From positions 352,001 through 416,000 of the forward strand of contig JBEKDT010000001.1 in assembly GCA_050014195.1 (NCBI GenBank): DNA of 64,000 nucleotides. Reading direction: 5' to 3'. The position numbers and the translations under genes are program-made. Positions 1 to 64,000 of this stretch are shown here, in pieces (position 1 is the stretch's first letter; each line of letters starts with the position of its first letter). Origin of the DNA: Desulfomonilia bacterium. Its GTDB lineage: Bacteria > Desulfobacterota > Desulfomonilia > UBA1062. The notes under the pieces were generated by a model. The model saw only the letters and a list, made by a program, of their open reading frames with translations, was not told where the DNA came from and ran no database searches.

Positions 1-2140
1 AGAGCACCACATGCGGGCCGGGCTCAAGGCTTGGGTACCTGGCTGTGAAATCAGCCTCAAGGACTGTCTCGCACAGACACACACCCAGGATGCCACCGGT
101 TTCTTCCATGGAGTGGAATGCATTTGTGCAAAGATTCATGACAATCTGGTGGATCTCTGTCGCATCGCAGTAGACCACGCCTGAGACCTTGTCGATGAAG
201 CTGTTTATCTCTATGGTTGTGGGTATGGTCGCCCGGAGGAGCTTGAGGGCCTCTTCCACAACCGGATACACACAAATCGGTTCCCTATGGGCCTTATATG
301 AACGGCTGAAGGAGAGGATCTGCTGTACAAGATCCCGTGCACGCATACCGGCGCCGGTGATCTGCTCGCAATATGCTGTCGAACGGCTCCCTTCCGGCAA
401 ATCATGCCTGAGCAGTTCGCTAAAGCCCAGGATGCCCGAGAGGATGTTGTTGAAGTCATGGGCGATACCGCTGGCAAGTGCCCCGATGGTTTCCATCTTC
501 TGGGCCTGTATAAAGCGCATCTCCTGCCTGACCCGCTCTTGCTCGGCCTCCTTGCGCTCGGTGATGTCCCGGACAATGCCCTGGAAGCCCACAGGCTCTC
601 CCCGTGCATTCCTGATGAGCATAATAGATGCCTCGACAAACATCGGGCTCCCGTTCTTCCGTATCTGCTCCCACTCAAAGGCCTTGATGGACTTACCCGT
701 CTGGAAGACCTGGTGAAACCGCTCAAAGACCTTCCGGGCATTCTCCTCATCCATGTAGTCCAGGTAATTCATACCGGAGAGCTCATCCTCGGTATAGCCG
801 AGGTTGTCGCATATGACATGGTTGAAGAAGGTGAAACTGCCGGATAAGTCCACCTCGAAGTACCCTTCCTGCATGTTCTCAACAATATTCCTATACTTAT
901 CCGTACTCTCCTTGAGGGCTTTCTGGGCCTTGATCTGCTCCGTGATGTCCCTGGCCGATCCCTGGATATAACTTGGGGTCCCATCCGGATGGCGTATGAG
1001 GACATTCCTGTATTCGACAACCCTGTCGTCGCCTTCTTTTGTCCTTACGCGCAGCAGCCCATCGTCACGGCCGTTTTCTATGATCCTGTGCAGGTATTCA
1101 TCAAATCCGTCGCGGTACTTCTCCGGGATGAGATCCCGTATGTTCATGCCCTTAAGGGCATCCGCCGTGTATCCGATACGCCTGACCGATGCCATGTTGG
1201 TCTCAATGATGGTGCCGTCCAACTCATGGATAATAAGGGAGTCACTGACGTTCTCGAATACCGTGCGGTACCTGTTCTCGCTCTCGCGCAGGGCCTCTTC
1301 CGCCAGCTTTTGGTCTGTGATATCACGGGCCACCCCTTGGATCGCATAGGGCTTGCCGTCACAGAAGATGAGGGCGCCGTTCGATTCAATGGTAATCCTC
1401 GTAGAGTCTTTCCTGGTGATGGTGAACTCACTCACCCCGTTCTGAGTTCCGTTCTTCAGGATCTCATCACGGATCTTTGCTGCAAGGGGGTATTGATCCT
1501 CCGTGATGAGTGACATGAAATTACATTGCGTGAGTTCCTGCAAGGTGTACCCGAGGGTATCGAGAGTCGCCTTGTTTGCATCGAGGTAATTCCCATCAAA
1601 GTCATGTACGTAGACAAAGAAAAGGGAACGGTCGAACAGGGCACGATATCGGCCCTCAACATCCTTGAGCTCATTCTGGATATTCTTGTAGGCGGTTATA
1701 TCCTTTAAAGACTCAATGGCGCCTATAATGTTTCCGCTAAAATCATACAATGGCTGGGCCTTGACCCACAGCACGGATTGCCCATGAGACTTCAGCAAAA
1801 CCTCTAGTTCTGCAAAAAACGCATCCCTATCAGAGGCGACGGAGGTATACAGATTGAGTATTTCATCATCCCTGCTTACGACATAGTCGATGAGGACAGG
1901 GCGTCTGTCTCCAAAGAAAGGCACTGCATATTCATATCCGGCCTTGCCGAGGATCTCGGATGTACATACGCCGGTGAGGTCTTCCATGGCCCTGTTCCAC
2001 GCAATCACCCTGCCCTCGGTGTCGATGGCATAGGTGGCATCGGGCTGACAATCAACGAGCTGAATGAGGAGCCTTTCCAAGCCGCTCAAGGTAAATCCGT
2101 CAGACAATTCAGGAAAATCTCCACCCCGGCGGAAACCCAT
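1..2140 (-). CDS. Multi-PAS sensor histidine kinase (3' end beyond window)
   Basis: Manual minus-strand translation from ATG 2140: PDATYAIDTEGRVIAWNRAMEDLTG (PAS), further PAS repeats, H-box QAQKMETIGALASGIAHDFNNILSG in the same frame, and HATPase start QIVMNLCTNA. It runs off the left edge, so it is absent from the ORF track. The start could lie somewhat further upstream. Confidence 0.9.
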   Translation of the reverse strand, partial: MGFRRGGDFPELSDGFTLSGLERLLIQLVDCQPDATYAIDTEGRVIAWNRAMEDLTGVCTSEILGKAGYEYAVPFFGDRRPVLIDYVVSRDDEILNLYTSVASDRDAFFAELEVLLKSHGQSVLWVKAQPLYDFSGNIIGAIESLKDITAYKNIQNELKDVEGRYRALFDRSLFFVYVHDFDGNYLDANKATLDTLGYTLQELTQCNFMSLITEDQYPLAAKIRDEILKNGTQNGVSEFTITRKDSTRITIESNGALIFCDGKPYAIQGVARDITDQKLAEEALRESENRYRTVFENVSDSLIIHELDGTIIETNMASVRRIGYTADALKGMNIRDLIPEKYRDGFDEYLHRIIENGRDDGLLRVRTKEGDDRVVEYRNVLIRHPDGTPSYIQGSARDITEQIKAQKALKESTDKYRNIVENMQEGYFEVDLSGSFTFFNHVICDNLGYTEDELSGMNYLDYMDEENARKVFERFHQVFQTGKSIKAFEWEQIRKNGSPMFVEASIMLIRNARGEPVGFQGIVRDITERKEAEQERVRQEMRFIQAQKMETIGALASGIAHDFNNILSGILGFSELLRHDLPEGSRSTAYCEQITGAGMRARDLVQQILSFSRSYKAHREPICVYPVVEEALKLLRATIPTTIEINSFIDKVSGVVYCDATEIHQIVMNLCTNAFHSMEETGGILGVCLCETVLEADFTARYPSLEPGPHVVL

Positions 2141-2412
2141 GAGCTGCCTGATATCCTCTATCGAACTTGTATCTGATCGGTATGTGCTCACAACATTTCT
2201 TCTCGGAATATGCAGATAAAAAATCAAATCCCCCTGAAGGGTTCCGGCTGATAATTCATCCCTATAATTTTCTTGCTTGATAAAAAGTGATCATGCTAAC
2301 CCAAAAGTCGATGAGAATAAGTTTGAGTCAGAACCCTGCATCAGGTCACTCCATAACCGGGACCAAGACCTCCTCCTCTAAACCGCCTCATAGCACAAAG
2401 GGTAAGGCGGCC

Positions 2413-3363
2413 ATGTCCATATGCCTCTCCGTGCTTGCCCTTGTTTCCATTATTTTCACGGTGGTCTCTTTATGCCCGGATGTATATGCGCTTAATCTTT
2501 CAGGGATGGTTTCGCTTGAGGCCGTCGATATGACCGGGCAAAACTCCTATGTGCAGAGGTTTGATGGCGGTCAAAGCACGTTGAAGTGGCCCATAGATGT
2601 AAAGGCCCTCGGTGTCAGGCTCGGCCTGGCCCAGGATAACCTCTGCGAGGCTGAGTTGGGCATTATCGCCGGGCCCTGGGAATCAACTTCAACGCCCATG
2701 AAGGACTACGATTATATCAACGAATCACTCTATGCCAAGCCTCCCCATAACGGGGTCGATATCTATTCAGAAAGCAAGCTGGATTCCAAAGTGCTCGTCC
2801 TTGATATGAATACAAGAGTCTTCCCTTTGCGCAATAGATTCTTTTCCGCAGGGCTTACGGCAGGTTATCGATATGAAAAATATGATTATAAGGCCTATGA
2901 CGTCCATCAAATAGGGTATGGCCCCTGGCAGAACCAGACAAGCACCACAACCGGACTGGTTTCTCTGTACTCCGTGGATTACGACATATTCTCTGTGGGC
3001 CTTGCTATAAGGACTGCTGTCAAAGACACATTTATCCTCACCGCTGAAGCATGCAGCCTCCCTCTTGTCTACGCCAATGACGAGGACAATCACCTCAAAC
3101 GCAACAGGATATCCACATCATCAACATCGGGTTCGGGCTATCAGGCCTCATTATCAGGCCTCTACAAGATCTATCAAAACTGGTTCATCTCCTCGGGATG
3201 CACCTACAGTACGATCACCACTGATGGCCACCAAAATCAATACTGGTATGGGGACGATCCTGCAACACCCAACAACGATACCGGGACCAGTCGCAATGGC
3301 TTACCCCTTAAGATCGAACAGAGAAATCTCCGCATCAGCCTTGGCGCTTCCAGACGATTCTAG
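2413..3363 (+). CDS. Omptin-family outer-membrane protease
   Basis: Signal-peptide-like N-terminus from ATG 2413, beta-barrel-type alternating residues, omptin-like motifs MKDYDY and DEDNH, C-terminal Phe. Confidence 0.75.
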   Translation: MSICLSVLALVSIIFTVVSLCPDVYALNLSGMVSLEAVDMTGQNSYVQRFDGGQSTLKWPIDVKALGVRLGLAQDNLCEAELGIIAGPWESTSTPMKDYDYINESLYAKPPHNGVDIYSESKLDSKVLVLDMNTRVFPLRNRFFSAGLTAGYRYEKYDYKAYDVHQIGYGPWQNQTSTTTGLVSLYSVDYDIFSVGLAIRTAVKDTFILTAEACSLPLVYANDEDNHLKRNRISTSSTSGSGYQASLSGLYKIYQNWFISSGCTYSTITTDGHQNQYWYGDDPATPNNDTGTSRNGLPLKIEQRNLRISLGASRRF

Positions 3364-3417
3364 GCAAATAAATGCACCAACCTTGAGGCAGACTCCATAT
3401 CTGTCGATAGATCCTTC

Positions 3418-4758
3418 ATGGCATCGATTCGGAGGCTCATTCGGAAAAACACAGACAGGGCACGTCATTGGCTGCCTTATGTTCAGGACAGGACAAGAGA
3501 GCTCATCATGCTCGTTCCCAGCCTGTTCTGCCTTGGAGAGGATATGACGGGTATCTTCGCACATCCCACGTGCACGCTAGAGCAATATTCCCTCCTTAAA
3601 AAACATCTGGATGGAAAATTTGATGTAGCGGTTGCAAGGCTGCCGGATTATATCCTCATCGAGAGCCTGATCATGGTCCCTCGGCCGAGCATAGTGAGCA
3701 CGGACTTCTTAAACCTCCTCTTAATCATCATCCCGACCGATGGTGCGCCAATTGAGAAGATCGAGCAGAAATGCTCTGAGATTGAGCTGTTCTTCCGTGC
3801 AAGAGGCATTGGAATGGCCACTCATATCCTCCATGGCAAGCTGCCCCCGCTCACCCTGTATGAAGTCATGCGCCTCGGCATAGTGCTTGCCGGCAGGCAC
3901 CCTATCTTCCGGAGAAACGACGAGACGGAGATGAGTTTTTTTGCAGGGGAGATCGCGGACATCATCAGCGATACCCAAACCATATATTCATCCGAATGGA
4001 ACCCTTTCCAGCATATCCTGGAGTGCGAAACGGAAACAACCATAAGAAAGCACACGTATCATCCCCATATGAACTTACATTCGATGAACCCGTTCATAGC
4101 GCCCTATATGCCGATGCTCATCAGATACGAAGAGGAACTGAATGCAGACATGCTCCTCACCTTAAGACTCTGCATCAGCGCCCTCTTTTTCCATTTCGGC
4201 CCGACCAGGGAAACCTTGGCGGAGATGATGAGGGCATGGCGGCTGAGTGCCACGCAGATCCCTGATGTATCCAATCTAAGCCTTGACGAGGCCATGCGCC
4301 TCAGGAATATTTTTGTCCCCCTTGACGAGCATGAACTTCCCGTCTTCTCCTGGCCCCCTAACCCTTTTTGGCAACTGAAAAATGCAACGCTTGTATGGGA
4401 CGGACCCGGCTGGAGGCTTGGCGAATCAGAGTCATTCCTTCATAAGCATGCCTGGGTGGTCCTTGCCTGGGCGGCCATATCGGGTCTCATCGGGAGCAGC
4501 ACCCTGCTCAAGACCCCGGATGGCCTCTTGCTTAAGACCAATGCCGTGGAGACCCTTGCAAGCCTCAAAGATGCAATCTCCAAGGGAGCCGACATCATCA
4601 CGTCCAGTGATCCCCGCCAGGGATCCATACGCATCAACAGGGGCAGATTCTTCTTCTCTGATTCACCTTATGCAATCTTGGAACGCGGCAGAAAGATCAG
4701 TCTTGTGCTCTTTAAGGAAATAAAGAAAAAGGCCCTGCTCGACGATAGTGGTTTGTAG
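3418..4758 (+). CDS. Divergent, probably inactive class I adenylate cyclase homolog
   Basis: Colinear blocks recall CyaA class I: LVPSLF, KIEQKCSEIE, LYEVMRLGIVLAGRHPIF, MNPF...LRLC, LAWAAISGLI. The catalytic GS/DxD motif is not retained. Confidence 0.6.
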   Translation: MASIRRLIRKNTDRARHWLPYVQDRTRELIMLVPSLFCLGEDMTGIFAHPTCTLEQYSLLKKHLDGKFDVAVARLPDYILIESLIMVPRPSIVSTDFLNLLLIIIPTDGAPIEKIEQKCSEIELFFRARGIGMATHILHGKLPPLTLYEVMRLGIVLAGRHPIFRRNDETEMSFFAGEIADIISDTQTIYSSEWNPFQHILECETETTIRKHTYHPHMNLHSMNPFIAPYMPMLIRYEEELNADMLLTLRLCISALFFHFGPTRETLAEMMRAWRLSATQIPDVSNLSLDEAMRLRNIFVPLDEHELPVFSWPPNPFWQLKNATLVWDGPGWRLGESESFLHKHAWVVLAWAAISGLIGSSTLLKTPDGLLLKTNAVETLASLKDAISKGADIITSSDPRQGSIRINRGRFFFSDSPYAILERGRKISLVLFKEIKKKALLDDSGL

Positions 4759-4772
4759 GGAAAGGATATTAC

Positions 4773-5798
4773 ATGCCCATTAGCCCAGGAATAAGAATCC
4801 TCATGATCGGACCCAATGCCTTTTACCACAAGAACGTAGCGGCCATGCTCGGCAAGATCGGGTTCAACAACGTGGAGCATGCCGACGACGGACCCACCGG
4901 ATGGGAGATCATGAAGAGGATAAACCCCGGTATCGTCGTCGCCCAGTGGGAAATGCCCGAGATGAATGGTATGGCCCTGCTCAAACTTATCCGTTCGGAT
5001 ATGCAGTACTCGGATACACCCGTTATCCTCTGGACCACTGAGATCAATAAGAGCGACGTCATCAAGGCCGGAGAAACAGGGGTGAATGCCATCCTTGTGG
5101 AGCCCTTAAGCCTGGAGATCCTGGATAAAAAGATAAGCCTTATCCTGGAATTCGAAATGAGCCCGTCTGCAAAGAAGGCAAAGGCATATTTGGATAAGGG
5201 CGATTCATACATGAAGGCAGGTCTTTTTGATCTTGCCCTGAAGGAATATGAGCATGTCCTGAGTATCCTGGAATCAGCCGAAGTTTACTACAACATCGGA
5301 TACATCCATACGGCTAGAGGTGAATACGATGAGGCGCTGGCCGCCTTCAGGAAGGCCACCCAGATCAACCAGTTGTTTGCAAAGGCCTACCAGGCCATGG
5401 CTGAAGTATACATCAAGATGAACAATAATGAGATGGCCGAGAAATATCTCAACATGGCAGGCGAGATCTTCTTAGAGCGGGACATGCATGAAAAGGCCGA
5501 GAGTATCTTCAATGAGATTATCTCACTGAACCCGAATACGACAAATGTCTACAACAGCCTAGGCATTATCTATAGGAGGCAGAACCGGCACGCAGATGCC
5601 GTGAAGGTCTACCAGAAGGCAATCAAGATCGACCCTGCCGACGAAAACATCCACTTCAATATGGGCAGGGCCTATCTTGAGATGGAAGAAACCCACCTGG
5701 CAAAGGAATGCTTTATAAAAGCGCTTAAGATCAACCCGAATTTTGAAACAGCCTCCAACATGGTCAAGGCGCTTGAGTCCATGGAAAAGACCCCCTGA
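4773..5798 (+). CDS. Atypical receiver domain plus TPR repeat protein
   Basis: N-terminal REC fold (VAQWEMPEMNG, where DW.MP is canonical) followed by several TPR repeats (AEVYYNIG, VYNSLG, IHFNMG). Confidence 0.85.
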   Translation: MPISPGIRILMIGPNAFYHKNVAAMLGKIGFNNVEHADDGPTGWEIMKRINPGIVVAQWEMPEMNGMALLKLIRSDMQYSDTPVILWTTEINKSDVIKAGETGVNAILVEPLSLEILDKKISLILEFEMSPSAKKAKAYLDKGDSYMKAGLFDLALKEYEHVLSILESAEVYYNIGYIHTARGEYDEALAAFRKATQINQLFAKAYQAMAEVYIKMNNNEMAEKYLNMAGEIFLERDMHEKAESIFNEIISLNPNTTNVYNSLGIIYRRQNRHADAVKVYQKAIKIDPADENIHFNMGRAYLEMEETHLAKECFIKALKINPNFETASNMVKALESMEKTP

Positions 5799-5808
5799 GT
5801 CCAAGCCC

Positions 5809-7029
5809 CTAATAGTATTTCTTCAACTCGAACACCTTTCGGTCTTGTGTCGCCACGATGTGGTAGAACTTATCCTGGGGTATGTAGATGTAAGGCACAT
5901 CCTCTTCCCGCCGGTAGAGAAAGTGCGAGAGGATCATGCGGTTAACGGCCCTATGCCCGATGATCATAATGTTGTCGGGTCTCTGGTTTAAATAAAAGGC
6001 CTTTTTAATGCCGATCTTGATCCGCTCCTTCATGCTCACATAACCTTCGCCGCCGGGGTAGATATAGTTGTACTTATCCGCCTTCCGGGCGGAATAAATG
6101 TCCGGTTTGAAGCGCTGGATCTCGTCATAGGTCATGCCCTCGCAGATGCCTGCATGGATCTCGTTGAATTCCTTTAAGGGTACGATGGTACAATCATCCT
6201 GGAGGGCCTTAATGGCCCTGGCAGTCTGGATGGTCCTCTTCCTTTCGCTCGTAAAGATATATGATATTTTTTTATTTTTAAAAAACCGGCCAAGGGCGCC
6301 GGCCTGATCCTTGCCCTTGGGCGTGAGGTCCGGGTCCCCGCCGATGCGGTCCTCCACGTTAAAGAAGGTCTCGGTGTGGCGGATGAGGAAAAGGCCCTTC
6401 ACCACGTCGGTCACCAGGCAGTCTCTGATGCGGGAATAGAGCGGGAGCTGATCCTCGATCTGCTCGATGAGGACTCTATTATGCAGGGAATCCATGGTGA
6501 TGAAGTTTCGCTCCACATGCAGCGGGCTGTATATTATTCGATAGTATTCGATCCTCTTCTTGAACTCTTTGACAGCCAGCTTATCACTCAGGGATGAGAA
6601 CTCGGGGGCACGCACTTTGTGTTGGATGCTTACATCCACGATATCCTCGTCGTTGTTGATACATTCGATATACAGTATGGGATGGTCTTTCAAATGCTCC
6701 TCGATAAGCTCGCGCCTGTTGCGGCTTACGTTCGTGGCGTCCAGGATGGCCACTTGGCCCTTGTTCTTCAGGTACAGATTTGCTCGGTTGATGTTCATAA
6801 GGGCGAACTTCTTCCTGAGCTCAGCAGCGGCCTTGTTTTCAGGATTATAGAATTCCGCCCTCCATGTTTCCTTGGGTGCATATTTTCTTCTCAGCTCGCC
6901 GTTGTTGTAGATCATGGTATGGATGGAGTTCTTCTGAAAGATGTCCTGTAGACGGTATGCAATCGTGGACTTACCCTGAGAAGGCAGGCCCACCATTATG
7001 ATAAAGAGCTTCTCATCCTTGATGGTCAT
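5809..7029 (-). CDS. Bifunctional 6-phosphofructo-2-kinase/fructose-2,6-bisphosphatase-like protein
   Basis: Kinase domain: MVGLPSQGKS P-loop and DATN. Histidine phosphatase domain: RHTET..N...RIGGD, NEIHAGICEG, RKADKY, GHRAVNR. Confidence 0.88.
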   Translation of the reverse strand: MTIKDEKLFIIMVGLPSQGKSTIAYRLQDIFQKNSIHTMIYNNGELRRKYAPKETWRAEFYNPENKAAAELRKKFALMNINRANLYLKNKGQVAILDATNVSRNRRELIEEHLKDHPILYIECINNDEDIVDVSIQHKVRAPEFSSLSDKLAVKEFKKRIEYYRIIYSPLHVERNFITMDSLHNRVLIEQIEDQLPLYSRIRDCLVTDVVKGLFLIRHTETFFNVEDRIGGDPDLTPKGKDQAGALGRFFKNKKISYIFTSERKRTIQTARAIKALQDDCTIVPLKEFNEIHAGICEGMTYDEIQRFKPDIYSARKADKYNYIYPGGEGYVSMKERIKIGIKKAFYLNQRPDNIMIIGHRAVNRMILSHFLYRREEDVPYIYIPQDKFYHIVATQDRKVFELKKYY

Positions 7030-7200
7030 TGAAACTGAATAACATTCGCCTTCTGGCAACACAAGGCCTTTTGCTCATACGAATGCCTTTTGATCCGGCA
7101 TTATCAATCACTTTTTCCTCTAATGATTTCCCGACCCGATCGTGCCTTAAACCAGCACCAGGGCGCGCTCCACATCGACTTAAGACTTGAGAAAAACACC

Positions 7201-7229
7201 TTGACAAGCCCCTGCTCAGCCGTTAGAAG
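7201..7229 (+). promoter_or_regulatory. Putative sigma70 promoter of the tRNA pair
   Basis: TTGACA-17 nt-TAGAAG, just upstream of tRNA-Gln. Confidence 0.55.
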
Positions 7230-7241
7230 AGCTAAGTACGC

Positions 7242-7315
7242 TGGGGGATGGTCTAATGGCAAGACAGCGGACTCTGACTCCGCTTATCTAGGTTCGAATC
7301 CTAGTCCCCCAGCCA
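7242..7315 (+). tRNA. tRNA-Gln(CTG)
   Basis: Acceptor TGGGGGA/TCCCCCA, anticodon arm GCGGA-CT-CTG-AC-TCCGC, GGTTCGAATCC T-arm, encoded CCA. Confidence 0.96.
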
Positions 7316-7324
7316 AAATGTTTT

Positions 7325-7400
7325 GGTCCCATCGTCTAGTGGCCTAGGACAACGGCCTCTCACGCCGTAAACAGGGGTTCGATTCCCCTTGGGACTACCA
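7325..7400 (+). tRNA. tRNA-Glu(CTC)
   Basis: Acceptor GGTCCCA/TGGGACT, anticodon arm ACGGC-CT-CTC-AC-GCCGT, GGTTCGATTCC, encoded CCA. Confidence 0.96.
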
Positions 7401-7409
7401 GGCAAATCC

Positions 7410-7447
7410 AAAGGGTTGCGTAATTAAGCGTGACCCTTTTTGTTTTT
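7410..7447 (+). terminator. Putative intrinsic terminator after the tRNAs
   Basis: AAAGGGTTGCG...CGTGACCCTTT hairpin followed by a T-rich tract. Confidence 0.65.
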
Positions 7448-7471
7448 ATAGCGTTTATTCCCGCCACTATT

Positions 7472-7615
7472 CCCTCCAGACACAGCGATCACGATGTTAT
7501 TGGGCAACGGGTCAATGGATTTGTCCACGATCAATATATCACCAGAATGTATCCCGGCATCGATCATAGATGTTCCCTCCACCCTGACGAAGAAGGTGAC
7601 TGTTTGGTTCTTCTG
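7472..7615 (-). pseudogene. umuD: UmuD/LexA S24 peptidase fragment
   Basis: Manual translation: QKNQTVTFFVRVEGTSMIDAGIHSGDILIVDKSIDPLPNNIVIAV. The N-terminus and the catalytic-Lys segment are missing. Confidence 0.8.
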
Positions 7616-7660
7616 GTACCTGTGGGTAATGGATTTGATTATTTCTTTATGGTTTCACCC

Positions 7661-7888
7661 TTAATCAATTGGGATGTTCAAAGCCAAGTGTCGTGGAAAA
7701 TGTGGATGTCCACCATGCCTGTCTAGGGCAACAAGCAGATAGACCACTGTTACAACTGTGAGGGCTACGATGAGTGCAATATCTACTCCTTGTTCATTCC
7801 TATGATCATCTTCATTACCGTAGGCATACGCTGTTGAAAAGCCGAGAAAAGACAATATCACCAGTATAGATAGCATTTTCTTGATCAT
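7661..7888 (-). CDS. Small exported/membrane protein of unknown function
   Basis: AGGAGG RBS, signal-peptide-like start, second hydrophobic segment. Confidence 0.6.
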   Translation of the reverse strand: MIKKMLSILVILSFLGFSTAYAYGNEDDHRNEQGVDIALIVALTVVTVVYLLVALDRHGGHPHFPRHLALNIPID

Positions 7889-7944
7889 GATATCCTCCTT
7901 ATCTCTTTTGCTGAGATCCAGACTGTCTTATTTCCTCAAATTTT

Positions 7945-7959
7945 GCATAAGATATGCCA
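7945..7959 (-). promoter_or_regulatory. Possible sigma54 promoter of the small membrane protein gene
   Basis: Minus strand reads TGGCAT-ATCTT-ATGC (GG-N10-GC). Confidence 0.4.
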
Positions 7960-7985
7960 GATATATAGCCTGTAATATCATATAG

Positions 7986-8192
7986 ATGATAGATGTAGTT
8001 GTTGTATTTCAGCCACAGATGATCATAGACCAGAGTACCTTGATCACAGGATCATTCAACTTCACCAAAGCTGCTGAGGATAATAATGCTGAAAATCTGC
8101 TTATCATAAAGGGCAACAAGTCTTTGGTGGACAGATATATTCAGAATTTCAATGAGCATAGAGAGCATTCTGAAAGATATTCCTGGAGATAA
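7986..8192 (+). pseudogene. Phospholipase D-family (Nuc-like) nuclease, C-terminal fragment
   Basis: MIID...ITGSFNFTKAAEDNNAENLLII is the second half of the HxK-x4-D...GSxN motif. The HxK and the N-terminus are absent. Confidence 0.8.
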
Positions 8193-8232
8193 ATTTGCTA
8201 TACAGAACAATTAAGTTAGCTCTTATAAGTGA

Positions 8233-8850
8233 TCAAATAATCACTCCCATTAAACACAGAGAGCCAATCCACACCCTCTCGATGTTTATGACATTGAACA
8301 TCGTATTTCCGTACTCCAGCGGTATTGCCCATTCCACAGCCTCTTTTTCCACCAGATTCAATTGGAAATGACGGTTGAAACTCTCAATGGTTGATTCTAG
8401 ATTTTCTACCATGCTCTCAAGGGAAAGCCTGAGCTGATTCCTCTGCTTATCAAGCTCATGTCCAACATTACTCAACACCCGGGGAAAGTCTGTGAGGATC
8501 TTCGCTGAGACATGCCTATATGATGCGGTCACCTCAGTCTTTGAGATCATGCCATTGGTACAGACGAGCCGTAGAAAGAACGATGATATGGATAACGACG
8601 CTATACCCACTTCACTGTTTGATACAGATATACCCGGAGTCATCCTGTCTCAATTGACCGTGTACATCTTATCTTATCCCCATCCGGAATATTCACAGCG
8701 AGGGAATTATCATCCAACGAAGACTGTACCGGCGTATCGACGAATATCCCAGCTTCATGAGGTGTTCCAAGACCTCAACATTGTCCGTTGGGATACCGTG
8801 GTGTGAATATTGCCCTCACCTCGTTCCGGTCGAACCTGAAGAATAGCTCA
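8233..8850 (-). pseudogene. DUF932-family protein, frameshifted remnant
   Basis: GISVSNSEVGIASLSI..FFLRLVCTNGMI. Upstream pieces lie in other frames ([19 protein letters not shown]; DNVEVLEHL). Confidence 0.7.
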
Positions 8851-8989
8851 TGGTAATCCTCACCACACCCAGGGCAATCATGTCATTAAAATTAGTCAAA
8901 TGTGTATGTCGGCGATTCAAAAGAAGGGAATACTATGGTATATCCAAAAAAACATAGAGTGCATAAAACCAGAATCGAGGAACAAAGCA

Positions 8990-11128
8990 ATGGCAAAGCA
9001 ATCAGACAATGACATCACCAGAGAGACCGCACCAGGCGCACCGCAATCCGTAGACTTCATCCGCACCATCATCAATGAGCACATGCGGACACTCAAGTAC
9101 GACGGCAGGGTGAACACCCGCTTCCCACCGGAACCAAACGGCTACCTGCACATCGGCCACGCCAAGTCCATCTGTCTGAACTTCGGCATAGCAGCCGACT
9201 ACAAAGGCATCTGCAACCTGCGTTTCGACGACACCAACCCTTCTAAGGAGGACCAGGAGTACATCGACTCCATCATGGAGGATGTGCGCTGGCTCGGCTT
9301 TGACTGGGAAAACAGGATATATTATGCATCCGACTACTTCGAGAAGACCTACGAGCTCGCCGAGGAGCTCATCAGAAAAGGCCTGGCCTATGTGTGCGAC
9401 CTGAGCGCAGAAGAGACCAGGCAGTACCGGGGCACGCTCACCGAACCCGGCAAAGACAGCCCCTACCGGAATCGAAGCATGGAGGAGAACCTTGATCTGT
9501 TCCACCGCATGAGGGCCGGGGAGTTCCCGGACGGGGCCCGGGTGCTCCGCGCCAAGATCGATATGGCCTCACCCAACCTCAATATGCGCGACCCCATCAT
9601 CTACCGGACCCTCCGCTCCACCCACCACCGCACCGGCGACGACTGGTGCATCTACCCCATGTACGACTATGCGCACCCTATTTCCGACTCGCTGGAGAAG
9701 ATCACCCATTCCATCTGCACCCTGGAGTTCGAGGACCACAGGCCGCTCTATGACTGGTTCCTGGAGAAGCTCGACATGTACCGGTCCCAGCAGATCGAGT
9801 TCGCCAGGCTCAACCTGAGCTATACCATGATGAGCAAGCGCAGGCTTCTTGAGCTTGTACAGCTCGGAATCGTGTCGGGCTGGGATGACCCGCGCATGCC
9901 CACCATAGCAGGGTTGAGGCGCCGCGGTTATACCCCCGAGGCCATCAAGAAGTTCTGCGACCGCATCGGGGTGGCCAAGAAGGACAGCATGGTGGACATG
10001 GCGCTGTTGGAGTACCACATCCGTGAAGACCTGAATGAAAAGGCTCCCAGGATCATGGCAGTGCTGCAACCGCTTAAGATAACCATCGAGAACTACCCCG
10101 AAGACGCAACCGAGGAATTCGAGATCCCCTATCACCCGGACAATGCAGCCATGGGCTCCCGGAAGGTCCCCTTCTCCCGGACACTTTTTATCGAGCAGGA
10201 CGACTTCATGGAAAACCCACCGGACAAGTTCTTTCGCCTGGCCCCTGGAAGAGAGGTGAGGCTCCGCGGTGCTTACTTCATTACCTGCACCGCTGTGGTG
10301 AAGGACAAGAAGACCGGACGGATAACCGAGCTGAAATGCACCTACGACCCGGCCACCAAGGGCGGAGATGCCCCGGACGGCCGCAAGGTGAAAGGAACGC
10401 TCCATTGGGTTTCTGCCGGTCACGCCGTCACCGCAGAGGTGAGGCTGTACGACCGGCTCTTCATGGTGGAGAACATCAGTGCAGAGGCCGAAAGGACGGG
10501 GAAGGATTACAAGGAATTTTTGAACCCGGACTCACTCGTATCCCTCAAAGGCTGCAAGCTTGAGCCGTCTGTTGCCTCGTCAAGGCCTCTGGGCCGCTAC
10601 CAGTTCGAGCGCCAGGGCTATTTCTGTGCGGACTCAAAGGATTCCACGGGGCAGGCCCTCGTATTCAACCGCACCGTCACCTTGCGAGACTCCTGGGCCA
10701 AGATCGAGAAAACAGCATCAGGCACAAAACCCTCAGCGAAGGGTAAAGCGCCCGAGAAAAAGACCCATGCCACGGAAAAACCTGCGCCCGGGAAACAACC
10801 TGAGATCACCATCGACGACTTTTCAAAACTCGACCTCAGGGTGGGCAAGATCATGGAGGCGTCTGACGTCCAGGGCTCGGACAAGATGGTGCGGCTCATG
10901 ATCGATCTGGGTGAAGGCCGGAACCGCCAGATCTTTGCAGGCATCAGGGGCGCATACCCCGACATGGCAAGCCTCGTGAACAAGAAGGTCATCGTGGTGG
11001 CAAACCTGAAGCCCCGCCAGATGAAGTTCGGCACATCCGAGGGCATGATACTGGCGGGCGGTAGAGGTGACATCTGGAGTATCTGCACCTTTGACGGCGA
11101 CCCCGAACCGGGAGACAAAGTTTCATAA
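8990..11128 (+). CDS. glnS: Glutamine--tRNA ligase with C-terminal Trbp111/EMAP-like tRNA-binding domain
   Basis: [43 protein letters not shown]-rich linker follows, then [14 protein letters not shown]...[20 protein letters not shown]. Confidence 0.95.
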
Positions 11129-11420
11129 CAAAGGCATCGTAACGATAGGCTCCAGGCTAAAAAATGTCTTCCTTCACCGATTGCCTCGTGCCTGTCGTAT
11201 CACACCTCATTCAAAACAAACCCTGCAGGTAAGATCCGATTGGGGGATACCTAAAAATGATATAAAGTTAAGGCTGAGACCTGACCGATGAATACCTTGT
11301 ACCTTATGGTGCGAATTCTCTGCCGGAACTGCCCTTGAACATTCAAGAGAAAGGAGCCTACGGGGTTTGGGGGATGAAAGACAGCACAACAACCAATAGA
11401 TCGCTTCAGTTGAGATTGGC

Positions 11421-13259
11421 ATGATGAGCCTGTTCGGATCAGTCAGAAATCTCTCAACCCATACCACAGTCAGGAAGGGAAACAATGAACCTGTAACACC
11501 GGAAACCGGCCAGATCTGGGCAAACTCACTTTCCCGGGTGGACAATATGCTCGACGGCCTCATTGCAGCGTCCGAGTCTGATTTTCTTACCATTGCCGAG
11601 AATCTCCAGGAATACCACATGCGCGCACTGAAGATGTGCGAAAAGTCAAGCGAAGTGGTCGAGATCATGACGGGTGAAGCCCTGAGATCCGCTACGGATG
11701 GGCTGAACGGGATACTCGATGAATTGAAAACCCATCTTGTCGAATCAAAAGGTCACTTTTCACAGATGAGCAGGGTCTTCCAAGAGCATCGTATGGAACT
11801 TTCCAAAATATCATCCAACATCGAGTCCTTCAGATTACATATCCTTAACTTGAACATGCTGGGTTTCCTCACCCAGGTGGAAAACGCACACATTTATACC
11901 CTGAATACCGGATTTTCAACCCTGACTGATGATGTGAGGCATCTCTCCGAGATGATCAAGCAGAAATCTTCACATATCAGTACCGTATCTGATAACGTGC
12001 AGTCATTCGTTTCTCTTGCACTGTCAAAGATCACCGATTTTGAAAAAACCCAGAGTGAAAGTGCGAGGATTACCCTGGAAAAGGCAGTGGCAAACCACCG
12101 CTCCCTTTCTCATAAATTTAAAAGCGCTTCAGAAGCAGCACGGCTCGTCGAGCAGGTAAGCAAAGACATAGCTTCAAGTATCGGTGACATCGTCATCTCG
12201 ATGCAATTTCACGACATCACGAGGCAGCAACTCGAACATGTGAAGGAGGTGCTTGACCATCTCTGCGCACAAATCGGTAAGGATGATTATACGAAACTCG
12301 AACAGGCAGCCATGGTGAGGGATGTCTTAAAGCTTCAGCATGCCCAGCTGAGGCAATCCCATGAGGAGCTTGCCAATGCGGTGTTCAAGGTCATTGCAAG
12401 CCTCCAGAACATTACCAAGAACGTAAGCGATGTCCTCATGGAAACCCAGGATGTAGCATGGGCCTCTGACACACAGGGGGAGTCTTTCATGGAGGGCATC
12501 GACAGCGGGATCACCTCGGTTATAGAGTGCATCAGAGTCATTGCAGAGGAGCATGCAAAACTTTCTGAAACCGTAAACTCAGCGAGCGAAATGGTTTCCG
12601 AGATGTCTGTGTTCGTTAAAGATATCGAGTCGTTAGGGCTGAACCTCCAGCTTATTGCACTGAATGCGCGGATCAAGGCAGCTCACCTGGGGTCGGAAGG
12701 GGCAATGCTTGATACCATTTCGGGAAGCATTTACGAACTCTCAAAGAATGCCCGTGAAGACACAAAGGACTTAAGCCGGGTACTGGCAACCCTTGTGGAC
12801 CTCTCCATAAGTTTCAAGGATGACATGCTGCATATGCAGGACAAGCAATCAAAGACTATCGGGCTCATGGTGGGTAAACTCAGGGACCTGATCGCCTCAC
12901 TGCGCAAGATAAACGATGCGGTTCATGCAATGCTCAACGAAATGAAGGGCTTGGGTGAATCTCTCTTGTTGGATCTCCAGAATACGGCAGATGAGATTAC
13001 GGTGCATGATAAGGTGGAGAATATACTGAAAAAAGTCCTGAAGATCATAGAAGATACCTCTGAGAGTGCCCGCCTTATCTGCCCCATAGGGTTTGAAACA
13101 GTCGCATTATCGCTTTTGTCAAATCTCAATAGACTCTACACCACAAAAAGTGAGAGGGACATCCATGATCAACACATCGAGTCGGGTCCCGAAGGGGCTC
13201 AGGAATCAGAAAAAACAAAGGCCGGTGATGATCATTGGGAGAACTTAGAACTTTTCTAA
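11421..13259 (+). CDS. Soluble chemoreceptor-like protein with two divergent signalling hairpins (paralog 1)
   Basis: No TM segments; SMQFHDITRQQLEHV; LIALNARIKAAHLG; C-terminal NLELF; colinear with 25328..27163. Confidence 0.8.
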   Translation: MMSLFGSVRNLSTHTTVRKGNNEPVTPETGQIWANSLSRVDNMLDGLIAASESDFLTIAENLQEYHMRALKMCEKSSEVVEIMTGEALRSATDGLNGILDELKTHLVESKGHFSQMSRVFQEHRMELSKISSNIESFRLHILNLNMLGFLTQVENAHIYTLNTGFSTLTDDVRHLSEMIKQKSSHISTVSDNVQSFVSLALSKITDFEKTQSESARITLEKAVANHRSLSHKFKSASEAARLVEQVSKDIASSIGDIVISMQFHDITRQQLEHVKEVLDHLCAQIGKDDYTKLEQAAMVRDVLKLQHAQLRQSHEELANAVFKVIASLQNITKNVSDVLMETQDVAWASDTQGESFMEGIDSGITSVIECIRVIAEEHAKLSETVNSASEMVSEMSVFVKDIESLGLNLQLIALNARIKAAHLGSEGAMLDTISGSIYELSKNAREDTKDLSRVLATLVDLSISFKDDMLHMQDKQSKTIGLMVGKLRDLIASLRKINDAVHAMLNEMKGLGESLLLDLQNTADEITVHDKVENILKKVLKIIEDTSESARLICPIGFETVALSLLSNLNRLYTTKSERDIHDQHIESGPEGAQESEKTKAGDDHWENLELF

Positions 13260-13370
13260 ATCTGTAACTAATTTTTTATTGTAATATGTAAGACAAGATA
13301 TTGATATGAACACCATCATGCATGGTTTCCTCGTATATTCATCAGGGAGATAGAGGAGATATCTAAAGAA

Positions 13371-16300
13371 ATGGAACGCAAACAATCTTCAGGCAAAAAC
13401 CTTAAGGCAACAAAATTGCTCCTCTCCCAGACAATTGACTTCCTGCCCGACCCCACCTTTGCCATAGACCTCAGGGGCAAGGTCATCGTGTGGAACCGGG
13501 CCATGGAAGAGCTGACTCAAATCAGGGCACAAGATATGATTGGAAAGGCGGATTATGAGTATGCCCTTCCCTTCTATGATGAAAGACACCCCATCCTTAT
13601 CGATCTCGTACTCCATCCCGATCCTGATTTTGATACAAAATACACTTCCATCCAGAAGAAAGGAGACAGCCTCTTTGCCGAGACCGTCGCATTGTCTACA
13701 AAAAGATTCCTCTGGGGTAAGGCAAGTCCCATTCATGATAACAACGGGCAGATCATCGGCGCTATAGAGTCAATCAGGGATATCACCGAACTCAGACGGG
13801 CCGAAGAGGCCCTTTTGCAAAGCGAGAAGAAGTACCACGATATCTTTCTCAATGTTTCGGACCTATTGATGATCCACGACTTGAAGGGTAATTTCATCGA
13901 GACCAATCTCGCATCCAAGAAGAGCACGGGATATAGCAAGGCCGATCTGAAAGATATGAACCTCAAGGATATCCTGCCCGAACGCTACAAAACCCAGTTC
14001 AAAGACTACATCAACAGGGTGCTTGAGAACGGAAGCGATGAAGGGCTCATGACCATCGTAGCCAAGACCGGAGACGAGAGGATTCTGGAGTATCGCAACT
14101 CCCTCAGACTGGATCCGGAAGGCAGGCCCACAGGTGTCCGCGGCTCAGCCCGAGACATCACCTCCAGGATCAAGGCCGCAAAGCGGCTCAAGAAAGAGCA
14201 TGACTTCATCACCTCCATCATCCAGACATCTCCGGCCTTCTACGATGCCATCGATCCTGATGGCAGGACAATTTTCATGAATCAGGCCATGCTGAACGCC
14301 TTGGGGTATACATTATCGGATGTAGTGGACAAGGACTACGTTAAACAAATCATCCAGGCAGAAGACCGCAGGGCCTTCAAAGATGCCATGGACACCATGG
14401 TATCATCAAGAAAACCGGTGGTGCATGAGAACAGGGTCCTGGCAAAAGATGGGAAGACCTTGCTTGTCCAGTGGCAGGGCAAGGCCATGTACCATGAAAA
14501 CGGCGAGATCGAGTTCATCTTCGGCATCGGCATCGATATCACCGAGCATAAGCGCTCCGAGCAGGCACTTAAAGAGAGTGAGGAGCGTTACCGCATCCTT
14601 GCGGAAAATGCCAGGGATGTCATCTGGATACTCGACCTTGATCTGAAATATGTATACATGAGCCCCTCGATCAAACGCCTGAGAGGCTATAGTGCTGAAG
14701 AGGTCATGAAACAGAGTCTCGACCAGGTCCTTACACCGGAGTCCTACCGGAGAGCCATGGAGGTTTTCCATAAAGAACTCGGCATCGAACGTATGGGGCA
14801 GATACACGGCCCGGATTGGTCGCGGACCATCGAGATCGAGATGTTTTGCAAGGATGGTTCTACTGTCTGGGCAGAAGTCATCATCAATCTCCTCTATGAT
14901 AAAGAGGGTACGCTCACCAGCTTCATGGGCATCACCCGAGATATCACCAAGCGTAAGCGAATAGAGGAGGAACTTCGTGAGAGTGAGGAAAAATTCCGGT
15001 TGCTCTTCGAGAAATCGGGCGACGGGAGTCTGATCCTCGATGAGGGCAGGTTTATCGACTGTAACGAGGCAGCCATTAAGATTGCCGGATGTACCGATAA
15101 ATCCCAATTAATGAATTATCGCCCGGCCGAGATATCTCCCCCATTTCAACCCGATGGCCTCCTTTCTGCAGAAAAGGCGGAAAAGATGATGGATCTGGCC
15201 ATTAAAAAGGGGTTCCACCAGTTCGAGTGGGTGCACAAGCGGTTCGATGGGACCGAGGTGTATCTTGATGTGATGCTCACCGCCATCCCCATGAAGGGCA
15301 GGCGCCTCCTGTACACCACCTGGAGGGATATCTCCGAACGCAAATCGGTGGATGAGGCCCTGCGCGCATCAGAAGAAAAATTCTCCAAGGCTTTTCACAC
15401 AAGCCCGACTCTTATGGCCATCAACACGTTCGAGGAGGGCCGTTATATCGATGTGAATGAGGTCTTCCTCTCTATACTCGGATATACGAAGGAGGAGGTC
15501 ATCGGAAGGACACCTGATGAAATCGGGATTTTCCCTGATACAAGCTATTTAACCACGACCAGAAAGATTCTCGAAGAACAGGGAAAGCTCAACAACTACG
15601 AGCTCCAGGTCCGCACAAAGGACGGTCATTTCCGCAACGGCCTTTTCTCAGGGGATGTCATCAGGCTCCAGGACAAAAAGTATTGGCTGACCGTCATGAC
15701 GGATATCACGGAAAAAAGGCAGGCCGAAGAGGCACTCAAACAGAGCGAGGAGCGTTTCAGGAGAATGGCCGAGGTGAGCCCGGAGATATTCTGGATGGTG
15801 ACCCCGGATTGGGAAAGGGTCATCTATGTAAGCCCCGCCCTTGAGAGGATCATCGGCATGCCGGTCGATGAGGTATACCGGGACCCCAGGGCCTGGCTCA
15901 ACCTTGTTCATCCTGAAGATAGCAACTATGTTTCCTCCACAATCGGTTTCGGACAAGAACATGCCGCAGATGGAGAGTATGACTTCCGTATTATCCGCAA
16001 AGATGGCGGCATGCGCTGGGTCCGTAACAGGCGATATACCATACATGATGCACAGGGGAACCTTATGTACTACACCGGCATAGCCGAAGACATTACAGAA
16101 CGCAAGCAGGCAGAGGAGGACCGGAAGGTTTATGAGGCCCGTCTTATGCGCTCCCAAAAACTGGAGGCCATCGGAACGCTGGCGGGGGGCATTGCGCACG
16201 ACTTCAACAATATCCTCTCAGCCATCATCGGCTATTCCGAGCTTGCCCTGGATGACCTGCCCAAGGATAACAGCGCTAGTATGAACATCGAGGAGGTACT

Positions 16301-17279
16301 CAAGGCGGGTGAAAGGGCCAAGGAACTCGTCAAACAGATCCTCACCTTCAGCCGCCAGAGGGAGACCGAGCGAAGACCCGTGAAGATCGATCTCATCATC
16401 AAGGAAGCCCTCAAGCTCCTGAGGTCATCCATCCCCAGCTCCATTTCCATCACCGAGCGCATCGACCCATCATCGGGTCCGGTATTTGCCGACCCCACAC
16501 AAATCCACCAGGTCATTATGAACCTGTGCACCAATGCCTATCATGCCATGCTGCCCAATGGAGGGAATCTTACCGTATCGCTCGAACAGCTCTATCTCGA
16601 TACGGGGTTCATCTCCCGACACCCGCCGCTCCATGAGGGGACCCATCTGCGGCTCACCGTTTCCGATACCGGCTGCGGCATGGATCAGGAGACACTCAAA
16701 CGCATCTTCGATCCCTTCTTCACCACCAAAGAAAAGACCAAGGGCACAGGGTTAGGGCTCGCCACGGTCCATGGTATTGTGACCGACCTGGGCGGTGCGA
16801 TTTTTGTCACCTCCACCATAGGCAAGGGCAGCAGTTTTGAATTATACCTGCCGACCTTTGAGGAAGAAAGCGATGAACTGGAGAATTTCATCGAAACGCC
16901 CCCACAGGGTGGGGGTGAATCCATACTCCTGGTGGACGATGAAGAGGCAATACTGAACTTTTCAAAGACCATGCTCGAGCAGCTCGGCTATAAGGTTAAG
17001 GGCATATCTTCAAGCGTCGAGGCCTTGAAGATTTTTCGTTCGTCCCCTGACAAACTCGACCTTGTTCTCACAGACCAGACCATGCCCGGCATGACCGGAT
17101 CAACACTCGCAACCGAGATCCTCACGATACGACCTGATATGCCCATCATCCTCATGACCGGTTACAGCGAGACCATCACCCCGGAGGAGGTTATTGCCCA
17201 AGGCATCAAAGAGTATATCGAGAAGCCCTTCACCAAAAATATCATCGCTGCTGCCATCCACAGGTCCCTTAAGGGCTGA
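13371..17279 (+). CDS. Multi-PAS hybrid histidine kinase (HisKA-HATPase-REC)
   Basis: About seven PAS repeats, QKLEAIGTLAGGIAHDFNN, GTGLGL, C-terminal receiver LTDQTMP. Confidence 0.95.
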   Translation: MERKQSSGKNLKATKLLLSQTIDFLPDPTFAIDLRGKVIVWNRAMEELTQIRAQDMIGKADYEYALPFYDERHPILIDLVLHPDPDFDTKYTSIQKKGDSLFAETVALSTKRFLWGKASPIHDNNGQIIGAIESIRDITELRRAEEALLQSEKKYHDIFLNVSDLLMIHDLKGNFIETNLASKKSTGYSKADLKDMNLKDILPERYKTQFKDYINRVLENGSDEGLMTIVAKTGDERILEYRNSLRLDPEGRPTGVRGSARDITSRIKAAKRLKKEHDFITSIIQTSPAFYDAIDPDGRTIFMNQAMLNALGYTLSDVVDKDYVKQIIQAEDRRAFKDAMDTMVSSRKPVVHENRVLAKDGKTLLVQWQGKAMYHENGEIEFIFGIGIDITEHKRSEQALKESEERYRILAENARDVIWILDLDLKYVYMSPSIKRLRGYSAEEVMKQSLDQVLTPESYRRAMEVFHKELGIERMGQIHGPDWSRTIEIEMFCKDGSTVWAEVIINLLYDKEGTLTSFMGITRDITKRKRIEEELRESEEKFRLLFEKSGDGSLILDEGRFIDCNEAAIKIAGCTDKSQLMNYRPAEISPPFQPDGLLSAEKAEKMMDLAIKKGFHQFEWVHKRFDGTEVYLDVMLTAIPMKGRRLLYTTWRDISERKSVDEALRASEEKFSKAFHTSPTLMAINTFEEGRYIDVNEVFLSILGYTKEEVIGRTPDEIGIFPDTSYLTTTRKILEEQGKLNNYELQVRTKDGHFRNGLFSGDVIRLQDKKYWLTVMTDITEKRQAEEALKQSEERFRRMAEVSPEIFWMVTPDWERVIYVSPALERIIGMPVDEVYRDPRAWLNLVHPEDSNYVSSTIGFGQEHAADGEYDFRIIRKDGGMRWVRNRRYTIHDAQGNLMYYTGIAEDITERKQAEEDRKVYEARLMRSQKLEAIGTLAGGIAHDFNNILSAIIGYSELALDDLPKDNSASMNIEEVLKAGERAKELVKQILTFSRQRETERRPVKIDLIIKEALKLLRSSIPSSISITERIDPSSGPVFADPTQIHQVIMNLCTNAYHAMLPNGGNLTVSLEQLYLDTGFISRHPPLHEGTHLRLTVSDTGCGMDQETLKRIFDPFFTTKEKTKGTGLGLATVHGIVTDLGGAIFVTSTIGKGSSFELYLPTFEEESDELENFIETPPQGGGESILLVDDEEAILNFSKTMLEQLGYKVKGISSSVEALKIFRSSPDKLDLVLTDQTMPGMTGSTLATEILTIRPDMPIILMTGYSETITPEEVIAQGIKEYIEKPFTKNIIAAAIHRSLKG

Positions 17280-17319
17280 TACGCACCACATTCTCCTTTT
17301 GAACGAAAAAGTGTTGCCC

Positions 17320-17334
17320 TGGCATACGCTCTGC
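17320..17334 (+). promoter_or_regulatory. Possible sigma54 promoter upstream of the activator gene
   Basis: TGGCAT-ACGCT-CTGC (GG-N10-GC) in the intergenic region. Confidence 0.4.
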
Positions 17335-17479
17335 GGGTATATTATTTATTAAATTATGTTGGGGACAAAAAAGATATATTGTGTTTTATCGTGTAACAGG
17401 TGGTAGCGGCAACAAGGCAGTGCCGGGATGAAACCGAATAACCTGTCCCGGAGGGTATCAAAAATAGGGGATCGAGCCG

Positions 17480-19204
17480 TTGCTGAGCGCCAACATACTC
17501 GTCATTGATGATGAAGAGACCATCCGTCATACCTTCAGCATTTTCCTGTCCAGAGAAGGTTACAATGTTTCTACTGCACCCGATTATCAGACCGCTTTGG
17601 AGCTTATATCCAAGAACACATTCGATTTCATCCTGACCGACATCCTCCTGGGCCCCCATTCGGGCATCGAGCTCCTCCGGGAGATCAAGACAAGAGGCAT
17701 CCTGGCACCCGTCATTATGATCACGGGCGAGCCCAATGTGGACAATGCAGCCGCCTCGTTACGATATGGCGCCTTTGACTACATCACCAAACCCATCAGA
17801 AAAGAGACCCTCCTGCGGGTCACCAAGCATGCCCTGCAGCATAAGGCCCTGCTCGATGAGAAGCTGTTTGTCGAGACGGAGAAGGAGCGCTACAGGTCCA
17901 ATCTGGAGGCCATCTTCCGCAGCGTGGAGGACGGCATCATCACCGTGGACAATAACATGCGCGTCATCGAGGCAAATGATGCCACCGAGCGCATCTGCGG
18001 GATCTCACCCAAGAGCCACCAGTGGGAAGAAGGAAAAACCGATTGCACCAGAAAGTGCTGGAAGGTCCTCGAAGAATCGGTGGTCAAGGGCAGACCCATC
18101 CAAGAGTACCGGATCGAGTGCGATCACCAGCACAAGGCTCAAGGAGTGATTGTACTGAACATCTCGCCACTGAAGGGTAAGAAAGACGAGCCCATCGGTG
18201 CAGTCATGGTCATCAGGGACATTACAAGGCTTACCAATCTGGAGCGGGAGCTCCAGGAGAGAAACCAGTTCCAAAATATCATCGGCCGAAGTCCCAAGAT
18301 GCAGGAGATCTATAACCTCATAGAGGATCTCAAGGACATCGAAACTACCGTACTCATCACCGGACCGAGCGGCACAGGCAAGGAGCTCGTTGCACGGGCC
18401 ATCCACTATAGCGGGTCAAGGGCGCACAGACCCTTTGTGGTGGTGAACTGCTCGGCCCTAGCAGAAAACCTGCTTGAGAGCGAGCTCTTCGGGCATGTGA
18501 AGGGGGCATTCACGGGGGCTGTCCGCGATAGGGAGGGCCGATTCCAGCTCGCAAACCAGGGGACCATCTTCTTAGACGAAATCGGAGACATCTCTCCGAG
18601 GATACAGCTCAAGCTCCTGCGCGTCCTCGAAAACAAAGAGATCGAACGGGTGGGTGATTCCACGCCTCTGAAGCTTGATGTCCAGGTCATCTCCGCCACG
18701 AATGCCGATCTGATGGACAAGGTGAGGAAGACTCAATTCCGCGAAGACCTCTATTACCGCCTCAAGGTTTTGGAGGTGCGACTCCCGGCCCTTATCGAAC
18801 GAAGGGATGACATCTTGCTGCTGGTGGACCATTTTCTTTCTGTCTTCAGGAAAAGGTTCCGCAAGGACATCATAACCGTCTCAGCAGAGGTAGAGAAGAT
18901 ATTCATGGAATATGCGTGGCCGGGCAACGTCCGGGAACTCATCCACACCTTAGAACACGCCTTTGTGGTATGTCGGACACAGACCATCACCCTCGATGAC
19001 CTGCCCCCTGAGATCCGGGGACACATGGCGGGGGACAGACTCCGAAAAGAGGCACTCCCCACGCAACGCGAAGAATTCATCGATGCCCTGGAAAAGAGCG
19101 GCTGGAACAAGGCCAGGGCGGCCAAGACGTTAGGTATCAGCCGCCAGACCATCTACCGGAAGATGAGGGAGCTTCTCATATCCGAACCCGATAATCATAT
19201 GTAA
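17480..19204 (+). CDS. Sigma54-dependent activator (REC-PAS-AAA+-HTH)
   Basis: Receiver domain, PAS, GPSGTGKE, ESELFGHVKGAFTGA, WPGNVREL, Fis-type HTH. Confidence 0.95.
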   Translation: MLSANILVIDDEETIRHTFSIFLSREGYNVSTAPDYQTALELISKNTFDFILTDILLGPHSGIELLREIKTRGILAPVIMITGEPNVDNAAASLRYGAFDYITKPIRKETLLRVTKHALQHKALLDEKLFVETEKERYRSNLEAIFRSVEDGIITVDNNMRVIEANDATERICGISPKSHQWEEGKTDCTRKCWKVLEESVVKGRPIQEYRIECDHQHKAQGVIVLNISPLKGKKDEPIGAVMVIRDITRLTNLERELQERNQFQNIIGRSPKMQEIYNLIEDLKDIETTVLITGPSGTGKELVARAIHYSGSRAHRPFVVVNCSALAENLLESELFGHVKGAFTGAVRDREGRFQLANQGTIFLDEIGDISPRIQLKLLRVLENKEIERVGDSTPLKLDVQVISATNADLMDKVRKTQFREDLYYRLKVLEVRLPALIERRDDILLLVDHFLSVFRKRFRKDIITVSAEVEKIFMEYAWPGNVRELIHTLEHAFVVCRTQTITLDDLPPEIRGHMAGDRLRKEALPTQREEFIDALEKSGWNKARAAKTLGISRQTIYRKMRELLISEPDNHM

Positions 19205-19364
19205 CAACGTAACACATCTGTAACATCACCGGGCGTCACTTGTTACATAAACATGAGACACAAGTACCATCTTGCAACTGCCAATCCTATTCTATAACCA
19301 TATGATATTAAATTGTTTAATCTTAGAAAAACCCCTCTTTTTTATTCCGTGGCATGCTTCTTGT
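19200..19364 (+). promoter_or_regulatory. Putative sigma54 promoter with upstream activator sites for the chemosensory operon
   Basis: (T/C)GTAACA x3 plus inverted TGTTACA at 19200-19247, an AT-rich spacer, then TGGCAT-GCTTC-TTGT at 19350-19364. Confidence 0.6.
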
Positions 19365-19422
19365 GTAAGGTAGCCGGTACCCCGGACAGTCCGGAGGTCA
19401 ATGCCCAAAGACAGGAGCGAGG

Positions 19423-19827
19423 ATGCCAGGACCAGAGATTGTAACTCGCATCAGGATCGACACCATAGAGTCTGTGCTCAGGGAGGAGAAAACAGTTTTT
19501 GTGGCATGTATCAGGGATGACATTGATTACCAGGAAACCATGGGCGAAATTGAATCCGTGGCCCTCTTCGCGGGTCCCAACCTGAAGGTGTGCTACGTCC
19601 TTGAAGACCTCCTGCCCTATTTCGAGAAGCGCTTTTCCGTCTCAGGTACACCCTCATTCCTCATCATCAAAAACGGAGACCTCCTTGATTCCATCCTGGG
19701 CAAAATCTCTGCCCAAGGCCTGATGGACTTTATCAGACCCCATGTGCCGGACCTTTTGGACAGGGTGCCCCTCTTCGAGATCTCTGGAGCCAGGATAATG
19801 GCATCCAAAAGGCGGGGAATCATATGA
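19423..19827 (+). CDS. Thioredoxin-fold protein lacking CXXC
   Basis: RBS AGGAG; FSVSGTPSFLIIKNG cis-Pro motif; no CXXC. Confidence 0.65.
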   Translation: MPGPEIVTRIRIDTIESVLREEKTVFVACIRDDIDYQETMGEIESVALFAGPNLKVCYVLEDLLPYFEKRFSVSGTPSFLIIKNGDLLDSILGKISAQGLMDFIRPHVPDLLDRVPLFEISGARIMASKRRGII

Positions 19828-20065
19828 AAAGGTCTATTCATACCATATCGACAATCATGGCTCACCCCCATACCTTGCCCTCTTCCCCTGCCCGGGCAGA
19901 GGGCTGTTTTTTCAGGAACACCATCGGATCGAGACCGGTGGTCCAAGAAGGCGGAGCCATTCAATACCAACTTTCAAGAAATGAGCATGATCTGGTCGGC
20001 AGCCACACAGGCATCCTCGACAAGGATCATTGTTCTCATATCACTGTCGCTTCAGGGAGGAGACA

Positions 20066-22099
20066 ATGTTTAAGAATTTGAAACTAGGTACAAAACTTAT
20101 TCTTGTGGGGTCGATCCTGCTGTTGGTCCCGATCTCAGTTGTGGGTTATCTCTCGGTGAAACAGGCGAGCAAAGGCCTCTCCGAGATCGAGGACGAGCAG
20201 CTCGCAGGGGTCACAAAATCCCTTGCAGGGGCTATCAACAATGCCCTGGATGGGGAGATGATGGTCGTGAAGGATCTCTCCATTGGCCCTGAAACGATCC
20301 GGGCTGCTGCCTCGGTAGCCAATGCAGGATTTCAGGGGGCACAAGGAGATATCACTGCGCTCAATCAGAGACTCAGTCGTTTCGCACAGACCGATGGGTT
20401 GAAGGACAACTCACAGGTAGTCTATGTCACAGATCGCGAAGGCAAGGCATTTGCCGCTTCGGTTGATAAGTACATCGGGGTCTCTTTTTCTGAAAGACAG
20501 TATATCAAAGATGCCCTTGCCGGAACTCCGAACATCGGCAGACCGGATGTCAACAAGGTTACCGGCGAGCTCTTTGTCCCCATTGCTGCACCCATCCATT
20601 CACCGGACGGCAAGGTGGTGGGGGCCGTAGCAAACATCCTTTCCATCGGGATGTTGAGCGATCTGGTAGCCGGCACAAAGACCGGAAAAACCGGATACGC
20701 CTTCATGGTGGACAAAGAAGGGCGTTTCATTGCCCATCCGGACAAGGACAATCTGTTGAAGCTCAATGTAACAACCCTGCAGGGCATGGAAGAGATAGCA
20801 AAAAAGATGCTTTCCGGCCAATCAGGTGTGGAACACTATGTCTTTAAGGGGGTTGCGAAGACCGGCGGCTTTGCCCCGGTGGCTCTGACGGGCTGGAGTG
20901 TCGGGCTTGCACTCCCTGATGCGGAGTTCCTTGCCCAGGCCAATCAGGTTCGTAACATCGTCCTCGTGGTTGGTATCATATTCTTCATCGCCGCCTTTGT
21001 AGTGTTTTTCTTGTTTTCCCGGATCATCACCAGCGGTATCCGTAAGGGCGTCGACCTGGCGGTCCATGTGGCGGAGGGGGATCTCACCGCAAACATCGAC
21101 ATCCAGCAGAAGGACGAGATCGGCCAGCTGGCAGATGCCTTACGAAATATGATGACCAAGCTCAGGACTATCGTGGCGGATGTCCACAGCGCAGCGGACA
21201 ATGTGGCTGCGGGCAGCGAGCAGATGAGCTCCACGGCCGAGCAGATGTCCCAGGGCGCGAGCGAGCAGGCTTCCGCTGCCGAGGAGGCATCGTCATCCAT
21301 GGAGCAGATGGCATCCAACATACGCCAGAACGCGGACAATGCCCAGCAGACCGAGAAGATAGCCATCAAGTCTGCCGAGGATGCCCGCGAGGGCGGCAAG
21401 GCCGTGGTGGAAACAGTATCGGCAATGAAGACCATTGCAGAAAAAATAGCCATCATAGAGGAGATCGCCCGACAGACAGACCTTCTTGCCCTGAATGCCG
21501 CCATTGAAGCGGCCCGGGCCGGAGAGCACGGCAAGGGCTTTGCCGTGGTTGCAGCAGCAGTCAGGAGGCTAGCCGAGAGGTCCGCGGATGCAGCAGGCGA
21601 GATCAGCAAGCTCTCGGTGAGCAGTGTAGCGGTTGCCGAAAAAGCGGGGAAGCTCCTTAACCAGATTGTGCCCGATATCCAGAAGACCGCCCAGCTCGTT
21701 CAGGAGATCACCGCAGCGAGCAATGAGCAGAATACCGGGGCCGAGCAGATTAACTCCGCCATCCAGCAGCTCAATCAGGTGGTCCAGCAGAACGCATCCG
21801 CAGCAGAAGAGATGTCTTCCACATCCGAGGAGCTCTCGAGCCAGGCCATGCAGCTCCAGGCGGCCATTGCATTCTTCAAGATCGACAAGGAAGGCTCCAG
21901 GAAAACCGCAGCAGTGGCCCGAACAATAAAGACCGGTCATGTGGCGGCCAAACCACAGGTACTAAAGGCACACCATGAAGGGCCCAGGGTCATCACGGGC
22001 AGAGACGAAAACTCTTCCCATCACGCGGGTGTGCTCATCAACCTGAGCGACCATGAATCAACTATCGACGTGCATGATGACGATTTCGAGAAGTATTAA
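20066..22099 (+). CDS. Methyl-accepting chemotaxis protein (Cache-type sensor, HAMP)
   Basis: Two TM helices, HAMP (DEIGQLA), [31 protein letters not shown]-terminal DFEKY, GGAGG RBS. Confidence 0.95.
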
Positions 22100-22116
22100 T
22101 AAAAATGAGGCGTACG

Positions 22117-22189
22117 GCATGAGGCACTGGGCTTGGGGAGCTATCTCATGAACAGCGAACCGGACATAACCAAGCACAATGCCTCATGC
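22117..22189. repeat. 20-bp imperfect inverted repeat between mcp and cheW
   Basis: GCATGAGGCACTGGGCTTGG (22117-22136) and CCAAGCACAATGCCTCATGC (22170-22189), 18/20 complementary. Confidence 0.75.
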
Positions 22190-22262
22190 TCAGCCAGAAA
22201 TAACATTGGTCATGAAGATGCAGTGACGGAGACAGACATATAAACGGAACAAGGAGAAGGCA

Positions 22263-22784
22263 ATGAGCGTGGAGACAATAAATGAAACCAGACAGTACCT
22301 TTCGTTCAAGCTCGATGAAGAGGAATTCGCACTGGACATATCCAAGGTCCGCGAGGTGCTCGACTTCACCAAGATAACCAAGGTGCCCCAGACCCCTGAT
22401 TTCATGAAAGGGGTGATCAACCTCAGGGGGGCGGTGGTGCCGGTGGTGGACCTCAATAGGAAGTTCGGGATCAAGGACACGGAAAAGACGGTGAATACGA
22501 GGATCATCATCGGCGAGGTCTCAATCGAAGGCGATGAGACAGTACTCGGAGTACTGGCAGACTCGGTTCACGAGGTCATGGAACTGGAACCCGAGAGCAT
22601 CGAGCCCGCTCCCAAGATCGGCGCAAAGCTCAACACGGACTTCATCAAAGGCATGGGCAAGCGCGATGATGAATTCGTCATGATACTGGACATAGATAAG
22701 GTCTTCTCAGCAGGGGAGCTCTCCTTTGTCAACCAGACAGACCAGCCCGCTGGCTCGGCCGATATGGTGGATCTGGTCGCATGA
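22263..22784 (+). CDS. cheW: Chemotaxis adaptor CheW
   Basis: QYLSFKL...GVINLRGAVVPVVDL...LADSVHEV. Confidence 0.95.
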   Translation: MSVETINETRQYLSFKLDEEEFALDISKVREVLDFTKITKVPQTPDFMKGVINLRGAVVPVVDLNRKFGIKDTEKTVNTRIIIGEVSIEGDETVLGVLADSVHEVMELEPESIEPAPKIGAKLNTDFIKGMGKRDDEFVMILDIDKVFSAGELSFVNQTDQPAGSADMVDLVA

Positions 22785-22806
22785 GAGACAATGAGGACAT
22801 AATTCA

Positions 22807-23688
22807 TTGATGGAACACTCATCCATGCAGAACATACACCCGGAGGTTTCGGCAAAAGCCGCCTTGTCTCAAGAACTCTTTGCCCAGTTGGGCAAGTTCA
22901 TCTACGACACATGCGGCATCAAGATGCCGCCCACCAAGAAGACCATGCTTGAGGCCCGCCTCATTAAGAGGATGAGGTCTCTTGGTCTCGAATCTTTCCA
23001 GGAGTACTGCAGGTACCTCTTCAGCCCGGAGGGAGAGGCCAATGAGCTTGTGCACATGATCGATGCGGTCACCACCAACAAGACCGACTTTTTCCGTGAG
23101 CCGCAGCACTTCGAGTACCTTTTGAATAAAGCCATCCCCGACATTATAGCCGGTATCGGGACAGGCATCCGCAAGACCTTCATGGTATGGTCCGCTGCAT
23201 GTTCCTCAGGGGAAGAGGTCTATACCCTTACTATGGTCCTGGAAGAGTTCGCGAGAAAAAGACCCGGATTCAAGTATATGGTCCTCGGAACCGACATATC
23301 CACAAAGATGCTCGAAACGGCCAAAGCAGCGATATATGATGAAGAGCGTATTATACCTGTCCCCATGGATCTGCGACAGAGATACCTTCTGCGGAGCAAG
23401 GACCCGCAAAAAAAAGATGTAAGGATCATCCCTGAGCTTAGGGCAAAGGCGAGGTTTCGCTGGCTCAATTTCATGGACCAGGACTTCGGACTTCGGGAGA
23501 AGATGGATGTCATTTTTTGCAGGAACGTGCTTATCTATTTCGATAGGCCGACTCAGGAAAAAGTCGTAGGCCATCTGTGCAGGCATCTCACAATCGGGGG
23601 CTACCTGTTCACCGGACATTCAGAGACCTTGAGCGGCATGGATCTCCCCCTGGAGACAGTCGCCAATACCGTCTCGAGGAGGATCTAG
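22807..23688 (+). CDS. cheR: Chemoreceptor methyltransferase CheR
   Basis: TTNKTDFFRE, WSAACSSGEE, FCRNVLIYF, GHSE. Confidence 0.95.
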   Translation: MMEHSSMQNIHPEVSAKAALSQELFAQLGKFIYDTCGIKMPPTKKTMLEARLIKRMRSLGLESFQEYCRYLFSPEGEANELVHMIDAVTTNKTDFFREPQHFEYLLNKAIPDIIAGIGTGIRKTFMVWSAACSSGEEVYTLTMVLEEFARKRPGFKYMVLGTDISTKMLETAKAAIYDEERIIPVPMDLRQRYLLRSKDPQKKDVRIIPELRAKARFRWLNFMDQDFGLREKMDVIFCRNVLIYFDRPTQEKVVGHLCRHLTIGGYLFTGHSETLSGMDLPLETVANTVSRRI

Positions 23689-25322
<1,634 letters not shown>

Positions 25323-25327
25323 ATGTC

Positions 25328-27163
25328 ATGGGGCTGATGAACAGCATATTGCTCTTCATGCAAGAACGCACGGGCCGTACACAAGATGTTATCCGTCAAG
25401 GAGATGATACCGCCCACCAATGGACATCAACCCTCAGGCGGCTTGGAGAAGGTCTCGACGGTTTGGTCGCCTCCTCTGAGGAGAGCTTCCTTAATATCGG
25501 AGAGAAACTCAAGGAATTCTATCAACGGGCCCAGGAGATGTGCGGCAAATCGAGCGAGATGGTCGGGATCATGACCGGCGAGGGGCTATCCGAGGCCATC
25601 GCAGGCCTGAGTGCAATCCTGGATGAACTTAGGCAGTTCATGAATATACCGGAAAAAAGCTTCTCCCGGACATTAGATGTCCTCAATGAGCACCTGATGA
25701 CCCTGAAAAAGGTGTCGTCCTCACTGGAGGACTTCAACATGCTCGTAATGAACTTAAGTATGCTGGGCTTTCTCACCCAGGTCGAGAATGCCCATATCTT
25801 CACCAATAACACGGGATTTGCAAGCCTCACCGACGACGTGAGGAGCCTTGCAGAGACCATTAAACAGAAGTCATCCCAGATAAGCGCAAAATCCGATACG
25901 GTTCTGTCTTTCATTGCTCATGCCCGGGGCAAGGTGGCTGATTATAAAATAAATCAGCGCAAGCAGATTCACCTCATGCTGGAAAAGGCCATGGCCAACC
26001 ACAAAAGCCTTACATCCAAACACAGCACCACATCCGGATCGGCTCGGGCTATCGAACAAGGGACAAAAAAGATAGCCTCCAGCATCGGCGACATCGTCAT
26101 GTCAATGCAGTTCCACGACATCACCCGCCAGCAGGTAGAACACGTGAAAGATGTTCTGGAAAGCCTCTGCGTAAGAATCAACGAAGGAGGCCACACCCAT
26201 GAGGAAGTGGCGGTCTTTGTGAGGGATGTATGCAACCTCCAGCATGCACAGATCCGGCAGTCCAAAGACGAGCTGACAAATGCCGTGGTAAAGATCATTC
26301 ATAATCTCCATACCATCAGCACGAGTGTGGGAGAGATCCAGAAGGTAACCGAGGAGGTGGCCTTGGCTTCAGAGACAGGAGGTGTATCCTTCATGGAGGA
26401 CATCGATGCCGGAATCTCCTCGATCATCGAGTGCATGAGGGCCTCCTCCGACGAACAGGCAAAGATCACCGATACCGTGAACTCCTCAAGCGTTATGGTC
26501 TCGGAGATGTCCGTGTTTGTCCGCGATATTGAGACGCTGGGCATGAAACTCCAGCTCATTGCCCTGAATGCCCGTATCAAGGCAGCCCACCTTGGCCAAG
26601 ATGGTGCTGTGCTGGATACAATATCGGGCAGCATTTACGAACTATCCAAGAATGCCCGTGATGACACCAGTAACCTCAGCAGCATGTTGGCGGAACTGGT
26701 GAGACTATCCAGCAAGTTCAAGGAAGACTACCAGGGTATGCAGAAGGGGCAGCTGCAGGCCGTGGATCATGTGGTTGAGAAACTTAAACGTCTCATTGCA
26801 TTCCTTCAAGGCATCGATAAAACGGTGCTCGCAATGCTCACGGACCTTTCAGGCCTCAGTGATGACCTCATGAAGGATATCGAGGATGTTGCATGCAACA
26901 TCAAGGTGCACAAAGAGCTGCAGGCCAAACTGGAAGAAGTGATGGATACCATCCTCGATGTTTCTGAAGGCGCACAGGATATCTGCCCGACAGGCAGGTT
27001 TGCGGCAACTTCATCATTCCTCACCGACATAGACAAGCTTTACACCATGGAGAGTGAGCGTGAGATTCACATGATGCATACGGATGCCCCTAAGCAGGCC
27101 ACGATACAAGAAAGATCCAATGCCCCCTCGGATGATCTGGGAGATAATGTCGAGCTTTTTTAA
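25328..27163 (+). CDS. Soluble chemoreceptor-like protein with two divergent signalling hairpins (paralog 2)
   Basis: SMQFHDITRQQVEHV, LIALNARIKAAHLG, C-terminal DNVELF; located in the che cluster. Confidence 0.82.
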   Translation: MGLMNSILLFMQERTGRTQDVIRQGDDTAHQWTSTLRRLGEGLDGLVASSEESFLNIGEKLKEFYQRAQEMCGKSSEMVGIMTGEGLSEAIAGLSAILDELRQFMNIPEKSFSRTLDVLNEHLMTLKKVSSSLEDFNMLVMNLSMLGFLTQVENAHIFTNNTGFASLTDDVRSLAETIKQKSSQISAKSDTVLSFIAHARGKVADYKINQRKQIHLMLEKAMANHKSLTSKHSTTSGSARAIEQGTKKIASSIGDIVMSMQFHDITRQQVEHVKDVLESLCVRINEGGHTHEEVAVFVRDVCNLQHAQIRQSKDELTNAVVKIIHNLHTISTSVGEIQKVTEEVALASETGGVSFMEDIDAGISSIIECMRASSDEQAKITDTVNSSSVMVSEMSVFVRDIETLGMKLQLIALNARIKAAHLGQDGAVLDTISGSIYELSKNARDDTSNLSSMLAELVRLSSKFKEDYQGMQKGQLQAVDHVVEKLKRLIAFLQGIDKTVLAMLTDLSGLSDDLMKDIEDVACNIKVHKELQAKLEEVMDTILDVSEGAQDICPTGRFAATSSFLTDIDKLYTMESEREIHMMHTDAPKQATIQERSNAPSDDLGDNVELF

Positions 27164-27186
27164 GGGGGATGAAAAGGGGGACTTAA

Positions 27187-27537
27187 ATGGCAAAAATTGA
27201 CAAGATAGACAATGACAACACCATGATACTCAGGGTCCAGGGCGCCCTTTCTATCCAGGATGCCTCTGCATTGAGGGACTGCCTTCTCAAGGCGCTCGGC
27301 TCTACCGAAAGCCTCGTCATCGACCTCTCCGGGGCCGAAGCCATTGACCTTGCATGCCTGCAGGTATTGTGCTCGGCGCATAAAACCTTTTCCAAAGCCC
27401 AAAAGAGTATCGGCATCACGGGTGAGCTGCCGGAAGGGATCGTGAGATCACTTTCTTCAGTCGCCCTTGTTCCTGATGCCTGCGATAGAGAATCCCATGG
27501 CCCATGCTTGTGGGCCACAGGAGGGAAAAATGAGTAA
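27187..27537 (+). CDS. STAS domain protein
   Basis: GALSIQ...IDLSGAEAIDLACLQVL; directly before cheY. Confidence 0.85.
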   Translation: MAKIDKIDNDNTMILRVQGALSIQDASALRDCLLKALGSTESLVIDLSGAEAIDLACLQVLCSAHKTFSKAQKSIGITGELPEGIVRSLSSVALVPDACDRESHGPCLWATGGKNE

Positions 27538-27895
27538 AACAATCTTAAGCGTGGATGATTCGGCGAGTATCCGGCAACTGGTGGTATTCACCCTTGAGAA
27601 GGAGGGCTACGAGGTGGTATCAGCCGTGGACGGCCAGGACGCCCTTGTCAAGGCAAAGGGGCAGGCGGTCGACATGGTGATTACCGACCTGAACATGCCA
27701 AATGTGGACGGCATAGAGCTTATCCAGGCCTTAAGGGCAGACCCTGCCTTTAAGTTTACGCCCATCGTCATGCTTACCACCGAGTCGGCCTTGAACAAAA
27801 AGGATGCTGGCAAACTGGCCGGTGCCACGGGCTGGATCGTAAAGCCCTTTAAGCCGGAACAGCTCATAGCCGTGGTGAAACGGCTGCTCGGGTGA
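27530..27895 (+). CDS. cheY: Chemotaxis response regulator CheY
   Basis: MSKTILSVDDS...ITDLNMP...MLTTES...GWIVKPF. Confidence 0.93.
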   Translation: MSKTILSVDDSASIRQLVVFTLEKEGYEVVSAVDGQDALVKAKGQAVDMVITDLNMPNVDGIELIQALRADPAFKFTPIVMLTTESALNKKDAGKLAGATGWIVKPFKPEQLIAVVKRLLG

Positions 27896-27959
27896 GTGCA
27901 CCTACAAAAAAAGATGATTCCATGAGAGAATCCAACATTTTTCATTGAGGAAGGTAGCT

Positions 27960-30071
27960 ATGGACGCACAGAAAAACTTGTACCGGGAAGAGGCATACGA
28001 ACTCCTTGCAAATCTGGAAGACGCCCTCATCGAGCTGGAGCAGCATCCGGATGACCTTGACATTGTCGGCCGCGTCTTCAGGGCTATGCATACCATCAAG
28101 GGCTCAGGGGCCATGTTCGGCTTCGATGATATTGCCGCATTCACCCACACCATTGAGACGGTCTATGACCTCATCCGGGACGGAAAGCTCTCCGTCACCC
28201 AGGACATCATCAGCCTGACGTTGTCTTCCTGCGACCAGATCAAGGCCATGCTTGATGCCTCCCAAGGCATGGAAACGGTATCTGATGAGAGGACAGTCGA
28301 GCTGACACAGGCTTTCACGGGTTACCTGCCCCAAGAAGAGACAACACCCGATAAAGGAATTCCTTCGCTGGAAAAAACTGGGAACCAGGCTGATGTGCAA
28401 AGACCATTAACCACCTTTCGCATCCGCTTCCAACCGCATAAGGACCTCTTTGCCAACGGGACAAACCCCGTACCGCTCTTAAACGAGCTGAGGGCCTTGG
28501 GTGAAAGTACCGTAGTCTGCCACATGAAGGACCTGCCGGACTTGATGGATATGGACCCCGAGGCCTGCTACGCGAGCTGGGACATCATCCTGACCACCAC
28601 AAGCGACATCAACACCATCAGAGACGTGTTCATCTTCGTGGAGGACTCAAGTGAAATAGCCATTGAGCCGGTAGACACTCTCGCAACCGAGAACCTCGAT
28701 GCAGAATATAAAAAGGTGGGTGAGATCCTGCTGGAGCGGGGTGCCATCCAGAAGGAAGATCTGGACAAGGCCCTTAAGACACAGAAGCGCATCGGCGAGG
28801 TACTCCTTGATAAAGGGGTGGTCGATAAGTCCGAGATCCGCTCCGCCCTGGCAGAGCAGGAGCAGATCAGGGCCATGAGAAAAAAACGTGCAGCAGCCGA
28901 TGAGACTTCCAGCATCCGGGTACCTGCAGCAAGGCTCGATGCCCTGGTGAACCTGGTGGGGGAGCTGGTCACGGTCCAGGCACGGCTGACCCAGTTCTCG
29001 GCAAAGAAGAGCGACCCGGACCTCATGGGCATTGCTGAGGAGGTGGAAAGGCTCAGCGCGGAGCTCAGGGACATCTCCATGGGGATCAGGATGCTGCCCA
29101 TCGGGACGACCTTTGCCAAATTTAAGCGTTTAGTACGCGACTTGTCCAACGAGTTGGGGAAGGACATCAACTTCGTAATGGAAGGGGAGGAGACCGAACT
29201 CGACAAGACGGTCATCGACAAGCTCTCTGACCCGCTGGTCCATCTGATCCGCAACAGCATCGACCACGGCATCGAGCAGCCGGAAAAAAGGATGGCTTCC
29301 GGTAAGCCTGCCCAGGGAGTTATCAAGCTCTCGGCCCAACACTCGGGTGCCCATGTCCTGATCTCCATTGCCGATGACGGAAACGGACTCGATATGGATG
29401 TTATCCGGGCCAAGGCCATCCAGAAGGGCATCATCTCAGCAGAGACGGCCATCACAGAAAAGGAGATCCACGAACTCATCTTTGCACCGGGCTTCTCCAC
29501 GGCCCAGAATGTCACAAGCGTTTCCGGCAGAGGGGTTGGCATGGATGTAGTGAGGAGCAGTATCGAAAGCTTAAGCGGAACCGTGGAGGTCCACAGCTCC
29601 AAAGGCCACGGCACCACCATCACTCTAAAGCTGCCGTTGACGTTGGCCATTATCGACGGGCTCTTGGTGAACATTGCGAGTGAGTCCTTCGTCATCCCGT
29701 TAGGTGCGGTAGTGGAGTGCGTGGAGCTCACAGAAGAAGGGAAGAACCGGGCCCATGGCCGCCACCTCATCAAGGTCCGCGAAGAGATCATCCCTTATAT
29801 ACCGTTGCGGGAGACCTTCGGTATCAACGGGGGCATCCCGGCCATCGAACAGGTGGTCATCACCGAGCTTGGGGATAAGAGAGTGGGCTTTGTGGTGGAC
29901 AGGGTAATAGGCCAGCACCAGACCGTGATCAAGACTATGGGACATATGCTCAAAAACATCGACAATATCTCGGGTGCCACCATCTTGGGTGACGGAACCG
30001 TGTCACTCATCCTGGATGTGTATAAGCTTATCCAGCAGACAGAATATCTGGAACGGGAGGGATTGCAGTAG
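27960..30071 (+). CDS. cheA: Chemotaxis histidine kinase CheA with MshEN-like insert
   Basis: Hpt FRAMHTIKG, HLIRNSIDHG, SGRGVGMDVV, LPLTLAI, CheW-like P5 domain. Confidence 0.96.
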   Translation: MDAQKNLYREEAYELLANLEDALIELEQHPDDLDIVGRVFRAMHTIKGSGAMFGFDDIAAFTHTIETVYDLIRDGKLSVTQDIISLTLSSCDQIKAMLDASQGMETVSDERTVELTQAFTGYLPQEETTPDKGIPSLEKTGNQADVQRPLTTFRIRFQPHKDLFANGTNPVPLLNELRALGESTVVCHMKDLPDLMDMDPEACYASWDIILTTTSDINTIRDVFIFVEDSSEIAIEPVDTLATENLDAEYKKVGEILLERGAIQKEDLDKALKTQKRIGEVLLDKGVVDKSEIRSALAEQEQIRAMRKKRAAADETSSIRVPAARLDALVNLVGELVTVQARLTQFSAKKSDPDLMGIAEEVERLSAELRDISMGIRMLPIGTTFAKFKRLVRDLSNELGKDINFVMEGEETELDKTVIDKLSDPLVHLIRNSIDHGIEQPEKRMASGKPAQGVIKLSAQHSGAHVLISIADDGNGLDMDVIRAKAIQKGIISAETAITEKEIHELIFAPGFSTAQNVTSVSGRGVGMDVVRSSIESLSGTVEVHSSKGHGTTITLKLPLTLAIIDGLLVNIASESFVIPLGAVVECVELTEEGKNRAHGRHLIKVREEIIPYIPLRETFGINGGIPAIEQVVITELGDKRVGFVVDRVIGQHQTVIKTMGHMLKNIDNISGATILGDGTVSLILDVYKLIQQTEYLEREGLQ

Positions 30072-30157
30072 GGGTACGCTTATACCTCTCTGATATAGCG
30101 GCTACATGGGAGCGCACACCGGTAAAAGGGGTGGATCTACTAAGAAAGCAGTCCGGG

Positions 30158-30655
30158 TCAGTGCATGAATGCGTTTGATATCGCGAACCCCACCCCCTTT
30201 GTCTTTAATGTCTCAAGTGCTTGCGAGATGCGCTCAGGCGGCGAGCCTACAGGCTTACTAAGATCGATTATGAAATCCTTTACGAATAATGGCCTGTGCG
30301 GCGCATATATCAAGGTCGGTATGGAAGCTGGCACCGGGTGTCCCCTGGATACAGTGATCCGGCCAGAGCACAGGTCCTATACCCGGCTCCTGATGAAGAT
30401 CAAATGGTTTCTTCCCGGTATGTGCCAAAGCAAAGGAGTGGTGGCCTGCAGGATGCCAGTCCTGGGTCAGGACTATCGGCAGAGATAAACCGGAGAATAA
30501 CCTCATTACGGCGTTCACTCCCGGCACGATCGTATCACCTTCTGAAACAGGGAGCGCACCACCCGGCATGAAGTCATCCTGCATGTCCACAACGAGGAGG
30601 GCATCTCCTGGTTCAAGTCGATCCGTTTGACAAGCTCGAGATCCCCCAGTTCCAT
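30158..30655 (-). pseudogene. pncA: Nicotinamidase/pyrazinamidase pseudogene
   Basis: ALLVVDMQDDF..GGAL, TQDWHPAGH.SF, LWPDHCIQGTPGA, IIRKG. There is a frameshift near codon 13 and an internal deletion removing the catalytic-Cys segment; the C-terminus is in another frame. Confidence 0.85.
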
Positions 30656-30914
30656 GAAAATCACCTCCGTGCCGGTAATCAGGTACTTTGATTTATACTA
30701 ACTATGGCCTAAGGACCATAAGATTATGGTTTTCAGACCAATGCCACCTTATGGTTTGATTGTCACACGAGCCCATTAGATTTTCTTACATGTTGTTTTT
30801 CTATGGTATTTATTTTTACAGATATCTGGTTACCCTCACCGGCCCTCTGGCATGGAAATGGCAATGTATAGCATGACAGTCAAGAGACCCGTCGAGGTAT
30901 GAAAGGAGCATTCT

Positions 30915-31142
30915 ATGCAACCGGCTCTCAAACTTGATGTTTGCGCATGCGGCATCCATACCGAAATATCCTGTACCGGATGCGGGACCCCTGTGTGCAG
31001 GCACTGCAGCCACCAGGAGATCACTACCAACGACCCCAAAAACATCATTGTCACTTACTTTTGCCCGGAATGTAAGACAGATCCCAAAAAGAACCCCTGG
31101 GGCATCTTGTACTGGGACGGCTTGAAGGCACTGTACACGTAA
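30915..31142 (+). CDS. Small Cys-rich putative zinc-binding protein
   Basis: AAGGAG RBS; CxC..CxxC...CxxC...CxxC pattern in 75 aa. Confidence 0.7.
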   Translation: MQPALKLDVCACGIHTEISCTGCGTPVCRHCSHQEITTNDPKNIIVTYFCPECKTDPKKNPWGILYWDGLKALYT

Positions 31143-31662
31143 TTTCAGCAGATACGGGGACATAGGCTTCCCATCTGACCGCGGGGAACAGCATGAGGCG
31201 CCACCCATCATGACAAGCTGCTTACGATCGCACACCGAAAAGATTTTCATCATGAGGCGTCAATCAATCACGAGGGGCTGATGGCAACAACCACATACTT
31301 TTAGCACCCAATGAAGATTTGCCATCAGCTCACCTCGCGGCTTTAAAAACATTTACCAGGAATCTAAGGGTAAAGAGTATCTCGTTTAATGTTGAAAAAA
31401 ATCATCTTAATGCCGCCGAACTCCCTTTTATTACATTGATATTGTTCATATAATAAATTTTTATGGCCTCTTGTCAAAGTAAGATATTATCCATCTCTTT
31501 TCATTTCATTTGATGGCAAGCTAGGCAGACTCCTCCGGTGTTAGTGCCTAGCACCTACTTTTTTTGAGGTTTGATCTATACATGTAGGATTTTTTGTGTA
31601 AAATAATGTTTATGAAGGGGTTCTACGGTTTCAAAACACGGTAAAACGGAAGCGAGGTTTTT

Positions 31663-32094
31663 GTGAAGACATTCAAAGAGCTGCGGAAATTAAAGGGATT
31701 AACAATGGGTAGATTGGCTGAGCTCAGCGGTGTATCGGCAAAGACCGTCTCCGTTTATGAGCAGGAGCCGCCCGCACGACCCAGCAGAAAGGTTTTAGGG
31801 AAGCTATCTAACGCCCTCAAAATCAGCCCGGAAGAACTCGTGGCATACATCTACCCACCCAAAAAGCGTACCGGGGAACGAGGAGGCGAGAGCACCGAGG
31901 GCGGCATCATGCTGGAAGAGATCCATGTGAACAGGCTCTTAAGGCTCATAGACAAAGAACTCGAAGAGCTCCGTTATGTCCTCCTGGAGGGGGTAGCGCT
32001 TACTGAGGATTATCCCGCTATCAGCAGGTGCATGGAATTGGTCAGCTCCGATATTGAACTGCTCTCCGAACTCAAGGGTCGTTTTCTGGGATAA
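31663..32094 (+). CDS. XRE-family HTH regulator
   Basis: LRKLKGLTMGRLAELSGVSAKTVSVYE HTH; C-terminal helical region. Confidence 0.8.
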   Translation: MKTFKELRKLKGLTMGRLAELSGVSAKTVSVYEQEPPARPSRKVLGKLSNALKISPEELVAYIYPPKKRTGERGGESTEGGIMLEEIHVNRLLRLIDKELEELRYVLLEGVALTEDYPAISRCMELVSSDIELLSELKGRFLG

Positions 32095-32161
32095 TTGACA
32101 AGGTGTTGGAGAAAGTATTTCTGACGGTAAAAACTTTTGGAAGATCACTTAAAAACGCTAG

Positions 32162-32821
32162 ATGATCATCCTCGATAATGTAACAAAGATTTACCATGAT
32201 ACCGTCTATGCCGTCCGGGATGTATCCCTGAACGTTGAAAAAGGTGACCTGTGCTTCATCGTGGGCCCATCGGGAGCAGGCAAGACTACGATTCTTAAGC
32301 TTATGTTCGGCTTGGAGCGACCATCCCGGGGTATGGTTTCCATGTTCGGCCGAAAACTTGAAGGACTCGACGCATCGAGCATCCAGGCCATAAGACGCCA
32401 TACCGGGTTTGTATTCCAGGACTTCAAGCTCATAGAAGACTGGACCGTCTTCAACAACGCCGCCATCATCCTTGAAATCCTGGGTAAACCGGCTGTATAT
32501 GTCAGGGGCAGGGTTTGGAGGATGCTCAAATGGGTCGGGCTCCAACACAAGGTTTATGAACGGGCCAAAGATCTCTCGGGGGGCGAGAGACAGCGCCTGG
32601 CCTTGGTCCGAGCAATGATTCATGACCCCGATATCCTTCTGGCCGACGAGCCTGTGGGAAACCTGGATGAAACCATGGCCAGGTACATGATGAATGTTTT
32701 TTTAAAGCTCAATAAAAAGGGTACTACCATTATTATTGCGAGCCATCACGGTGACCCTTTGATGGAATATGCAAAGGTCATCCAGATGGACCGCGGTAGT
32801 ATCACGGGCGCCGGCAATTAA
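32162..32821 (+). CDS. ftsE: Cell division ABC ATPase FtsE
   Basis: GPSGAGKT, VFQDFKLI, LSGGE, LLADEP; precedes ftsX. Confidence 0.88.
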   Translation: MIILDNVTKIYHDTVYAVRDVSLNVEKGDLCFIVGPSGAGKTTILKLMFGLERPSRGMVSMFGRKLEGLDASSIQAIRRHTGFVFQDFKLIEDWTVFNNAAIILEILGKPAVYVRGRVWRMLKWVGLQHKVYERAKDLSGGERQRLALVRAMIHDPDILLADEPVGNLDETMARYMMNVFLKLNKKGTTIIIASHHGDPLMEYAKVIQMDRGSITGAGN

Positions 32822-33691
32822 ATGATCCGGTTTTATTACATCCTAAAACTTATCGTGCGTGGTTTGCGCCTGCGGCCATGGGGGAGCCTGTTTACGCTTA
32901 TAGCTTGCTGGTTTGCCCTCTGCCAGCTTTCATTTGTTTTTTACATTGTTGATGTCGCCGACAGGGCAAGTACTATGCCTTCCACATCGGGATCTATGAT
33001 CGCCTACCTGAAAGACTCTACATCGCAGGTCCGCATGAATGAGCTGGAGAAGCAATTGCGATCTTTTGAATCAGTCTCGAAGGTACAATTTATCCCGAGA
33101 CAGGCCGGTCTCGAAAAGATGAAGCAATGGCTGGGGCCAAATAACTCTATAGTGGAAGGCGTAGATCCACAGATCCTGCCTGATGCCTTCGAGATTACCC
33201 TCAAGCGAGAGTATGCAGACAAGGTTCGGGAGATTGCGAATACTCTTAATGCACTGTCCGGTGTAAACGATGTCCGCTATCGCAAAGGGCTCATCGGATA
33301 TATTGCAGGCTCCTTTTCGGAAATTCTCATCGGCGCATCCGTGCTCGGCGGTATCGTGATGATCTGCCTGGCATTGGTGATCTTCCTGTCCATTCGGGTA
33401 GGAATTGTCTCCCGGAAGCAGGAGATAGAAGTTATGAACATGCTTGGGGCAAACTACCTTTTCATCTATGCACCATATCTGATCGAAGCAGGAACATACG
33501 GACTTCTCGGGTCATGTGCCGCCCTGGCTACCACATCCATTGCTCTTACATATCTGCATGTCCATTTTACATCGCTCCAGGCCTTTTTAAGGCCTCTTGC
33601 TACCTATCAAATGGTGGGAATTCTGACCTTTGCCTGTTTCTGCAGTATATTAGGTGCACTGCTCGCTATCAAAAGGAGCTTCGATGTCTAG
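32822..33691 (+). CDS. ftsX: Cell division permease FtsX
   Basis: Four-TM layout, LPDAFEI, EIEVM..LGA...I..PYLIE. Confidence 0.88.
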   Translation: MIRFYYILKLIVRGLRLRPWGSLFTLIACWFALCQLSFVFYIVDVADRASTMPSTSGSMIAYLKDSTSQVRMNELEKQLRSFESVSKVQFIPRQAGLEKMKQWLGPNNSIVEGVDPQILPDAFEITLKREYADKVREIANTLNALSGVNDVRYRKGLIGYIAGSFSEILIGASVLGGIVMICLALVIFLSIRVGIVSRKQEIEVMNMLGANYLFIYAPYLIEAGTYGLLGSCAALATTSIALTYLHVHFTSLQAFLRPLATYQMVGILTFACFCSILGALLAIKRSFDV

Positions 33692-34739
33692 AAAGATCCT
33701 CATGGTACTTCTAATCTTCCTGCTCATTCCCTCGATTCTCCCCGCCAAAAACGAATCCCGCAGGCTCAAAGAACTTGGTAAAAAAGTCCATGCACTTGAT
33801 ATCAAACGCCGTTCTGAGGGTCAGCGACTTCAGGACATAGACAAGAATATCTCGGCTATGCAGGGAGAGATCGCCGCTGTCAGGAAAGAAGCACAGGCCA
33901 TCAATGTGAAGATTGTACAGCAGCAGAGCCAGATACAGTATTATCAGCAGGCCCTTACCCAATCCCGGGGAACGTTAAAGCAGAAGTGGATCTCCCTTTA
34001 CAAGGGTGCATACCTTGACATGGTGGATATGCTCTATACACACTCCGAGTATTCCGGCTACATCGATGCGATCATCACGAAGAACAAAGATGAACTTATG
34101 GGCTACCGAAAGATGCGCGAGCAGCTGCTCGATGCCAAGGGGAAACTCGACGAGGCGTCCAAGGCCCAGAAAGAGAACTTGAGCGTGTTGCAAGACAAGA
34201 TCGGTTTGTTCAATGCCGAGCGAGAGAAAAAGGCTGTATTGCTGGCATCGCTCAGCAAAGAGAAGCAGTCCTACCAGGAAGAGATACAGCGCCTGCTTAA
34301 AGAATTACAGGCTCGGAAGAAGGAGCTTCCGAACAAGGGTATGGCCAAAAGGATGGGGGATCTGCCCTGGCCTGTGGCGGGCAGAATTGTGCGAGGCTTT
34401 GGAATAACGAAAGAACAAGGATATGCCCAAATATCACATGGAGTAGATATCGAGGCAGATGAAGGCACGCCGGTGAAGACAATACATGCAGGCAAGATTG
34501 TGTTTTACGACTGGATTACAAACTTCGGCAATACGATGATTATCGATCATGGCGGGGGGCTGTATTCTGTCTACGGCCACCTCCAGAAGCCTTTAAAGTC
34601 GATAGGAGAGTCCGTGGAAGCACGCCAGGATATAGCCCTGGTGGGTCAGAGCGGTGATGTGTTAAAACCTACCCTGCACTTTGAGATACGTTACAATGAT
34701 AAACCCCAAGACCCGGTCAAGTGGCTCTCCAGGAAATAG
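33684..34739 (+). CDS. envC: EnvC-like coiled-coil/M23 family protein
   Basis: Signal peptide, coiled coil, LPWPV, HGVDI, YGHL, LHFEIR; follows ftsEX. Confidence 0.8.
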   Translation: MSRKILMVLLIFLLIPSILPAKNESRRLKELGKKVHALDIKRRSEGQRLQDIDKNISAMQGEIAAVRKEAQAINVKIVQQQSQIQYYQQALTQSRGTLKQKWISLYKGAYLDMVDMLYTHSEYSGYIDAIITKNKDELMGYRKMREQLLDAKGKLDEASKAQKENLSVLQDKIGLFNAEREKKAVLLASLSKEKQSYQEEIQRLLKELQARKKELPNKGMAKRMGDLPWPVAGRIVRGFGITKEQGYAQISHGVDIEADEGTPVKTIHAGKIVFYDWITNFGNTMIIDHGGGLYSVYGHLQKPLKSIGESVEARQDIALVGQSGDVLKPTLHFEIRYNDKPQDPVKWLSRK

Positions 34740-34812
34740 TGATTATTTAAACCTCATGTCGGATATGCTATAGACCGATTTTGTTAGATAGCTTTAACCA
34801 GAAAGGGTGTGT

Positions 34813-36102
34813 ATGAGAAACGCTAAAGGGATACTAAGGGGCTTTGGGGTTGCTGCATTAATGGGCTTCTTTCTTTTGCAGCACACGGATGCGCTCAATG
34901 CTGAGTCCATGAACATCTTTCCGGAACTCCAGAAGTTTACCGACTGTCTGGATTTAATCGAAAAGTACTACGTGGAGGAGGTAAAACCCGAGACGCTCAT
35001 TGAAGGGGCTATTAAAGGCATGGTCTCGGTTCTTGATCCTCATTCGGCATACCTCACGAAAGAGGATTATAAAGAGATGCAAATCAGCACGACCGGGTCC
35101 TTCGGGGGGCTTGGCATTGAAATAGGGCTGCGTGATAACCAGCTCACCGTCATCACACCCATTGATGGTACACCTGCCTTCAAAGCGGGCATCCGCCCCG
35201 GTGACAGGATCCTCAAGATTGATACCTCACCAACAAATGAAATAACCCTTGAAGAGGCTGTCAAGCTTCTGCGGGGACCCAAGGGATCGAAGGTGACACT
35301 TACCATCCTCCGTGAGTCTCAGGAGAAACCTATTGAGTTCACCATCACACGAGCCATTATCCACATAGAGAGTGTGCTTTCCCAGATAATTGAACCGGGA
35401 TATGGTTACATAAAGATTCGTAATTTTCAGGTGGACACCTCGGAAGCCGTGCGAAAGGCAATGCAGAAGATGGTCGGGCTGAAGGGGTTGATCCTTGACC
35501 TCAGATACGACCCGGGCGGCCTGCTGGATCAGGCCATTGCCGTGAGCGACCTTTTCCTGAGCGAGGGCAAAATAGTCTATACTGATGGGAGGAGACCAGA
35601 GGACCGTACCGAATACATTGCCCATAAGAAGGAAGGCACCTTTGAAGGGTTCCCCATAGTGGTCCTCATCAACGGTGGAACAGCCAGCGCAGCAGAGATT
35701 GTTTCCGGAGCACTGCAGGACAACAAACGCGCGGTTATCGTGGGGGTAAGGAGTTTCGGCAAGGCATCGGTCCAGACTATCAGGCCTTTAAGTGACGGAT
35801 CGGCGTTGAAGCTCACCATAGCAAGGTATTATACGCCGTCAGGCAGATCCATCCAGGCAAAAGGCATCGAGCCTGATGTGGTTGTGGAACAAAAGATGCT
35901 CGTTAAGGAAGATTTAAAGACGCAGACCTTTATCCGGGAGAAGGATCTGAAATCACATCTGGAGCCGGAGGGAGCTGAGCCTACTGACACGAATGAGAGT
36001 GCAACCGGTCCTGTGAATCTGGATAAAGACTACCAGCTCAAGTACGGACTCGACATGCTCAAGACATGGGAGGTGTTTCACCGCATCAAGAAGGCAGCAT
36101 GA
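34813..36102 (+). CDS. ctpA: S41 carboxyl-terminal protease (PDZ)
   Basis: LDPHS, GLGIEI, DLRYDPGGLL, TASAAEI, FGKASVQ. Confidence 0.92.
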   Translation: MRNAKGILRGFGVAALMGFFLLQHTDALNAESMNIFPELQKFTDCLDLIEKYYVEEVKPETLIEGAIKGMVSVLDPHSAYLTKEDYKEMQISTTGSFGGLGIEIGLRDNQLTVITPIDGTPAFKAGIRPGDRILKIDTSPTNEITLEEAVKLLRGPKGSKVTLTILRESQEKPIEFTITRAIIHIESVLSQIIEPGYGYIKIRNFQVDTSEAVRKAMQKMVGLKGLILDLRYDPGGLLDQAIAVSDLFLSEGKIVYTDGRRPEDRTEYIAHKKEGTFEGFPIVVLINGGTASAAEIVSGALQDNKRAVIVGVRSFGKASVQTIRPLSDGSALKLTIARYYTPSGRSIQAKGIEPDVVVEQKMLVKEDLKTQTFIREKDLKSHLEPEGAEPTDTNESATGPVNLDKDYQLKYGLDMLKTWEVFHRIKKAA

Positions 36103-37196
36103 GAAGGAAGAGAAGGAAAAAAAATACCAACACGATCCTCATAACTGCCGTCATAGGTGTCTTGATTGCCGCGATCATCATAGTGACGGGCATTGTTCTC
36201 CTGACCGAGAAGCCTCACAAGCCTCCGGAAAAGAGGGAGGCACCCGGCGGCGTTACCATAACCAAACCTTTCGTTGAAGGGGATGAGCTCCTCATCAAGG
36301 GGTGCCTGTTCGACCTCGGCGTCCCCAAGGATCATGTTCGCATCACAGGCAGGACTATTGAAATCACCATGGCAAAGTTGCCGGATCCATCCCACATTGA
36401 AGAGGCCTTTGCCGGCTTACGCAAAATCGAGGGTGCGGAGGTTACCCTGAAAGAGCCGACTCGGCTTACACTCAACATCAATGAGAAAGAGTGGAACATC
36501 TATTTCCGTGTATACAAGGCCCCTGAAAAGAAGATGGAAAAGGTTGCCATTATCATCGATGATATGGGGCAGGACATGGATGTTGCCCGCAAGCTCTGCG
36601 CCATTGACGCGAACCTAACCTTCTCGGTCCTTCCCCATGAAATGCATACGGAAGAGGTTGCTCTCTACCTCCACAAGCAAGGCAAGGAGGTGCTGCTCCA
36701 TCTCCCCATGGAAGGAAACGGGAAGAACCCGGGTTTGGGGGCCATCTACCATGATACGGATCCCAGCCAGGCCCAAAAGATCCTGAAAGAATCCCTTGAG
36801 AGGGTCCCTATGGCAGACGGGGTGAACAACCATATGGGTTCTGTAGTCACTCAGAATCAGGTCATTATGAAGGCCCTGTTTTCCAGTATCAAGGAGCAGG
36901 GCCTCTTCTTCATCGATAGCCTCACTACGGGGAAATCGGTATGTAAAACGGTTGCGACTGAAACGAACCTTCCCTTCCAGGTACGCGATGTATTCCTCGA
37001 TAACGAACAGACTTACCAGTACATAGCAGGGCAGTTGGACGTGCTTGTCACGATTGCCAGACGGAATGGTGAAGCTATTGCGATCTGTCATCCACACCCA
37101 GTGACCGTAGAAGTGCTGGTCCATGAGGTGCCACACCTCAATGATAAGGGGATCGAGGTGGTGAGAGTCTCCAAGCTCGTTAACGGCCGCTCTTAG
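36099..37196 (+). CDS. Divergent polysaccharide deacetylase (YibQ family)
   Basis: IIIDDMG, LHLPME, NNHMGS, RDVFLD, AICHP. Confidence 0.88.
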   Translation: MRRKRRKKNTNTILITAVIGVLIAAIIIVTGIVLLTEKPHKPPEKREAPGGVTITKPFVEGDELLIKGCLFDLGVPKDHVRITGRTIEITMAKLPDPSHIEEAFAGLRKIEGAEVTLKEPTRLTLNINEKEWNIYFRVYKAPEKKMEKVAIIIDDMGQDMDVARKLCAIDANLTFSVLPHEMHTEEVALYLHKQGKEVLLHLPMEGNGKNPGLGAIYHDTDPSQAQKILKESLERVPMADGVNNHMGSVVTQNQVIMKALFSSIKEQGLFFIDSLTTGKSVCKTVATETNLPFQVRDVFLDNEQTYQYIAGQLDVLVTIARRNGEAIAICHPHPVTVEVLVHEVPHLNDKGIEVVRVSKLVNGRS

Positions 37197-37282
37197 GTCT
37201 TAAGAGTGTAAGACATGCTGCCTTGATTGACTCGGATGTATGCTTTAGGCTATAGAGGGAGGCGGTTAAAGGGTTTAAGATC

Positions 37283-37783
37283 ATGAAGCAGTGGTTTGTG
37301 ATACAGACTAATCCCAAGGAAGATAACCTTGCCTGCCTTGTTCTCTCACAGAACGGTATCAGCATCTATCAGCCGTTCATGGAGAAGTACGTGTTCCATG
37401 CCCGGAAGAAGACGTTGAAGCGATACCCGCTCTTTCCCAACTACATCTTCGTGAATATAAATCCCGTGGAGGAGGACTTTCACAAGATCCGATGGAGCAG
37501 GGGAGTACGCAGGATCCTTCTCGACAACTATCAGCCGATACCTATTGAGGAGGAGTTTATCTCCTCATTGCAGACACTCCAGGATAAAGATACCGGTATT
37601 ATCAAGAAGCCCGTGGAGTTTGCCCCGGGTGACATGGTTCGGATCAAGTCGGGCCCTATGAAGGATCTTTACGGGATATTCGAGGAATGGGGCTCGGACG
37701 AGGGCAGGGTAAAGATCTTGATCCAGATGGTCAACAACAGGGCAAAGGTGGTCATGCACGCCTCTCTCATTGAGAAGGTCTGA
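37283..37783 (+). CDS. NusG paralog (RfaH/UpxY/LoaP-like antiterminator)
   Basis: WFVIQTNPKED, PLFPNYIF, KOW GDMVRIKSGP; not located in the secE-rplK locus. Confidence 0.85.
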   Translation: MKQWFVIQTNPKEDNLACLVLSQNGISIYQPFMEKYVFHARKKTLKRYPLFPNYIFVNINPVEEDFHKIRWSRGVRRILLDNYQPIPIEEEFISSLQTLQDKDTGIIKKPVEFAPGDMVRIKSGPMKDLYGIFEEWGSDEGRVKILIQMVNNRAKVVMHASLIEKV

Positions 37784-37798
37784 CCATGAGGAGGGCCC

Positions 37799-39421
37799 AT
37801 CCATAAGATCTACGGCAACGCAAAGACCCTGAAAGCCTCCGATGAAAAGGCCATCGAGAGGCTCTACAGGAGAAGGATACCCTCCACAGTTGTCATAACT
37901 CATGAGCTTTGCATAGAACTCGCGCGTATATCCCATGAAACAGGCATCCAGATCGGGCTGCTTATCAACAGGGCAGGAGCTGTTGAATATGTGATCGCCG
38001 GCAATGCATCAGGCATATCCATTCCCAAACTGCATCGGATGCGGACTCATCCCGGAAGGCTCCAGGGCCTCAGGCTCATTCACACTCATATGAGGGATGG
38101 CCATCTCACCTCCGAGGATCTTACCGACCTGGCCAAGCTTCGGCTCGATATGATCTATGCCATCGAGGTCTCGGCGGACGGAAGCCCCGGCCTTGCATAT
38201 GGGGCACACCTCATTCCTGCGCAGGATACGGCCTTGTGGAAACTGTTTGATCCGGTCCCCACGTATGGGATGGACATCAGGTTCGATCTCTTCATCAGAG
38301 AGCTGGAAGATGAGATCACCAAGAAACAGACTGCGCTTGTCGCCGGTGCCCATGAAGACCGGGCCATCCTCGTGGTGGTTACCTCCGCGCTCAATGAGGC
38401 TACCAAGGACATCATAGCTGAGTTTCAGGCCCTTGCTCGGGCAGCCGAGGTCACTGTCGTGGACACGGTGGTACAGAGAAGGCCGAAACCCGATCCAAGG
38501 TACGTGGTGGGCAAAGGTAAGGTGGCGGACATCTATATTCTGGCATTGGCCAAGGACGCCAATCTCCTCATCTTCGACCATGAGCTGACGCCGTCACAGG
38601 CCCGTTCCATTGCCGAGATCGCGGATATGCGGGTGATCGATCGCACACAGCTCATCCTCGATATCTTTGCCCGCAGGGCCAGAACAAGAGAGGGCAAGAT
38701 CCAGGTCGAGCTGGCCCAGCTCAGGTACAATATGTCCCGGCTCGTGGGCAAGAACCCGTCGCTCAGCCGGCTTGCCGGTGGTATCGGGACCAGAGGGCCG
38801 GGTGAGAGTAGGCTGGAGATCGACCGCCGCCGTGCCAAAGAGCGCATGGAGCGGCTTGAGCGGGAGACTCATCAGATAAGTCAAAAACGCAGGCTTACCA
38901 GGCTTCGCAGGAGCAGGCATGCACTCCCGGTCATTTCAATCATCGGTTACACCAATACCGGTAAATCCACACTCTTAAATACCCTGACCAAGAGCAAGGT
39001 CTTCACGGCAGACATGCCTTTCGCCACACTCGATCCCTCCAGCAAACGCCTGAGGTTTCCAAAAGACATCGAGGTGATCATCACCGATACGGTGGGTTTT
39101 ATCCGTGATCTCCCGACCGATCTCAAGGCCTCCTTCATGGCCACGTTGGATGAGCTGAGAGATGCCCACCTTCTCCTGGAGATCATCGACCTCACCGACC
39201 CTCATATCGATTATCGCATCCAGGCTGTCGATGAGATCCTTAAAGGCCTGGAACTCCAGAGCAAACCCCGTCTCAAGGTATTCAACAAGGCGGATAAATG
39301 TCCCAAGGGCCTTGCGGATTCCTTGTCTGAACGTTACGGGGGTGTTGCAGTCTCGGCGCTGGACAGTACAAGCCTTATCCCCCTCATCGAGCGGATGCAG
39401 GCCTACTTCCTGCACAAATAG
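37799..39421 (+). CDS. hflX: GTPase HflX, long form, probable ATC start
   Basis: GYTNTGKST, FATLD, DTVGF, NKAD. The conserved N-terminal block IYGN...LYRRR begins at 37799, just after an in-frame TGA at 37787. Confidence 0.9.
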   Translation: MHKIYGNAKTLKASDEKAIERLYRRRIPSTVVITHELCIELARISHETGIQIGLLINRAGAVEYVIAGNASGISIPKLHRMRTHPGRLQGLRLIHTHMRDGHLTSEDLTDLAKLRLDMIYAIEVSADGSPGLAYGAHLIPAQDTALWKLFDPVPTYGMDIRFDLFIRELEDEITKKQTALVAGAHEDRAILVVVTSALNEATKDIIAEFQALARAAEVTVVDTVVQRRPKPDPRYVVGKGKVADIYILALAKDANLLIFDHELTPSQARSIAEIADMRVIDRTQLILDIFARRARTREGKIQVELAQLRYNMSRLVGKNPSLSRLAGGIGTRGPGESRLEIDRRRAKERMERLERETHQISQKRRLTRLRRSRHALPVISIIGYTNTGKSTLLNTLTKSKVFTADMPFATLDPSSKRLRFPKDIEVIITDTVGFIRDLPTDLKASFMATLDELRDAHLLLEIIDLTDPHIDYRIQAVDEILKGLELQSKPRLKVFNKADKCPKGLADSLSERYGGVAVSALDSTSLIPLIERMQAYFLHK

Positions 39422-39428
39422 CCGTCTC

Positions 39429-42400
39429 CTACTGTTTTTTATTCTCTAAGTACTTGAGCGACTCATTGATGAGGTGGGCAGGCAGCCTGAGAGACCTCAG
39501 CAGAGATGCCGCCACGGTGTTGGATAAGGTATTGATGGGTTCCAGGCGTACCTTCGGGTCAGACATGGTACCCTTGAGGCTCATGTTCAACACGATCAGC
39601 TTTCCTTTGTCGCCTGTGAGCACCCAGCCTACGAGCGGGATCTTGCTGACTGTCCAGTCTACGCTCTCCAGGGGCTGGACACCTATGTTTGCATCGATTT
39701 TCTTTGTCGTTATAGAATACTTCCCCACTGCAGACAGTTGAATCGAGTTGCTCTCCAGCGCAAAGTCATCGAAACTCACCACATTGTCGGTTATGTCCAA
39801 TGTTGATGTCAGGTGGTTGTAGGTGAAATGGTGGCTGATAAAATCGATGTCACGATTCTGAAAGATCTTATACACATTCAGCAATGAGAAGATTTGTGAA
39901 ACGAGTTCGTATTTTCGTATCTCGCCGTCCCTGGCGGATATGGTGAGTATGCCGTTTATGGAATCATCATGGCCTGAGATATGGCCATCCATATCAAGAC
40001 TTCCGTCGATGATGGATTTGATGTTTGTTGCGCGTAACAGCTTGCGCATATCAGCACCCTTGATGGAGATCATCAAATCGTAGGTGGAGGCACCGTCGGC
40101 AGCGATCTGGATGGTTCCTTTGGCATTCCCTGAGACCGTCTCCATATCGACGTGAGTAAGGCTTAAGATTCCGTCTTTGAATTCTGCCTGTGCCGATGAT
40201 CCCTCGATGGGAAGTCCATAGAAAACACAATTGACAAACTTCAGTGTTGCATCGGCCCTGAGATCCGTAAGTCCCTTTAAGGTCATACCCCCTTCGCCGG
40301 TCTTCATGCCGTCAACAACTGCGCTGCCCTTGAAATACGGTTGCTTCTCAAGGGAAAGTTTCCCCTTGAGTACGACGGTAGTTTCCCCTGAGGCGATCTG
40401 CAGGGCATCTGATGAGATGACGTGCGTGCTGAAAGTTACAGGGCCGTTTATGGTGAGGGGGTTTTCCTGATAGGGCAGGACCATATTGTTGAATCTCAGG
40501 TTTCCTTCAGCAGAGACGGCATTATCCCAGGAGATCTTCATTGAGCCGTTCACCAGGCCGTCCAGGTTCTTGAGGCCTTTTGCGGTCTTGCAGGAGAGGT
40601 CCTTGAGATGCAACTCGCCGGACAAGGCCAAAGAGCCGGTGTCCGATTTGATGGATGCAGAGCCGCCCAGAGAGCTCTTCGGAGTACGGATAACCATATC
40701 ATTTATACTGATGCGCGGCTGAGATTCCAGTCTGGTTGTGAAATTGCCCTTGGCTGATGCCGGCTGTGATGTAATCGTGTAGTTGCTCGCAGCATACGTG
40801 ATGCCCGGAGTACTCAGTTCCAAGGAGCCCTTGAGGTCGGCCCCGATGCCGGAGCCTGTGAGTTTGATACTGGCATCTCCAAGGGCGATAGTTCCCACCG
40901 GGTGAAGGTGATCGGCGAGGACGAAAAACCGGGAGCGGTTCTTCCCGAAGGGATCTACAAGGCTTACATCCAGCTTCTTGATGCGTATGGAGTCGAATGT
41001 CCCGGTGAATATAATACGGTGAGGTGCGGAATAACTGTCTGCATGGATGGAACCCGATTGCCCTGAAATGCTTTTGTTTCCCCAGGTGTAGGTACAATTT
41101 TCAATCTTGATGTCCTCGATCGCATTGAAAGGCGATTTCAAAGTCTCATCATAGGAGGCGCTCACCCGGGCATGCACCAGGCCTCCTTTCACCTTGGATA
41201 CAGGCGAGAGGAGCTTGTAGATATCCTGGGGAACCATGGCTGCCCGCCAGGTTCTGATGAAATCCGCTGCAGGCATGTCCAGATCAATAACCACGTAAAC
41301 ACGCCAGAACTTCAAAATCTGCAGAAGCGCGACATTCACCCTTCTCAGACTGGATTGCCCCATAAAACCTGAAAGATTATTGAACCGGATGTCGCCTTTC
41401 GTGTACATCACCTGACCGGTGATCCCTGTGACCCGATCAGGGGAATAACCGGCACCGAAGCTCTGGCCACGAAGATCCTGGACCACATAGAGGTTGTTCA
41501 TCAGGGCCTCGCCCGAGAGGAAGTCCTTTATGGAGCCCCTGTAGCGAGCCATGGAAAACCGCGAGCGGCCGCTTCTGATCTGTTTGGTGAGAAGGGTTTT
41601 GAGCCAGTCGGGAAACAGATTAACCGGGAGCACGGAGACTACCTTTTCGTAGTCGAACTCCTTGGAGGATGCTTCCAGGCTGAGTATGGAATCCTTCCAT
41701 GATTCCATATCGTTGAGCCCCATGATCTCCCCCTTGCCTGATACTTCCACGAGCGGCGTCTTGATGGAGATGTCGGTGAAGCTCATCCGCTGTCTGTCTC
41801 CTGACAGGGCGGCTGACACAATAAGATTTTTCATGGTGCCCCGTATGTACGGCAGGCTCAGGTCTTTCGCCTGGAGCAAGAACGAGCCTGCCTTTGAGTT
41901 TTTAACATCCTCTATGGTGAAGCTCATATTTGCAGTACCCTTGAAACGGGTATCGATCTGTTTCAAAGGAATGCCGTAGGCATCAAAGGTCACCTTTCCG
42001 GGCTTGACCAGGTCGGCTTCAAGGAGGACCCTGCCTCCGAGCGAGCGCGCCCTGAGATTGATCCAGTCATTCGTGATGCGGCCGGAGAGGTCGGTCAGGG
42101 GAAAATCCAGCCCCTGGTAGATGAACTTAACGCTGCCCTTCCATATGATCACTACGGGTCGGCCGGCGGTCCCTTTTTTGAGCTTCAGATTCTGCAGGTT
42201 GTCAAGGTCGATCTCGCCGGAGGGCTCGACAAGGCGCACCTTCTTGACGCTCACATCTCCGAAGAGGAGTCTCCAGATTCCGAGATATGCTGTGACACTT
42301 TGAATGTGAAGGTTGATTATACCCGGGGAGTCTATACTGACCTTATTGAGAATGACCCGCGGACCCTGTTTCCATTCAAGCCGCGTACTTGCTATAGTGA

Positions 42401-42557
42401 CAGGCAGGCTGAGCTGATTTTTCAACTGCTGCTGTACAGCTTTTGTCATTGCTTCGGGTGATCTTGTGGCCAGGTATGATATGAACAAGACGCAACCGAT
42501 AAACACAAGCACGGCCGCAAGCAGGGTTAGGAGTATCCTCTTCAGGATTTTATTCAT
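39429..42557 (-). CDS. AsmA/YhdP-like envelope protein
   Basis: N-terminal TM anchor, long beta-rich body, AsmA-type C-terminus (KIPLVGWVLTG...GTMSDPKV). Confidence 0.75.
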   Translation of the reverse strand: MNKILKRILLTLLAAVLVFIGCVLFISYLATRSPEAMTKAVQQQLKNQLSLPVTIASTRLEWKQGPRVILNKVSIDSPGIINLHIQSVTAYLGIWRLLFGDVSVKKVRLVEPSGEIDLDNLQNLKLKKGTAGRPVVIIWKGSVKFIYQGLDFPLTDLSGRITNDWINLRARSLGGRVLLEADLVKPGKVTFDAYGIPLKQIDTRFKGTANMSFTIEDVKNSKAGSFLLQAKDLSLPYIRGTMKNLIVSAALSGDRQRMSFTDISIKTPLVEVSGKGEIMGLNDMESWKDSILSLEASSKEFDYEKVVSVLPVNLFPDWLKTLLTKQIRSGRSRFSMARYRGSIKDFLSGEALMNNLYVVQDLRGQSFGAGYSPDRVTGITGQVMYTKGDIRFNNLSGFMGQSSLRRVNVALLQILKFWRVYVVIDLDMPAADFIRTWRAAMVPQDIYKLLSPVSKVKGGLVHARVSASYDETLKSPFNAIEDIKIENCTYTWGNKSISGQSGSIHADSYSAPHRIIFTGTFDSIRIKKLDVSLVDPFGKNRSRFFVLADHLHPVGTIALGDASIKLTGSGIGADLKGSLELSTPGITYAASNYTITSQPASAKGNFTTRLESQPRISINDMVIRTPKSSLGGSASIKSDTGSLALSGELHLKDLSCKTAKGLKNLDGLVNGSMKISWDNAVSAEGNLRFNNMVLPYQENPLTINGPVTFSTHVISSDALQIASGETTVVLKGKLSLEKQPYFKGSAVVDGMKTGEGGMTLKGLTDLRADATLKFVNCVFYGLPIEGSSAQAEFKDGILSLTHVDMETVSGNAKGTIQIAADGASTYDLMISIKGADMRKLLRATNIKSIIDGSLDMDGHISGHDDSINGILTISARDGEIRKYELVSQIFSLLNVYKIFQNRDIDFISHHFTYNHLTSTLDITDNVVSFDDFALESNSIQLSAVGKYSITTKKIDANIGVQPLESVDWTVSKIPLVGWVLTGDKGKLIVLNMSLKGTMSDPKVRLEPINTLSNTVAASLLRSLRLPAHLINESLKYLENKKQ

Positions 42558-42642
42558 GTGCGTCCCAAGAGCAATTAGTACAAATTGACACTTAATTGCA
42601 AGTGTCTCTCCTCTTTTCCTTTGTCTTTACTATAGGGATTCC

Positions 42643-42671
42643 TTGACTGCCTACGCGGGAAATGATACACT
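42643..42671 (+). promoter_or_regulatory. Putative sigma70 promoter of serS
   Basis: TTGACT-17 nt-TACACT with TG extension, ending 7 nt before the ATG. Confidence 0.6.
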
Positions 42672-42678
42672 CATTAGT

Positions 42679-43950
42679 ATGTTAGATATTAAATTTATTA
42701 GACAAAATGTAGAATTGGTGAAGAAGGCGCTCCAGAATAGAGGGTATTCCATGCAACTTGACTCCCTCATGGAGAAGGATAATGAGCGAAGGGCCCTCAT
42801 CCAGAAGGCTGAAGATCTCAAGGCTGCCCGTAACCAGTTTTCCATGCGAATTGCGCGGGCCAAAAATGAGGGGGGAGACCTGGAGCAGGAAAAGGCCGAG
42901 ATGCGCAGGATCTCCGATGAGATCAAGGGCCTCGACGGGCAGATCCGCGAAGTGGAAATCGCCATTGAGGCAATCGTCATGGAGATCCCCAATATCCCGC
43001 ATGAGAGCGTACCTGTCGGGTCTGACTCAAGTTATAACCAGGTGGTGCGTACATGGGGTGATAAGCCGCAGTATGACTTTGCTCCCAAGGACCACTGGGA
43101 TGTGGGAGAGAATTTGGGCATTCTCGACTTCAAGCGAGCCGCCAAGATCACCGGTGCAAGGTTCTGCCTCAACTGGGGTGCGGGTGCGGCCCTGGAGCGC
43201 GCACTCATCAGCTTCATGCTCGATGTGCACACAAAAGAACATGGATATACCGAAGTATGGACCCCGTTCATGGTGAACAGGGACAGTATGACCGCCACGG
43301 GCCAGCTCCCGAAATTCGAGGAGGAGCTGTTTCGGACCGATGATTACTTCCTCATTCCCACTGCCGAGGTGCCGGTCACGAACATCTACCGCGACGAGAC
43401 CTTGCAGGAGGAAAAACTGCCCGTGAAGCTGGTTGCGTATACCCCCTGTTTCCGCAGAGAGGCCGGCTCCTACGGCAAGGACACCCGCGGGCTCATCCGG
43501 CAGCACCAGTTCGACAAGGTGGAGGTCGTGCGGTTCGCACATCCCGAAAGGTCCTTCACGGATCTGGAAGAGCTCACCAATGATGCCGAGGATATCCTCA
43601 AGAAGCTCGGGCTCCACTATCGGGTGGTAGTGCTCTGCACCGGCGATCTGGGGTTCTCTTCCTCCAAGACCTATGACCTTGAGGTGTGGATGCCTGCACA
43701 GGGTGTATACCGGGAGATCTCTTCCTGCAGCAACTTTTTCGACTTCCAGGCCCGCAGGGGCCAGATCCGTTTCAAGGCGAAACAGGGTAAGAAGACCGAG
43801 TTCTGCCACACGCTCAACGGGAGCGGCCTGGCTGTGGGAAGGACGCTTGCAGCCATCCTGGAGAACTACCAGCAGGGAGATGGGACGGTCAAGGTCCCCG
43901 AGGCGCTCAAGCCCTACATGGGAGTTGACCTCATAACGCCCATCGGTTAA
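42679..43950 (+). CDS. serS: Serine--tRNA ligase
   Basis: [25 protein letters not shown]...[20 protein letters not shown]. Confidence 0.97.
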
Positions 43951-43964
43951 TGGTAAATTCGTGC

Positions 43965-44052
43965 GGAGGGATGGCCGAGTGGTTGAAGGCGGCGGTCTTG
44001 AAAACCGTTGTACTGTAAGGTACCGCGGGTTCGAATCCTGCTCCCTCCGCCA
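43965..44052 (+). tRNA. tRNA-Ser(TGA)
   Basis: GGAGGGA/TCCCTCC acceptor, GCGGT-CT-TGA-AA-ACCGT anticodon arm, long variable arm, encoded CCA. Confidence 0.96.
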
Positions 44053-44158
44053 TGTTTTATTAATGAATGCATCTTTAAGACCTTCGGCACAGACAATCGT
44101 AAGCGTCTTGATTTCTAAAAAGTTGGTGTATGCTGCAAAGAGTACAACAGGGCCTCTT

Positions 44159-44285
44159 ATTCCAATTCTCAATCAAAGATGATATCGAGGAGGCAAGGAA
44201 GAGGCGACGCAGGCGTACTTTTATAGTACGTTGAGGAGCCGATGACGAAGCCGACAAGGATAGCGCTTTGATTGAGAATTGGAAT
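44159..44285. repeat. 127-bp palindromic element with perfect 20-bp terminal inverted repeats (MITE/RPE-like)
   Basis: ATTCCAATTCTCAATCAAAG (44159-44178) and CTTTGATTGAGAATTGGAAT (44266-44285); central CGTAC...GTACG hairpin. Confidence 0.75.
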
Positions 44286-45256
44286 TACTCCTCGTCCTGA
44301 TAGCTCCTCGTATAGAGGTGGCGGTTGTAGATGCTGGAGAAGGCGGAGAAAGATTCTTCTTCGGGCGTTGCCTCTATGATGGAGCATATGCCGGTCAGCT
44401 TTGCATCGAGGTCGTCCATCATATGGAGGAAGATGGCCTCTTTGGTCATGGGCAGCTTGGGCGAGCCGAATTCAAGCTGACCGTGATGGCCCAGGATCAT
44501 ATGAAGGAGCTGGAGCTTGAGTTCCTTCGGAAAGCCCTCAATGGATGATGCCTCCTGGTCCACCATATTTGCGGAAAGGTAGATATGCCCCAGGAGCCTG
44601 CCCATCGGGGTAATGTCTATGATCTTGGTGTAGGTGTACTCATATATCTTGCCGAGGTCGTGGAGCATAGCGCCGACAACCAGCATATCCCGGTTGAAGC
44701 CCACATGGACATAGACGGGCAATAATGCATCGATAGCCCTTAAGACAAAGATTGTATGCTCCAGCAGGCCCCCTATGTAGTTATGGTGTATCCCTTTGGC
44801 GGCAGGGGCCTTCATGAACCCTTCCCTTACCCCTTCCCTGGCAAAGATCCGCTCGATGAGGTGGCGCAGGTGATTGTTTTTGATGCCGGAGCAGGACTGC
44901 TCGAACTCATCCATCATGGATGTCATATCCCGGCCGGTGGAAGGCACAAGACTTGCTATTTCCACATCCTGGTCGGAGAGTTTTGTGATCTTCTCGATCC
45001 TGAGTTGCAGGCGGTTTTCGTATGACTCGGCACTTGCCCTTACCCCTACTACGTCACCAGGGGCAATGCTTGAAACCTGCTCCTGTGCTTCATCCCAGAC
45101 CATTCCGAGGATGTCACCGGTCTTGTCGGAGAGGATGATTTTACCATAGGGCTTGCCATTGCGGGCTGTGAGCAGCCTGCGTTCGGAGACCAAAAACACC
45201 GCCTTTACACGGTCGCCGTCCCCGATCTCACTGATAAAACGTCCCTTTGAAATCAT
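44285..45256 (-). CDS. OB-fold plus HD domain protein (YhaM/Cbf1-like 3'-5' exonuclease)
   Basis: N-terminal OB fold, PAAKGIHH..GGLLEHT, LHDLGK, HHGQLEFGSP, DDLDAK. Confidence 0.88.
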   Translation of the reverse strand: MISKGRFISEIGDGDRVKAVFLVSERRLLTARNGKPYGKIILSDKTGDILGMVWDEAQEQVSSIAPGDVVGVRASAESYENRLQLRIEKITKLSDQDVEIASLVPSTGRDMTSMMDEFEQSCSGIKNNHLRHLIERIFAREGVREGFMKAPAAKGIHHNYIGGLLEHTIFVLRAIDALLPVYVHVGFNRDMLVVGAMLHDLGKIYEYTYTKIIDITPMGRLLGHIYLSANMVDQEASSIEGFPKELKLQLLHMILGHHGQLEFGSPKLPMTKEAIFLHMMDDLDAKLTGICSIIEATPEEESFSAFSSIYNRHLYTRSYQDEE

Positions 45257-45323
45257 GTGTCTCCCTTTGTAGGGATTTTTGTATCATATACGCGAAGTTT
45301 TAACAGCCGGAATTATACTATTC

Positions 45324-46637
45324 CTACAGAATGTATCTGCTTAGGTCTTCCCTGCTCATAAGCGGCCCCAGACGCTGCTTGACATATGCTTCATCGACCA
45401 CAACAGAGCCCTCGAGCTCTTTCGATGCAAAGGAGATGTCCTCCAGCAGTTTCTCAAGCACGGTATGAAGTCTGCGGGCCCCGATGTTCTCGGTATGGTC
45501 ATTGATGTACTGGGCGATGGCAGCGATCTCTTTGACGGCATCGTCCGTGAAGACAAGGTCGACCCCCTCGGTGGCCAGCAGGGCCTGATACTGCTTGATG
45601 AGGGCATTCTTGGGCTCCATGAGGATGCGGACAAAATCTTCTTTGCTCAGGTGATTGAGCTCCTCCCGAATGGGGAAGCGGCCCTGAAGCTCGGGTATGA
45701 GGTCGGAGGGCTTGCTCACATGGAAGGCCCCTGAACCGATGAACAGGATATGGTCCGTGTTTACGGGCCCGAACTTGGTGTTCACCGTGGTCCCCTCCAC
45801 GATGGGCAGCAGGTCGCGCTGCACCCCTTCACGTGACACGTCGGGGCCACGGCCCGATTCCCTGCCTGCAATCTTGTCCAGCTCGTCTATGAACACGATA
45901 CCGGAGTTCTCCACCCGGACCCTAGCCTCCTGGTTTACCTTGTCCATGTCGATGAGGCGGCCCACTTCCTGGCTGGTGATGAACTCGAGGGCCTCTTTCA
46001 CGCTCATGCGTCTTCGGCGGGTGCGCTTGGGGAGGATGGACGAGAACATCTCCTTGAAGTCGATGCCCATCTCTTCCAGCCCCTGGCCCGAGAAGATCTC
46101 AACGGTGGGCATCTGGGTCTCGCGTGACTCCACCTCGATGAACCGATCGTCAAGTGCCCCATCCTCGAGCATCTTCTTCATTTTGTCCCTGCTCTCCATA
46201 TGGAGCTCCGCATCTTTCTGGGGCGGCAGCAGATAATCCAGCACCCGCTCCCTGGCGATATCGGCGGCCTTGTCCCTGACCTTTTCGCTCTCTTCGGCCT
46301 GGACCATCTGGATGCCCATCCTCATGAGATCACGGATAATGGACTCCACATCCCTGCCTACATAGCCCACCTCGGTGAACTTGGATGCCTCAACTTTTAT
46401 AAAGGGTGCACCCGAGAGTTTTGCAAGCCTTCGGGCAATCTCGGTCTTTCCCACGCCGGTGGGTCCGATGAGGATGATATTCTTCGGGTATATGTCATCC
46501 TTCATCTCGGGGGCTACCATCTGGCGCCTCCATCGGTTCCTCAGTGCTATAGCCACTGCGCGCTTGGCCTTGTCCTGGCCGACGATGTAGCGGTCGAGCT
46601 CGGCAACGATCTGTTTGGGTGTGAGGTTGCTCATCAC
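45324..46637 (-). CDS. hslU: ATP-dependent protease ATPase subunit HslU
   Basis: [38 protein letters not shown]. Confidence 0.97.
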
Positions 46638-47167
46638 AGTTCCTCATAGTGTATGGCTTTATTCGTATAGATGCAGATATCGGATGCAATCTCCATGGCA
46701 TTGGCCGCAATGTCCTTTGCAGACAGGTCGGTATGCTTCAAGAGGGCCTTGGCTGCGGCAAAGGCGTACTGGCCGCCGGAGCCGATACCGCAGACATCGC
46801 CATCCGGCTCCACCACATCGCCGGTTCCTGAAAGGATGAAGGTGTTTAAGGTATCGGCCACGATCATGAGGGCCTCCAGCCTCCTGAGCACCCGGTCGGT
46901 CCTCCAGTCTTTTCCCATTTCAACAGCGGCCCTGGTGAGGTTGCCGCGGTACTCCTTCAGTTTTTCTTCGAAGCGCTCAAAGAGCGTAAATGCATCCGAG
47001 GTGGAACCGGCAAAGCCTGCCAGGACTTTGTCGTCATAGATCTTCCTCACCTTCTTTGCCTTGCCTTTAAGGATCACATTATTCATGGTCACCTGGCCGT
47101 CGCCGGCCATCACCACTTTCCCTTCCTTTCTTACGCATAATATGGTGGTCCCGTGGATCTCCATCAT
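46634..47167 (-). CDS. hslV: Protease subunit HslV
   Basis: GTTILCV, GDGQVT, GSGG, ICIYTN. Confidence 0.97.
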
Positions 47168-48042
47168 CCCTCCTTTGCCTTCGGATGAGCTTTATCATAC
47201 ACATCCATGAGTTTGTCCACACTCAAGTGGGTGTAGCGCTGGGTGGTGGAGAGGCTTACATGCCCCAGCATCTCCTGGATGGATCTGAGGTCGGCACCCG
47301 CATCCAGCATGTGGCTTGCAAAGGTGTGCCGTATTACATGGGGGCTCACATGCTTGGCGAGCGCGGCATGCAAAGACCACTGGGAGATTATCCGCCTGAT
47401 GCTCCTCGATCGCATAGGGCCTCCCCTGCTGTTTAAAAACAAGGGCTCGGTGCAGTATATCGGGTCATTGATGCCCCTTGTTTTCAGATAACTGCCGATG
47501 GCATTGATCGCCCGGGTACCGATGGGCACATGCCGCTGCTTGGAACCCTTTCCTATGACCATGATAAAACCTTCGTTCACATCCACATCACAGCACTTCA
47601 TGGTCTCTGCCTCTCCCACCCGTATACCCGTAGAGTAGAACAGCTCGAGGATAGCCCTGTCACGGGGATCATCTACCGCATCGATAAGGTCGAACATCTC
47701 GTCGTGGCTTAAGAACTTCGGCAGGCTGTCCCGTTGCTTGAGAGACCTCACATGGCCGAAAGGGTTCATGGGAAGGCCGGTGGAACGCATCACGAAGGAG
47801 AAAAATCCCTTGATGGCGCTCAGCTTGCGGTTGACCGAGGTGCGGTTGTAGCGGGTCCTGAGCCTGAGCATATACGAGCGCACCATACGACGGTCTGGGA
47901 TGCCGGCCTGGTGCTCGGTAATGAATGTGATGAAATCCCTGATATCGTTTACGTACGCCCGGTAGGTTTCCCTGGAAAATCCTCTACTGTCCAACAGCAC
48001 GAGGGCATAGCGGTTCAGCAGGGCCTCGTAGTCCAGATCCAT
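47164..48042 (-). CDS. xerC: Tyrosine recombinase XerC
   Basis: [27 protein letters not shown]...TTQRYTH; canonical xerC-hslVU context. Confidence 0.88.
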
Positions 48043-48189
48043 AGTGCGTTTTTTACACCCTGGATGTGTTTTTATCAAGGCCGTGATGGGTTGCAAAGGT
48101 CGGTGTAATCCTGTCTTGTCAAGGCAATGGTATTATGAAATAGTAGTTAATGTTACCCTTTAAAGACATCCCAAACTGGAGGTGGCAAC

Positions 48190-49479
48190 ATGGCGAACGT
48201 GGTCATTGTCGACGGAGTAAGGACGGCTGTGGGCGGCTTCGGAGGGACGCTGAAGGATGTCCCCGCCAAAGAGCTGGGCTCCCTTGTAATACACGAACTC
48301 CTTGTCAAGAACGGACTCAAGCCGGAGGTCTCCGCTTCGAGCAAAGAAGCAGCACCTGATGTTTTCAAGAATGCAGGCCTGTCGGCCATTGAAGAGAAAT
48401 ACTCCGGCTGGCCCAAGGACCTCAAGGGCATCACCATCGATGAGGTGATCATGGGCAACGTGCTCTCGTCAGGCCAGGGACAAAACCCTGCCAGGCAGGC
48501 AATGATCATGGCAGGGCTGCCCAAGGAGACCGGCGCGTTCACCATCAACAAGGTCTGCGCCTCGGGCATGAAGGCCATTGCCCTGGCTGCGGCATCCATC
48601 AAATCAGGCGACAACAACGTGGTCATTGCAGGCGGCATGGAGAACATGAGCGACGTGCCCATAGCACTGCCCAAGGCCCGCTGGGGCTACCGCATGGACA
48701 TGCCCTACGGCAAGACCATGGACCTCATGGTATTCGACGGCCTCTATGAGATCTTTTACGGCTACCACATGGGCATAACGGCCGAGAACATCGCCGAGAA
48801 ATACGGCATCACCAGGGCCGATCAAGACAAGATGGGGCTCGACAGTCACAAACGCGCGCTTGCTGCAATCAAATCCGGTATCTTGAAGGGGGAGATCGTG
48901 CCCGTGAAGATCCCGCAGAAAAAGGGCGACCCTCTCATCTTCGATACAGACGAAAGGCCGATGGACACCACATTAGAAAAGATGGGCAAGCTTGCCACCG
49001 TGTTCAAGAAGGACGGTACGGTTACTGCAGGCAATGCTTCAGGCATAAATGACGCTGCCGCTGCGTGCCTGGTCATGAATGAAGACAAGGCCAAGGAGTT
49101 GGGGCTCAAGCCCATTGCCCGGATAAAGGGCTATGCAACAGGAGGCGTGGACCCGTCATACATGGGGCTTGGTCCTATCCCGGCGGTTAGGAAACTGCTG
49201 AAGATCACCAAGACCTCGGTGAAGGACTACGGCCTCTTCGAGGTGAACGAGGCCTTCGCATCCCAGGCTATTGCATGCATGCGGGAATTGAATATGGACT
49301 GGAGCATCACCAACGTGAACGGCTCAGGCATCTCCATCGGCCACCCCATAGGCTGCACGGGCGCCCGTCTCATGATCGCACTGGCCAACGAAATGAAGCG
49401 GCGCGGCGTGGGGCTCGGCATGGCATCGCTCTGCATCGGCGGCGGTATGGGTATGGCAATGTCCATCGAACTGGTCTGA
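48190..49479 (+). CDS. Acetyl-CoA C-acetyltransferase (thiolase)
   Basis: NKVCASG, NEAFA, GHPIG, CIGGG. Confidence 0.95.
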   Translation: MANVVIVDGVRTAVGGFGGTLKDVPAKELGSLVIHELLVKNGLKPEVSASSKEAAPDVFKNAGLSAIEEKYSGWPKDLKGITIDEVIMGNVLSSGQGQNPARQAMIMAGLPKETGAFTINKVCASGMKAIALAAASIKSGDNNVVIAGGMENMSDVPIALPKARWGYRMDMPYGKTMDLMVFDGLYEIFYGYHMGITAENIAEKYGITRADQDKMGLDSHKRALAAIKSGILKGEIVPVKIPQKKGDPLIFDTDERPMDTTLEKMGKLATVFKKDGTVTAGNASGINDAAAACLVMNEDKAKELGLKPIARIKGYATGGVDPSYMGLGPIPAVRKLLKITKTSVKDYGLFEVNEAFASQAIACMRELNMDWSITNVNGSGISIGHPIGCTGARLMIALANEMKRRGVGLGMASLCIGGGMGMAMSIELV

Positions 49480-49489
49480 CTAATTCCCT

Positions 49490-49540
49490 GTCCCCTTTAC
49501 AAAAAAAGGGGTTGCCCCCCCTTTGCGGGGGGGCAGGGGT
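49490..49540. terminator. GC-rich hairpins between convergent genes (possible bidirectional terminator)
   Basis: CCCCTTT..AAAGGGG stem, then a TGCCCCCC..GGGGGGCA stem. Confidence 0.55.
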
Positions 49541-49545
49541 ATAGG

Positions 49546-50907
49546 CTATTCCAGATCCTTACTCCGACTGACCTGGAACAAGACTATCATGATCATGAGC
49601 AGGACAGCTGCGATGGGGGTTGGTGCAGTGTGAGCCGTCTCGATGAGACATCCGCCACCACCACCGCCGCCTGATTCGGCAGAACTCACGGCATTGCTCG
49701 TATCACTGGTCTGCGAAGAATCCTGAGTCGAACTTGTCGATGTATCGGTATTTCCCTCGGCAACGAGCGCCTCATAGGCATTCACACAACCGCCGGTTGC
49801 AACCATGCTAGACCCTGTGCTCGGAGTTTTGGTCGCTGAACTCAGGATGATTTGCCGGAGCGTCACGTAATTCATATTTGGTGACTGGGAGAGTACCATT
49901 GCTGCTACACCGGTGACAAAGGGGGTGGCAAACGAAGTGCCTGCCGCATTGGAGACATAACCGTCGTTAATCGTGGTAGTCGTGATACCGACCCCGGGCG
50001 CCATGATTTGAACGGTCTTTGATCCGTAATTGGAGAACGATGCAATGCTGCCGTCAGTGTCCATGGCAGCTACTGCGATTACGTTGTCATAAGGACAGTT
50101 CGAAGGATAGTGGACGCTCGTGTCATTGTCCTGCCCGTTGTTCCCTGCGGATGCAACGAACAGCACCCCCTTGCTTTTCGCGTATGCAATAGCATCATCT
50201 AATGACTTGGATTGTTCATAAAAGCCCCAGCTTGCATTGATGATCTGTGCCCCGTGGTCTACTGCATAGTAGATGGCATTCACTGCATCCGAGAGATTCC
50301 CTGTAGTCTGGCCATCATTGTTCAGCTTCATGAACTTGACCGGCATGATTGCAATGTTTATATCCCAGTCCACCCCTGCGATACCAATGCCGTTATTGCC
50401 GACAGCTCCGAAGATGCCGCACACCTTGGTGCCATGCCCCGAGTCGTCTTCCGGGGTACCGTCATTATTTGCAAAATCATACCCGGGGATAATCCGGCCC
50501 TGCAGATCCGGATGATTCATATCCACACCGGAGTCGATGACGGCAATGACAACCTGCTGGCCAGCACCTTGCTGGGTAATAAGGTCCCATGCACTTTCGA
50601 TACCTAGTTCGCTCCACTCGCCCGTATACGGCCAGTCATCAGGAACAGTCTCTGCCTCGATGATATAGTTCGGTTCAACATATTCTACATCCTCACTTGC
50701 AGAGAGCTCTTCGATGGCCTTGTCCGCATCGTCCACAGCCATGGTAACCGGCCGTTCTACCGAGGCAACCTCGGATGAAAGGCCTTGTGGATTCTTTGTC
50801 TTGAACTTCACGATTACTTCATCCGTGCGGTATCCGGCTGCATTCAGCGAGAAGGCCATCAGGACGAAAACCAGGAGACCGATAGAAAATGTTCTGTAGT
50901 CTTTCAC
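49546..50907 (-). CDS. Secreted S8 subtilase with Gly-rich/Cys C-terminal anchor
   Basis: Signal peptide; triad IDSG, HGT, GTSFATP; Ser/Thr linker, GGGGGGGCLIETA, TM helix. Confidence 0.92.
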   Translation of the reverse strand: MKDYRTFSIGLLVFVLMAFSLNAAGYRTDEVIVKFKTKNPQGLSSEVASVERPVTMAVDDADKAIEELSASEDVEYVEPNYIIEAETVPDDWPYTGEWSELGIESAWDLITQQGAGQQVVIAVIDSGVDMNHPDLQGRIIPGYDFANNDGTPEDDSGHGTKVCGIFGAVGNNGIGIAGVDWDINIAIMPVKFMKLNNDGQTTGNLSDAVNAIYYAVDHGAQIINASWGFYEQSKSLDDAIAYAKSKGVLFVASAGNNGQDNDTSVHYPSNCPYDNVIAVAAMDTDGSIASFSNYGSKTVQIMAPGVGITTTTINDGYVSNAAGTSFATPFVTGVAAMVLSQSPNMNYVTLRQIILSSATKTPSTGSSMVATGGCVNAYEALVAEGNTDTSTSSTQDSSQTSDTSNAVSSAESGGGGGGGCLIETAHTAPTPIAAVLLMIMIVLFQVSRSKDLE

Positions 50908-50947
50908 CTTATACCCCCCAGATCGAGTACGATCTGGGGTTACTAAG

Positions 50948-50962
50948 GCAAGGTGAATGCCA
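50948..50962 (-). promoter_or_regulatory. Sigma54 promoter of the subtilase gene
   Basis: Minus strand reads TGGCAT-TCACC-TTGC. Upstream are an AT-rich tract and a TGTAAT-N4-ATTACA palindrome. Confidence 0.7.
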
Positions 50963-51176
50963 AAGTATTGTCGATAGCGATTATTATTTATTAATCATAT
51001 AAATCAGTATGTTATAAAGCAATAGTCATACTTATGACTACTTTAGGGCAGTTACACTCGGTGCATCCTTGTAATCCGAATTACAATCCGTGGTATCTGG
51101 TTTGTAACTGGACGTAACTGGATTTGATGATCAGCGCACTTCCGTATAGGTCAAGTCTTTGGCTGTAATCGCAGTC

Positions 51177-51977
51177 TCATAAAGCCCCTCGGAGAAATTT
51201 CTTATACCTTTTGCTGAATAAATAATATTGCTCAGGTGTAATATCCTGAGGCCGTGACCCAAGATGGATGCCTGCATATTCGGCGAGCTTATCCAGGGTG
51301 TCCTCATCCATATCGGGCAACCGGGCAAGGGTGTTCTTGAGGGTCTTCCTCCTCTGACCGAAGGCGCATGCCGCTACGCTTCTGTACACATCCGTATCTG
51401 TGGGGGGTATAGGAGACATCTTCGGGCTCAGCTTGATCACCAGGGAATCGACCTTGGGCTTGGGGAAGAAGTTGTTCGGCCCGACAAGAAACCCGGGGGA
51501 TGCATCAAATCCTGCGGCTACCACCACGCTCAAGTATGAATATGCCTTATCACCGACATGCGCACAGATCCTCTGTGCAACCTCCTTCTGGAGCATGACA
51601 ACGACTGAATCAATGCGATGAGCTTGATCAACCAGCCTTATAATAAGCTGCGTGGCAATATTGTACGGCAAATTGGCCACTATTTTCGCCCTGTCAGGAA
51701 TTATCTGCCCCAGGTCACTTTCCAGGATATCCTGATGAATTAGCGCAATGCCATCAGAGTTATTGAAAGCATCGAGGAGGCTCTCATAAAGATGGTCGTC
51801 CTTTTCTATTGCAATGACATAAGATGCATGCTTCAGGAGTACTCTCGTAAGCATGCCCCTGCCCGGCCCGACCTCCACCACTGTGTCATCTTTGCTGATG
51901 TCAGCGAGGGATGCCATCTTTCCAGCGATCCCTATATTTTTCAGGAAGTTCTGACCCAGTGAACGTTTTGGCCTCAT
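51177..51977 (-). CDS. rsmA: 16S rRNA dimethyltransferase RsmA/KsgA
   Basis: SLGQNFL, EVGPGRG, ANLPYNI, QRRKTL. Confidence 0.95.
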   Translation of the reverse strand: MRPKRSLGQNFLKNIGIAGKMASLADISKDDTVVEVGPGRGMLTRVLLKHASYVIAIEKDDHLYESLLDAFNNSDGIALIHQDILESDLGQIIPDRAKIVANLPYNIATQLIIRLVDQAHRIDSVVVMLQKEVAQRICAHVGDKAYSYLSVVVAAGFDASPGFLVGPNNFFPKPKVDSLVIKLSPKMSPIPPTDTDVYRSVAACAFGQRRKTLKNTLARLPDMDEDTLDKLAEYAGIHLGSRPQDITPEQYYLFSKRYKKFLRGAL

Positions 51978-51987
51978 AGTGACTCTT

Positions 51988-53049
51988 TTAACCAGTAATG
52001 CTTGACCACCTCGACACGGCATTCATATCCAGGGTTGCATAATGACCATCCCTGAAATGTCTAAGGCTCGCGATCCCTATCATGACTGCGTTATCGGTAC
52101 AATACTTCCTCTCAGGGATGACGAGGCGTATCCCCTCTTCTGCGGTCTTCTGTTGCAGTGCCTCGCGCAAGGCCGTGTTGCTCGCCACCCCACCCGATAC
52201 TACGATGAGTTCCATGCCGTGATCCTTTGCAGCCTTGATGGCCTTGGTCACGAGCACATCCACCACTGCCGCTTGAAAGGCTGCAGCGATCACGGGTATG
52301 AGCTGCTCTTTGCCGGGCCTGGGCTTCTTCGGTTCAGGCAGTCCTGAAAACCGAAGATCGAGTCCGTCAAAGATCTCGGACTTGATCACGAGATTCAGGA
52401 CCGCAGTCTTGAGCCCGGAGAAGCTGAAGTCATAACTGTTGTCGTTCATCATGGGCCGCGGCAGGTCAATGCCGCTGTGGTCCACGCCTGTTGCAATCTT
52501 CTCGATCATCACACCGCCCGGGTAGCCCAGGTTCAGGAGCTTTGCCACCTTGTCAAAGGCCTCTCCGGCTGCATCATCGATGGTCTGACCGATCTGGGTG
52601 ATATTGGTTTCACTTTGGACGTTATAGAGCGACGTATGACCGCCGGAGACCACCATGCCCATATGTGGATAAGTCAGCTCATGGCCTATCTTGGCTGCAC
52701 ACAGGTGGCCTTCGAGATGGTTGATACCGCACAGAGGAATGCCCAGGCCGTAGGCAAGGGCCTTGCCATAGGAGATCCCCACCAGCAGCGCGCCGATGAG
52801 CCCCGGCCCTTGCGTGACGGCAATGCCGCCAAGGGCTTTGAGAGTGATACCGGAGAGCTTCATGGCCTCATCAACCACGGGTACGATGAGCTCAATGTGC
52901 CTTCGGGATGCAATCTCCGGAACAACACCGCCGAACACGGCATGGTCAGCCACCTGGCTGGCCACCACATCGGAAAGGACCTTGCCTTCGCCTGTTACCA
53001 CAGCGGCAGCAGTCTCATCACAGGAGGTCTCAATGGCAAGGATATACAT
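51988..53049 (-). CDS. tsaD: tRNA t6A synthase TsaD
   Basis: IETSCDET, HLEGH, SGGHT, FSFSGLKT, TDNA. Confidence 0.96.
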   Translation of the reverse strand: MYILAIETSCDETAAAVVTGEGKVLSDVVASQVADHAVFGGVVPEIASRRHIELIVPVVDEAMKLSGITLKALGGIAVTQGPGLIGALLVGISYGKALAYGLGIPLCGINHLEGHLCAAKIGHELTYPHMGMVVSGGHTSLYNVQSETNITQIGQTIDDAAGEAFDKVAKLLNLGYPGGVMIEKIATGVDHSGIDLPRPMMNDNSYDFSFSGLKTAVLNLVIKSEIFDGLDLRFSGLPEPKKPRPGKEQLIPVIAAAFQAAVVDVLVTKAIKAAKDHGMELIVVSGGVASNTALREALQQKTAEEGIRLVIPERKYCTDNAVMIGIASLRHFRDGHYATLDMNAVSRWSSITG

Positions 53050-53097
53050 GGCATCTTCTCATTGGTGATGTTGAGGCCCTCCCACCGGGGAGCCTGG

Positions 53098-53631
53098 TCA
53101 CAGATCGTGACGCGTCAGGAGTGAGCGGACTTCATAGCCCAGGGCCTCAATAGCCTCTCTCCCGCCCTCGCACCGGTCGAAAATCGCCACCACCAGCTCG
53201 ATCTCAAGGCCTGCCTCCTTGATGCGCTCTATGGCTGAGATGGTGCTGGCACCGGTGGTGATGACATCCTCTACAACGATGGCTCGCTGACCGGGCTTGA
53301 TGGGCCCCTCTATCACATTTCCCGTTCCATGTGTCTTTTGGTTCTTGCGTACGAGGAAGGCCATGATCTCCCTCCCCTCCTGATAAGCAGCCAGGCTTGT
53401 TGCAACAGCAATCGGGTCTGCGCCGACGGACATGCCGCCCACCGCATCCACCTTCCTGTTTTTGATGATGTCGGAGATGAGCGAGCCGATAATGGATGCA
53501 CCGACAGGATTCAGCGTCACCTTGCGAAGGTCCACATAGAGGTCGGATTCCTTACCCGATGAAAGCGTGAACTTGCCGAACTTCACTGCATCGTGCCTGA
53601 TGATTTCTTTAAGCTGGTCGATCTTATTCAT
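53098..53631 (-). CDS. pyrE: Orotate phosphoribosyltransferase
   Basis: FTLSSG..S..YVD, VEDVITTGAS PRPP-binding motif. Confidence 0.93.
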   Translation of the reverse strand: MNKIDQLKEIIRHDAVKFGKFTLSSGKESDLYVDLRKVTLNPVGASIIGSLISDIIKNRKVDAVGGMSVGADPIAVATSLAAYQEGREIMAFLVRKNQKTHGTGNVIEGPIKPGQRAIVVEDVITTGASTISAIERIKEAGLEIELVVAIFDRCEGGREAIEALGYEVRSLLTRHDL

Positions 53632-54919
53632 GGAAGACCCTTTCAAAGATGGTGTGTATATGGGCAAGGTGGTGGGAGAGGTCAAAGAGGTCTTCGATCT
53701 CCTTTTTCCCAAGCACCTTCATGATGTCTTTATCCTTCTTAAGTAGTGTTTTGAAATCTGTATCGCCCTCCCAGACCTTTAAGGCATTGCGCTGAACCCA
53801 TGCATAGGCCTCATCTCGCTGTATCCCCTTTTCAACCAGCGCCAGAAGCACGTTCTGTGAGTGCCACAGGCCCTTGGTGAGCTCCAGGTTCTTTTTGATA
53901 TTCTCAGGGAAGACTCTAAGTCCTTCAATGATGGCTGTTAGCCTTGTGAGCATAAAATCAAGAACGGTTGTTGCATCCGGGCCGATGACCCGTTCAACGC
54001 TTGAGTGGCTGATGTCGCGTTCGTGCCACAACGCCACGTCTTCCAGGGCCGAGACGCAGTAACCTCGCAGCAGGCGTGCAAGCCCGGTGATATTCTCAGA
54101 GCCTATAGGGTTCTTTTTGTGCGGCATGGCGGATGAGCCCTTCTGGCCTTTGCCGAATGGCTCCATGGCCTCCAGCACTTCGGTACGCTGGAGGTGTCTG
54201 ATCTCGGTGGCGATCTTCTCCAGGCTTGCCCCAATGATGGCGAGCGTGGCAAAGAACTGCGCATGCCTGTCACGCTGAAGTACCTGGGTGCTGATGGGTG
54301 CAGGCTTCAAGCCCAGCCTCTTGCATACATATGCTTCCACACTTGGGGGCACGTTGGCGAAGGTGCCCACAACACCGGATATCTTTCCGTAGGCGATTAT
54401 ATCAAGGGCATCCTCCATACGTTTGAGGTTCCGCTCCATCTCAGCATACCATAAGGCGAACTTGAGACCGAATGTGATGGGTTCTGCATGGATCCCATGG
54501 GACCTGCCCATGGCAGGGGTATCCCTGAATTCATAAGCCCTCTTCTTGAGCGCCGCCATGAGACCTTTGATGTCTTCGAGGATAACAATGCTGCTCTCTT
54601 TGAGCTGCAGGGCATAGGCCGTGTCCAGCACATCGGAAGAGGTGAGCCCCATATGGATGAACCGGGCATCCTCGCCCACGTATTCACCCACGCAGCTTAC
54701 GAATGCGATGACATCATGGCGGGTTACGGCCTCAATCTCTTCGATGCGCACCATGGTAAAGCGTGCCTTTTTCTTGATGGTCGCAAGACTTTTCTTGGGG
54801 ATCCTACCGAGTTTTGCCCAAGCCTCGCACGCGGCCATCTCCACATCGAGCCATTTCTGGTAACGGTTCTCATCGGACCAGATCACTTGAAGCTGTTTCC
54901 TGGTATATCGTGGTATCAC
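53624..54919 (-). CDS. purB: Adenylosuccinate lyase
   Basis: RHDVIAF, GRSHGIHAEP, GSSAMPHKKNP, HERDISHSS. Confidence 0.96.
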   Translation of the reverse strand: MIPRYTRKQLQVIWSDENRYQKWLDVEMAACEAWAKLGRIPKKSLATIKKKARFTMVRIEEIEAVTRHDVIAFVSCVGEYVGEDARFIHMGLTSSDVLDTAYALQLKESSIVILEDIKGLMAALKKRAYEFRDTPAMGRSHGIHAEPITFGLKFALWYAEMERNLKRMEDALDIIAYGKISGVVGTFANVPPSVEAYVCKRLGLKPAPISTQVLQRDRHAQFFATLAIIGASLEKIATEIRHLQRTEVLEAMEPFGKGQKGSSAMPHKKNPIGSENITGLARLLRGYCVSALEDVALWHERDISHSSVERVIGPDATTVLDFMLTRLTAIIEGLRVFPENIKKNLELTKGLWHSQNVLLALVEKGIQRDEAYAWVQRNALKVWEGDTDFKTLLKKDKDIMKVLGKKEIEDLFDLSHHLAHIHTIFERVFHE

Positions 54920-55839
54920 TTCTTCATTACCCTCCGGTCGATCATGTAATTGCTTCCCTCAAGCCCCTTGAGATACTTTTTGATGTCAGTTGCATCCTGT
55001 GAGGCCTGACCATAATGGGTGTAGTGTGCGCCTTCATTGTGAATAACCGCAATGGATATGGTCATAACGGAGTATTCCCGCACTTTGCCGTCCCTTTCTG
55101 AAGATACAATGACTCCCTGGTCCAGGTCTTCGTCATCGTAGAAGTTCCTGATGACCATATCGAACCTGGAGATCATCTCTTCACACAAAGACCTGACACG
55201 ATCACCAGGGCAGATGAATACGAAATCGTCCCCGCCGATATGGCCCACGAAAGTCTTCTCCTCATTGATCTCTTTGAGGGCATTCGCGATGATCCTGCCG
55301 GTGGCGATAATGACCTCATCCCCCCGGGAATAACCATAGCGATCATTGAAGGGCTTGAAGTTGTCTATGTCCACCCATGCAATGGCAATTTCCTCGCCCG
55401 CATCAAACATGCCCTGGATATACCGGATGATGGACTCATTCCCGGGCAGCCTGGTGAGCGGGTTCATATCCACTTCCCGTATGGCCCGCTTGAATATGAA
55501 CTGGATGCGCCGCTTGATGGAAAGATCACTCTCGTCTGTGTCGAGATAATCATCAATGGAGATGTCCTGCCAGGGAGCGGCCTCGAGCTCAGACTTGCCC
55601 AGAAAGGCCACGATGGGGACGTGTCCGAAAATGGTGTTGCTCCTGAATTCCCGTACGATCCCTCCCCCCTTGGACAACAAATACCCGCCATCGATGAGTA
55701 TGAGGTCCGGGGGGTCCATGTAGATCATGGAGATAACATCCTGGTTCCCTGTCATGACCTGAAAAGAGTCGAACATGGAGTCTATGAGCTCACTGAAATG
55801 GTTGTCAGCACTTTCCTGTACGATAAAAACGGCCCTCAC
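54916..55839 (-). CDS. Receiver-like domain plus GGDEF diguanylate cyclase
   Basis: NPLTRLPGN, DIDNFKPFNDRYG, GHIGGDDF; degenerate receiver N-terminus. Start uncertain (GTG 55839 or ATG 55890). Confidence 0.85.
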   Translation of the reverse strand: MRAVFIVQESADNHFSELIDSMFDSFQVMTGNQDVISMIYMDPPDLILIDGGYLLSKGGGIVREFRSNTIFGHVPIVAFLGKSELEAAPWQDISIDDYLDTDESDLSIKRRIQFIFKRAIREVDMNPLTRLPGNESIIRYIQGMFDAGEEIAIAWVDIDNFKPFNDRYGYSRGDEVIIATGRIIANALKEINEEKTFVGHIGGDDFVFICPGDRVRSLCEEMISRFDMVIRNFYDDEDLDQGVIVSSERDGKVREYSVMTISIAVIHNEGAHYTHYGQASQDATDIKKYLKGLEGSNYMIDRRVMKK

Positions 55840-55843
55840 ATTA

Positions 55844-56689
55844 TCACTCCACAGGCCCCTGTTGATACATTTCCACTTCCTCAAGATCATCCATTATCCG
55901 TTTCATGAGCTTTGGCAGATCCACGTTATCCATCCCTATAGTGTCCCATGCCTTGTGAGAAATTTGTCCCACCCACGGATCCCCTCCGTTGCCGATGCCG
56001 CAGGCCCTCACGATTGCGTCTGCGATGTGTACCACTGCTACCCTGTCCTTGAATCTCACGGCGGCGTCCGGATCGTGGTGTCCTGCAATGGGGATAGCAA
56101 GCTTTTCCGGCAGGTTCCATTCCCTTGAAAGCCACTGGCCTATCTCGGAGTGGTCAACGCCTAAGATCTCGATCTCGGCCTCGCGGAAAGAGATCTGCTT
56201 GGCATTCACCACATCCACAATCTTGTCATAGTCCGCCGTCAGGGAGACCCTCACCAGGACCTTGCCGATATCATGGAGCAGGGCAGCAGTGGATATCTCC
56301 TCCGGCTCACTCAAGCCTAAAGTCCTGCTGATGGTGCCGGAAACAATGGCCGCTCCCAGCGAGTGCTCCCAGAGCCCTACCATGGTGCGCTCCATGAGGT
56401 CAAATACCGATGCCGACAGGACCACGCCCTTGATCACGTTGAATCCCAAGAGGATGATGGCATGACTGATGGAAGAAATCCTGCCCGGGAACCCGTAAAA
56501 AGGTGAATTCACCAGCTTGAGCACCCGGGCACCCAGGACCTGGTCCGACGAGATGAGCTTGCCCACATCCTTGGGTGAGACATCGGGGCTTTCCACCATG
56601 GTCATGAGCTTCTCCACCACCTTGGGAAGCGTTGGCAGGCTCTGGATTTTCCGGGCGAGTACCTTCAGGTGCTGGACCTTGGTGCTCAT
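55844..56689 (-). CDS. HDOD domain protein
   Basis: LPTLP, LKLVNSPFYG, LWEHS, LLHDIGK, DHSEIG..L...WNLP. Confidence 0.9.
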   Translation of the reverse strand: MSTKVQHLKVLARKIQSLPTLPKVVEKLMTMVESPDVSPKDVGKLISSDQVLGARVLKLVNSPFYGFPGRISSISHAIILLGFNVIKGVVLSASVFDLMERTMVGLWEHSLGAAIVSGTISRTLGLSEPEEISTAALLHDIGKVLVRVSLTADYDKIVDVVNAKQISFREAEIEILGVDHSEIGQWLSREWNLPEKLAIPIAGHHDPDAAVRFKDRVAVVHIADAIVRACGIGNGGDPWVGQISHKAWDTIGMDNVDLPKLMKRIMDDLEEVEMYQQGPVE

Positions 56690-57033
56690 GGTCGGCCTCC
56701 TTCCGTAGCGCACTCAGCTTCCTTTTCGGCCTCCAGGGACAAGATGGCGCTCTCAATGGCTGATTGGATCTTCTGCATGAGGGGGTCGTCCTGAACCCGG
56801 GAGAACCTCATCTTCAGCTCTTCGATCTTCTGCTCCTTGGTCTTGGTTTCACACCCGAGATCCACAGGATGCCCTTTCAGGGTAACATGTGAGACATTCA
56901 TCCGCTTGAGCCGTTCGATGATGGTGTCGCTCAGCTCGGTGCCCTCGGCGCACAGCGCCATGCCGGCCTCGTTGGTAATAGGCCTGGCCAGCACCATACC
57001 GGGTTTCACCAGTTCTATGGGAACCTTCTGCAT
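56686..57033 (-). CDS. Small protein resembling the N-terminal (DUF3391-like) module of HD-GYP proteins
   Basis: KVPIELVKPGMVLARPI...GTELSDTIIERL; AAGGAGG RBS. Confidence 0.65.
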   Translation of the reverse strand: MQKVPIELVKPGMVLARPITNEAGMALCAEGTELSDTIIERLKRMNVSHVTLKGHPVDLGCETKTKEQKIEELKMRFSRVQDDPLMQKIQSAIESAILSLEAEKEAECATEGGRP

Positions 57034-57052
57034 AAGCGCCTCCTTAAAGTAC

Positions 57053-58960
57053 TTACTTAACCCGCGCACCAACCTTGGGTGCCTGATCAAAGCTTAAAAG
57101 CGTCAAAGACCCGCCTGCTCCGTCGGTAGCGAGTAACATGCCTTCGCTTGCAAGCCCCATGAGTTTTGCAGGTTTCAGGTTTGTCACTACCGCAATATGC
57201 TTGCCTGCAAGTTCTTCGGGCTTATATGACTTCCCGATACCGGCAACGATCTGGATGGTCCTTCCCACATCCACCTTAAGGATTATGAGCTTATCGGACT
57301 TCTCCACTGCCTGAGCCTCCATGATCCTGCCGGCCTTGATCTCGACACGGCCGAACTCGCTGATGTCGATGAGGTTCTCCGGTGCATGGTCCGCCTTCTT
57401 GCCGGTCTTGACCTTTGGTTCCTCTTTCTGCTCACCCATTTTTCCCACCCTGGGGAACAGGGCCTGGACCTGGCCGATCTTCACCCCCGGCATAAGCTGC
57501 CCGAATGTGCTCAGGCCGGCAAGAGAAACATCGCCGTTTGTCCCGATGAGCTTAAGGATTTTCCTTGATATCCCGGGCATCACCGGGAAGACAAGCACCG
57601 AGACAAACCGTATGGATTCCATGATATGGTACATGACCGTAGCTAGCCGCTGCATATTATTCTTGGCCAATTCCCAGGGCGCGGTGCGGTCGATGTACTT
57701 ATTCAGGGCCGAGACCAGAGACCACACGGACATGAGTGCCGTGTGGAGCTCCAAGGATACCATCTTTACCATGTAGTCGTCCCTGACCTTCTCGGCAAGC
57801 TCACTGAGCTCTCTGTCCATATCCTGGGCGGCTCCATCTGCAGCCGGAAGGATGCCGCCAAAGTACTTGGACACCATCATCGTACTCCTGCTCACCAGGT
57901 TGCCAAGGTCATTGGCCAGGTCCGCGTTGTAGCGCTCGATGAGGGCCTCTTCCGAGAAGTTGGAGTCGAGCCCGAAGACCATGTCGCGGACCAAAAAGTA
58001 ACGGAAGGCATCCACCCCGTATTTGTTCTTCATCTCGAGCGGGTCCACCACATTGCCCAGGCTCTTGGACATCTTGGTGGCATCAACGTTCCAGAAGCCG
58101 TGTACATTGAGATGCTTGTAGGGCTCGACCCCTATGGCCTTCAACATAGTTGGCCAGTACACGGCATGGGGTTTGAGGATGTCTTTACCAACGAGATGCT
58201 GGGTTTCCTTCCAGAAGTCCTTGAATTGTTCACCATCAGGGTAGCCGATGCCGGTGAGGTAGTTGATGAGCGCATCAAACCATACATAACAGACAAAATT
58301 GGTGTCAAAGGGCAATTCGATCCCCCAGGAGAGCCTCTTCTTGGGCCTGGATATACATAGGTCATCAATCGGCTCGCGGAGCATGCCGAGCACTTCATTC
58401 TTATAGCGATCGGGTCTGATGAAGTCTGGGTTGGTCTTGATGTACTCGATGAGCCAGGGCCGGTATTTCTCCATCTTGAAGAAGTAGTTCTGCTCCTGGA
58501 CAAACGTTAAAGGCGTCAGGTGGATGGGGCATTTGCCGTCCACCATCTCGGTCTCGGTCATGAAGCGCTCGCAGCCTGTACAGTAGTGGCCGCCGTATTC
58601 CCCGAAGTAGATGTCTCCTTTGTCGTATACATCCTGAAGGATCCGTTGAACGGTTTTCACGTGATCAGGCTCTGTGGTGCGGATAAAACGGTTGTTCTCC
58701 ACCTGGATCTGGGGCCAGAGGTCGCGAAAGCGCTGGCTGTTTTCATCCGCGAGGGCTTTCGGCGTGGTGCCGAGTTCCTTGGCGGTCTCCATGATCTTGT
58801 CGCCATGCTCGTCCGTGCCGGTGAGAAAGAAGACATCTTCCCCCAGGAGCTTGTGAAAGCGGGCGAGGACATCGGCAATGACCGTAGTGTAGACATGGCC
58901 GAGGTGAGGCTTCGCATTCACATAATAGATGGGAGTGGTAACATAGAAATACTGCTTCAT
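57053..58960 (-). CDS. metG: Methionine--tRNA ligase with C-terminal tRNA-binding domain
   Basis: TTPIYYVN..PHLGH, YVWFDAL, KMSKS, C-terminal NLKPAKLMG..SEGM. Confidence 0.97.
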   Translation of the reverse strand: MKQYFYVTTPIYYVNAKPHLGHVYTTVIADVLARFHKLLGEDVFFLTGTDEHGDKIMETAKELGTTPKALADENSQRFRDLWPQIQVENNRFIRTTEPDHVKTVQRILQDVYDKGDIYFGEYGGHYCTGCERFMTETEMVDGKCPIHLTPLTFVQEQNYFFKMEKYRPWLIEYIKTNPDFIRPDRYKNEVLGMLREPIDDLCISRPKKRLSWGIELPFDTNFVCYVWFDALINYLTGIGYPDGEQFKDFWKETQHLVGKDILKPHAVYWPTMLKAIGVEPYKHLNVHGFWNVDATKMSKSLGNVVDPLEMKNKYGVDAFRYFLVRDMVFGLDSNFSEEALIERYNADLANDLGNLVSRSTMMVSKYFGGILPAADGAAQDMDRELSELAEKVRDDYMVKMVSLELHTALMSVWSLVSALNKYIDRTAPWELAKNNMQRLATVMYHIMESIRFVSVLVFPVMPGISRKILKLIGTNGDVSLAGLSTFGQLMPGVKIGQVQALFPRVGKMGEQKEEPKVKTGKKADHAPENLIDISEFGRVEIKAGRIMEAQAVEKSDKLIILKVDVGRTIQIVAGIGKSYKPEELAGKHIAVVTNLKPAKLMGLASEGMLLATDGAGGSLTLLSFDQAPKVGARVK

Positions 58961-59973
58961 GAGCCCTTGCTCCTTTTTTTCCGTGCGTTGCGGTTGCGTG
59001 ACCTCTTTCTCTTCGGTTTGGGCTTGATGGCGATCATGGGCTGCATGGGAAGCTCTTCTGCCGCCCGTTCTTCTTCCATGAGGACCTCCCTCTCCTTATC
59101 CTGGGCCGGGGATTTCTGGTCGCCGAGTTGCTGAAATTCTTCCTCGGTGAGGATATCCGAGACATTGGCCTTGACGAATCGCCTGTCCGTAAGTTTTGCC
59201 ACAAAGGTCTGGTTGATGACATTGATGCTCACCACGGTAGCTTCACCCTCATCGAGATAGACCTTTTTGCCCGGCTTGGGGAGATTCTCGATAAGGTTTG
59301 CATAGGACTCCTTTTCGTAGGCCAGGCAGCACTTGAGCTTACCGCACAACCCAGAGATCTTGGTTGGGTTCAGCGTCATGTTCTGGTTCTTCGCCATCTT
59401 CACGGATATCCGCTGGAAGTTCGTCAGGAAGGTGGCGCAGCAGAGCTCCCTGCCGCAGCTCCCGATTCCGCCGAGCATAGCGGACTCCTGTCTGGTTCCT
59501 ACCTGCCTCAGCTCGATCCTGGTGTGGTAATGCTCCACCAGGTCTTTGAGCAGTTCCCTGAAATCCACCCTTCCCTCTGAAACGAAGGAGAAGGTGATCT
59601 TATTCTCATCAAAGAGCTGCTCTACCCATATGAGCTTCATGGGCAATCCCCGGGCACTGATCCGCTCAAGACAGAATGCATAGCATTCTTTTTCCTTGGC
59701 ATGAATCCGCTCGAGCTTTTCTGTATCCTCTACCGTCATCTTGCGGATGACCGGTTTGATCTCTTCCAGCCCGGAGGCTTCATCCTCTCTTGTGTATCCC
59801 ATGACCCGTGCCGCACAGAGCCCCGCCTCAGTGCTCACGATGACCATCTCCCCCTGGTTGAGCTCAAGGTCCAGAGCATCAAAGATGTATGGGGTCGGTA
59901 TACTATCGAATCTCACACACACGAGTCGTCTTGGTTTTTCTCTATTTTCCATCAATACCATGTTAGCAACCAT
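58957..59973 (-). CDS. PSP1/YaaT (RicT-like) protein
   Basis: RVDFRELL, GSCGRELCC, SGLCGKLKCCLAYE. Confidence 0.9.
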   Translation of the reverse strand: MVANMVLMENREKPRRLVCVRFDSIPTPYIFDALDLELNQGEMVIVSTEAGLCAARVMGYTREDEASGLEEIKPVIRKMTVEDTEKLERIHAKEKECYAFCLERISARGLPMKLIWVEQLFDENKITFSFVSEGRVDFRELLKDLVEHYHTRIELRQVGTRQESAMLGGIGSCGRELCCATFLTNFQRISVKMAKNQNMTLNPTKISGLCGKLKCCLAYEKESYANLIENLPKPGKKVYLDEGEATVVSINVINQTFVAKLTDRRFVKANVSDILTEEEFQQLGDQKSPAQDKEREVLMEEERAAEELPMQPMIAIKPKPKRKRSRNRNARKKRSKGS

Positions 59974-60069
59974 ACATCATATATTTCAAGTGCATCTTTG
60001 AGAGAAGTTGATCATTGAGGATATTTATGTGATAAGTGGACTAGTCAGCGCGTCCTTTACGGAGATAAT

Positions 60070-60699
60070 ATGACACTTTGGGAGTTTTTTATAAAAGGCG
60101 GCCCCTTGATGTGGCCTCTGTTTGCATGCTCCATCATCGCTTTTACCATTATTATAGAACGGCTGTTCGCCCTACGACACGACCAGATCATCCCCAAGGA
60201 ACTTGTCGAAGAGGTGGAGAGGCTCATCCGTTTGGGGAGGCTTGGTGATATTGAGCAGCTCCTGAAGAAGAGCTCCTCCCCCATGTGCCCCATCATCATG
60301 ACCGCCGTCAAGAATGCCGGCCTCCGCCGCGAGGTCATCAAGGAATACATGGAGGAAGCAGGTGCGACGGAAGGATATACCATGGAGCGGTATATCGACA
60401 TCTTGGGCATCATTGCAGCGATCGCTCCTCTGCTCGGATTTTTGGGTACCGTCGCGGGCATGTTCACCTCGTTTAAGGCAATGAGCACAACCCTTGAGCA
60501 CTCCAGCCGGCTCTTCGCCTCAGGCATCTCAGAGTCCCTCATTACAACGGTTATGGGTCTAGCAATCGCAATACCGGTATACATATTTTATCGGCTTCTC
60601 ATTGCACGCAGCGACTACCTCCTCATGGAGATGGAAATGACCTCTGCAAGAATCCTCGAATGCCTGAAGGGTGAAACATATGAGGTTCAGACGGAATAA
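60070..60699 (+). CDS. MotA/TolQ/ExbB proton channel protein
   Basis: APLLGFLGTV.GM, GISESLITT..GL.IAIP. Confidence 0.92.
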   Translation: MTLWEFFIKGGPLMWPLFACSIIAFTIIIERLFALRHDQIIPKELVEEVERLIRLGRLGDIEQLLKKSSSPMCPIIMTAVKNAGLRREVIKEYMEEAGATEGYTMERYIDILGIIAAIAPLLGFLGTVAGMFTSFKAMSTTLEHSSRLFASGISESLITTVMGLAIAIPVYIFYRLLIARSDYLLMEMEMTSARILECLKGETYEVQTE

Positions 60700-61057
60700 A
60701 CACAAAAGAAGAATTGCATTTATCGACACCACACCTGTCGTGAATGTTGTATTTCTGCTCCTGATTTTTTTCCTGCTCTCGATAGGCGTACCGTACGGAC
60801 TGAAATCGGGGTCTATGGCAGGGGCTAGCGGAACTCCCGCTACCGGTCCAATGACCATCATTGTCATGCCTGATAAAGTTCTTATTGATGGCAAACCAGT
60901 GAGCGAACAGGTCCTGCCGGGGCTTCCACATAACAGGGATATCCTTATACTTGCATCTCGGAATATCCCCTATTTCAAAGTAAGTAGTGTCCTGGATGTC
61001 CTGAGAACATCCGGACACACACGGCTTTCACTCTCAACAAGACCCGTAAAGGACTAA
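60680..61057 (+). CDS. ExbD/TolR-like protein
   Basis: IDTTPVVNVVFLLLIFF TM segment; follows the exbB-like gene. Confidence 0.85.
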   Translation: MRFRRNKHKRRIAFIDTTPVVNVVFLLLIFFLLSIGVPYGLKSGSMAGASGTPATGPMTIIVMPDKVLIDGKPVSEQVLPGLPHNRDILILASRNIPYFKVSSVLDVLRTSGHTRLSLSTRPVKD

Positions 61058-61128
61058 GGGCTCGCTTTTTTTCTATCTTGTATCAAAAGGTTTGACTTAG
61101 TAGTATTATCTCATTAATATTATTGAAA

Positions 61129-61491
61129 ATGAAGCGAATCCTCATCATAGAAGACGACAAGAATATCCAGGAGCTACTCCGCCAAGAGCTCAACGATGAA
61201 GGTTATGCCATCACTATTGCCTCAAACGGGAAAGAGGCCTTGTCTGTCTTGAAAGGCAAAGATAATGAGAAGCCGGATCTTATTATCCTTGACCTGAGAA
61301 TGCCGGCCATGGATGGTTTTGAGACCATGGGGCACATCCTGAAGCTTAAAGATGAGACCCCGGTGATCATCCACACGGCATACCCCAGCTACAAGGATGA
61401 TGCACTGGCCATTGCGGCTGACGCGTTTGTCGTGAAGTCACATGATTTAACCAAGTTAAAGAATGCAATCTTTGAATTGATTGGGAAATAA
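61129..61491 (+). CDS. Single-domain response regulator
   Basis: ILIIEDD, LDLRMP, HTAY, VVKS. Confidence 0.9.
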   Translation: MKRILIIEDDKNIQELLRQELNDEGYAITIASNGKEALSVLKGKDNEKPDLIILDLRMPAMDGFETMGHILKLKDETPVIIHTAYPSYKDDALAIAADAFVVKSHDLTKLKNAIFELIGK

Positions 61492-62726
61492 TGCCTTTTG
61501 TAAACCCCCACGACATTGAAGTGGTTATACTCGCGGGCGGAAAGGGCGAACGGCTCTATCCTCTGACCAAAGACCGCGCCAAGCCCGCGGTGCCTTTCGC
61601 CGGGATGTACCGCATCATTGACTTTACCCTGTCCAACTGTGTGAATTCCGACCTCAAGAAAATTTATGTACTCTCACAATACAAGTCCCACTCTTTAAAC
61701 CGCCATATCCAGCAGGGATGGCTCTCGTTCTTCTCATATCCCATGGGTGAGTTTATCTATGACATCCCGGCACAGCAGCGGATCGGGAACAGTTGGTACG
61801 AGGGCACGGCCGATGCGGTTTTCCAGAACATCTATTCCCTCCAGCATGACATGCCCGGTTATACCCTGATTCTCTCAGGTGACCACATCTACCAGATGAA
61901 CTATATGGAGATGATACAGTCCCACGTGCGGAGAAAGGCGGATGTGACCATAGGGGTTGTCCCGATGCCCGTTGAAACTGCCTCTCAGTTCGGTGTGATC
62001 AAAGCGGATAAGGGCATGAACGTAGTGGGTTTCCAGGAAAAACCCAAGAAGGAACCCTTCACCATGCAGGGCGATGCAAGCAAGGTCATGGTCTCCATGG
62101 GGATCTATGTGTTCGACACCAAGACACTCATCCGCAAGCTCGTGGAGGATGCAAAGCTGAAGTCGAGCTCACATGATTTCGGCAAGGACATTATCCCGCG
62201 CATGGTTAAGCACAACAAGATCATGGTATATCCATTTAAGGGCATCATGGGAAATGGCTACTGGCGCGACATCGGCACGCTCGATGCCTACTACGAGGCC
62301 AACATGGACCTGGTATCCGTCACACCCCAATGTAACCTTTATCATCCCAACTGGCCGGTGCATACGGTCTATAGTCCCTTCCCGCCGGCAAAGATGGTCT
62401 TCTCCGGAGGTAAGGACGGCAAGCGCATCGGCATGGTGCTGGACTCCATTATCTGTGACGGTGCCATTGTCTCGGGCGGGAAGGTCGAACGTTCCATCAT
62501 CTCGCCCAATGTCAGGGTCCACAGTTATTCCGAGATTGAGGATTCCATGCTCATGGAAGGTGTTGAGATCGGGAGGAATTGCAAGATCAGGCGTACCATT
62601 ATAGACAAATACGTCAAGATACCGCCCCGAACAATAATCGGTTATGATCCGGAGGACGACAAGAAAAGGTTCGATGTCTCTCCCGGCGGGATTGTTGTTG
62701 TTTCCAAGAACACCATGTTCGATTGA
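61491..62726 (+). CDS. glgC: Glucose-1-phosphate adenylyltransferase
   Basis: LAGGKGERLYPLT..RAKPAVPF, GTADAV, SMGIYVF, YWRDIGT. Confidence 0.96.
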   Translation: MPFVNPHDIEVVILAGGKGERLYPLTKDRAKPAVPFAGMYRIIDFTLSNCVNSDLKKIYVLSQYKSHSLNRHIQQGWLSFFSYPMGEFIYDIPAQQRIGNSWYEGTADAVFQNIYSLQHDMPGYTLILSGDHIYQMNYMEMIQSHVRRKADVTIGVVPMPVETASQFGVIKADKGMNVVGFQEKPKKEPFTMQGDASKVMVSMGIYVFDTKTLIRKLVEDAKLKSSSHDFGKDIIPRMVKHNKIMVYPFKGIMGNGYWRDIGTLDAYYEANMDLVSVTPQCNLYHPNWPVHTVYSPFPPAKMVFSGGKDGKRIGMVLDSIICDGAIVSGGKVERSIISPNVRVHSYSEIEDSMLMEGVEIGRNCKIRRTIIDKYVKIPPRTIIGYDPEDDKKRFDVSPGGIVVVSKNTMFD

Positions 62727-62734
62727 TCAGGCTC

Positions 62735-64000
62735 ATGAAACGTATCGCCCTGGTGAGCCTCGGCTGCCCCAAGAATCTTGTGGACTCGGAATATATATGT
62801 GAGAGGTTCATAAAGGCAGATTATACCCTTGTCCAAAACCTTGAAGACGCCGATCTGGTCGTCGTGAACACCTGTTCTTTCCTCACTTCTGCAGTGGAGG
62901 AATCCGTCAATACCCTGCTGGACCTTGTCAAAAGCGGCAAGGAGGTGCTTTGCACCGGCTGCCTGGTAAGCAGGTACGGCCATGAGATTGCCAAGGAACT
63001 CCCTGAGATCCGCCTGTTTGCAGGGCCCGGTAGTTATGAAGGGATCGTGGATGCGTATGAGTCCGGCAGGAAATACCTCGAACCGTCCTTTGACTCCGTT
63101 GTGAAGAGATCATTCTTCTCCGGTACGGCAAGTGCTTATGTAAAGGTGAGCGAGGGGTGCGACAACCGCTGCAACTACTGTCTTATCCCATCGATCAGGG
63201 GGAGGCTTGTAAGCAAGTCAGTGGAAGAGGTGGTTGCCGAATGCCTGGACCTTGCCGGCAGTGGGGCAAAGGAGATCATCCTGGTGGCCCAGGACCTGGG
63301 CGGCTATGGAAAGGACCTGGCCTTGAAGGACGGCCTTAATAGACTTGTCGAGAAGATATCCGCCATCGATGCCGTCGAGTGGATCCGCCTCATGTACATC
63401 CATCCGGCATCGCTCACCAAGGCTCTGATGAGACAGTTCGACAGCAACCCCAAGGTGTGCCCGTATATCGACCTGCCCATCCAGCATGTCTCCGATACGG
63501 TTCTTAAGGCCATGGGAAGGCGGGGCGGCTCAAAGGCTGTTCGCAGGGCCTTTGATCTCATTCAAAAGACCCATAAGGATATCTGGGTAAGAACAAGCCT
63601 CATGGTGGGCCATCCGGGCGAAGACGATGAGGCCTTCAGCGAGCTGGAACACTTTGTTGCACAAGGGAACATTGACCATCTCGGTGTCTTTGCCTATTCA
63701 CCGGAGCCTGGCACGAAAAGCTCCTGCCGGCATAACAGGGCTGAAGGCAGTGTCGCCCTGAAGAGGAAGCGCAGGCTCATGGCCCTCCAACAGCGCCTCT
63801 CGAAAAAAAGACTTCACAAGCTCAGAGGGAACAGGATAAAAGTACTCATCGAGGGATACCACCCTGAAACCAAGCTCCTCCTGAGAGGCAGGGCACCATT
63901 CCAGGCCCCGGAGGTGGACGGCATGGTGATCATCAACGAGGGTGGGGCTGATGCCGGGACCATCGTGGAGGTTGAGATTACCGGTTCTTGGGAATATGAT
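62735..64000 (+). CDS. rimO: Ribosomal protein S12 methylthiotransferase RimO (3' end beyond window)
   Basis: MKRIALVSLGCPKNLVDSE, radical SAM CDNRCNYC, QAPEVDG; in frame to the window end. Confidence 0.93.
   Translation, partial: MKRIALVSLGCPKNLVDSEYICERFIKADYTLVQNLEDADLVVVNTCSFLTSAVEESVNTLLDLVKSGKEVLCTGCLVSRYGHEIAKELPEIRLFAGPGSYEGIVDAYESGRKYLEPSFDSVVKRSFFSGTASAYVKVSEGCDNRCNYCLIPSIRGRLVSKSVEEVVAECLDLAGSGAKEIILVAQDLGGYGKDLALKDGLNRLVEKISAIDAVEWIRLMYIHPASLTKALMRQFDSNPKVCPYIDLPIQHVSDTVLKAMGRRGGSKAVRRAFDLIQKTHKDIWVRTSLMVGHPGEDDEAFSELEHFVAQGNIDHLGVFAYSPEPGTKSSCRHNRAEGSVALKRKRRLMALQQRLSKKRLHKLRGNRIKVLIEGYHPETKLLLRGRAPFQAPEVDGMVIINEGGADAGTIVEVEITGSWEYD

Follow-up and report, generated by a model that had tools for sequence, protein, structure and literature searches.

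Within a 64,000-nt stretch of Desulfomonilia DNA (hereafter the window), a sequence-only reading had singled out two adjoining genes, here called A and B, as a class I adenylate cyclase stripped of its catalytic site and a receiver stripped of its phosphorylation site, and had proposed that they form an undescribed signalling pair. The locus raises the question of whether A descends from the cyclases, whether either protein could still work in the manner of its relatives, and whether the two work together. The answer we favour, and which we hold to be somewhat better than evenly supported, is that a dead relative of the class I cyclases and a partner made of a pseudo-receiver and TPRs act together by binding and not by catalysis.

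Genes A and B are intact and stay together

Gene A occupies positions 3418 to 4758 of the forward strand (446 aa) and gene B positions 4773 to 5798 of the same strand (341 aa). ORF calls confirmed both sets of coordinates as first read, and with them the 14-nt gap, inside which a Shine-Dalgarno-like GGAAAGGA (4759 to 4766, forward strand) can be read from the sequence 6 nt 5' of the B ATG. The claim that both frames are intact was borne out by dN/dS values below 1 (0.14–0.28 for A and 0.05–0.14 for B, the only two genes whose rows of that comparison were used), and A has accumulated substitutions about 1.9 times faster than B. A and B are intact genes under purifying selection. No signal peptide was seen in either protein when the sequences were read directly.

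We surveyed the neighbourhood of the pair in related genomes. A and B adjoin, with gaps of 2–42 nt, in all 12 loci that hold both genes whole, and two further loci at contig ends are consistent with this arrangement. In one of the 12, L010, the omptin-like, kinase and PFK2 neighbours described below are replaced, and the pair (6-nt gap) sits between a polyphosphate kinase and a metallophosphoesterase gene; in L016, the sole locus that lacks B, what remains of A is broken. Taken alone, adjacency says little for joint function, since the region from the kinase through GlnRS is collinear in the lineage and L010 is a single case. It could accordingly be argued that A and B are mere neighbours with unrelated functions, held side by side by lineage-wide synteny, as the stretch between the PAS kinase and GlnRS is collinear in several loci and every locus belongs to a single group of related metagenome-assembled genomes (MAGs). 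We consider this unlikely, given that the short gaps recur in 12 of 12 loci, that the pair persists in L010 although both flanks differ, that A has decayed where B is missing, and that the 23–34 A-family proteins recovered from large protein sets are confined to this group.

We also considered whether the functional unit is larger than the pair. Upstream of A, by 54 nt, lies a gene for an omptin-family outer-membrane protein (2287 to 3363, forward strand), which matches PF01278 at 43.6 bits (cut-off 22.6) and, in the PDB, Pla at E 9e-5 with the D-x-D and D-x-H motifs aligned. Its D140 and D142 and a further Asp and His face Pla D84, D86, D206 and H208, which we take to be the omptin catalytic residues, and none of 12 orthologues has lost the motifs. 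Its active site thus appears intact on sequence, and the true start codon may be that of the Met at 2413, which precedes the signal peptide. In 12 loci the gene shares the strand of A and lies 47–100 nt 5' of it; L010 lacks it. A sigma-54 pattern was found 5' of it in none of 12 cases. Further upstream, and cut by the start of the window, a soluble histidine kinase with three PAS domains and a HisKA domain is encoded on the reverse strand (2 to 2227). The protein contains no receiver domain, no gene beside it encodes a canonical response regulator, and tblastn detected it in 10 of the 15 loci; the full-length orthologue in L004 consists of three to four PAS domains, HisKA and HATPase_c, again with no receiver. 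Downstream of B, on the reverse strand (5809 to 7062), lies a gene for a bifunctional 6-phosphofructo-2-kinase/histidine-phosphatase of the fructose-2,6-bisphosphatase-like kind (PF01591 at 7.7e-39, PF00300 at 5.8e-36), which is 73–97% identical in 12 loci and has a metallophosphoesterase gene in its place in L010.

These neighbours allow a reading in which the omptin-like protein, A, B and the orphan PAS kinase form one envelope or proteolysis signalling system, B contacting the kinase without phosphotransfer. The steady position and conserved catalytic motifs of the omptin-like gene and the recurrence of a kinase that lacks both receiver and nearby regulator speak for it. We nevertheless doubt it, because L010 keeps A and B with neither the omptin-like gene nor the kinase, because the conserved upstream element that A has of its own (described below) suggests a separate promoter, and because no signal peptide can be read in A or B, in contrast to the exported omptin-like protein.

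Gene A resembles class I adenylate cyclases

A belongs to a family of which we gathered 34 members (23–34 depending on the search), each of about 450 aa and without any Pfam domain. They come only from MAGs labelled Desulfomonilia, Thermodesulfobacteriota or Deltaproteobacteria, apart from two labelled Bacteriovoracaceae, and an exhaustive phmmer and profile search with A returned nothing outside the family itself. The description of A as undescribed stands in that Pfam, NCBIfam and PADLOC hold no name for it and that no description was found in the literature searched on inactive class I cyclase homologues, mostly at the level of listings and abstracts. Among the PADLOC models, no family matched A or the omptin-like protein, and B gave only weak generic TPR matches.

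AlphaFold2 (AF2), given 34 sequences, returned a confident model of A (mean pLDDT 91.0, pTM 0.88) with an N-terminal nucleotidyltransferase-like alpha/beta core (residues ~79–175), a helical domain (~196–299) and a C-terminal alpha/beta domain (~322–430). The class I adenylate cyclases known are active enzymes and belong for the most part to Gammaproteobacteria. In our judgement A is very probably homologous to them by sequence, a shortened and highly divergent homologue being the best explanation, recognised by several sub-threshold signals with no single significant match. This homology is drawn from five weak lines that all point to class I adenylate cyclases: sub-threshold family matches in NCBIfam and Pfam, the language-model neighbours of whole A and of its C-terminal half, a colinear profile alignment, and secondary structure.

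The sequence-only reading had cited five strings of E. coli-type CyaA, and all five are present in E. coli K-12 CyaA, colinear with the blocks of A to which they had been matched. CyaA LLPTLL aligns with LVPSLF of A, LLQRKCSLLE with KIEQKCSEIE, LDEFYRTAVRLAGKR with LYEVMRLGIVLAGRH, DPYCMML..VRRC with APYMPML..LRLC, and VAWAWFNGL with LAWAAISGL. Profile matches to class I cyclases stayed below threshold. A itself matched no Pfam or NCBIfam family at E≤1, and the curated class I cyclase cut-offs (PF12633/PF01295 and NCBIfam) were reached by no member. Below those cut-offs, NF006981 ('class I adenylate cyclase', NCBIfam) matched six of the 34 members with a best E of 0.0046, and it was the sole NCBIfam family to match more than two of them. 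Pfam gave four sub-threshold matches over all 34 members: in a set of 11, PF12633 (E 0.052, at the LAGK block) and PF01295 (E 0.35), these two cyclase families in 2 of the 11, and FmrO (0.16), and among the other 23 (E≤10) one match to the unrelated FA_desaturase (0.032). In the ESM Atlas, the 30 nearest clusters of whole A by features were all class I cyclases, with a score of 0.93 and 171 of 256 features shared, where scores of at least 0.9 also arise, by the tool's own text, for 4–10 in 100 shuffled proteins; residues 200–446 alone again retrieved PF01295 clusters (scores 0.88–0.79).

Alignment of the A family with 12 CyaA sequences by hhalign was colinear, pairing A 18–279 with CyaA 23–363 and A 342–366 with CyaA 485–509. 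Among columns conserved to 90% or more in both families it gave 21 identities, whereas the reversed alignment gave 5 and none of 30 column shuffles gave more than 9; with a single CyaA sequence set against 67 real decoys, there were 19 identities at conserved positions and the decoy maximum was 9. The top hhalign score was 24.4 with the single CyaA and 30.1 with 12, which placed CyaA 4th of 68 real proteins, three of the 67 decoys scoring higher. Reversed controls scored 24.7–25.2, and shuffles of 15-column blocks reached 28.0 against a real score of 27.3 in an earlier 16-sequence profile. The profile-profile comparison is weak because the cyclase profile, built from CyaA relatives at least 85% identical together with Proteus (74%) and Aeromonas (52%) from a plasmid collection, reached no deeper into the class. 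With hmmsearch --max, the top three matches outside the family, among 154 non-family sequences, were all CyaA. 

Secondary structure was compared between AF2 models, and the E. coli CyaA model, built with 16 close homologues, had a pLDDT of 40.5 and was for this reason unusable in three dimensions and used for secondary structure only. With that poor model, agreement with A was 75.8% over 281 aligned residues, compared to a mean of 39% and a maximum of 49.5% in 345 shift controls; between residues 155 and 175 of A, three strands face a helix in the CyaA model. Overall, the best hhalign score is not significant alone, and the identities at conserved positions, the sub-threshold matches of the family and the secondary structure exceed all controls.

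Structure searches were consistent with a nucleotidyltransferase-like core. Searches of the PDB by sequence with A and with its profile gave no matches, and no class I cyclase structure was found there by sequence. Foldseek, run with the A model against the PDB, which is without a class I cyclase, gave no match at E≤0.001 (best E 0.24). Its weak matches were MNT-type nucleotidyltransferases and MamM/CzrB C-terminal domains, so that MntA/MNT antitoxins of the DNA polymerase beta superfamily were among the best, non-significant, matches: 6m6v_A at E 0.33, with a TM score by target of 0.43 over 85 columns, and also 6m6u, 7aer, 5yep, 8xeo, 8xeh, 7ae2 and 7bxo. These matches fit the core predicted in the model, with the aligned part of the query not given by the tool. 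Unlike A, which has 446 aa, two further domains and no catalytic carboxylates, the MNT proteins are active, about 120 aa long and partnered by HEPN toxins.

Compared to CyaA, A appears to have the same order of secondary-structure elements and, in the alignment, shares among other residues P34 (CyaA P39), K118 (K136), R152 (R188), G159 (G195), W194 (W249), R250 (R326) and W351 (W494). It is indeed much shorter, as had been claimed, at 446 aa versus 848, and several CyaA insertions are missing. The C-terminal regulatory half (about CyaA 540–848) is also missing, the alignment stopping near CyaA 509, whereas PF01295 spans CyaA 228–825. Two differences concern setting: the family occurs in Desulfomonilia-type MAGs and not in Gammaproteobacteria, and A is always followed by a pseudo-receiver–TPR gene.

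The catalytic site of A is degenerate

The nucleotidyltransferase motif of A (3652 to 3735, forward strand; residues 79–106) is built as a strand, a PRPS loop and a strand, and the AF2 model places the strands at 79–90 and 98–106. In the hhalign mapping, CyaA G102 and S103 face A P88 and R89, and CyaA D114 and D116 face N99 and L101 in the stretch PRPSIVSTDFLNL. The site had been read as degenerate, and rightly so, G-S and D-x-D being replaced by P-R and N/L. Throughout the family, the four columns hold P/V/L, R/V/M, S/N/A and L/M/T/I, with an Asp at the second Asp position in 2 of 23 members, and the signature G[GS]-x(9-13)-D-h-[DE]-h was found in none of the 34. As the two metal-binding Asp residues and the G-S loop are lost, A most likely makes no cAMP; the corresponding CyaA residues G102, S103, D114 and D116 are presumably the essential ones. 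We regard A as probably catalytically dead on these sequence grounds.

Some acidic residues are kept: E149, which faces CyaA E185, is D or E in 22 of 23 members, and E239, E306 and D398 vary little or not at all. These leave room for a non-canonical activity, and A might still be an enzyme, be it a nucleotidyl cyclase, a transferase or another, with B as its regulator. Purifying selection, a compact and confidently predicted fold, the four acidic residues, and K118 and R152, which match the conserved CyaA K136 and R188, would suit such a role. We find it improbable, because the D-x-D strand carries S/N/A and L/M/T/I and the G-S loop reads P-R, and because the former active-site region (residues 81–200) is among the least conserved of the protein, at 43% mean pairwise identity. 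We give very little credence to the idea that A is unrelated to class I cyclases and represents a new fold family with chance or compositional likenesses: no match passes a curated threshold, the best hhalign score loses its significance beside real decoys, Foldseek found nothing significant and high Atlas scores also occur for shuffled proteins, but independent libraries and methods converge on one family among thousands, their matches run colinearly and fall on conserved residues, and the secondary-structure agreement lies far beyond the shift controls.

The C-terminal end of A is its best-conserved segment. Along the protein, mean pairwise identity is 65% for residues 401–446 versus 43–52% elsewhere. 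The tail (4708 to 4755, forward strand; residues 431–446, LFKEIKKKALLDDSGL) carries a motif present in all 34 members, in which K438, D442 and D443 are invariant, and AF2 gives these last 16 residues low confidence (pLDDT blocks of 66 and 47, with 439–443 below 50).

Gene B encodes a pseudo-receiver fused to TPRs

The N-terminal domain of B (4773 to 5156, forward strand; residues 1–128) is a CheY-derived, aspartate-less pseudo-receiver. Residues 18–121 match PF00072 at 53.5 bits (cut-off 30.2), and the domain fits the NCBIfam CheY model NF007901 at 1.1e-20, below its cut-off, and CheY chains of the PDB at about 1e-19. CheY was its best response-regulator match, and W58-x-M-P-x-M-x-G and T87 are kept. 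In contrast to E. coli CheY, D12 is replaced by G, D13 by P, D57 by Q and K109 by E (read in MIGPN, AQW and VEP), Y106 by I, and the protein extends into C-terminal TPRs. T87 is thus the only one of the active-site quintet (DD, D, T, K) to remain. The same pattern holds in all 14 orthologues, with D12 to G, D13 to P, Q, L, T or A, D57 to Q (E in L010), K109 to E or D, and T87 kept.

The C-terminal domain (5157 to 5798, forward strand; residues ~129–341) contains about six TPRs, with TPR_1 matching at 8.8e-37 over five stretches, TPR_2 and TPR_8 over six stretches each, and consensus-TPR chains of the PDB at 4.7e-61. Mean pairwise identity is 78% for the TPR part versus 63% for the receiver. 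B is, by its sequence, an aspartate-less pseudo-receiver with TPRs in 14 of 14 orthologues, so the initial description of a receiver lacking acidic pocket, phospho-Asp and Lys and fused to TPRs holds. With all three missing, B would be unable to be phosphorylated.

A 2025 review defines a pseudo-receiver as a receiver by profile without the conserved active-site residues, including the phospho-Asp, a definition that B fits, and calls the mechanisms of such domains 'a mystery' (PMC12632262). In FrzS of Myxococcus xanthus, the pseudo-receiver serves for docking, and what it binds are three TPRs of SgmX (PMC9811614), a precedent for the binding role proposed below. B shares with this system the combination of a pseudo-receiver and TPRs, and differs in having both in one polypeptide. 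The main text of the papers searched on aspartate-less and pseudo-receivers makes no mention of a TPR output.

A and B may form a binding module

The initial suggestion that A and B act together as a scaffold or allosteric module has indirect support on three grounds, namely their tight spacing, the retention of the pair when its flanks change, and the conserved tail of A, predicted with low confidence, beside a TPR protein; we think joint action somewhat more probable than not. In the mechanism that we propose, A would be a shortened, fast-evolving descendant of the class I (CyaA-type) catalytic region that has lost its metal-binding Asp residues and G-S loop and would serve as a pseudoenzyme scaffold or ligand sensor. 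B would be translated from the same transcript, 14 nt 3' of A, and the two would constitute one protein-interaction module independent of both phosphorylation and cyclase activity. The flexible, conserved tail of A (..KKKALLDDxxL) would dock into the TPR groove of B, and the pseudo-receiver would face a third partner, either as a docking domain or as an autoinhibitory one. The tail as a TPR-docking peptide, suggested by the model, is a tentative assignment that we would sooner doubt than adopt.

If this is true, the A family is a catalytically stripped, half-length branch of the class I cyclases in a distant phylum and a natural example of a bacterial pseudo-nucleotidyltransferase. Because it folds confidently from 34 sequences, it would also serve as a small model for the core of class I cyclases, and its fixed partner would be a tractable case for how pseudo-receivers are used. 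By itself, the finding opens no long-standing question and its range is narrow.

Conserved elements before A and in its tail

A conserved non-coding element precedes A (3383 to 3411, forward strand) and consists of a -35-like TTGAGG (3383–3388), a 17-nt spacer and a -10-like GATAGA (3406–3411), the latter within the conserved TGTCGATAG (3402–3410). It ends 6 nt 5' of the A ATG and contains invariant columns in an alignment of 13 upstream regions, and the heptamer G(T/A)CGATA stands 8–10 nt 5' of the A ATG in all 14 loci, including L010 and L011. No Shine-Dalgarno sequence was found before A, and the consensus promoter scan did not report the element. That A has a promoter of its own, which would give a leaderless or very short-leader A-B transcript, is to our reading of the sequence an evenly balanced possibility.

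A second copy of the heptamer, GACGATA (4741 to 4747, forward strand), lies 25 nt 5' of the B ATG inside the codons of the Asp-Asp of the A tail, and in 15 of 15 loci these codons read GAC GAT and are followed by an A-initial codon of a variable residue. Taken together, the heptamer before the start of A and that in the tail codons before B might hint at a single factor, perhaps the A-B complex, acting on both genes. It can be imagined that A is a former cyclase turned nucleotide or metabolite sensor, that its tail and the TPRs and pseudo-receiver of B form a switch that works with neither phosphotransfer nor second messenger, and that both genes are under shared heptamer control, maybe by A-B itself. 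We rate this combination as quite unlikely; if true, it would be a signalling module made entirely of 'dead' parts and endowed with autoregulation.

As a regulon motif the heptamer was rejected, with 23 matches in the window versus 21 expected. An Rfam scan returned three tRNAs and nothing else, and the consensus scan was uninformative, counting eight promoter-like sites (6.0 expected) and six terminator-like sites (4.2 expected).

Organization of the locus and the family of gene A

Gene A (3418..4758, + strand), a candidate class I adenylate cyclase relative of 446 aa, is followed on the same strand by gene B (4773..5798, + strand), which encodes a CheY-derived pseudo-receiver with TPRs of 341 aa; both ORFs are present just as the sequence-only reading had put them forward. 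The 14-nt spacer between them contains GGAAAGGA, which ends 6 nt ahead of the B ATG. A is preceded on its own strand by a gene for an omptin-family outer-membrane protein (2287..3363, +), further upstream of which comes a divergent soluble PAS histidine kinase gene (2..2227, −) that is truncated by the window edge; a convergent 6-phosphofructo-2-kinase/histidine-phosphatase gene (PFK2; 5809..7062, −) is found downstream of B. The remainder of the window is ordinary chromosome, rich in signalling genes and containing tRNA synthetases, a che cluster and housekeeping genes. The omptin-like protein has a signal peptide and a C-terminal Phe, and its Asp-x-Asp and Asp-x-His, aligned to the Pla active site, are conserved in 12/12 orthologues; the omptin family is unexpected in a Desulfomonilia-type genome. 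The bifunctional PFK2 protein, with its fructose-2,6-bisphosphatase-like histidine-phosphatase, has an architecture typical of eukaryotes and shows 73–97% identity over 12 loci.

A matched nothing in Pfam, NCBIfam or PADLOC, and no PDB sequence. A word-indexed search with A returned 23 clusters (415–459 aa), in which no Pfam domain was detected; the few that carry a name are annotated as ‘hypothetical protein’ in MAGs of Desulfomonilia or Deltaproteobacteria. An exhaustive phmmer search of 1.84 billion representatives gave 16 proteins at E ≤ 0.001, every one a family member or a fragment of one, and a profile search with the family recovered 23 proteins, solely family members. The proposal that the system is undescribed held good as far as these sources reach: the A family is nameless in Pfam, NCBIfam and PADLOC, and a literature search judged at abstract level found no description of A or of inactive class I adenylate cyclase homologues. 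As had also been noted, both ORFs are intact. They are under selection, with dN/dS values of 0.14–0.28 for A, indicating that the gene is maintained, and 0.05–0.14 for B. With a mean p-distance of 0.52 against 0.28, A evolves ~1.9 times faster than B, the orthologues of which are 61–97% identical to the window protein. An alignment of 34 assembled A-family members yielded a confident AlphaFold2 model of A (mean pLDDT 91.0, pTM 0.88), in which an N-terminal helical stretch leads into an alpha/beta core (strands 79–90, 98–106, 132–137 and 155–175), followed by a five-helix domain (196–299) and a C-terminal alpha/beta domain (322–430).

A is very probably homologous to class I adenylate cyclase

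The kinship of A with CyaA, the E. coli class I adenylate cyclase (PF12633 and PF01295 in Pfam, NF006981 in NCBIfam), was claimed from colinear sequence blocks, and it stood in part: the conserved blocks are colinear and sub-threshold matches to all three profiles were found among family members, whereas no profile threshold was reached. The window protein fell below every threshold in Pfam and NCBIfam, and scanning 23 family members at E ≤ 10 gave a sole match, to one unrelated family. The best hhalign scores were small (24.3 against the single E. coli CyaA, 27.3 against 16 enterobacterial CyaA sequences and 30.1 when Proteus and Aeromonas were added) and are unexceptional, since 3 of 67 real decoy proteins outscored the single CyaA, reversed alignments reached 25.2 and 24.7, and shuffles of 15-column blocks reached up to 28.0. 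The Foldseek comparison that the sequence-only reading had proposed gave no match of the A model at E ≤ 0.001, but in a PDB copy that by sequence holds no class I cyclase.

Several other lines of evidence point to common descent. When all 34 members were searched against NCBIfam at E ≤ 10, NF006981 matched six (best E 0.0046), and the remaining three families listed matched 2, 1 and 1 members. In Pfam, 11 further members gave three matches in total at E ≤ 10, two of which were to both class I cyclase families, PF12633 on the ..LAGK.. block (E 0.052) and PF01295 on residues 220–280 (E 0.35), each at a position consistent with the hhalign register. The 30 clusters that lie closest to A by features in the ESM Atlas are all class I cyclases (score 0.93, 171/256 features common), and PF01295 clusters again came top for the C-terminal 247 residues only, with scores (0.88–0.79) in the range that serves as a lead only. 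The hhalign alignment itself is long and colinear (A 18–279 with CyaA 23–363; A 342–366 with CyaA 485–509) and puts in register 21 residues with at least 90% conservation in the A family as well as in CyaA, compared with 5 in the reversed alignment and at most 9 in 30 column shuffles; against real decoys, CyaA gave 19 conserved identities and 163 aligned columns, the decoy maxima being 9 and 120. When the family profile was searched with the HMMER filters disabled, CyaA took the top three places among the 154 sequences from outside the family, with E-values (0.39–0.72, in a small set) that are individually non-significant and come from sequences that are mutually close kin. Secondary-structure (DSSP) strings of the A and CyaA models agreed at 75.8% of 281 aligned positions, compared with a mean of 39% and a maximum of 49.5% in 345 shifted registers, and 12 of 15 aligned elements were of the same type; given the low quality of the CyaA model (pLDDT 40.5), this counts as secondary-structure evidence only. 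Class I cyclases are expected to have a polymerase-beta-type core, which the MNT-type minimal nucleotidyltransferases recurring among the weak Foldseek matches of A would fit. That A is not truly related to cyclases accords with the missing threshold matches and the unexceptional hhalign scores, but with all lines combined we consider homology highly probable. Even so, A is not classed here with the class I cyclase enzyme family.

A and B are kept together as a probable unit

A scan of the genome collection gave 15 loci, all from MAGs labelled as Desulfomonilia, Thermodesulfobacteriota, Deltaproteobacteria, Syntrophaceae or, in two cases, Bacteriovoracaceae. In the survey of the gene neighbourhood that had been called for, B starts 2–42 nt after A in each of the 12 loci where both genes are complete, and two further loci, one stopping within B and one starting within A, are compatible with the pair. 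The sole A-like sequence without B, on a 2.7-kb contig (L016), is a remnant at 3–651 spread over two frames (3–422 and 430–651) with its last third missing and a sigma-54 activator coming next; it is either a decaying pseudogene or the product of a misassembled contig.

Synteny alone is weak evidence for pairing, and would allow A and B to be mere neighbours, since the wider order of kinase, omptin-like gene, A, B and PFK2 (with GlnRS where the flank extends) is also retained in most loci. The same wider order would suit a larger unit in which the omptin-like protease and also the orphan kinase join A-B. Against both readings stands locus L010, where A and B, 6 nt apart, lie between polyphosphate kinase/CHAD and metallophosphoesterase genes; a pair kept between different flanks argues that A-B is the unit. 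A-B is a neat, testable candidate pseudoenzyme pair, narrowly distributed.

Loss of the catalytic residues in A and B

The nucleotidyltransferase GS..DxD site reported missing from A is indeed absent. In the hhalign alignment, G102-S103 and D114/D116 of CyaA, which we take to be essential, and W118 lie opposite P88-R89 and N99/L101/I103 of A, with the 10-residue spacing unchanged; in the model P88-R89 are on the loop following strand 79–90 and N99/L101/I103 on strand 98–106. The signature G[GS]...DxD occurs in 0 of 34 family members, and in a 23-member alignment the D114 and D116 columns hold S/N/A/G/C and L/M/T/I, with D in two. A is also much shorter than CyaA, as had been noted, and nothing in it corresponds to CyaA past approximately residue 509, the regulatory half included. 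A is thus probably catalytically dead. A rival reading, rated unlikely, is that A has residual or new enzymatic activity: the acidic residue opposite CyaA E185 is retained (E149) and E239, E306 and D398 are conserved, so a different chemistry is possible.

The receiver of B (residues 18–121) matched PF00072 at 53.5 bits (cut-off 30.2) and is followed C-terminally by TPRs (TPR_1, 8.8e-37 in Pfam); among response regulators it comes closest to CheY proteins (NCBIfam 1.1e-20, under its cut-off; PDB CheY chains ~1e-19). E. coli CheY served as the reference for an alignment of 14 B proteins, the one in the window plus 13 orthologues obtained by translating related loci. The acidic pocket, phospho-Asp and Lys, the loss of which had been claimed, were absent in 14/14: D12 is replaced by G, D13 by P/Q/L/T/A, D57 by Q (E in L010) and K109 by E or D. 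Y106 is replaced by I in all 14, and T87 is retained throughout. Under the definition given in PMC12632262, the receiver counts as an aspartate-less pseudo-receiver. Such domains are already well known; as they make up several percent of ~2 million receivers according to that source, B alone is a further case of a known kind.

A putative binding-based mechanism

The highest conservation within A is found in residues 401–446 (65% mean pairwise identity vs 43–52% in the rest), in which K438, D442 and D443 are invariant across the 34-member alignment, and residues 431–446 are the sole low-confidence part of the model. A conserved sequence without fixed structure is as expected of a short docking motif. 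The tail is thus a candidate docking motif, for which the product of the next gene would offer a peptide-binding TPR array; within B, the TPR part is more conserved than the receiver part (mean pairwise identity of 78% vs 63%). A pseudoenzyme/adaptor pair of this kind would signal via binding, not catalysis. According to PMC9811614, the ligand of the Myxococcus FrzS pseudo-receiver is three TPRs and, by analogy, the receiver of B may pack on its own TPRs or recruit another partner.

A conserved heptamer ahead of A and within its last codons

No Shine-Dalgarno sequence precedes A. In 14/14 loci, including L010, a heptamer, G(T/A)CGATA, lies 8–10 nt ahead of the A ATG (window 3403–3409). A cTTnAG block is located 14 nt upstream of it. 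From their placement we infer that cTTnAG could be a −35 and the heptamer a −10 element with a 17-nt spacer, in which case transcription would start at about the A ATG; a consensus promoter scan did not report the site. A second copy lies in the last codons of A (4741–4747), where GAC GAT encodes the tail's invariant Asp-Asp without exception and the next codon, for a variable residue (S/K/I/T), begins with A, both in 15/15 loci. This in-gene copy, which is 32–54 nt ahead of the B ATG in 12 of 13 loci, looks like the result of nucleotide-level constraint, and the heptamer is the most unusual loose end of the A-B locus. A second exact copy of TGTCGATAG occurs at 50969–50977 (+) between two minus-strand genes. 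Enrichment of the motif in the window was rejected, with 23 matches at ≤1 mismatch against 21 expected.

Other features of the window

A glutaminyl/glutamyl-type class I tRNA synthetase (8900–11128, +) carries an additional C-terminal tRNA_bind domain (residues 646–739), and tRNA-Gln(CTG) and tRNA-Glu(CTC) genes (7242–7315 and 7325–7400) lie just upstream. The interval from the tRNA genes to the synthetase (7430–8800), which is only ~620 nt in L004, holds a 68-aa fragment (7986–8192) that by eye resembles the last part of a PLD/Nuc-type nuclease, as well as an ORF of 136 aa (8233–8643, −) for which Pfam gave no match; both look like leftovers of an insertion beside the tRNA genes. A GGDEF-domain protein (54916–55890, −) with the signature GGDDF, the Pfam match of which spans profile positions 6–94 of 161 only, may be another degenerate signalling enzyme and adjoins an HDOD protein (55844–56713). 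In two proteins of 612 aa (11421–13259, +) and 611 aa (25328–27163, +) the MCP signalling domain is the only one recognised, by matches that are both weak and partial (2.5e-09 and 2.1e-10, respectively), and one of the two proteins lies inside the che cluster at 20030–30071.

Follow-up and report, generated by a model that had tools for sequence, protein, structure and literature searches.

Gene and domain architecture of the locus

The window, by which we mean the whole 64-kb stretch of DNA analysed here, belongs to a contig that is bacterial by content (a chemotaxis operon, a sigma-54 activator, tRNAs, and aaRS genes), and carries on its minus strand a gene for a 406-aa two-domain protein of the PFK-2/FBPase-2 type (5809–7029). 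The open reading frame runs from 5809 to 7062 on the minus strand (417 aa counted from GTG), and some gene calls (P0005, 417 aa) include the resulting 11-codon N-terminal extension from the in-frame GTG at 7062 (7030–7062, minus strand). The 406-aa version opens at the ATG at 7029 with the N-terminus MTIKDEKLF; because a close relative of locus L005 begins MTTKDEKLY, and because relatives among the matches listed are mostly 404–407 aa long, 5809–7029 is likely the true gene, a call that also draws on the reading frame itself and on the Pfam and PDB alignments described below, and the extension is probably untranslated. Scans for promoters and terminators across 5500–7500 returned nothing upstream of the gene beyond what shuffled sequences gave (four promoter-like sites in the interval, against a shuffle mean of 2.6), and an Rfam scan matched two tRNAs and nothing else.

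The earlier note had read this gene as a eukaryote-type PFK-2/FBPase-2 enzyme with both domains in a single chain, and the Pfam and structural searches bear that out. The N-terminal 6PF2K kinase domain (residues 4–195; 6445–7020, minus strand) matches PF01591 at 132.5 bits (cut-off 27, E = 1.8e-38), and competing P-loop kinase models are much weaker on the same domain (KTI12 28.1 bits, AAA_33 26.9 bits); the domain thus does not group with unrelated P-loop kinases, an outcome that would have spoken against the earlier reading. It is followed by a branch 1 histidine phosphatase domain of the FBPase-2 type (residues 213–401; 5827–6393, minus strand), which matches PF00300 (His_Phos_1) at 124.5 bits (cut-off 21.7, E = 5.4e-36). 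In a PDB search, residues 9–385 align with human liver PFKFB1 (1k6m, E = 3.8e-64), full-length alignments to solved human, bovine, and rat structures of PFKFB1/2/3 range from E = 3.8e-64 to 1.1e-57, and one continuous alignment spans both domains of 1k6m, 5hr5, and 2axn. On the strength of the Pfam values and the match to 1k6m, a chance likeness to PFK-2/FBPase-2 is excluded. PhoE, CobC alpha-ribazole phosphatase, PspA phosphoserine phosphatase, dPGM, and TIGAR share the fold and catalytic core of the C-terminal domain; they are, however, single-domain histidine phosphatases without a fused 6PF2K domain, and match far more weakly (PDB E = 6.6e-13 and weaker; all NCBIfam matches under cut-off).

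Compared with the mammalian enzymes PFKFB1–4 (1k6m, 5htk, 2axn, 1bif), the protein has both domains, likewise with the kinase first, is alignable over residues 9–385, and shares the Walker A lysine, the DATN motif, the kinase-pocket arginine and tyrosine residues, and the phosphatase R-H...R...E...H set together with the R..K pair. It differs in overall sequence (about 31–33% identity in structural alignments), in carrying RHT for RHG, Ile for Arg at position 323, and Arg for Gln at position 360, and in being tail-less at 406 aa, against 432–531 aa for the full-length crystallised mammalian chains. The N-terminus lies 8 residues ahead of the first kinase strand and the C-terminus just past the phosphatase, and regulatory tails are absent from both ends. 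An AF2 model (pLDDT 92.4, pTM 0.84) retrieved only PFKFB structures among its top 26 PDB matches in Foldseek (PFKFB3/2/1 best, E = 3e-35 to 2e-31), and the modelled bisphosphatase domain superposes closely on rat liver 1tip and 1fbt (target-normalised TM 0.91–0.92, rmsd 1.9–2.0). Superposition of the whole chain on PFKFB structures is poor (TM 0.49, rmsd ~17 Å), so the two domains are arranged differently in the model and in the crystal structures. A prediction with two copies as a homodimer scored 0.32, 0.38, and 0.18, with the mark set at 0.42, values that bear neither way on dimerisation. A search for split or stand-alone forms among proteins of 30–222 aa returned 158 matches (E ≤ 1e-10), and the best 120 of the 158 are pieces 48–86% identical, 15 of them named 'partial' and most lying on short contigs; natural split genes are accordingly unsupported.

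Conservation and variation in the two active sites

Conservation was assessed over 126 relatives, namely all 120 relatives listed in the search and six chosen loci, a sample biased towards proteins at least 49% identical to that of the window. The motifs named in the earlier note (GLPSQGKS, DATN, RH, NE, RxxDK, the second His, and the change of RHG to RHT) were all found letter by letter. In the kinase domain, the Walker A loop GLPSQGKS (residues 14–21; 6967–6990, this and all following motifs on the minus strand) has G14, P16, G19, K20, and S21 invariant in 126/126; DATN (residues 97–100; 6730–6741) has invariant D97 and N100 and is followed by the invariant pair R105 and R106; and RIEYY (residues 159–163; 6541–6555), with R159 and Y163 invariant, aligns with KRIECY of human liver PFKFB1. 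Altogether K20, R47, R48, R72, D97, N100, R105, R106, K138, R159, and Y163 are constant in every relative sampled, and we take R47, R48, R72, R105, R106, K138, R159, and Y163 to form the basic and aromatic Fru-6-P pocket.

The phosphatase domain is conserved to the same extent, with R217, H218, N224, R265, E290, Y301, R315, K319, Y330, H359, and R364 constant in 126/126. These include the catalytic Arg and phospho-acceptor His of RHT (residues 217–219; 6373–6381), in which Thr stands at the superfamily Gly position; the Glu of NE (residues 289–290; 6160–6165), which in the alignment takes the place of the mammalian acid/base Glu; R315 and K319 of RKADKYNYI (residues 315–323; 6061–6087, with RKADK at residues 315–319, 6073–6087); and the second catalytic His of HR (residues 359–360; 5950–5955), which precedes an Arg. 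The R315..K319 pair, the tyrosines Y301 and Y330, and R364 presumably hold the 6-phosphate of Fru-2,6-P2. The invariant residues of both domains match identical residues of human liver PFKFB1 in the alignment and, judging from the mammalian literature, are presumably ligands of Fru-6-P, ATP, and Fru-2,6-P2.

Variation is found beside these residues. Position 219 is Thr in 112 of the 126 relatives, Ala in 7, Gly in 6, and Pro in 1, with the catalytic His constant throughout and the Gly kept in Scalindua, Desulfogranum, and locus L074; RHT thus reads as a subclade variant rather than a lesion. Position 323, Ile in the window protein, is Arg in all 27 rows of the eukaryotic part of the tree and never Arg in the prokaryotic clade described below (clade A), where Val (72), Ile (30), Glu (8), and Thr (6) are among the commonest residues. 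Position 360 is Arg in 80 relatives and Gln in 45, against mostly Gln in the eukaryotic-part rows, and position 22, the first beyond the Walker A loop, holds Thr as opposed to the aromatic residue of other groups. Given the exchange of Gly for Thr in RHG, the loss of Arg 323, and the Arg/Gln alternation at 360, kinetics, and possibly specificity, may differ from those of the eukaryotic enzymes.

Relatives, phylogeny and gene neighbourhood

Notice of homologues in bacteria goes back to 2004; Rider et al. (2004) and Michels and Rigden (2006) are reviews that reportedly mention one from Desulfovibrio desulfuricans, like the present gene a deltaproteobacterial copy, the latter coming from a Desulfomonilia-type organism. 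Bacterial copies are also on record and already named in databases, so that the window gene is another member of the family. The expectation that such homologues would be sporadic did not survive the search, which returned 1994 related protein clusters (E ≤ 1e-3) and relatives in 94 species genomes (80 retained as loci, the cultured Desulfogranum marinum DSM 2058 among them); what emerges instead is a broad clade of Desulfobacterota and anammox Planctomycetota, joined by one archaeal MAG and one Desulfovibrio MAG whose protein (P0126) is 44% identical to that of the window. The nearest records are named Desulfomonilia bacterium (97% identical, L007; 88%, L001 and P0006), and identity between clade A and eukaryotic enzymes is 30–36%.

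A phylogeny with eukaryotic PFKFB and bacterial homologues, the check proposed in the earlier note, places clade A apart from all eukaryotic enzymes. In a careful tree of 41 rows, the 10 rows of clade A are split from the other 31 with support of 100/100, their stem measuring 1.29 substitutions per site, and a quick tree of 95 rows gives the same separation at SH-aLRT 100; in neither does clade A nest inside a eukaryotic lineage, and, both trees being unrooted, sister and derived positions of clade A are equivalent in them. Single-domain outgroups are ill suited to rooting here, as so long a stem would draw any distant outgroup towards clade A. Clade A is a large, deep-branching prokaryotic clade, and the gene appears to be an old resident of it and not a recent import from eukaryotes. 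Copies from Myxococcota or 'Deltaproteobacteria' MAGs and marine metagenomes (P0160/P0275, P0355, P0361, and the P0191 group) are likewise tail-less (about 397–422 aa), and some are labelled prokaryotic, yet they are much nearer to the eukaryotic enzymes than is clade A (P0191 is 43–46% identical to fungal and animal proteins), retain RHG and Arg 323 unlike the window protein, and fall within the eukaryote-containing side of the careful tree as lineages separate from clade A. A single side of the tree holding all prokaryote-like rows was considered and given up: the placement of the P0191 group beside clade A in the 95-row tree did not hold, and in the careful 41-row tree the group joins a protist row at 98/97.

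The neighbourhood was viewed with flanks of ±8 kb around related loci. In the window, a REC+TPR gene converges on the PFK-2/FBPase-2 gene and stops at 5798 (TGA), leaving a gap of exactly 10 nt (5799–5808), as the earlier note had it, and a 446-aa gene is convergent with it as well. Synteny, a further check proposed there, shows the TPR/cyclase-like arrangement in 16 loci and the window only, all of them close relatives; since these neighbours are convergent and clade-local, no functional link is indicated, the REC+TPR and 446-aa genes were rejected as functional partners, and the earlier caution that any such link would be speculation was well placed. Among 81 neighbour ORFs scanned there was no operon partner common to all clades, and the neighbours in Scalindua loci, in Desulfobacterales-like loci, and in Desulfomonilia-like loci are not the same. 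Of the 78 gene-holding loci, 22 have a class I FBPase gene (PF00316 + PF18913) on the same strand 2.7–5.3 kb upstream; of the 23 with a metallophosphoesterase neighbour (cluster 2 of the conserved block) and an upstream flank of 6 kb or more, 21 have it. With 3–5 opposite-strand genes in between, and with PFKFB proteins that are 60–97% identical, the FBPase-linked loci make up one contiguous subclade, other than that of the window, and the proximity may be inherited synteny that counts as roughly one event; within the 64-kb window there is neither a PFK nor an FBPase gene. Scattered carbohydrate genes also occur near homologues, namely a glycogen phosphorylase-like gene (L006), an NDP-sugar transferase gene (L065), and a G3P dehydrogenase gene (L042).

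Proposed function and alternative readings

Taken as a whole, these observations are best explained if the gene, an old prokaryotic resident, encodes a working, core-only Fru-6-P 2-kinase/Fru-2,6-P2 phosphatase, a reading that we consider probable. The N-terminal P-loop domain would transfer the ATP gamma-phosphate to O-2 of fructose 6-phosphate, giving fructose 2,6-bisphosphate, and the C-terminal domain would strip the 2-phosphate through a phospho-His218 intermediate with the assistance of E290 and H359, such that the cellular level of Fru-2,6-P2 would reflect the balance of the two activities. Since regulatory tails are lacking, control would have to come from metabolites or expression, unlike the tail phosphorylation of animals. 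Fru-2,6-P2 could then serve as an internal switch between gluconeogenesis or polyglucose storage and sugar breakdown. The likeliest receiver would be class I fructose-1,6-bisphosphatase, whose substrate site is where Fru-2,6-P2 binds; it is our leading guess for the target because its gene lies 2.7–5.3 kb away in 22 loci that belong to one subclade. We hold a PFK effector site of the eukaryotic kind to be less likely, since single-copy bacterial PFKs are without it. In a review, the eukaryotic Fru-2,6-P2 site on PFK is traced to the duplicated half of that enzyme, and the characterised bacterial PPi-PFKs are described as all non-allosteric (PMC12203962).

The same fold and chemistry might act on another substrate, some ketose or aldose phosphate, with a different intermediate or signal as product. 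The long stem of clade A (1.29 substitutions per site), the 30–36% identity to eukaryotic enzymes, the clade-specific exchanges close to the phosphatase pocket (Thr for Gly at 219, Val or Ile for Arg at 323, Arg for Gln at 360), and Thr in place of an aromatic residue at position 22 after the Walker A loop would all suit such a shift, as would the statement in PMC12203962 that bacteria have no established enzyme responding to Fru-2,6-P2. The variable positions, however, are not catalytic, and the residues that align with the mammalian ligands of both the hexose 6-phosphate and the 2-phosphate are constant in 126/126, which would be unexpected had the substrate changed; we regard a different substrate as unlikely. 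It is quite unlikely, too, that the protein is effectively monofunctional, with one domain as a scaffold or sensor, for example a net kinase resembling PFKFB3 or yeast Pfk26 with a slow RHT/I323 phosphatase. In some eukaryotic isoforms one of the two activities is indeed crippled, Thr replaces the RHG Gly here (as in 112 of the 126 relatives), and the Arg found in all 27 eukaryotic-part rows is lost; the catalytic residues are nonetheless complete and invariant (R217, H218, R265, E290, and H359 in the phosphatase, K20 and D97 in the kinase), and the range of Thr, Ala, Gly, and Pro at 219 within the clade, with Gly in Scalindua, Desulfogranum, and L074, looks like tolerance and not inactivation.

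An origin outside bacteria, whether by eukaryotic contamination, a mis-binned contig, or a very recent eukaryotic transfer without settled function, has next to no probability. All eukaryotes have the family, whereas prokaryotes have it only in patches, and two proteins from Myxococcota MAGs and one from a 'Deltaproteobacteria' MAG do fall among eukaryotic sequences. The window gene, by contrast, sits amid bacterial genes and tRNAs at a GC content like that of its surroundings (0.49–0.50, against 0.48–0.52 in the flanks), its relatives, spread over 94 species genomes, have bacterial neighbours too, and clade A stands outside the eukaryote-containing side at 100/100; contamination is already refuted by this genomic context.

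Textbooks treat fructose 2,6-bisphosphate as a eukaryotic invention. Like the earlier note, which calls it a eukaryotic regulator, PMC9721465 and PMC12873801 still present it as eukaryote-specific, though with a Desulfovibrio exception, for which PMC9721465 cites Rider 2004 and names D. desulfuricans, and we found no published assay of any bacterial PFK-2/FBPase-2 member in the open-access literature. Against this background stands a bacterial family that is large and strongly conserved, with both predicted active sites intact and at least one cultured strain, such that the making and use of Fru-2,6-P2 by bacteria, and its target, are decidable by ordinary enzymology and metabolite measurement. 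The position of the clade outside all sampled eukaryotic enzymes bears on the origin of the Fru-2,6-P2 circuit. In a further, distinctly improbable reading, Fru-2,6-P2 signalling would be native to a broad clade of anaerobic prokaryotes (Desulfobacterota, with spread to anammox Planctomycetota), and clade A would be sister to or source of the eukaryotic enzyme. Eukaryotes would then owe their 'eukaryote-specific' glycolytic regulator to a deltaproteobacterium-like partner, not to an invention of their own, and in the bacteria class I FBPase would be the gate by which it governs gluconeogenesis and the storage of polyglucose. The family also matters for annotation: no NCBIfam model covers it (the best match in our scan, TIGR03162, reached 88.5 bits against a cut-off of 162.9), and public records of its members bear conflicting names, including the wrong '6-phosphofructokinase'.

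A two-domain PFK-2/FBPase-2 homologue

The gene at 5809–7029 on the minus strand encodes a 406-aa homologue of PFK-2/FBPase-2 (PFKFB) that begins MTIKDEKLF. The ORF as called runs from 7062 to 5809; because relatives are mostly 404–407 aa long and the close relative at locus L005 starts MTTKDEKLY, the ATG at 7029 was taken as the start, giving the same limits as the earlier note. Pfam assigns residues 4–195 to the 6PF2K kinase domain (132.5 bits, cut-off 27) and residues 213–401 to a branch-1 histidine-phosphatase domain (124.5 bits, cut-off 21.7); models of other P-loop kinases score at most 28 bits, and an NCBIfam search returned no model at its own cut-off. The motifs read by the earlier note (GLPSQGKS, DATN, RHT, NE, RKADK and the second His) all lie where it had placed them, and its observation of a bifunctional PFK-2/FBPase-2 homologue in this bacterium is confirmed as real and correctly read.

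Comparison with all PDB sequences returned solved bifunctional enzymes as the best matches, each in a single alignment from residue 8 or 9 to residue 385 or 391: human liver PFKFB1 (1k6m, E 3.8e-64), bovine and human heart PFKFB2 (1.9e-61 and 4.1e-60), human PFKFB3 (about 1e-60) and the rat testis enzyme (1.1e-57), with the best single-domain histidine phosphatase at 6.6e-13. Every sequence test places the protein in the PFK-2/FBPase-2 family. An AlphaFold2 model (m3cb2704132a6; 48-row input alignment, mean pLDDT 92.4, pTM 0.84) was compared with the PDB using Foldseek. The top 26 matches listed, with E between 3e-35 and 2e-31, were to PFKFB3, PFKFB2, PFKFB1 and the enzyme from rat testis; the structure of the rat liver bisphosphatase domain alone fitted the model with a target-normalised TM of 0.91–0.92 and an rmsd of 1.9–2.0 Å. 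Each domain matches the PFKFB crystal structures, but whole-chain superposition gives a TM of 0.49 and an rmsd of about 17 Å, so the relative placement of the two domains in the model is not that seen in the crystals. This arrangement may be real, or may be an artefact of monomer modelling.

Conservation was evaluated in 126 relatives (all 120 best-listed cluster relatives and six locus proteins), a sample biased to at least 49% identity with the window protein, in which 15 kinase residues (G14, P16, G19, K20, S21, R47, R48, R72, D97, N100, R105, R106, K138, R159 and Y163) and 13 phosphatase residues (R217, H218, N224, G230, G231, R265, E290, Y301, R315, K319, Y330, H359 and R364) are invariant. 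Human liver PFKFB1 carries identical residues opposite these positions in the printed alignment, and we take the matching residues to be those established in the mammalian enzymes as binding ATP, fructose 6-phosphate (Fru-6-P) and fructose 2,6-bisphosphate (Fru-2,6-P2), with the His as phospho-acceptor.

Three positions, 219, 323 and 360, set the clade apart from the rest of the family when comparison groups from other parts of the tree are added to the alignment. The change of RHG to RHT is real: the Gly position, 219, is T in 112 of the 126 relatives, A in seven, G in six and P in one. Gly occupies it in 3/3 deeper clade members, 3/3 Myxococcota-type rows, 8/8 rows of the P0191 group (tail-less marine-metagenome sequences) and 27/27 rows from the eukaryote part of the tree, nine of these 27 having a eukaryote name or eukaryote-only source and the others being unnamed. 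Since small residues are evidently tolerated here and Gly is retained in Scalindua, Desulfogranum and locus L074, RHT is a subclade variant and not a lesion. Position 323 is Arg in all 27 eukaryote-part rows and in no clade row (V 72, I 30, E 8, T 6, others), while position 360 is R in 80 relatives, Q in 45 and K in one, compared with mostly Gln elsewhere.

Spread and phylogeny of the prokaryotic clade

With a cut-off of E ≤ 1e-3, a word-indexed search recovered 1994 protein clusters; the 120 best are all 395–460 aa long and 61–97% identical to the window protein. A scan of species-representative genomes found a relative encoded in 94, with 80 kept as loci (L001–L080); carrier titles are Desulfomonilia, Syntrophaceae, Desulfatiglandales, Desulfobacterales/Desulfobacteraceae and legacy 'Deltaproteobacteria' MAGs, together with the cultured Desulfogranum marinum DSM 2058 (49% identity). 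Copies at 56–60% identity also occur in eight Planctomycetota loci (L058, L060, L063, L064, L065, L070, L071 and L080), titled Ca. Scalindua, Scalinduaceae or Brocadiaceae, which are anammox groups, except for one that is unclassified. Searching 50%-identity representatives exhaustively, without a profile, yielded 10447 matches at E ≤ 1e-3, of which 260 reached E ≤ 1e-30; other relatives of ~405 aa include proteins from two MAGs, one of a Desulfovibrio sp. (44% identical) and one of a Nanobdellota archaeon (41%). Given these counts and the Desulfovibrio and Nanobdellota copies, the homologues are not sporadic, the word used in the earlier note, which understates the size, age and conservation of the bacterial subfamily.

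The phylogeny proposed in that note was run as two unrooted trees, and in both the prokaryotic clade holding the window protein (clade A) lies outside every sampled eukaryotic lineage. The first tree (IQ-TREE quick search, LG+C20 PMSF, 525 columns) comprised 95 rows: 85 of 150 listed representatives, chosen for one matched stretch spanning both domains (the other 65, being fragments or matched in pieces, were excluded), two cluster members, seven locus proteins and the window protein. It recovered the window's family as a 12-row clade with SH-aLRT 100 and a stem of 1.16. In a second, careful tree (41 rows, 447 columns, ultrafast bootstrap and SH-aLRT), clade A received 100/100 with a stem of 1.29; its 10 rows were the window protein, Syntrophaceae, the family representative P0062, a 'delta proteobacterium' MAG, Desulfogranum, Desulfatiglandales, Scalindua, the Desulfovibrio MAG, one unnamed row and the Nanobdellota MAG. 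The remaining 31 rows, also united at 100/100, held the P0191 group, Myxococcota and 'Deltaproteobacteria' MAG rows and all eukaryote rows, with sampling that included fish, duck, thrips, choanoflagellate, Pygsuia, red alga, Rhodelphis, Volvox, Nutomonas, Spironema and fungi. Within clade A, the Scalindua copy has the Desulfatiglandales row as its sister (98/91), a placement suggesting that the gene was passed between phyla.

The origin of the clade can be read in several ways. As both trees are unrooted, clade A may be sister to the eukaryotic enzymes, their ancestor, or an old fast-evolving offshoot. Other bacterial-labelled copies seem to have been acquired separately and later, or to be eukaryotic DNA: P0160, P0275, P0355 and P0361, with Myxococcota or 'Deltaproteobacteria' MAG labels, fall, like the P0191 group, in the eukaryote-containing side of the second tree, and all are tail-less, ~400 aa long and 43–46% identical to fungal and animal enzymes. 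The P0191 group, which includes one RefSeq record named Methylobacterium sp., is itself unstable, placed beside clade A by the first tree and grouped with a protist row (98/97) by the second, and nothing here rests on it. The window gene is at home in a bacterial setting: the surrounding genes include PAS histidine kinases, a sigma-54 activator, a full chemotaxis operon, FtsEX, HslUV and several aminoacyl-tRNA synthetases, its GC content (0.49–0.50) is that of its flanks (0.48–0.52), and the closest records, at 88% (L001, P0006) and 97% (L007) identity, are named Desulfomonilia bacterium.

Neighbouring genes

In the window, the PFKFB gene is followed by a convergent REC+TPR gene (4773–5798, +), with 10 nt between the two stops as first reported, then by a gene for a 446-aa protein (3418–4758, +) and an omptin-like gene. 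Searches of Pfam, NCBIfam and PDB sequences found no match to the 446-aa protein; a comparison of language-model features (171 shared, score 0.93) suggests a resemblance to class I adenylate cyclases, which we treat as a lead only. ORFs were called and clustered in all loci, with the whole target ORF present in 78 of 80 and in the window. The arrangement seen in the window, and with it the synteny with the cyclase-like/TPR pair that the earlier note had put forward as a check, was found only in 16 loci and the window, all close relatives. The REC+TPR protein always comes next after the 446-aa protein, and at L021 (577–2988, −) the two types are joined in one 803-aa ORF; the linked pair is therefore these two, and not the PFKFB gene.

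Desulfobacterales and Desulfatiglandales loci share another block upstream of the PFKFB gene, running outwards on the opposite strand through a BI-1 family protein, sometimes an M48 peptidase, a radical-SAM protein, a metallophosphoesterase and an HGD-D-like protein. Beyond the HGD-D-like gene, on the same strand as PFKFB, lies a class I fructose-1,6-bisphosphatase (FBPase; PF00316 and PF18913; for example L032, 2719–3759, +). It occurs upstream in 22/78 loci (L025, L029–L032, L034, L040, L044, L046, L047, L051–L057, L067, L069 and L074–L076), 2.7–5.3 kb from the PFKFB gene with three to five opposite-strand genes between, and in 21/23 loci that have the metallophosphoesterase neighbour (cluster 2) and an upstream flank of 6 kb or more. 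The PFKFB proteins of the 22 loci are 60–97% identical (median 68%). The nearness of the two genes, seen in one subclade and across opposite-strand genes, is a hint and may be inherited synteny. At Scalindua loci the neighbours are instead Maf, a Na+/H+ exchanger, MltA and a TPR protein, and no common partner was found among a further 60 neighbours in loci with neither block; the PFKFB gene thus behaves as an independent unit.

Two tRNA genes, tRNA-Gln(CTG) and tRNA-Glu(CTC) (7242–7400, +), lie 210 nt upstream of the PFKFB gene and just upstream of a 742-aa Gln/Glu-type class I aminoacyl-tRNA synthetase with a C-terminal tRNA_bind domain (8900–11128, +); the intervening 7400–8900 is low in GC (0.41–0.43), without a confident gene. 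Further along are MCP-like and PAS histidine kinase genes (11421–17279) and the complete chemotaxis cluster (20030–30071, +; two MCPs, CheW, CheR, CheD, CheB and CheA-CheW).

Proposed function

A bacterial PFKFB copy has been noted before, and the gene's kind is not new; alone it would not astonish a specialist. PMC9721465 names Desulfovibrio desulfuricans as the bacterial exception, citing Rider et al. 2004. Public naming of the clade is inconsistent: some members are labelled '6-phosphofructo-2-kinase/fructose-2,6-bisphosphatase', others 'histidine phosphatase family protein', 'broad specificity phosphatase PhoE/predicted kinase' or '6-phosphofructokinase', the last of which is wrong. PFK regulation by Fru-2,6-P2 is described as 'a eukaryote-specific mechanism' in a passage of PMC12873801 that cites Michels and Rigden 2006. 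We found no assay of any bacterial member among open-access papers and bioRxiv; the family offers a direct test of Fru-2,6-P2 signalling outside eukaryotes, and bears on the origin of the circuit.

The protein belongs to the PFKFB family, keeps the catalytic and substrate-binding residues of both domains, has no regulatory tails and represents a long prokaryotic residence. Judging from sequence, its kinase domain would convert Fru-6-P and ATP to Fru-2,6-P2, and its phosphatase domain would hydrolyse Fru-2,6-P2 via phospho-His218. As to a receiver, a passage in PMC12203962 derives the Fru-2,6-P2 site of eukaryotic ATP-PFK from a duplicated C-terminal half and describes the bacterial PPi-PFKs characterised so far as all non-allosteric; on that account, single-copy bacterial PFKs should be without the effector site. 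With less confidence, we propose that Fru-2,6-P2 may serve as an internal regulator received by class I FBPase. Class I FBPase is inhibited by Fru-2,6-P2 at the substrate site, such inhibition has been reported for the E. coli enzyme, and anaerobes of this kind mostly run gluconeogenesis and store polyglucose. Synthesis of polyglucose or glycogen in the source organism is indicated by a glgC-type gene (glucose-1-phosphate adenylyltransferase-type, with NTP_transferase and GlmU/GlgC-like beta-helix domains; 61491–62726, +) that lies far from the PFKFB gene, at a distance of 54 kb.
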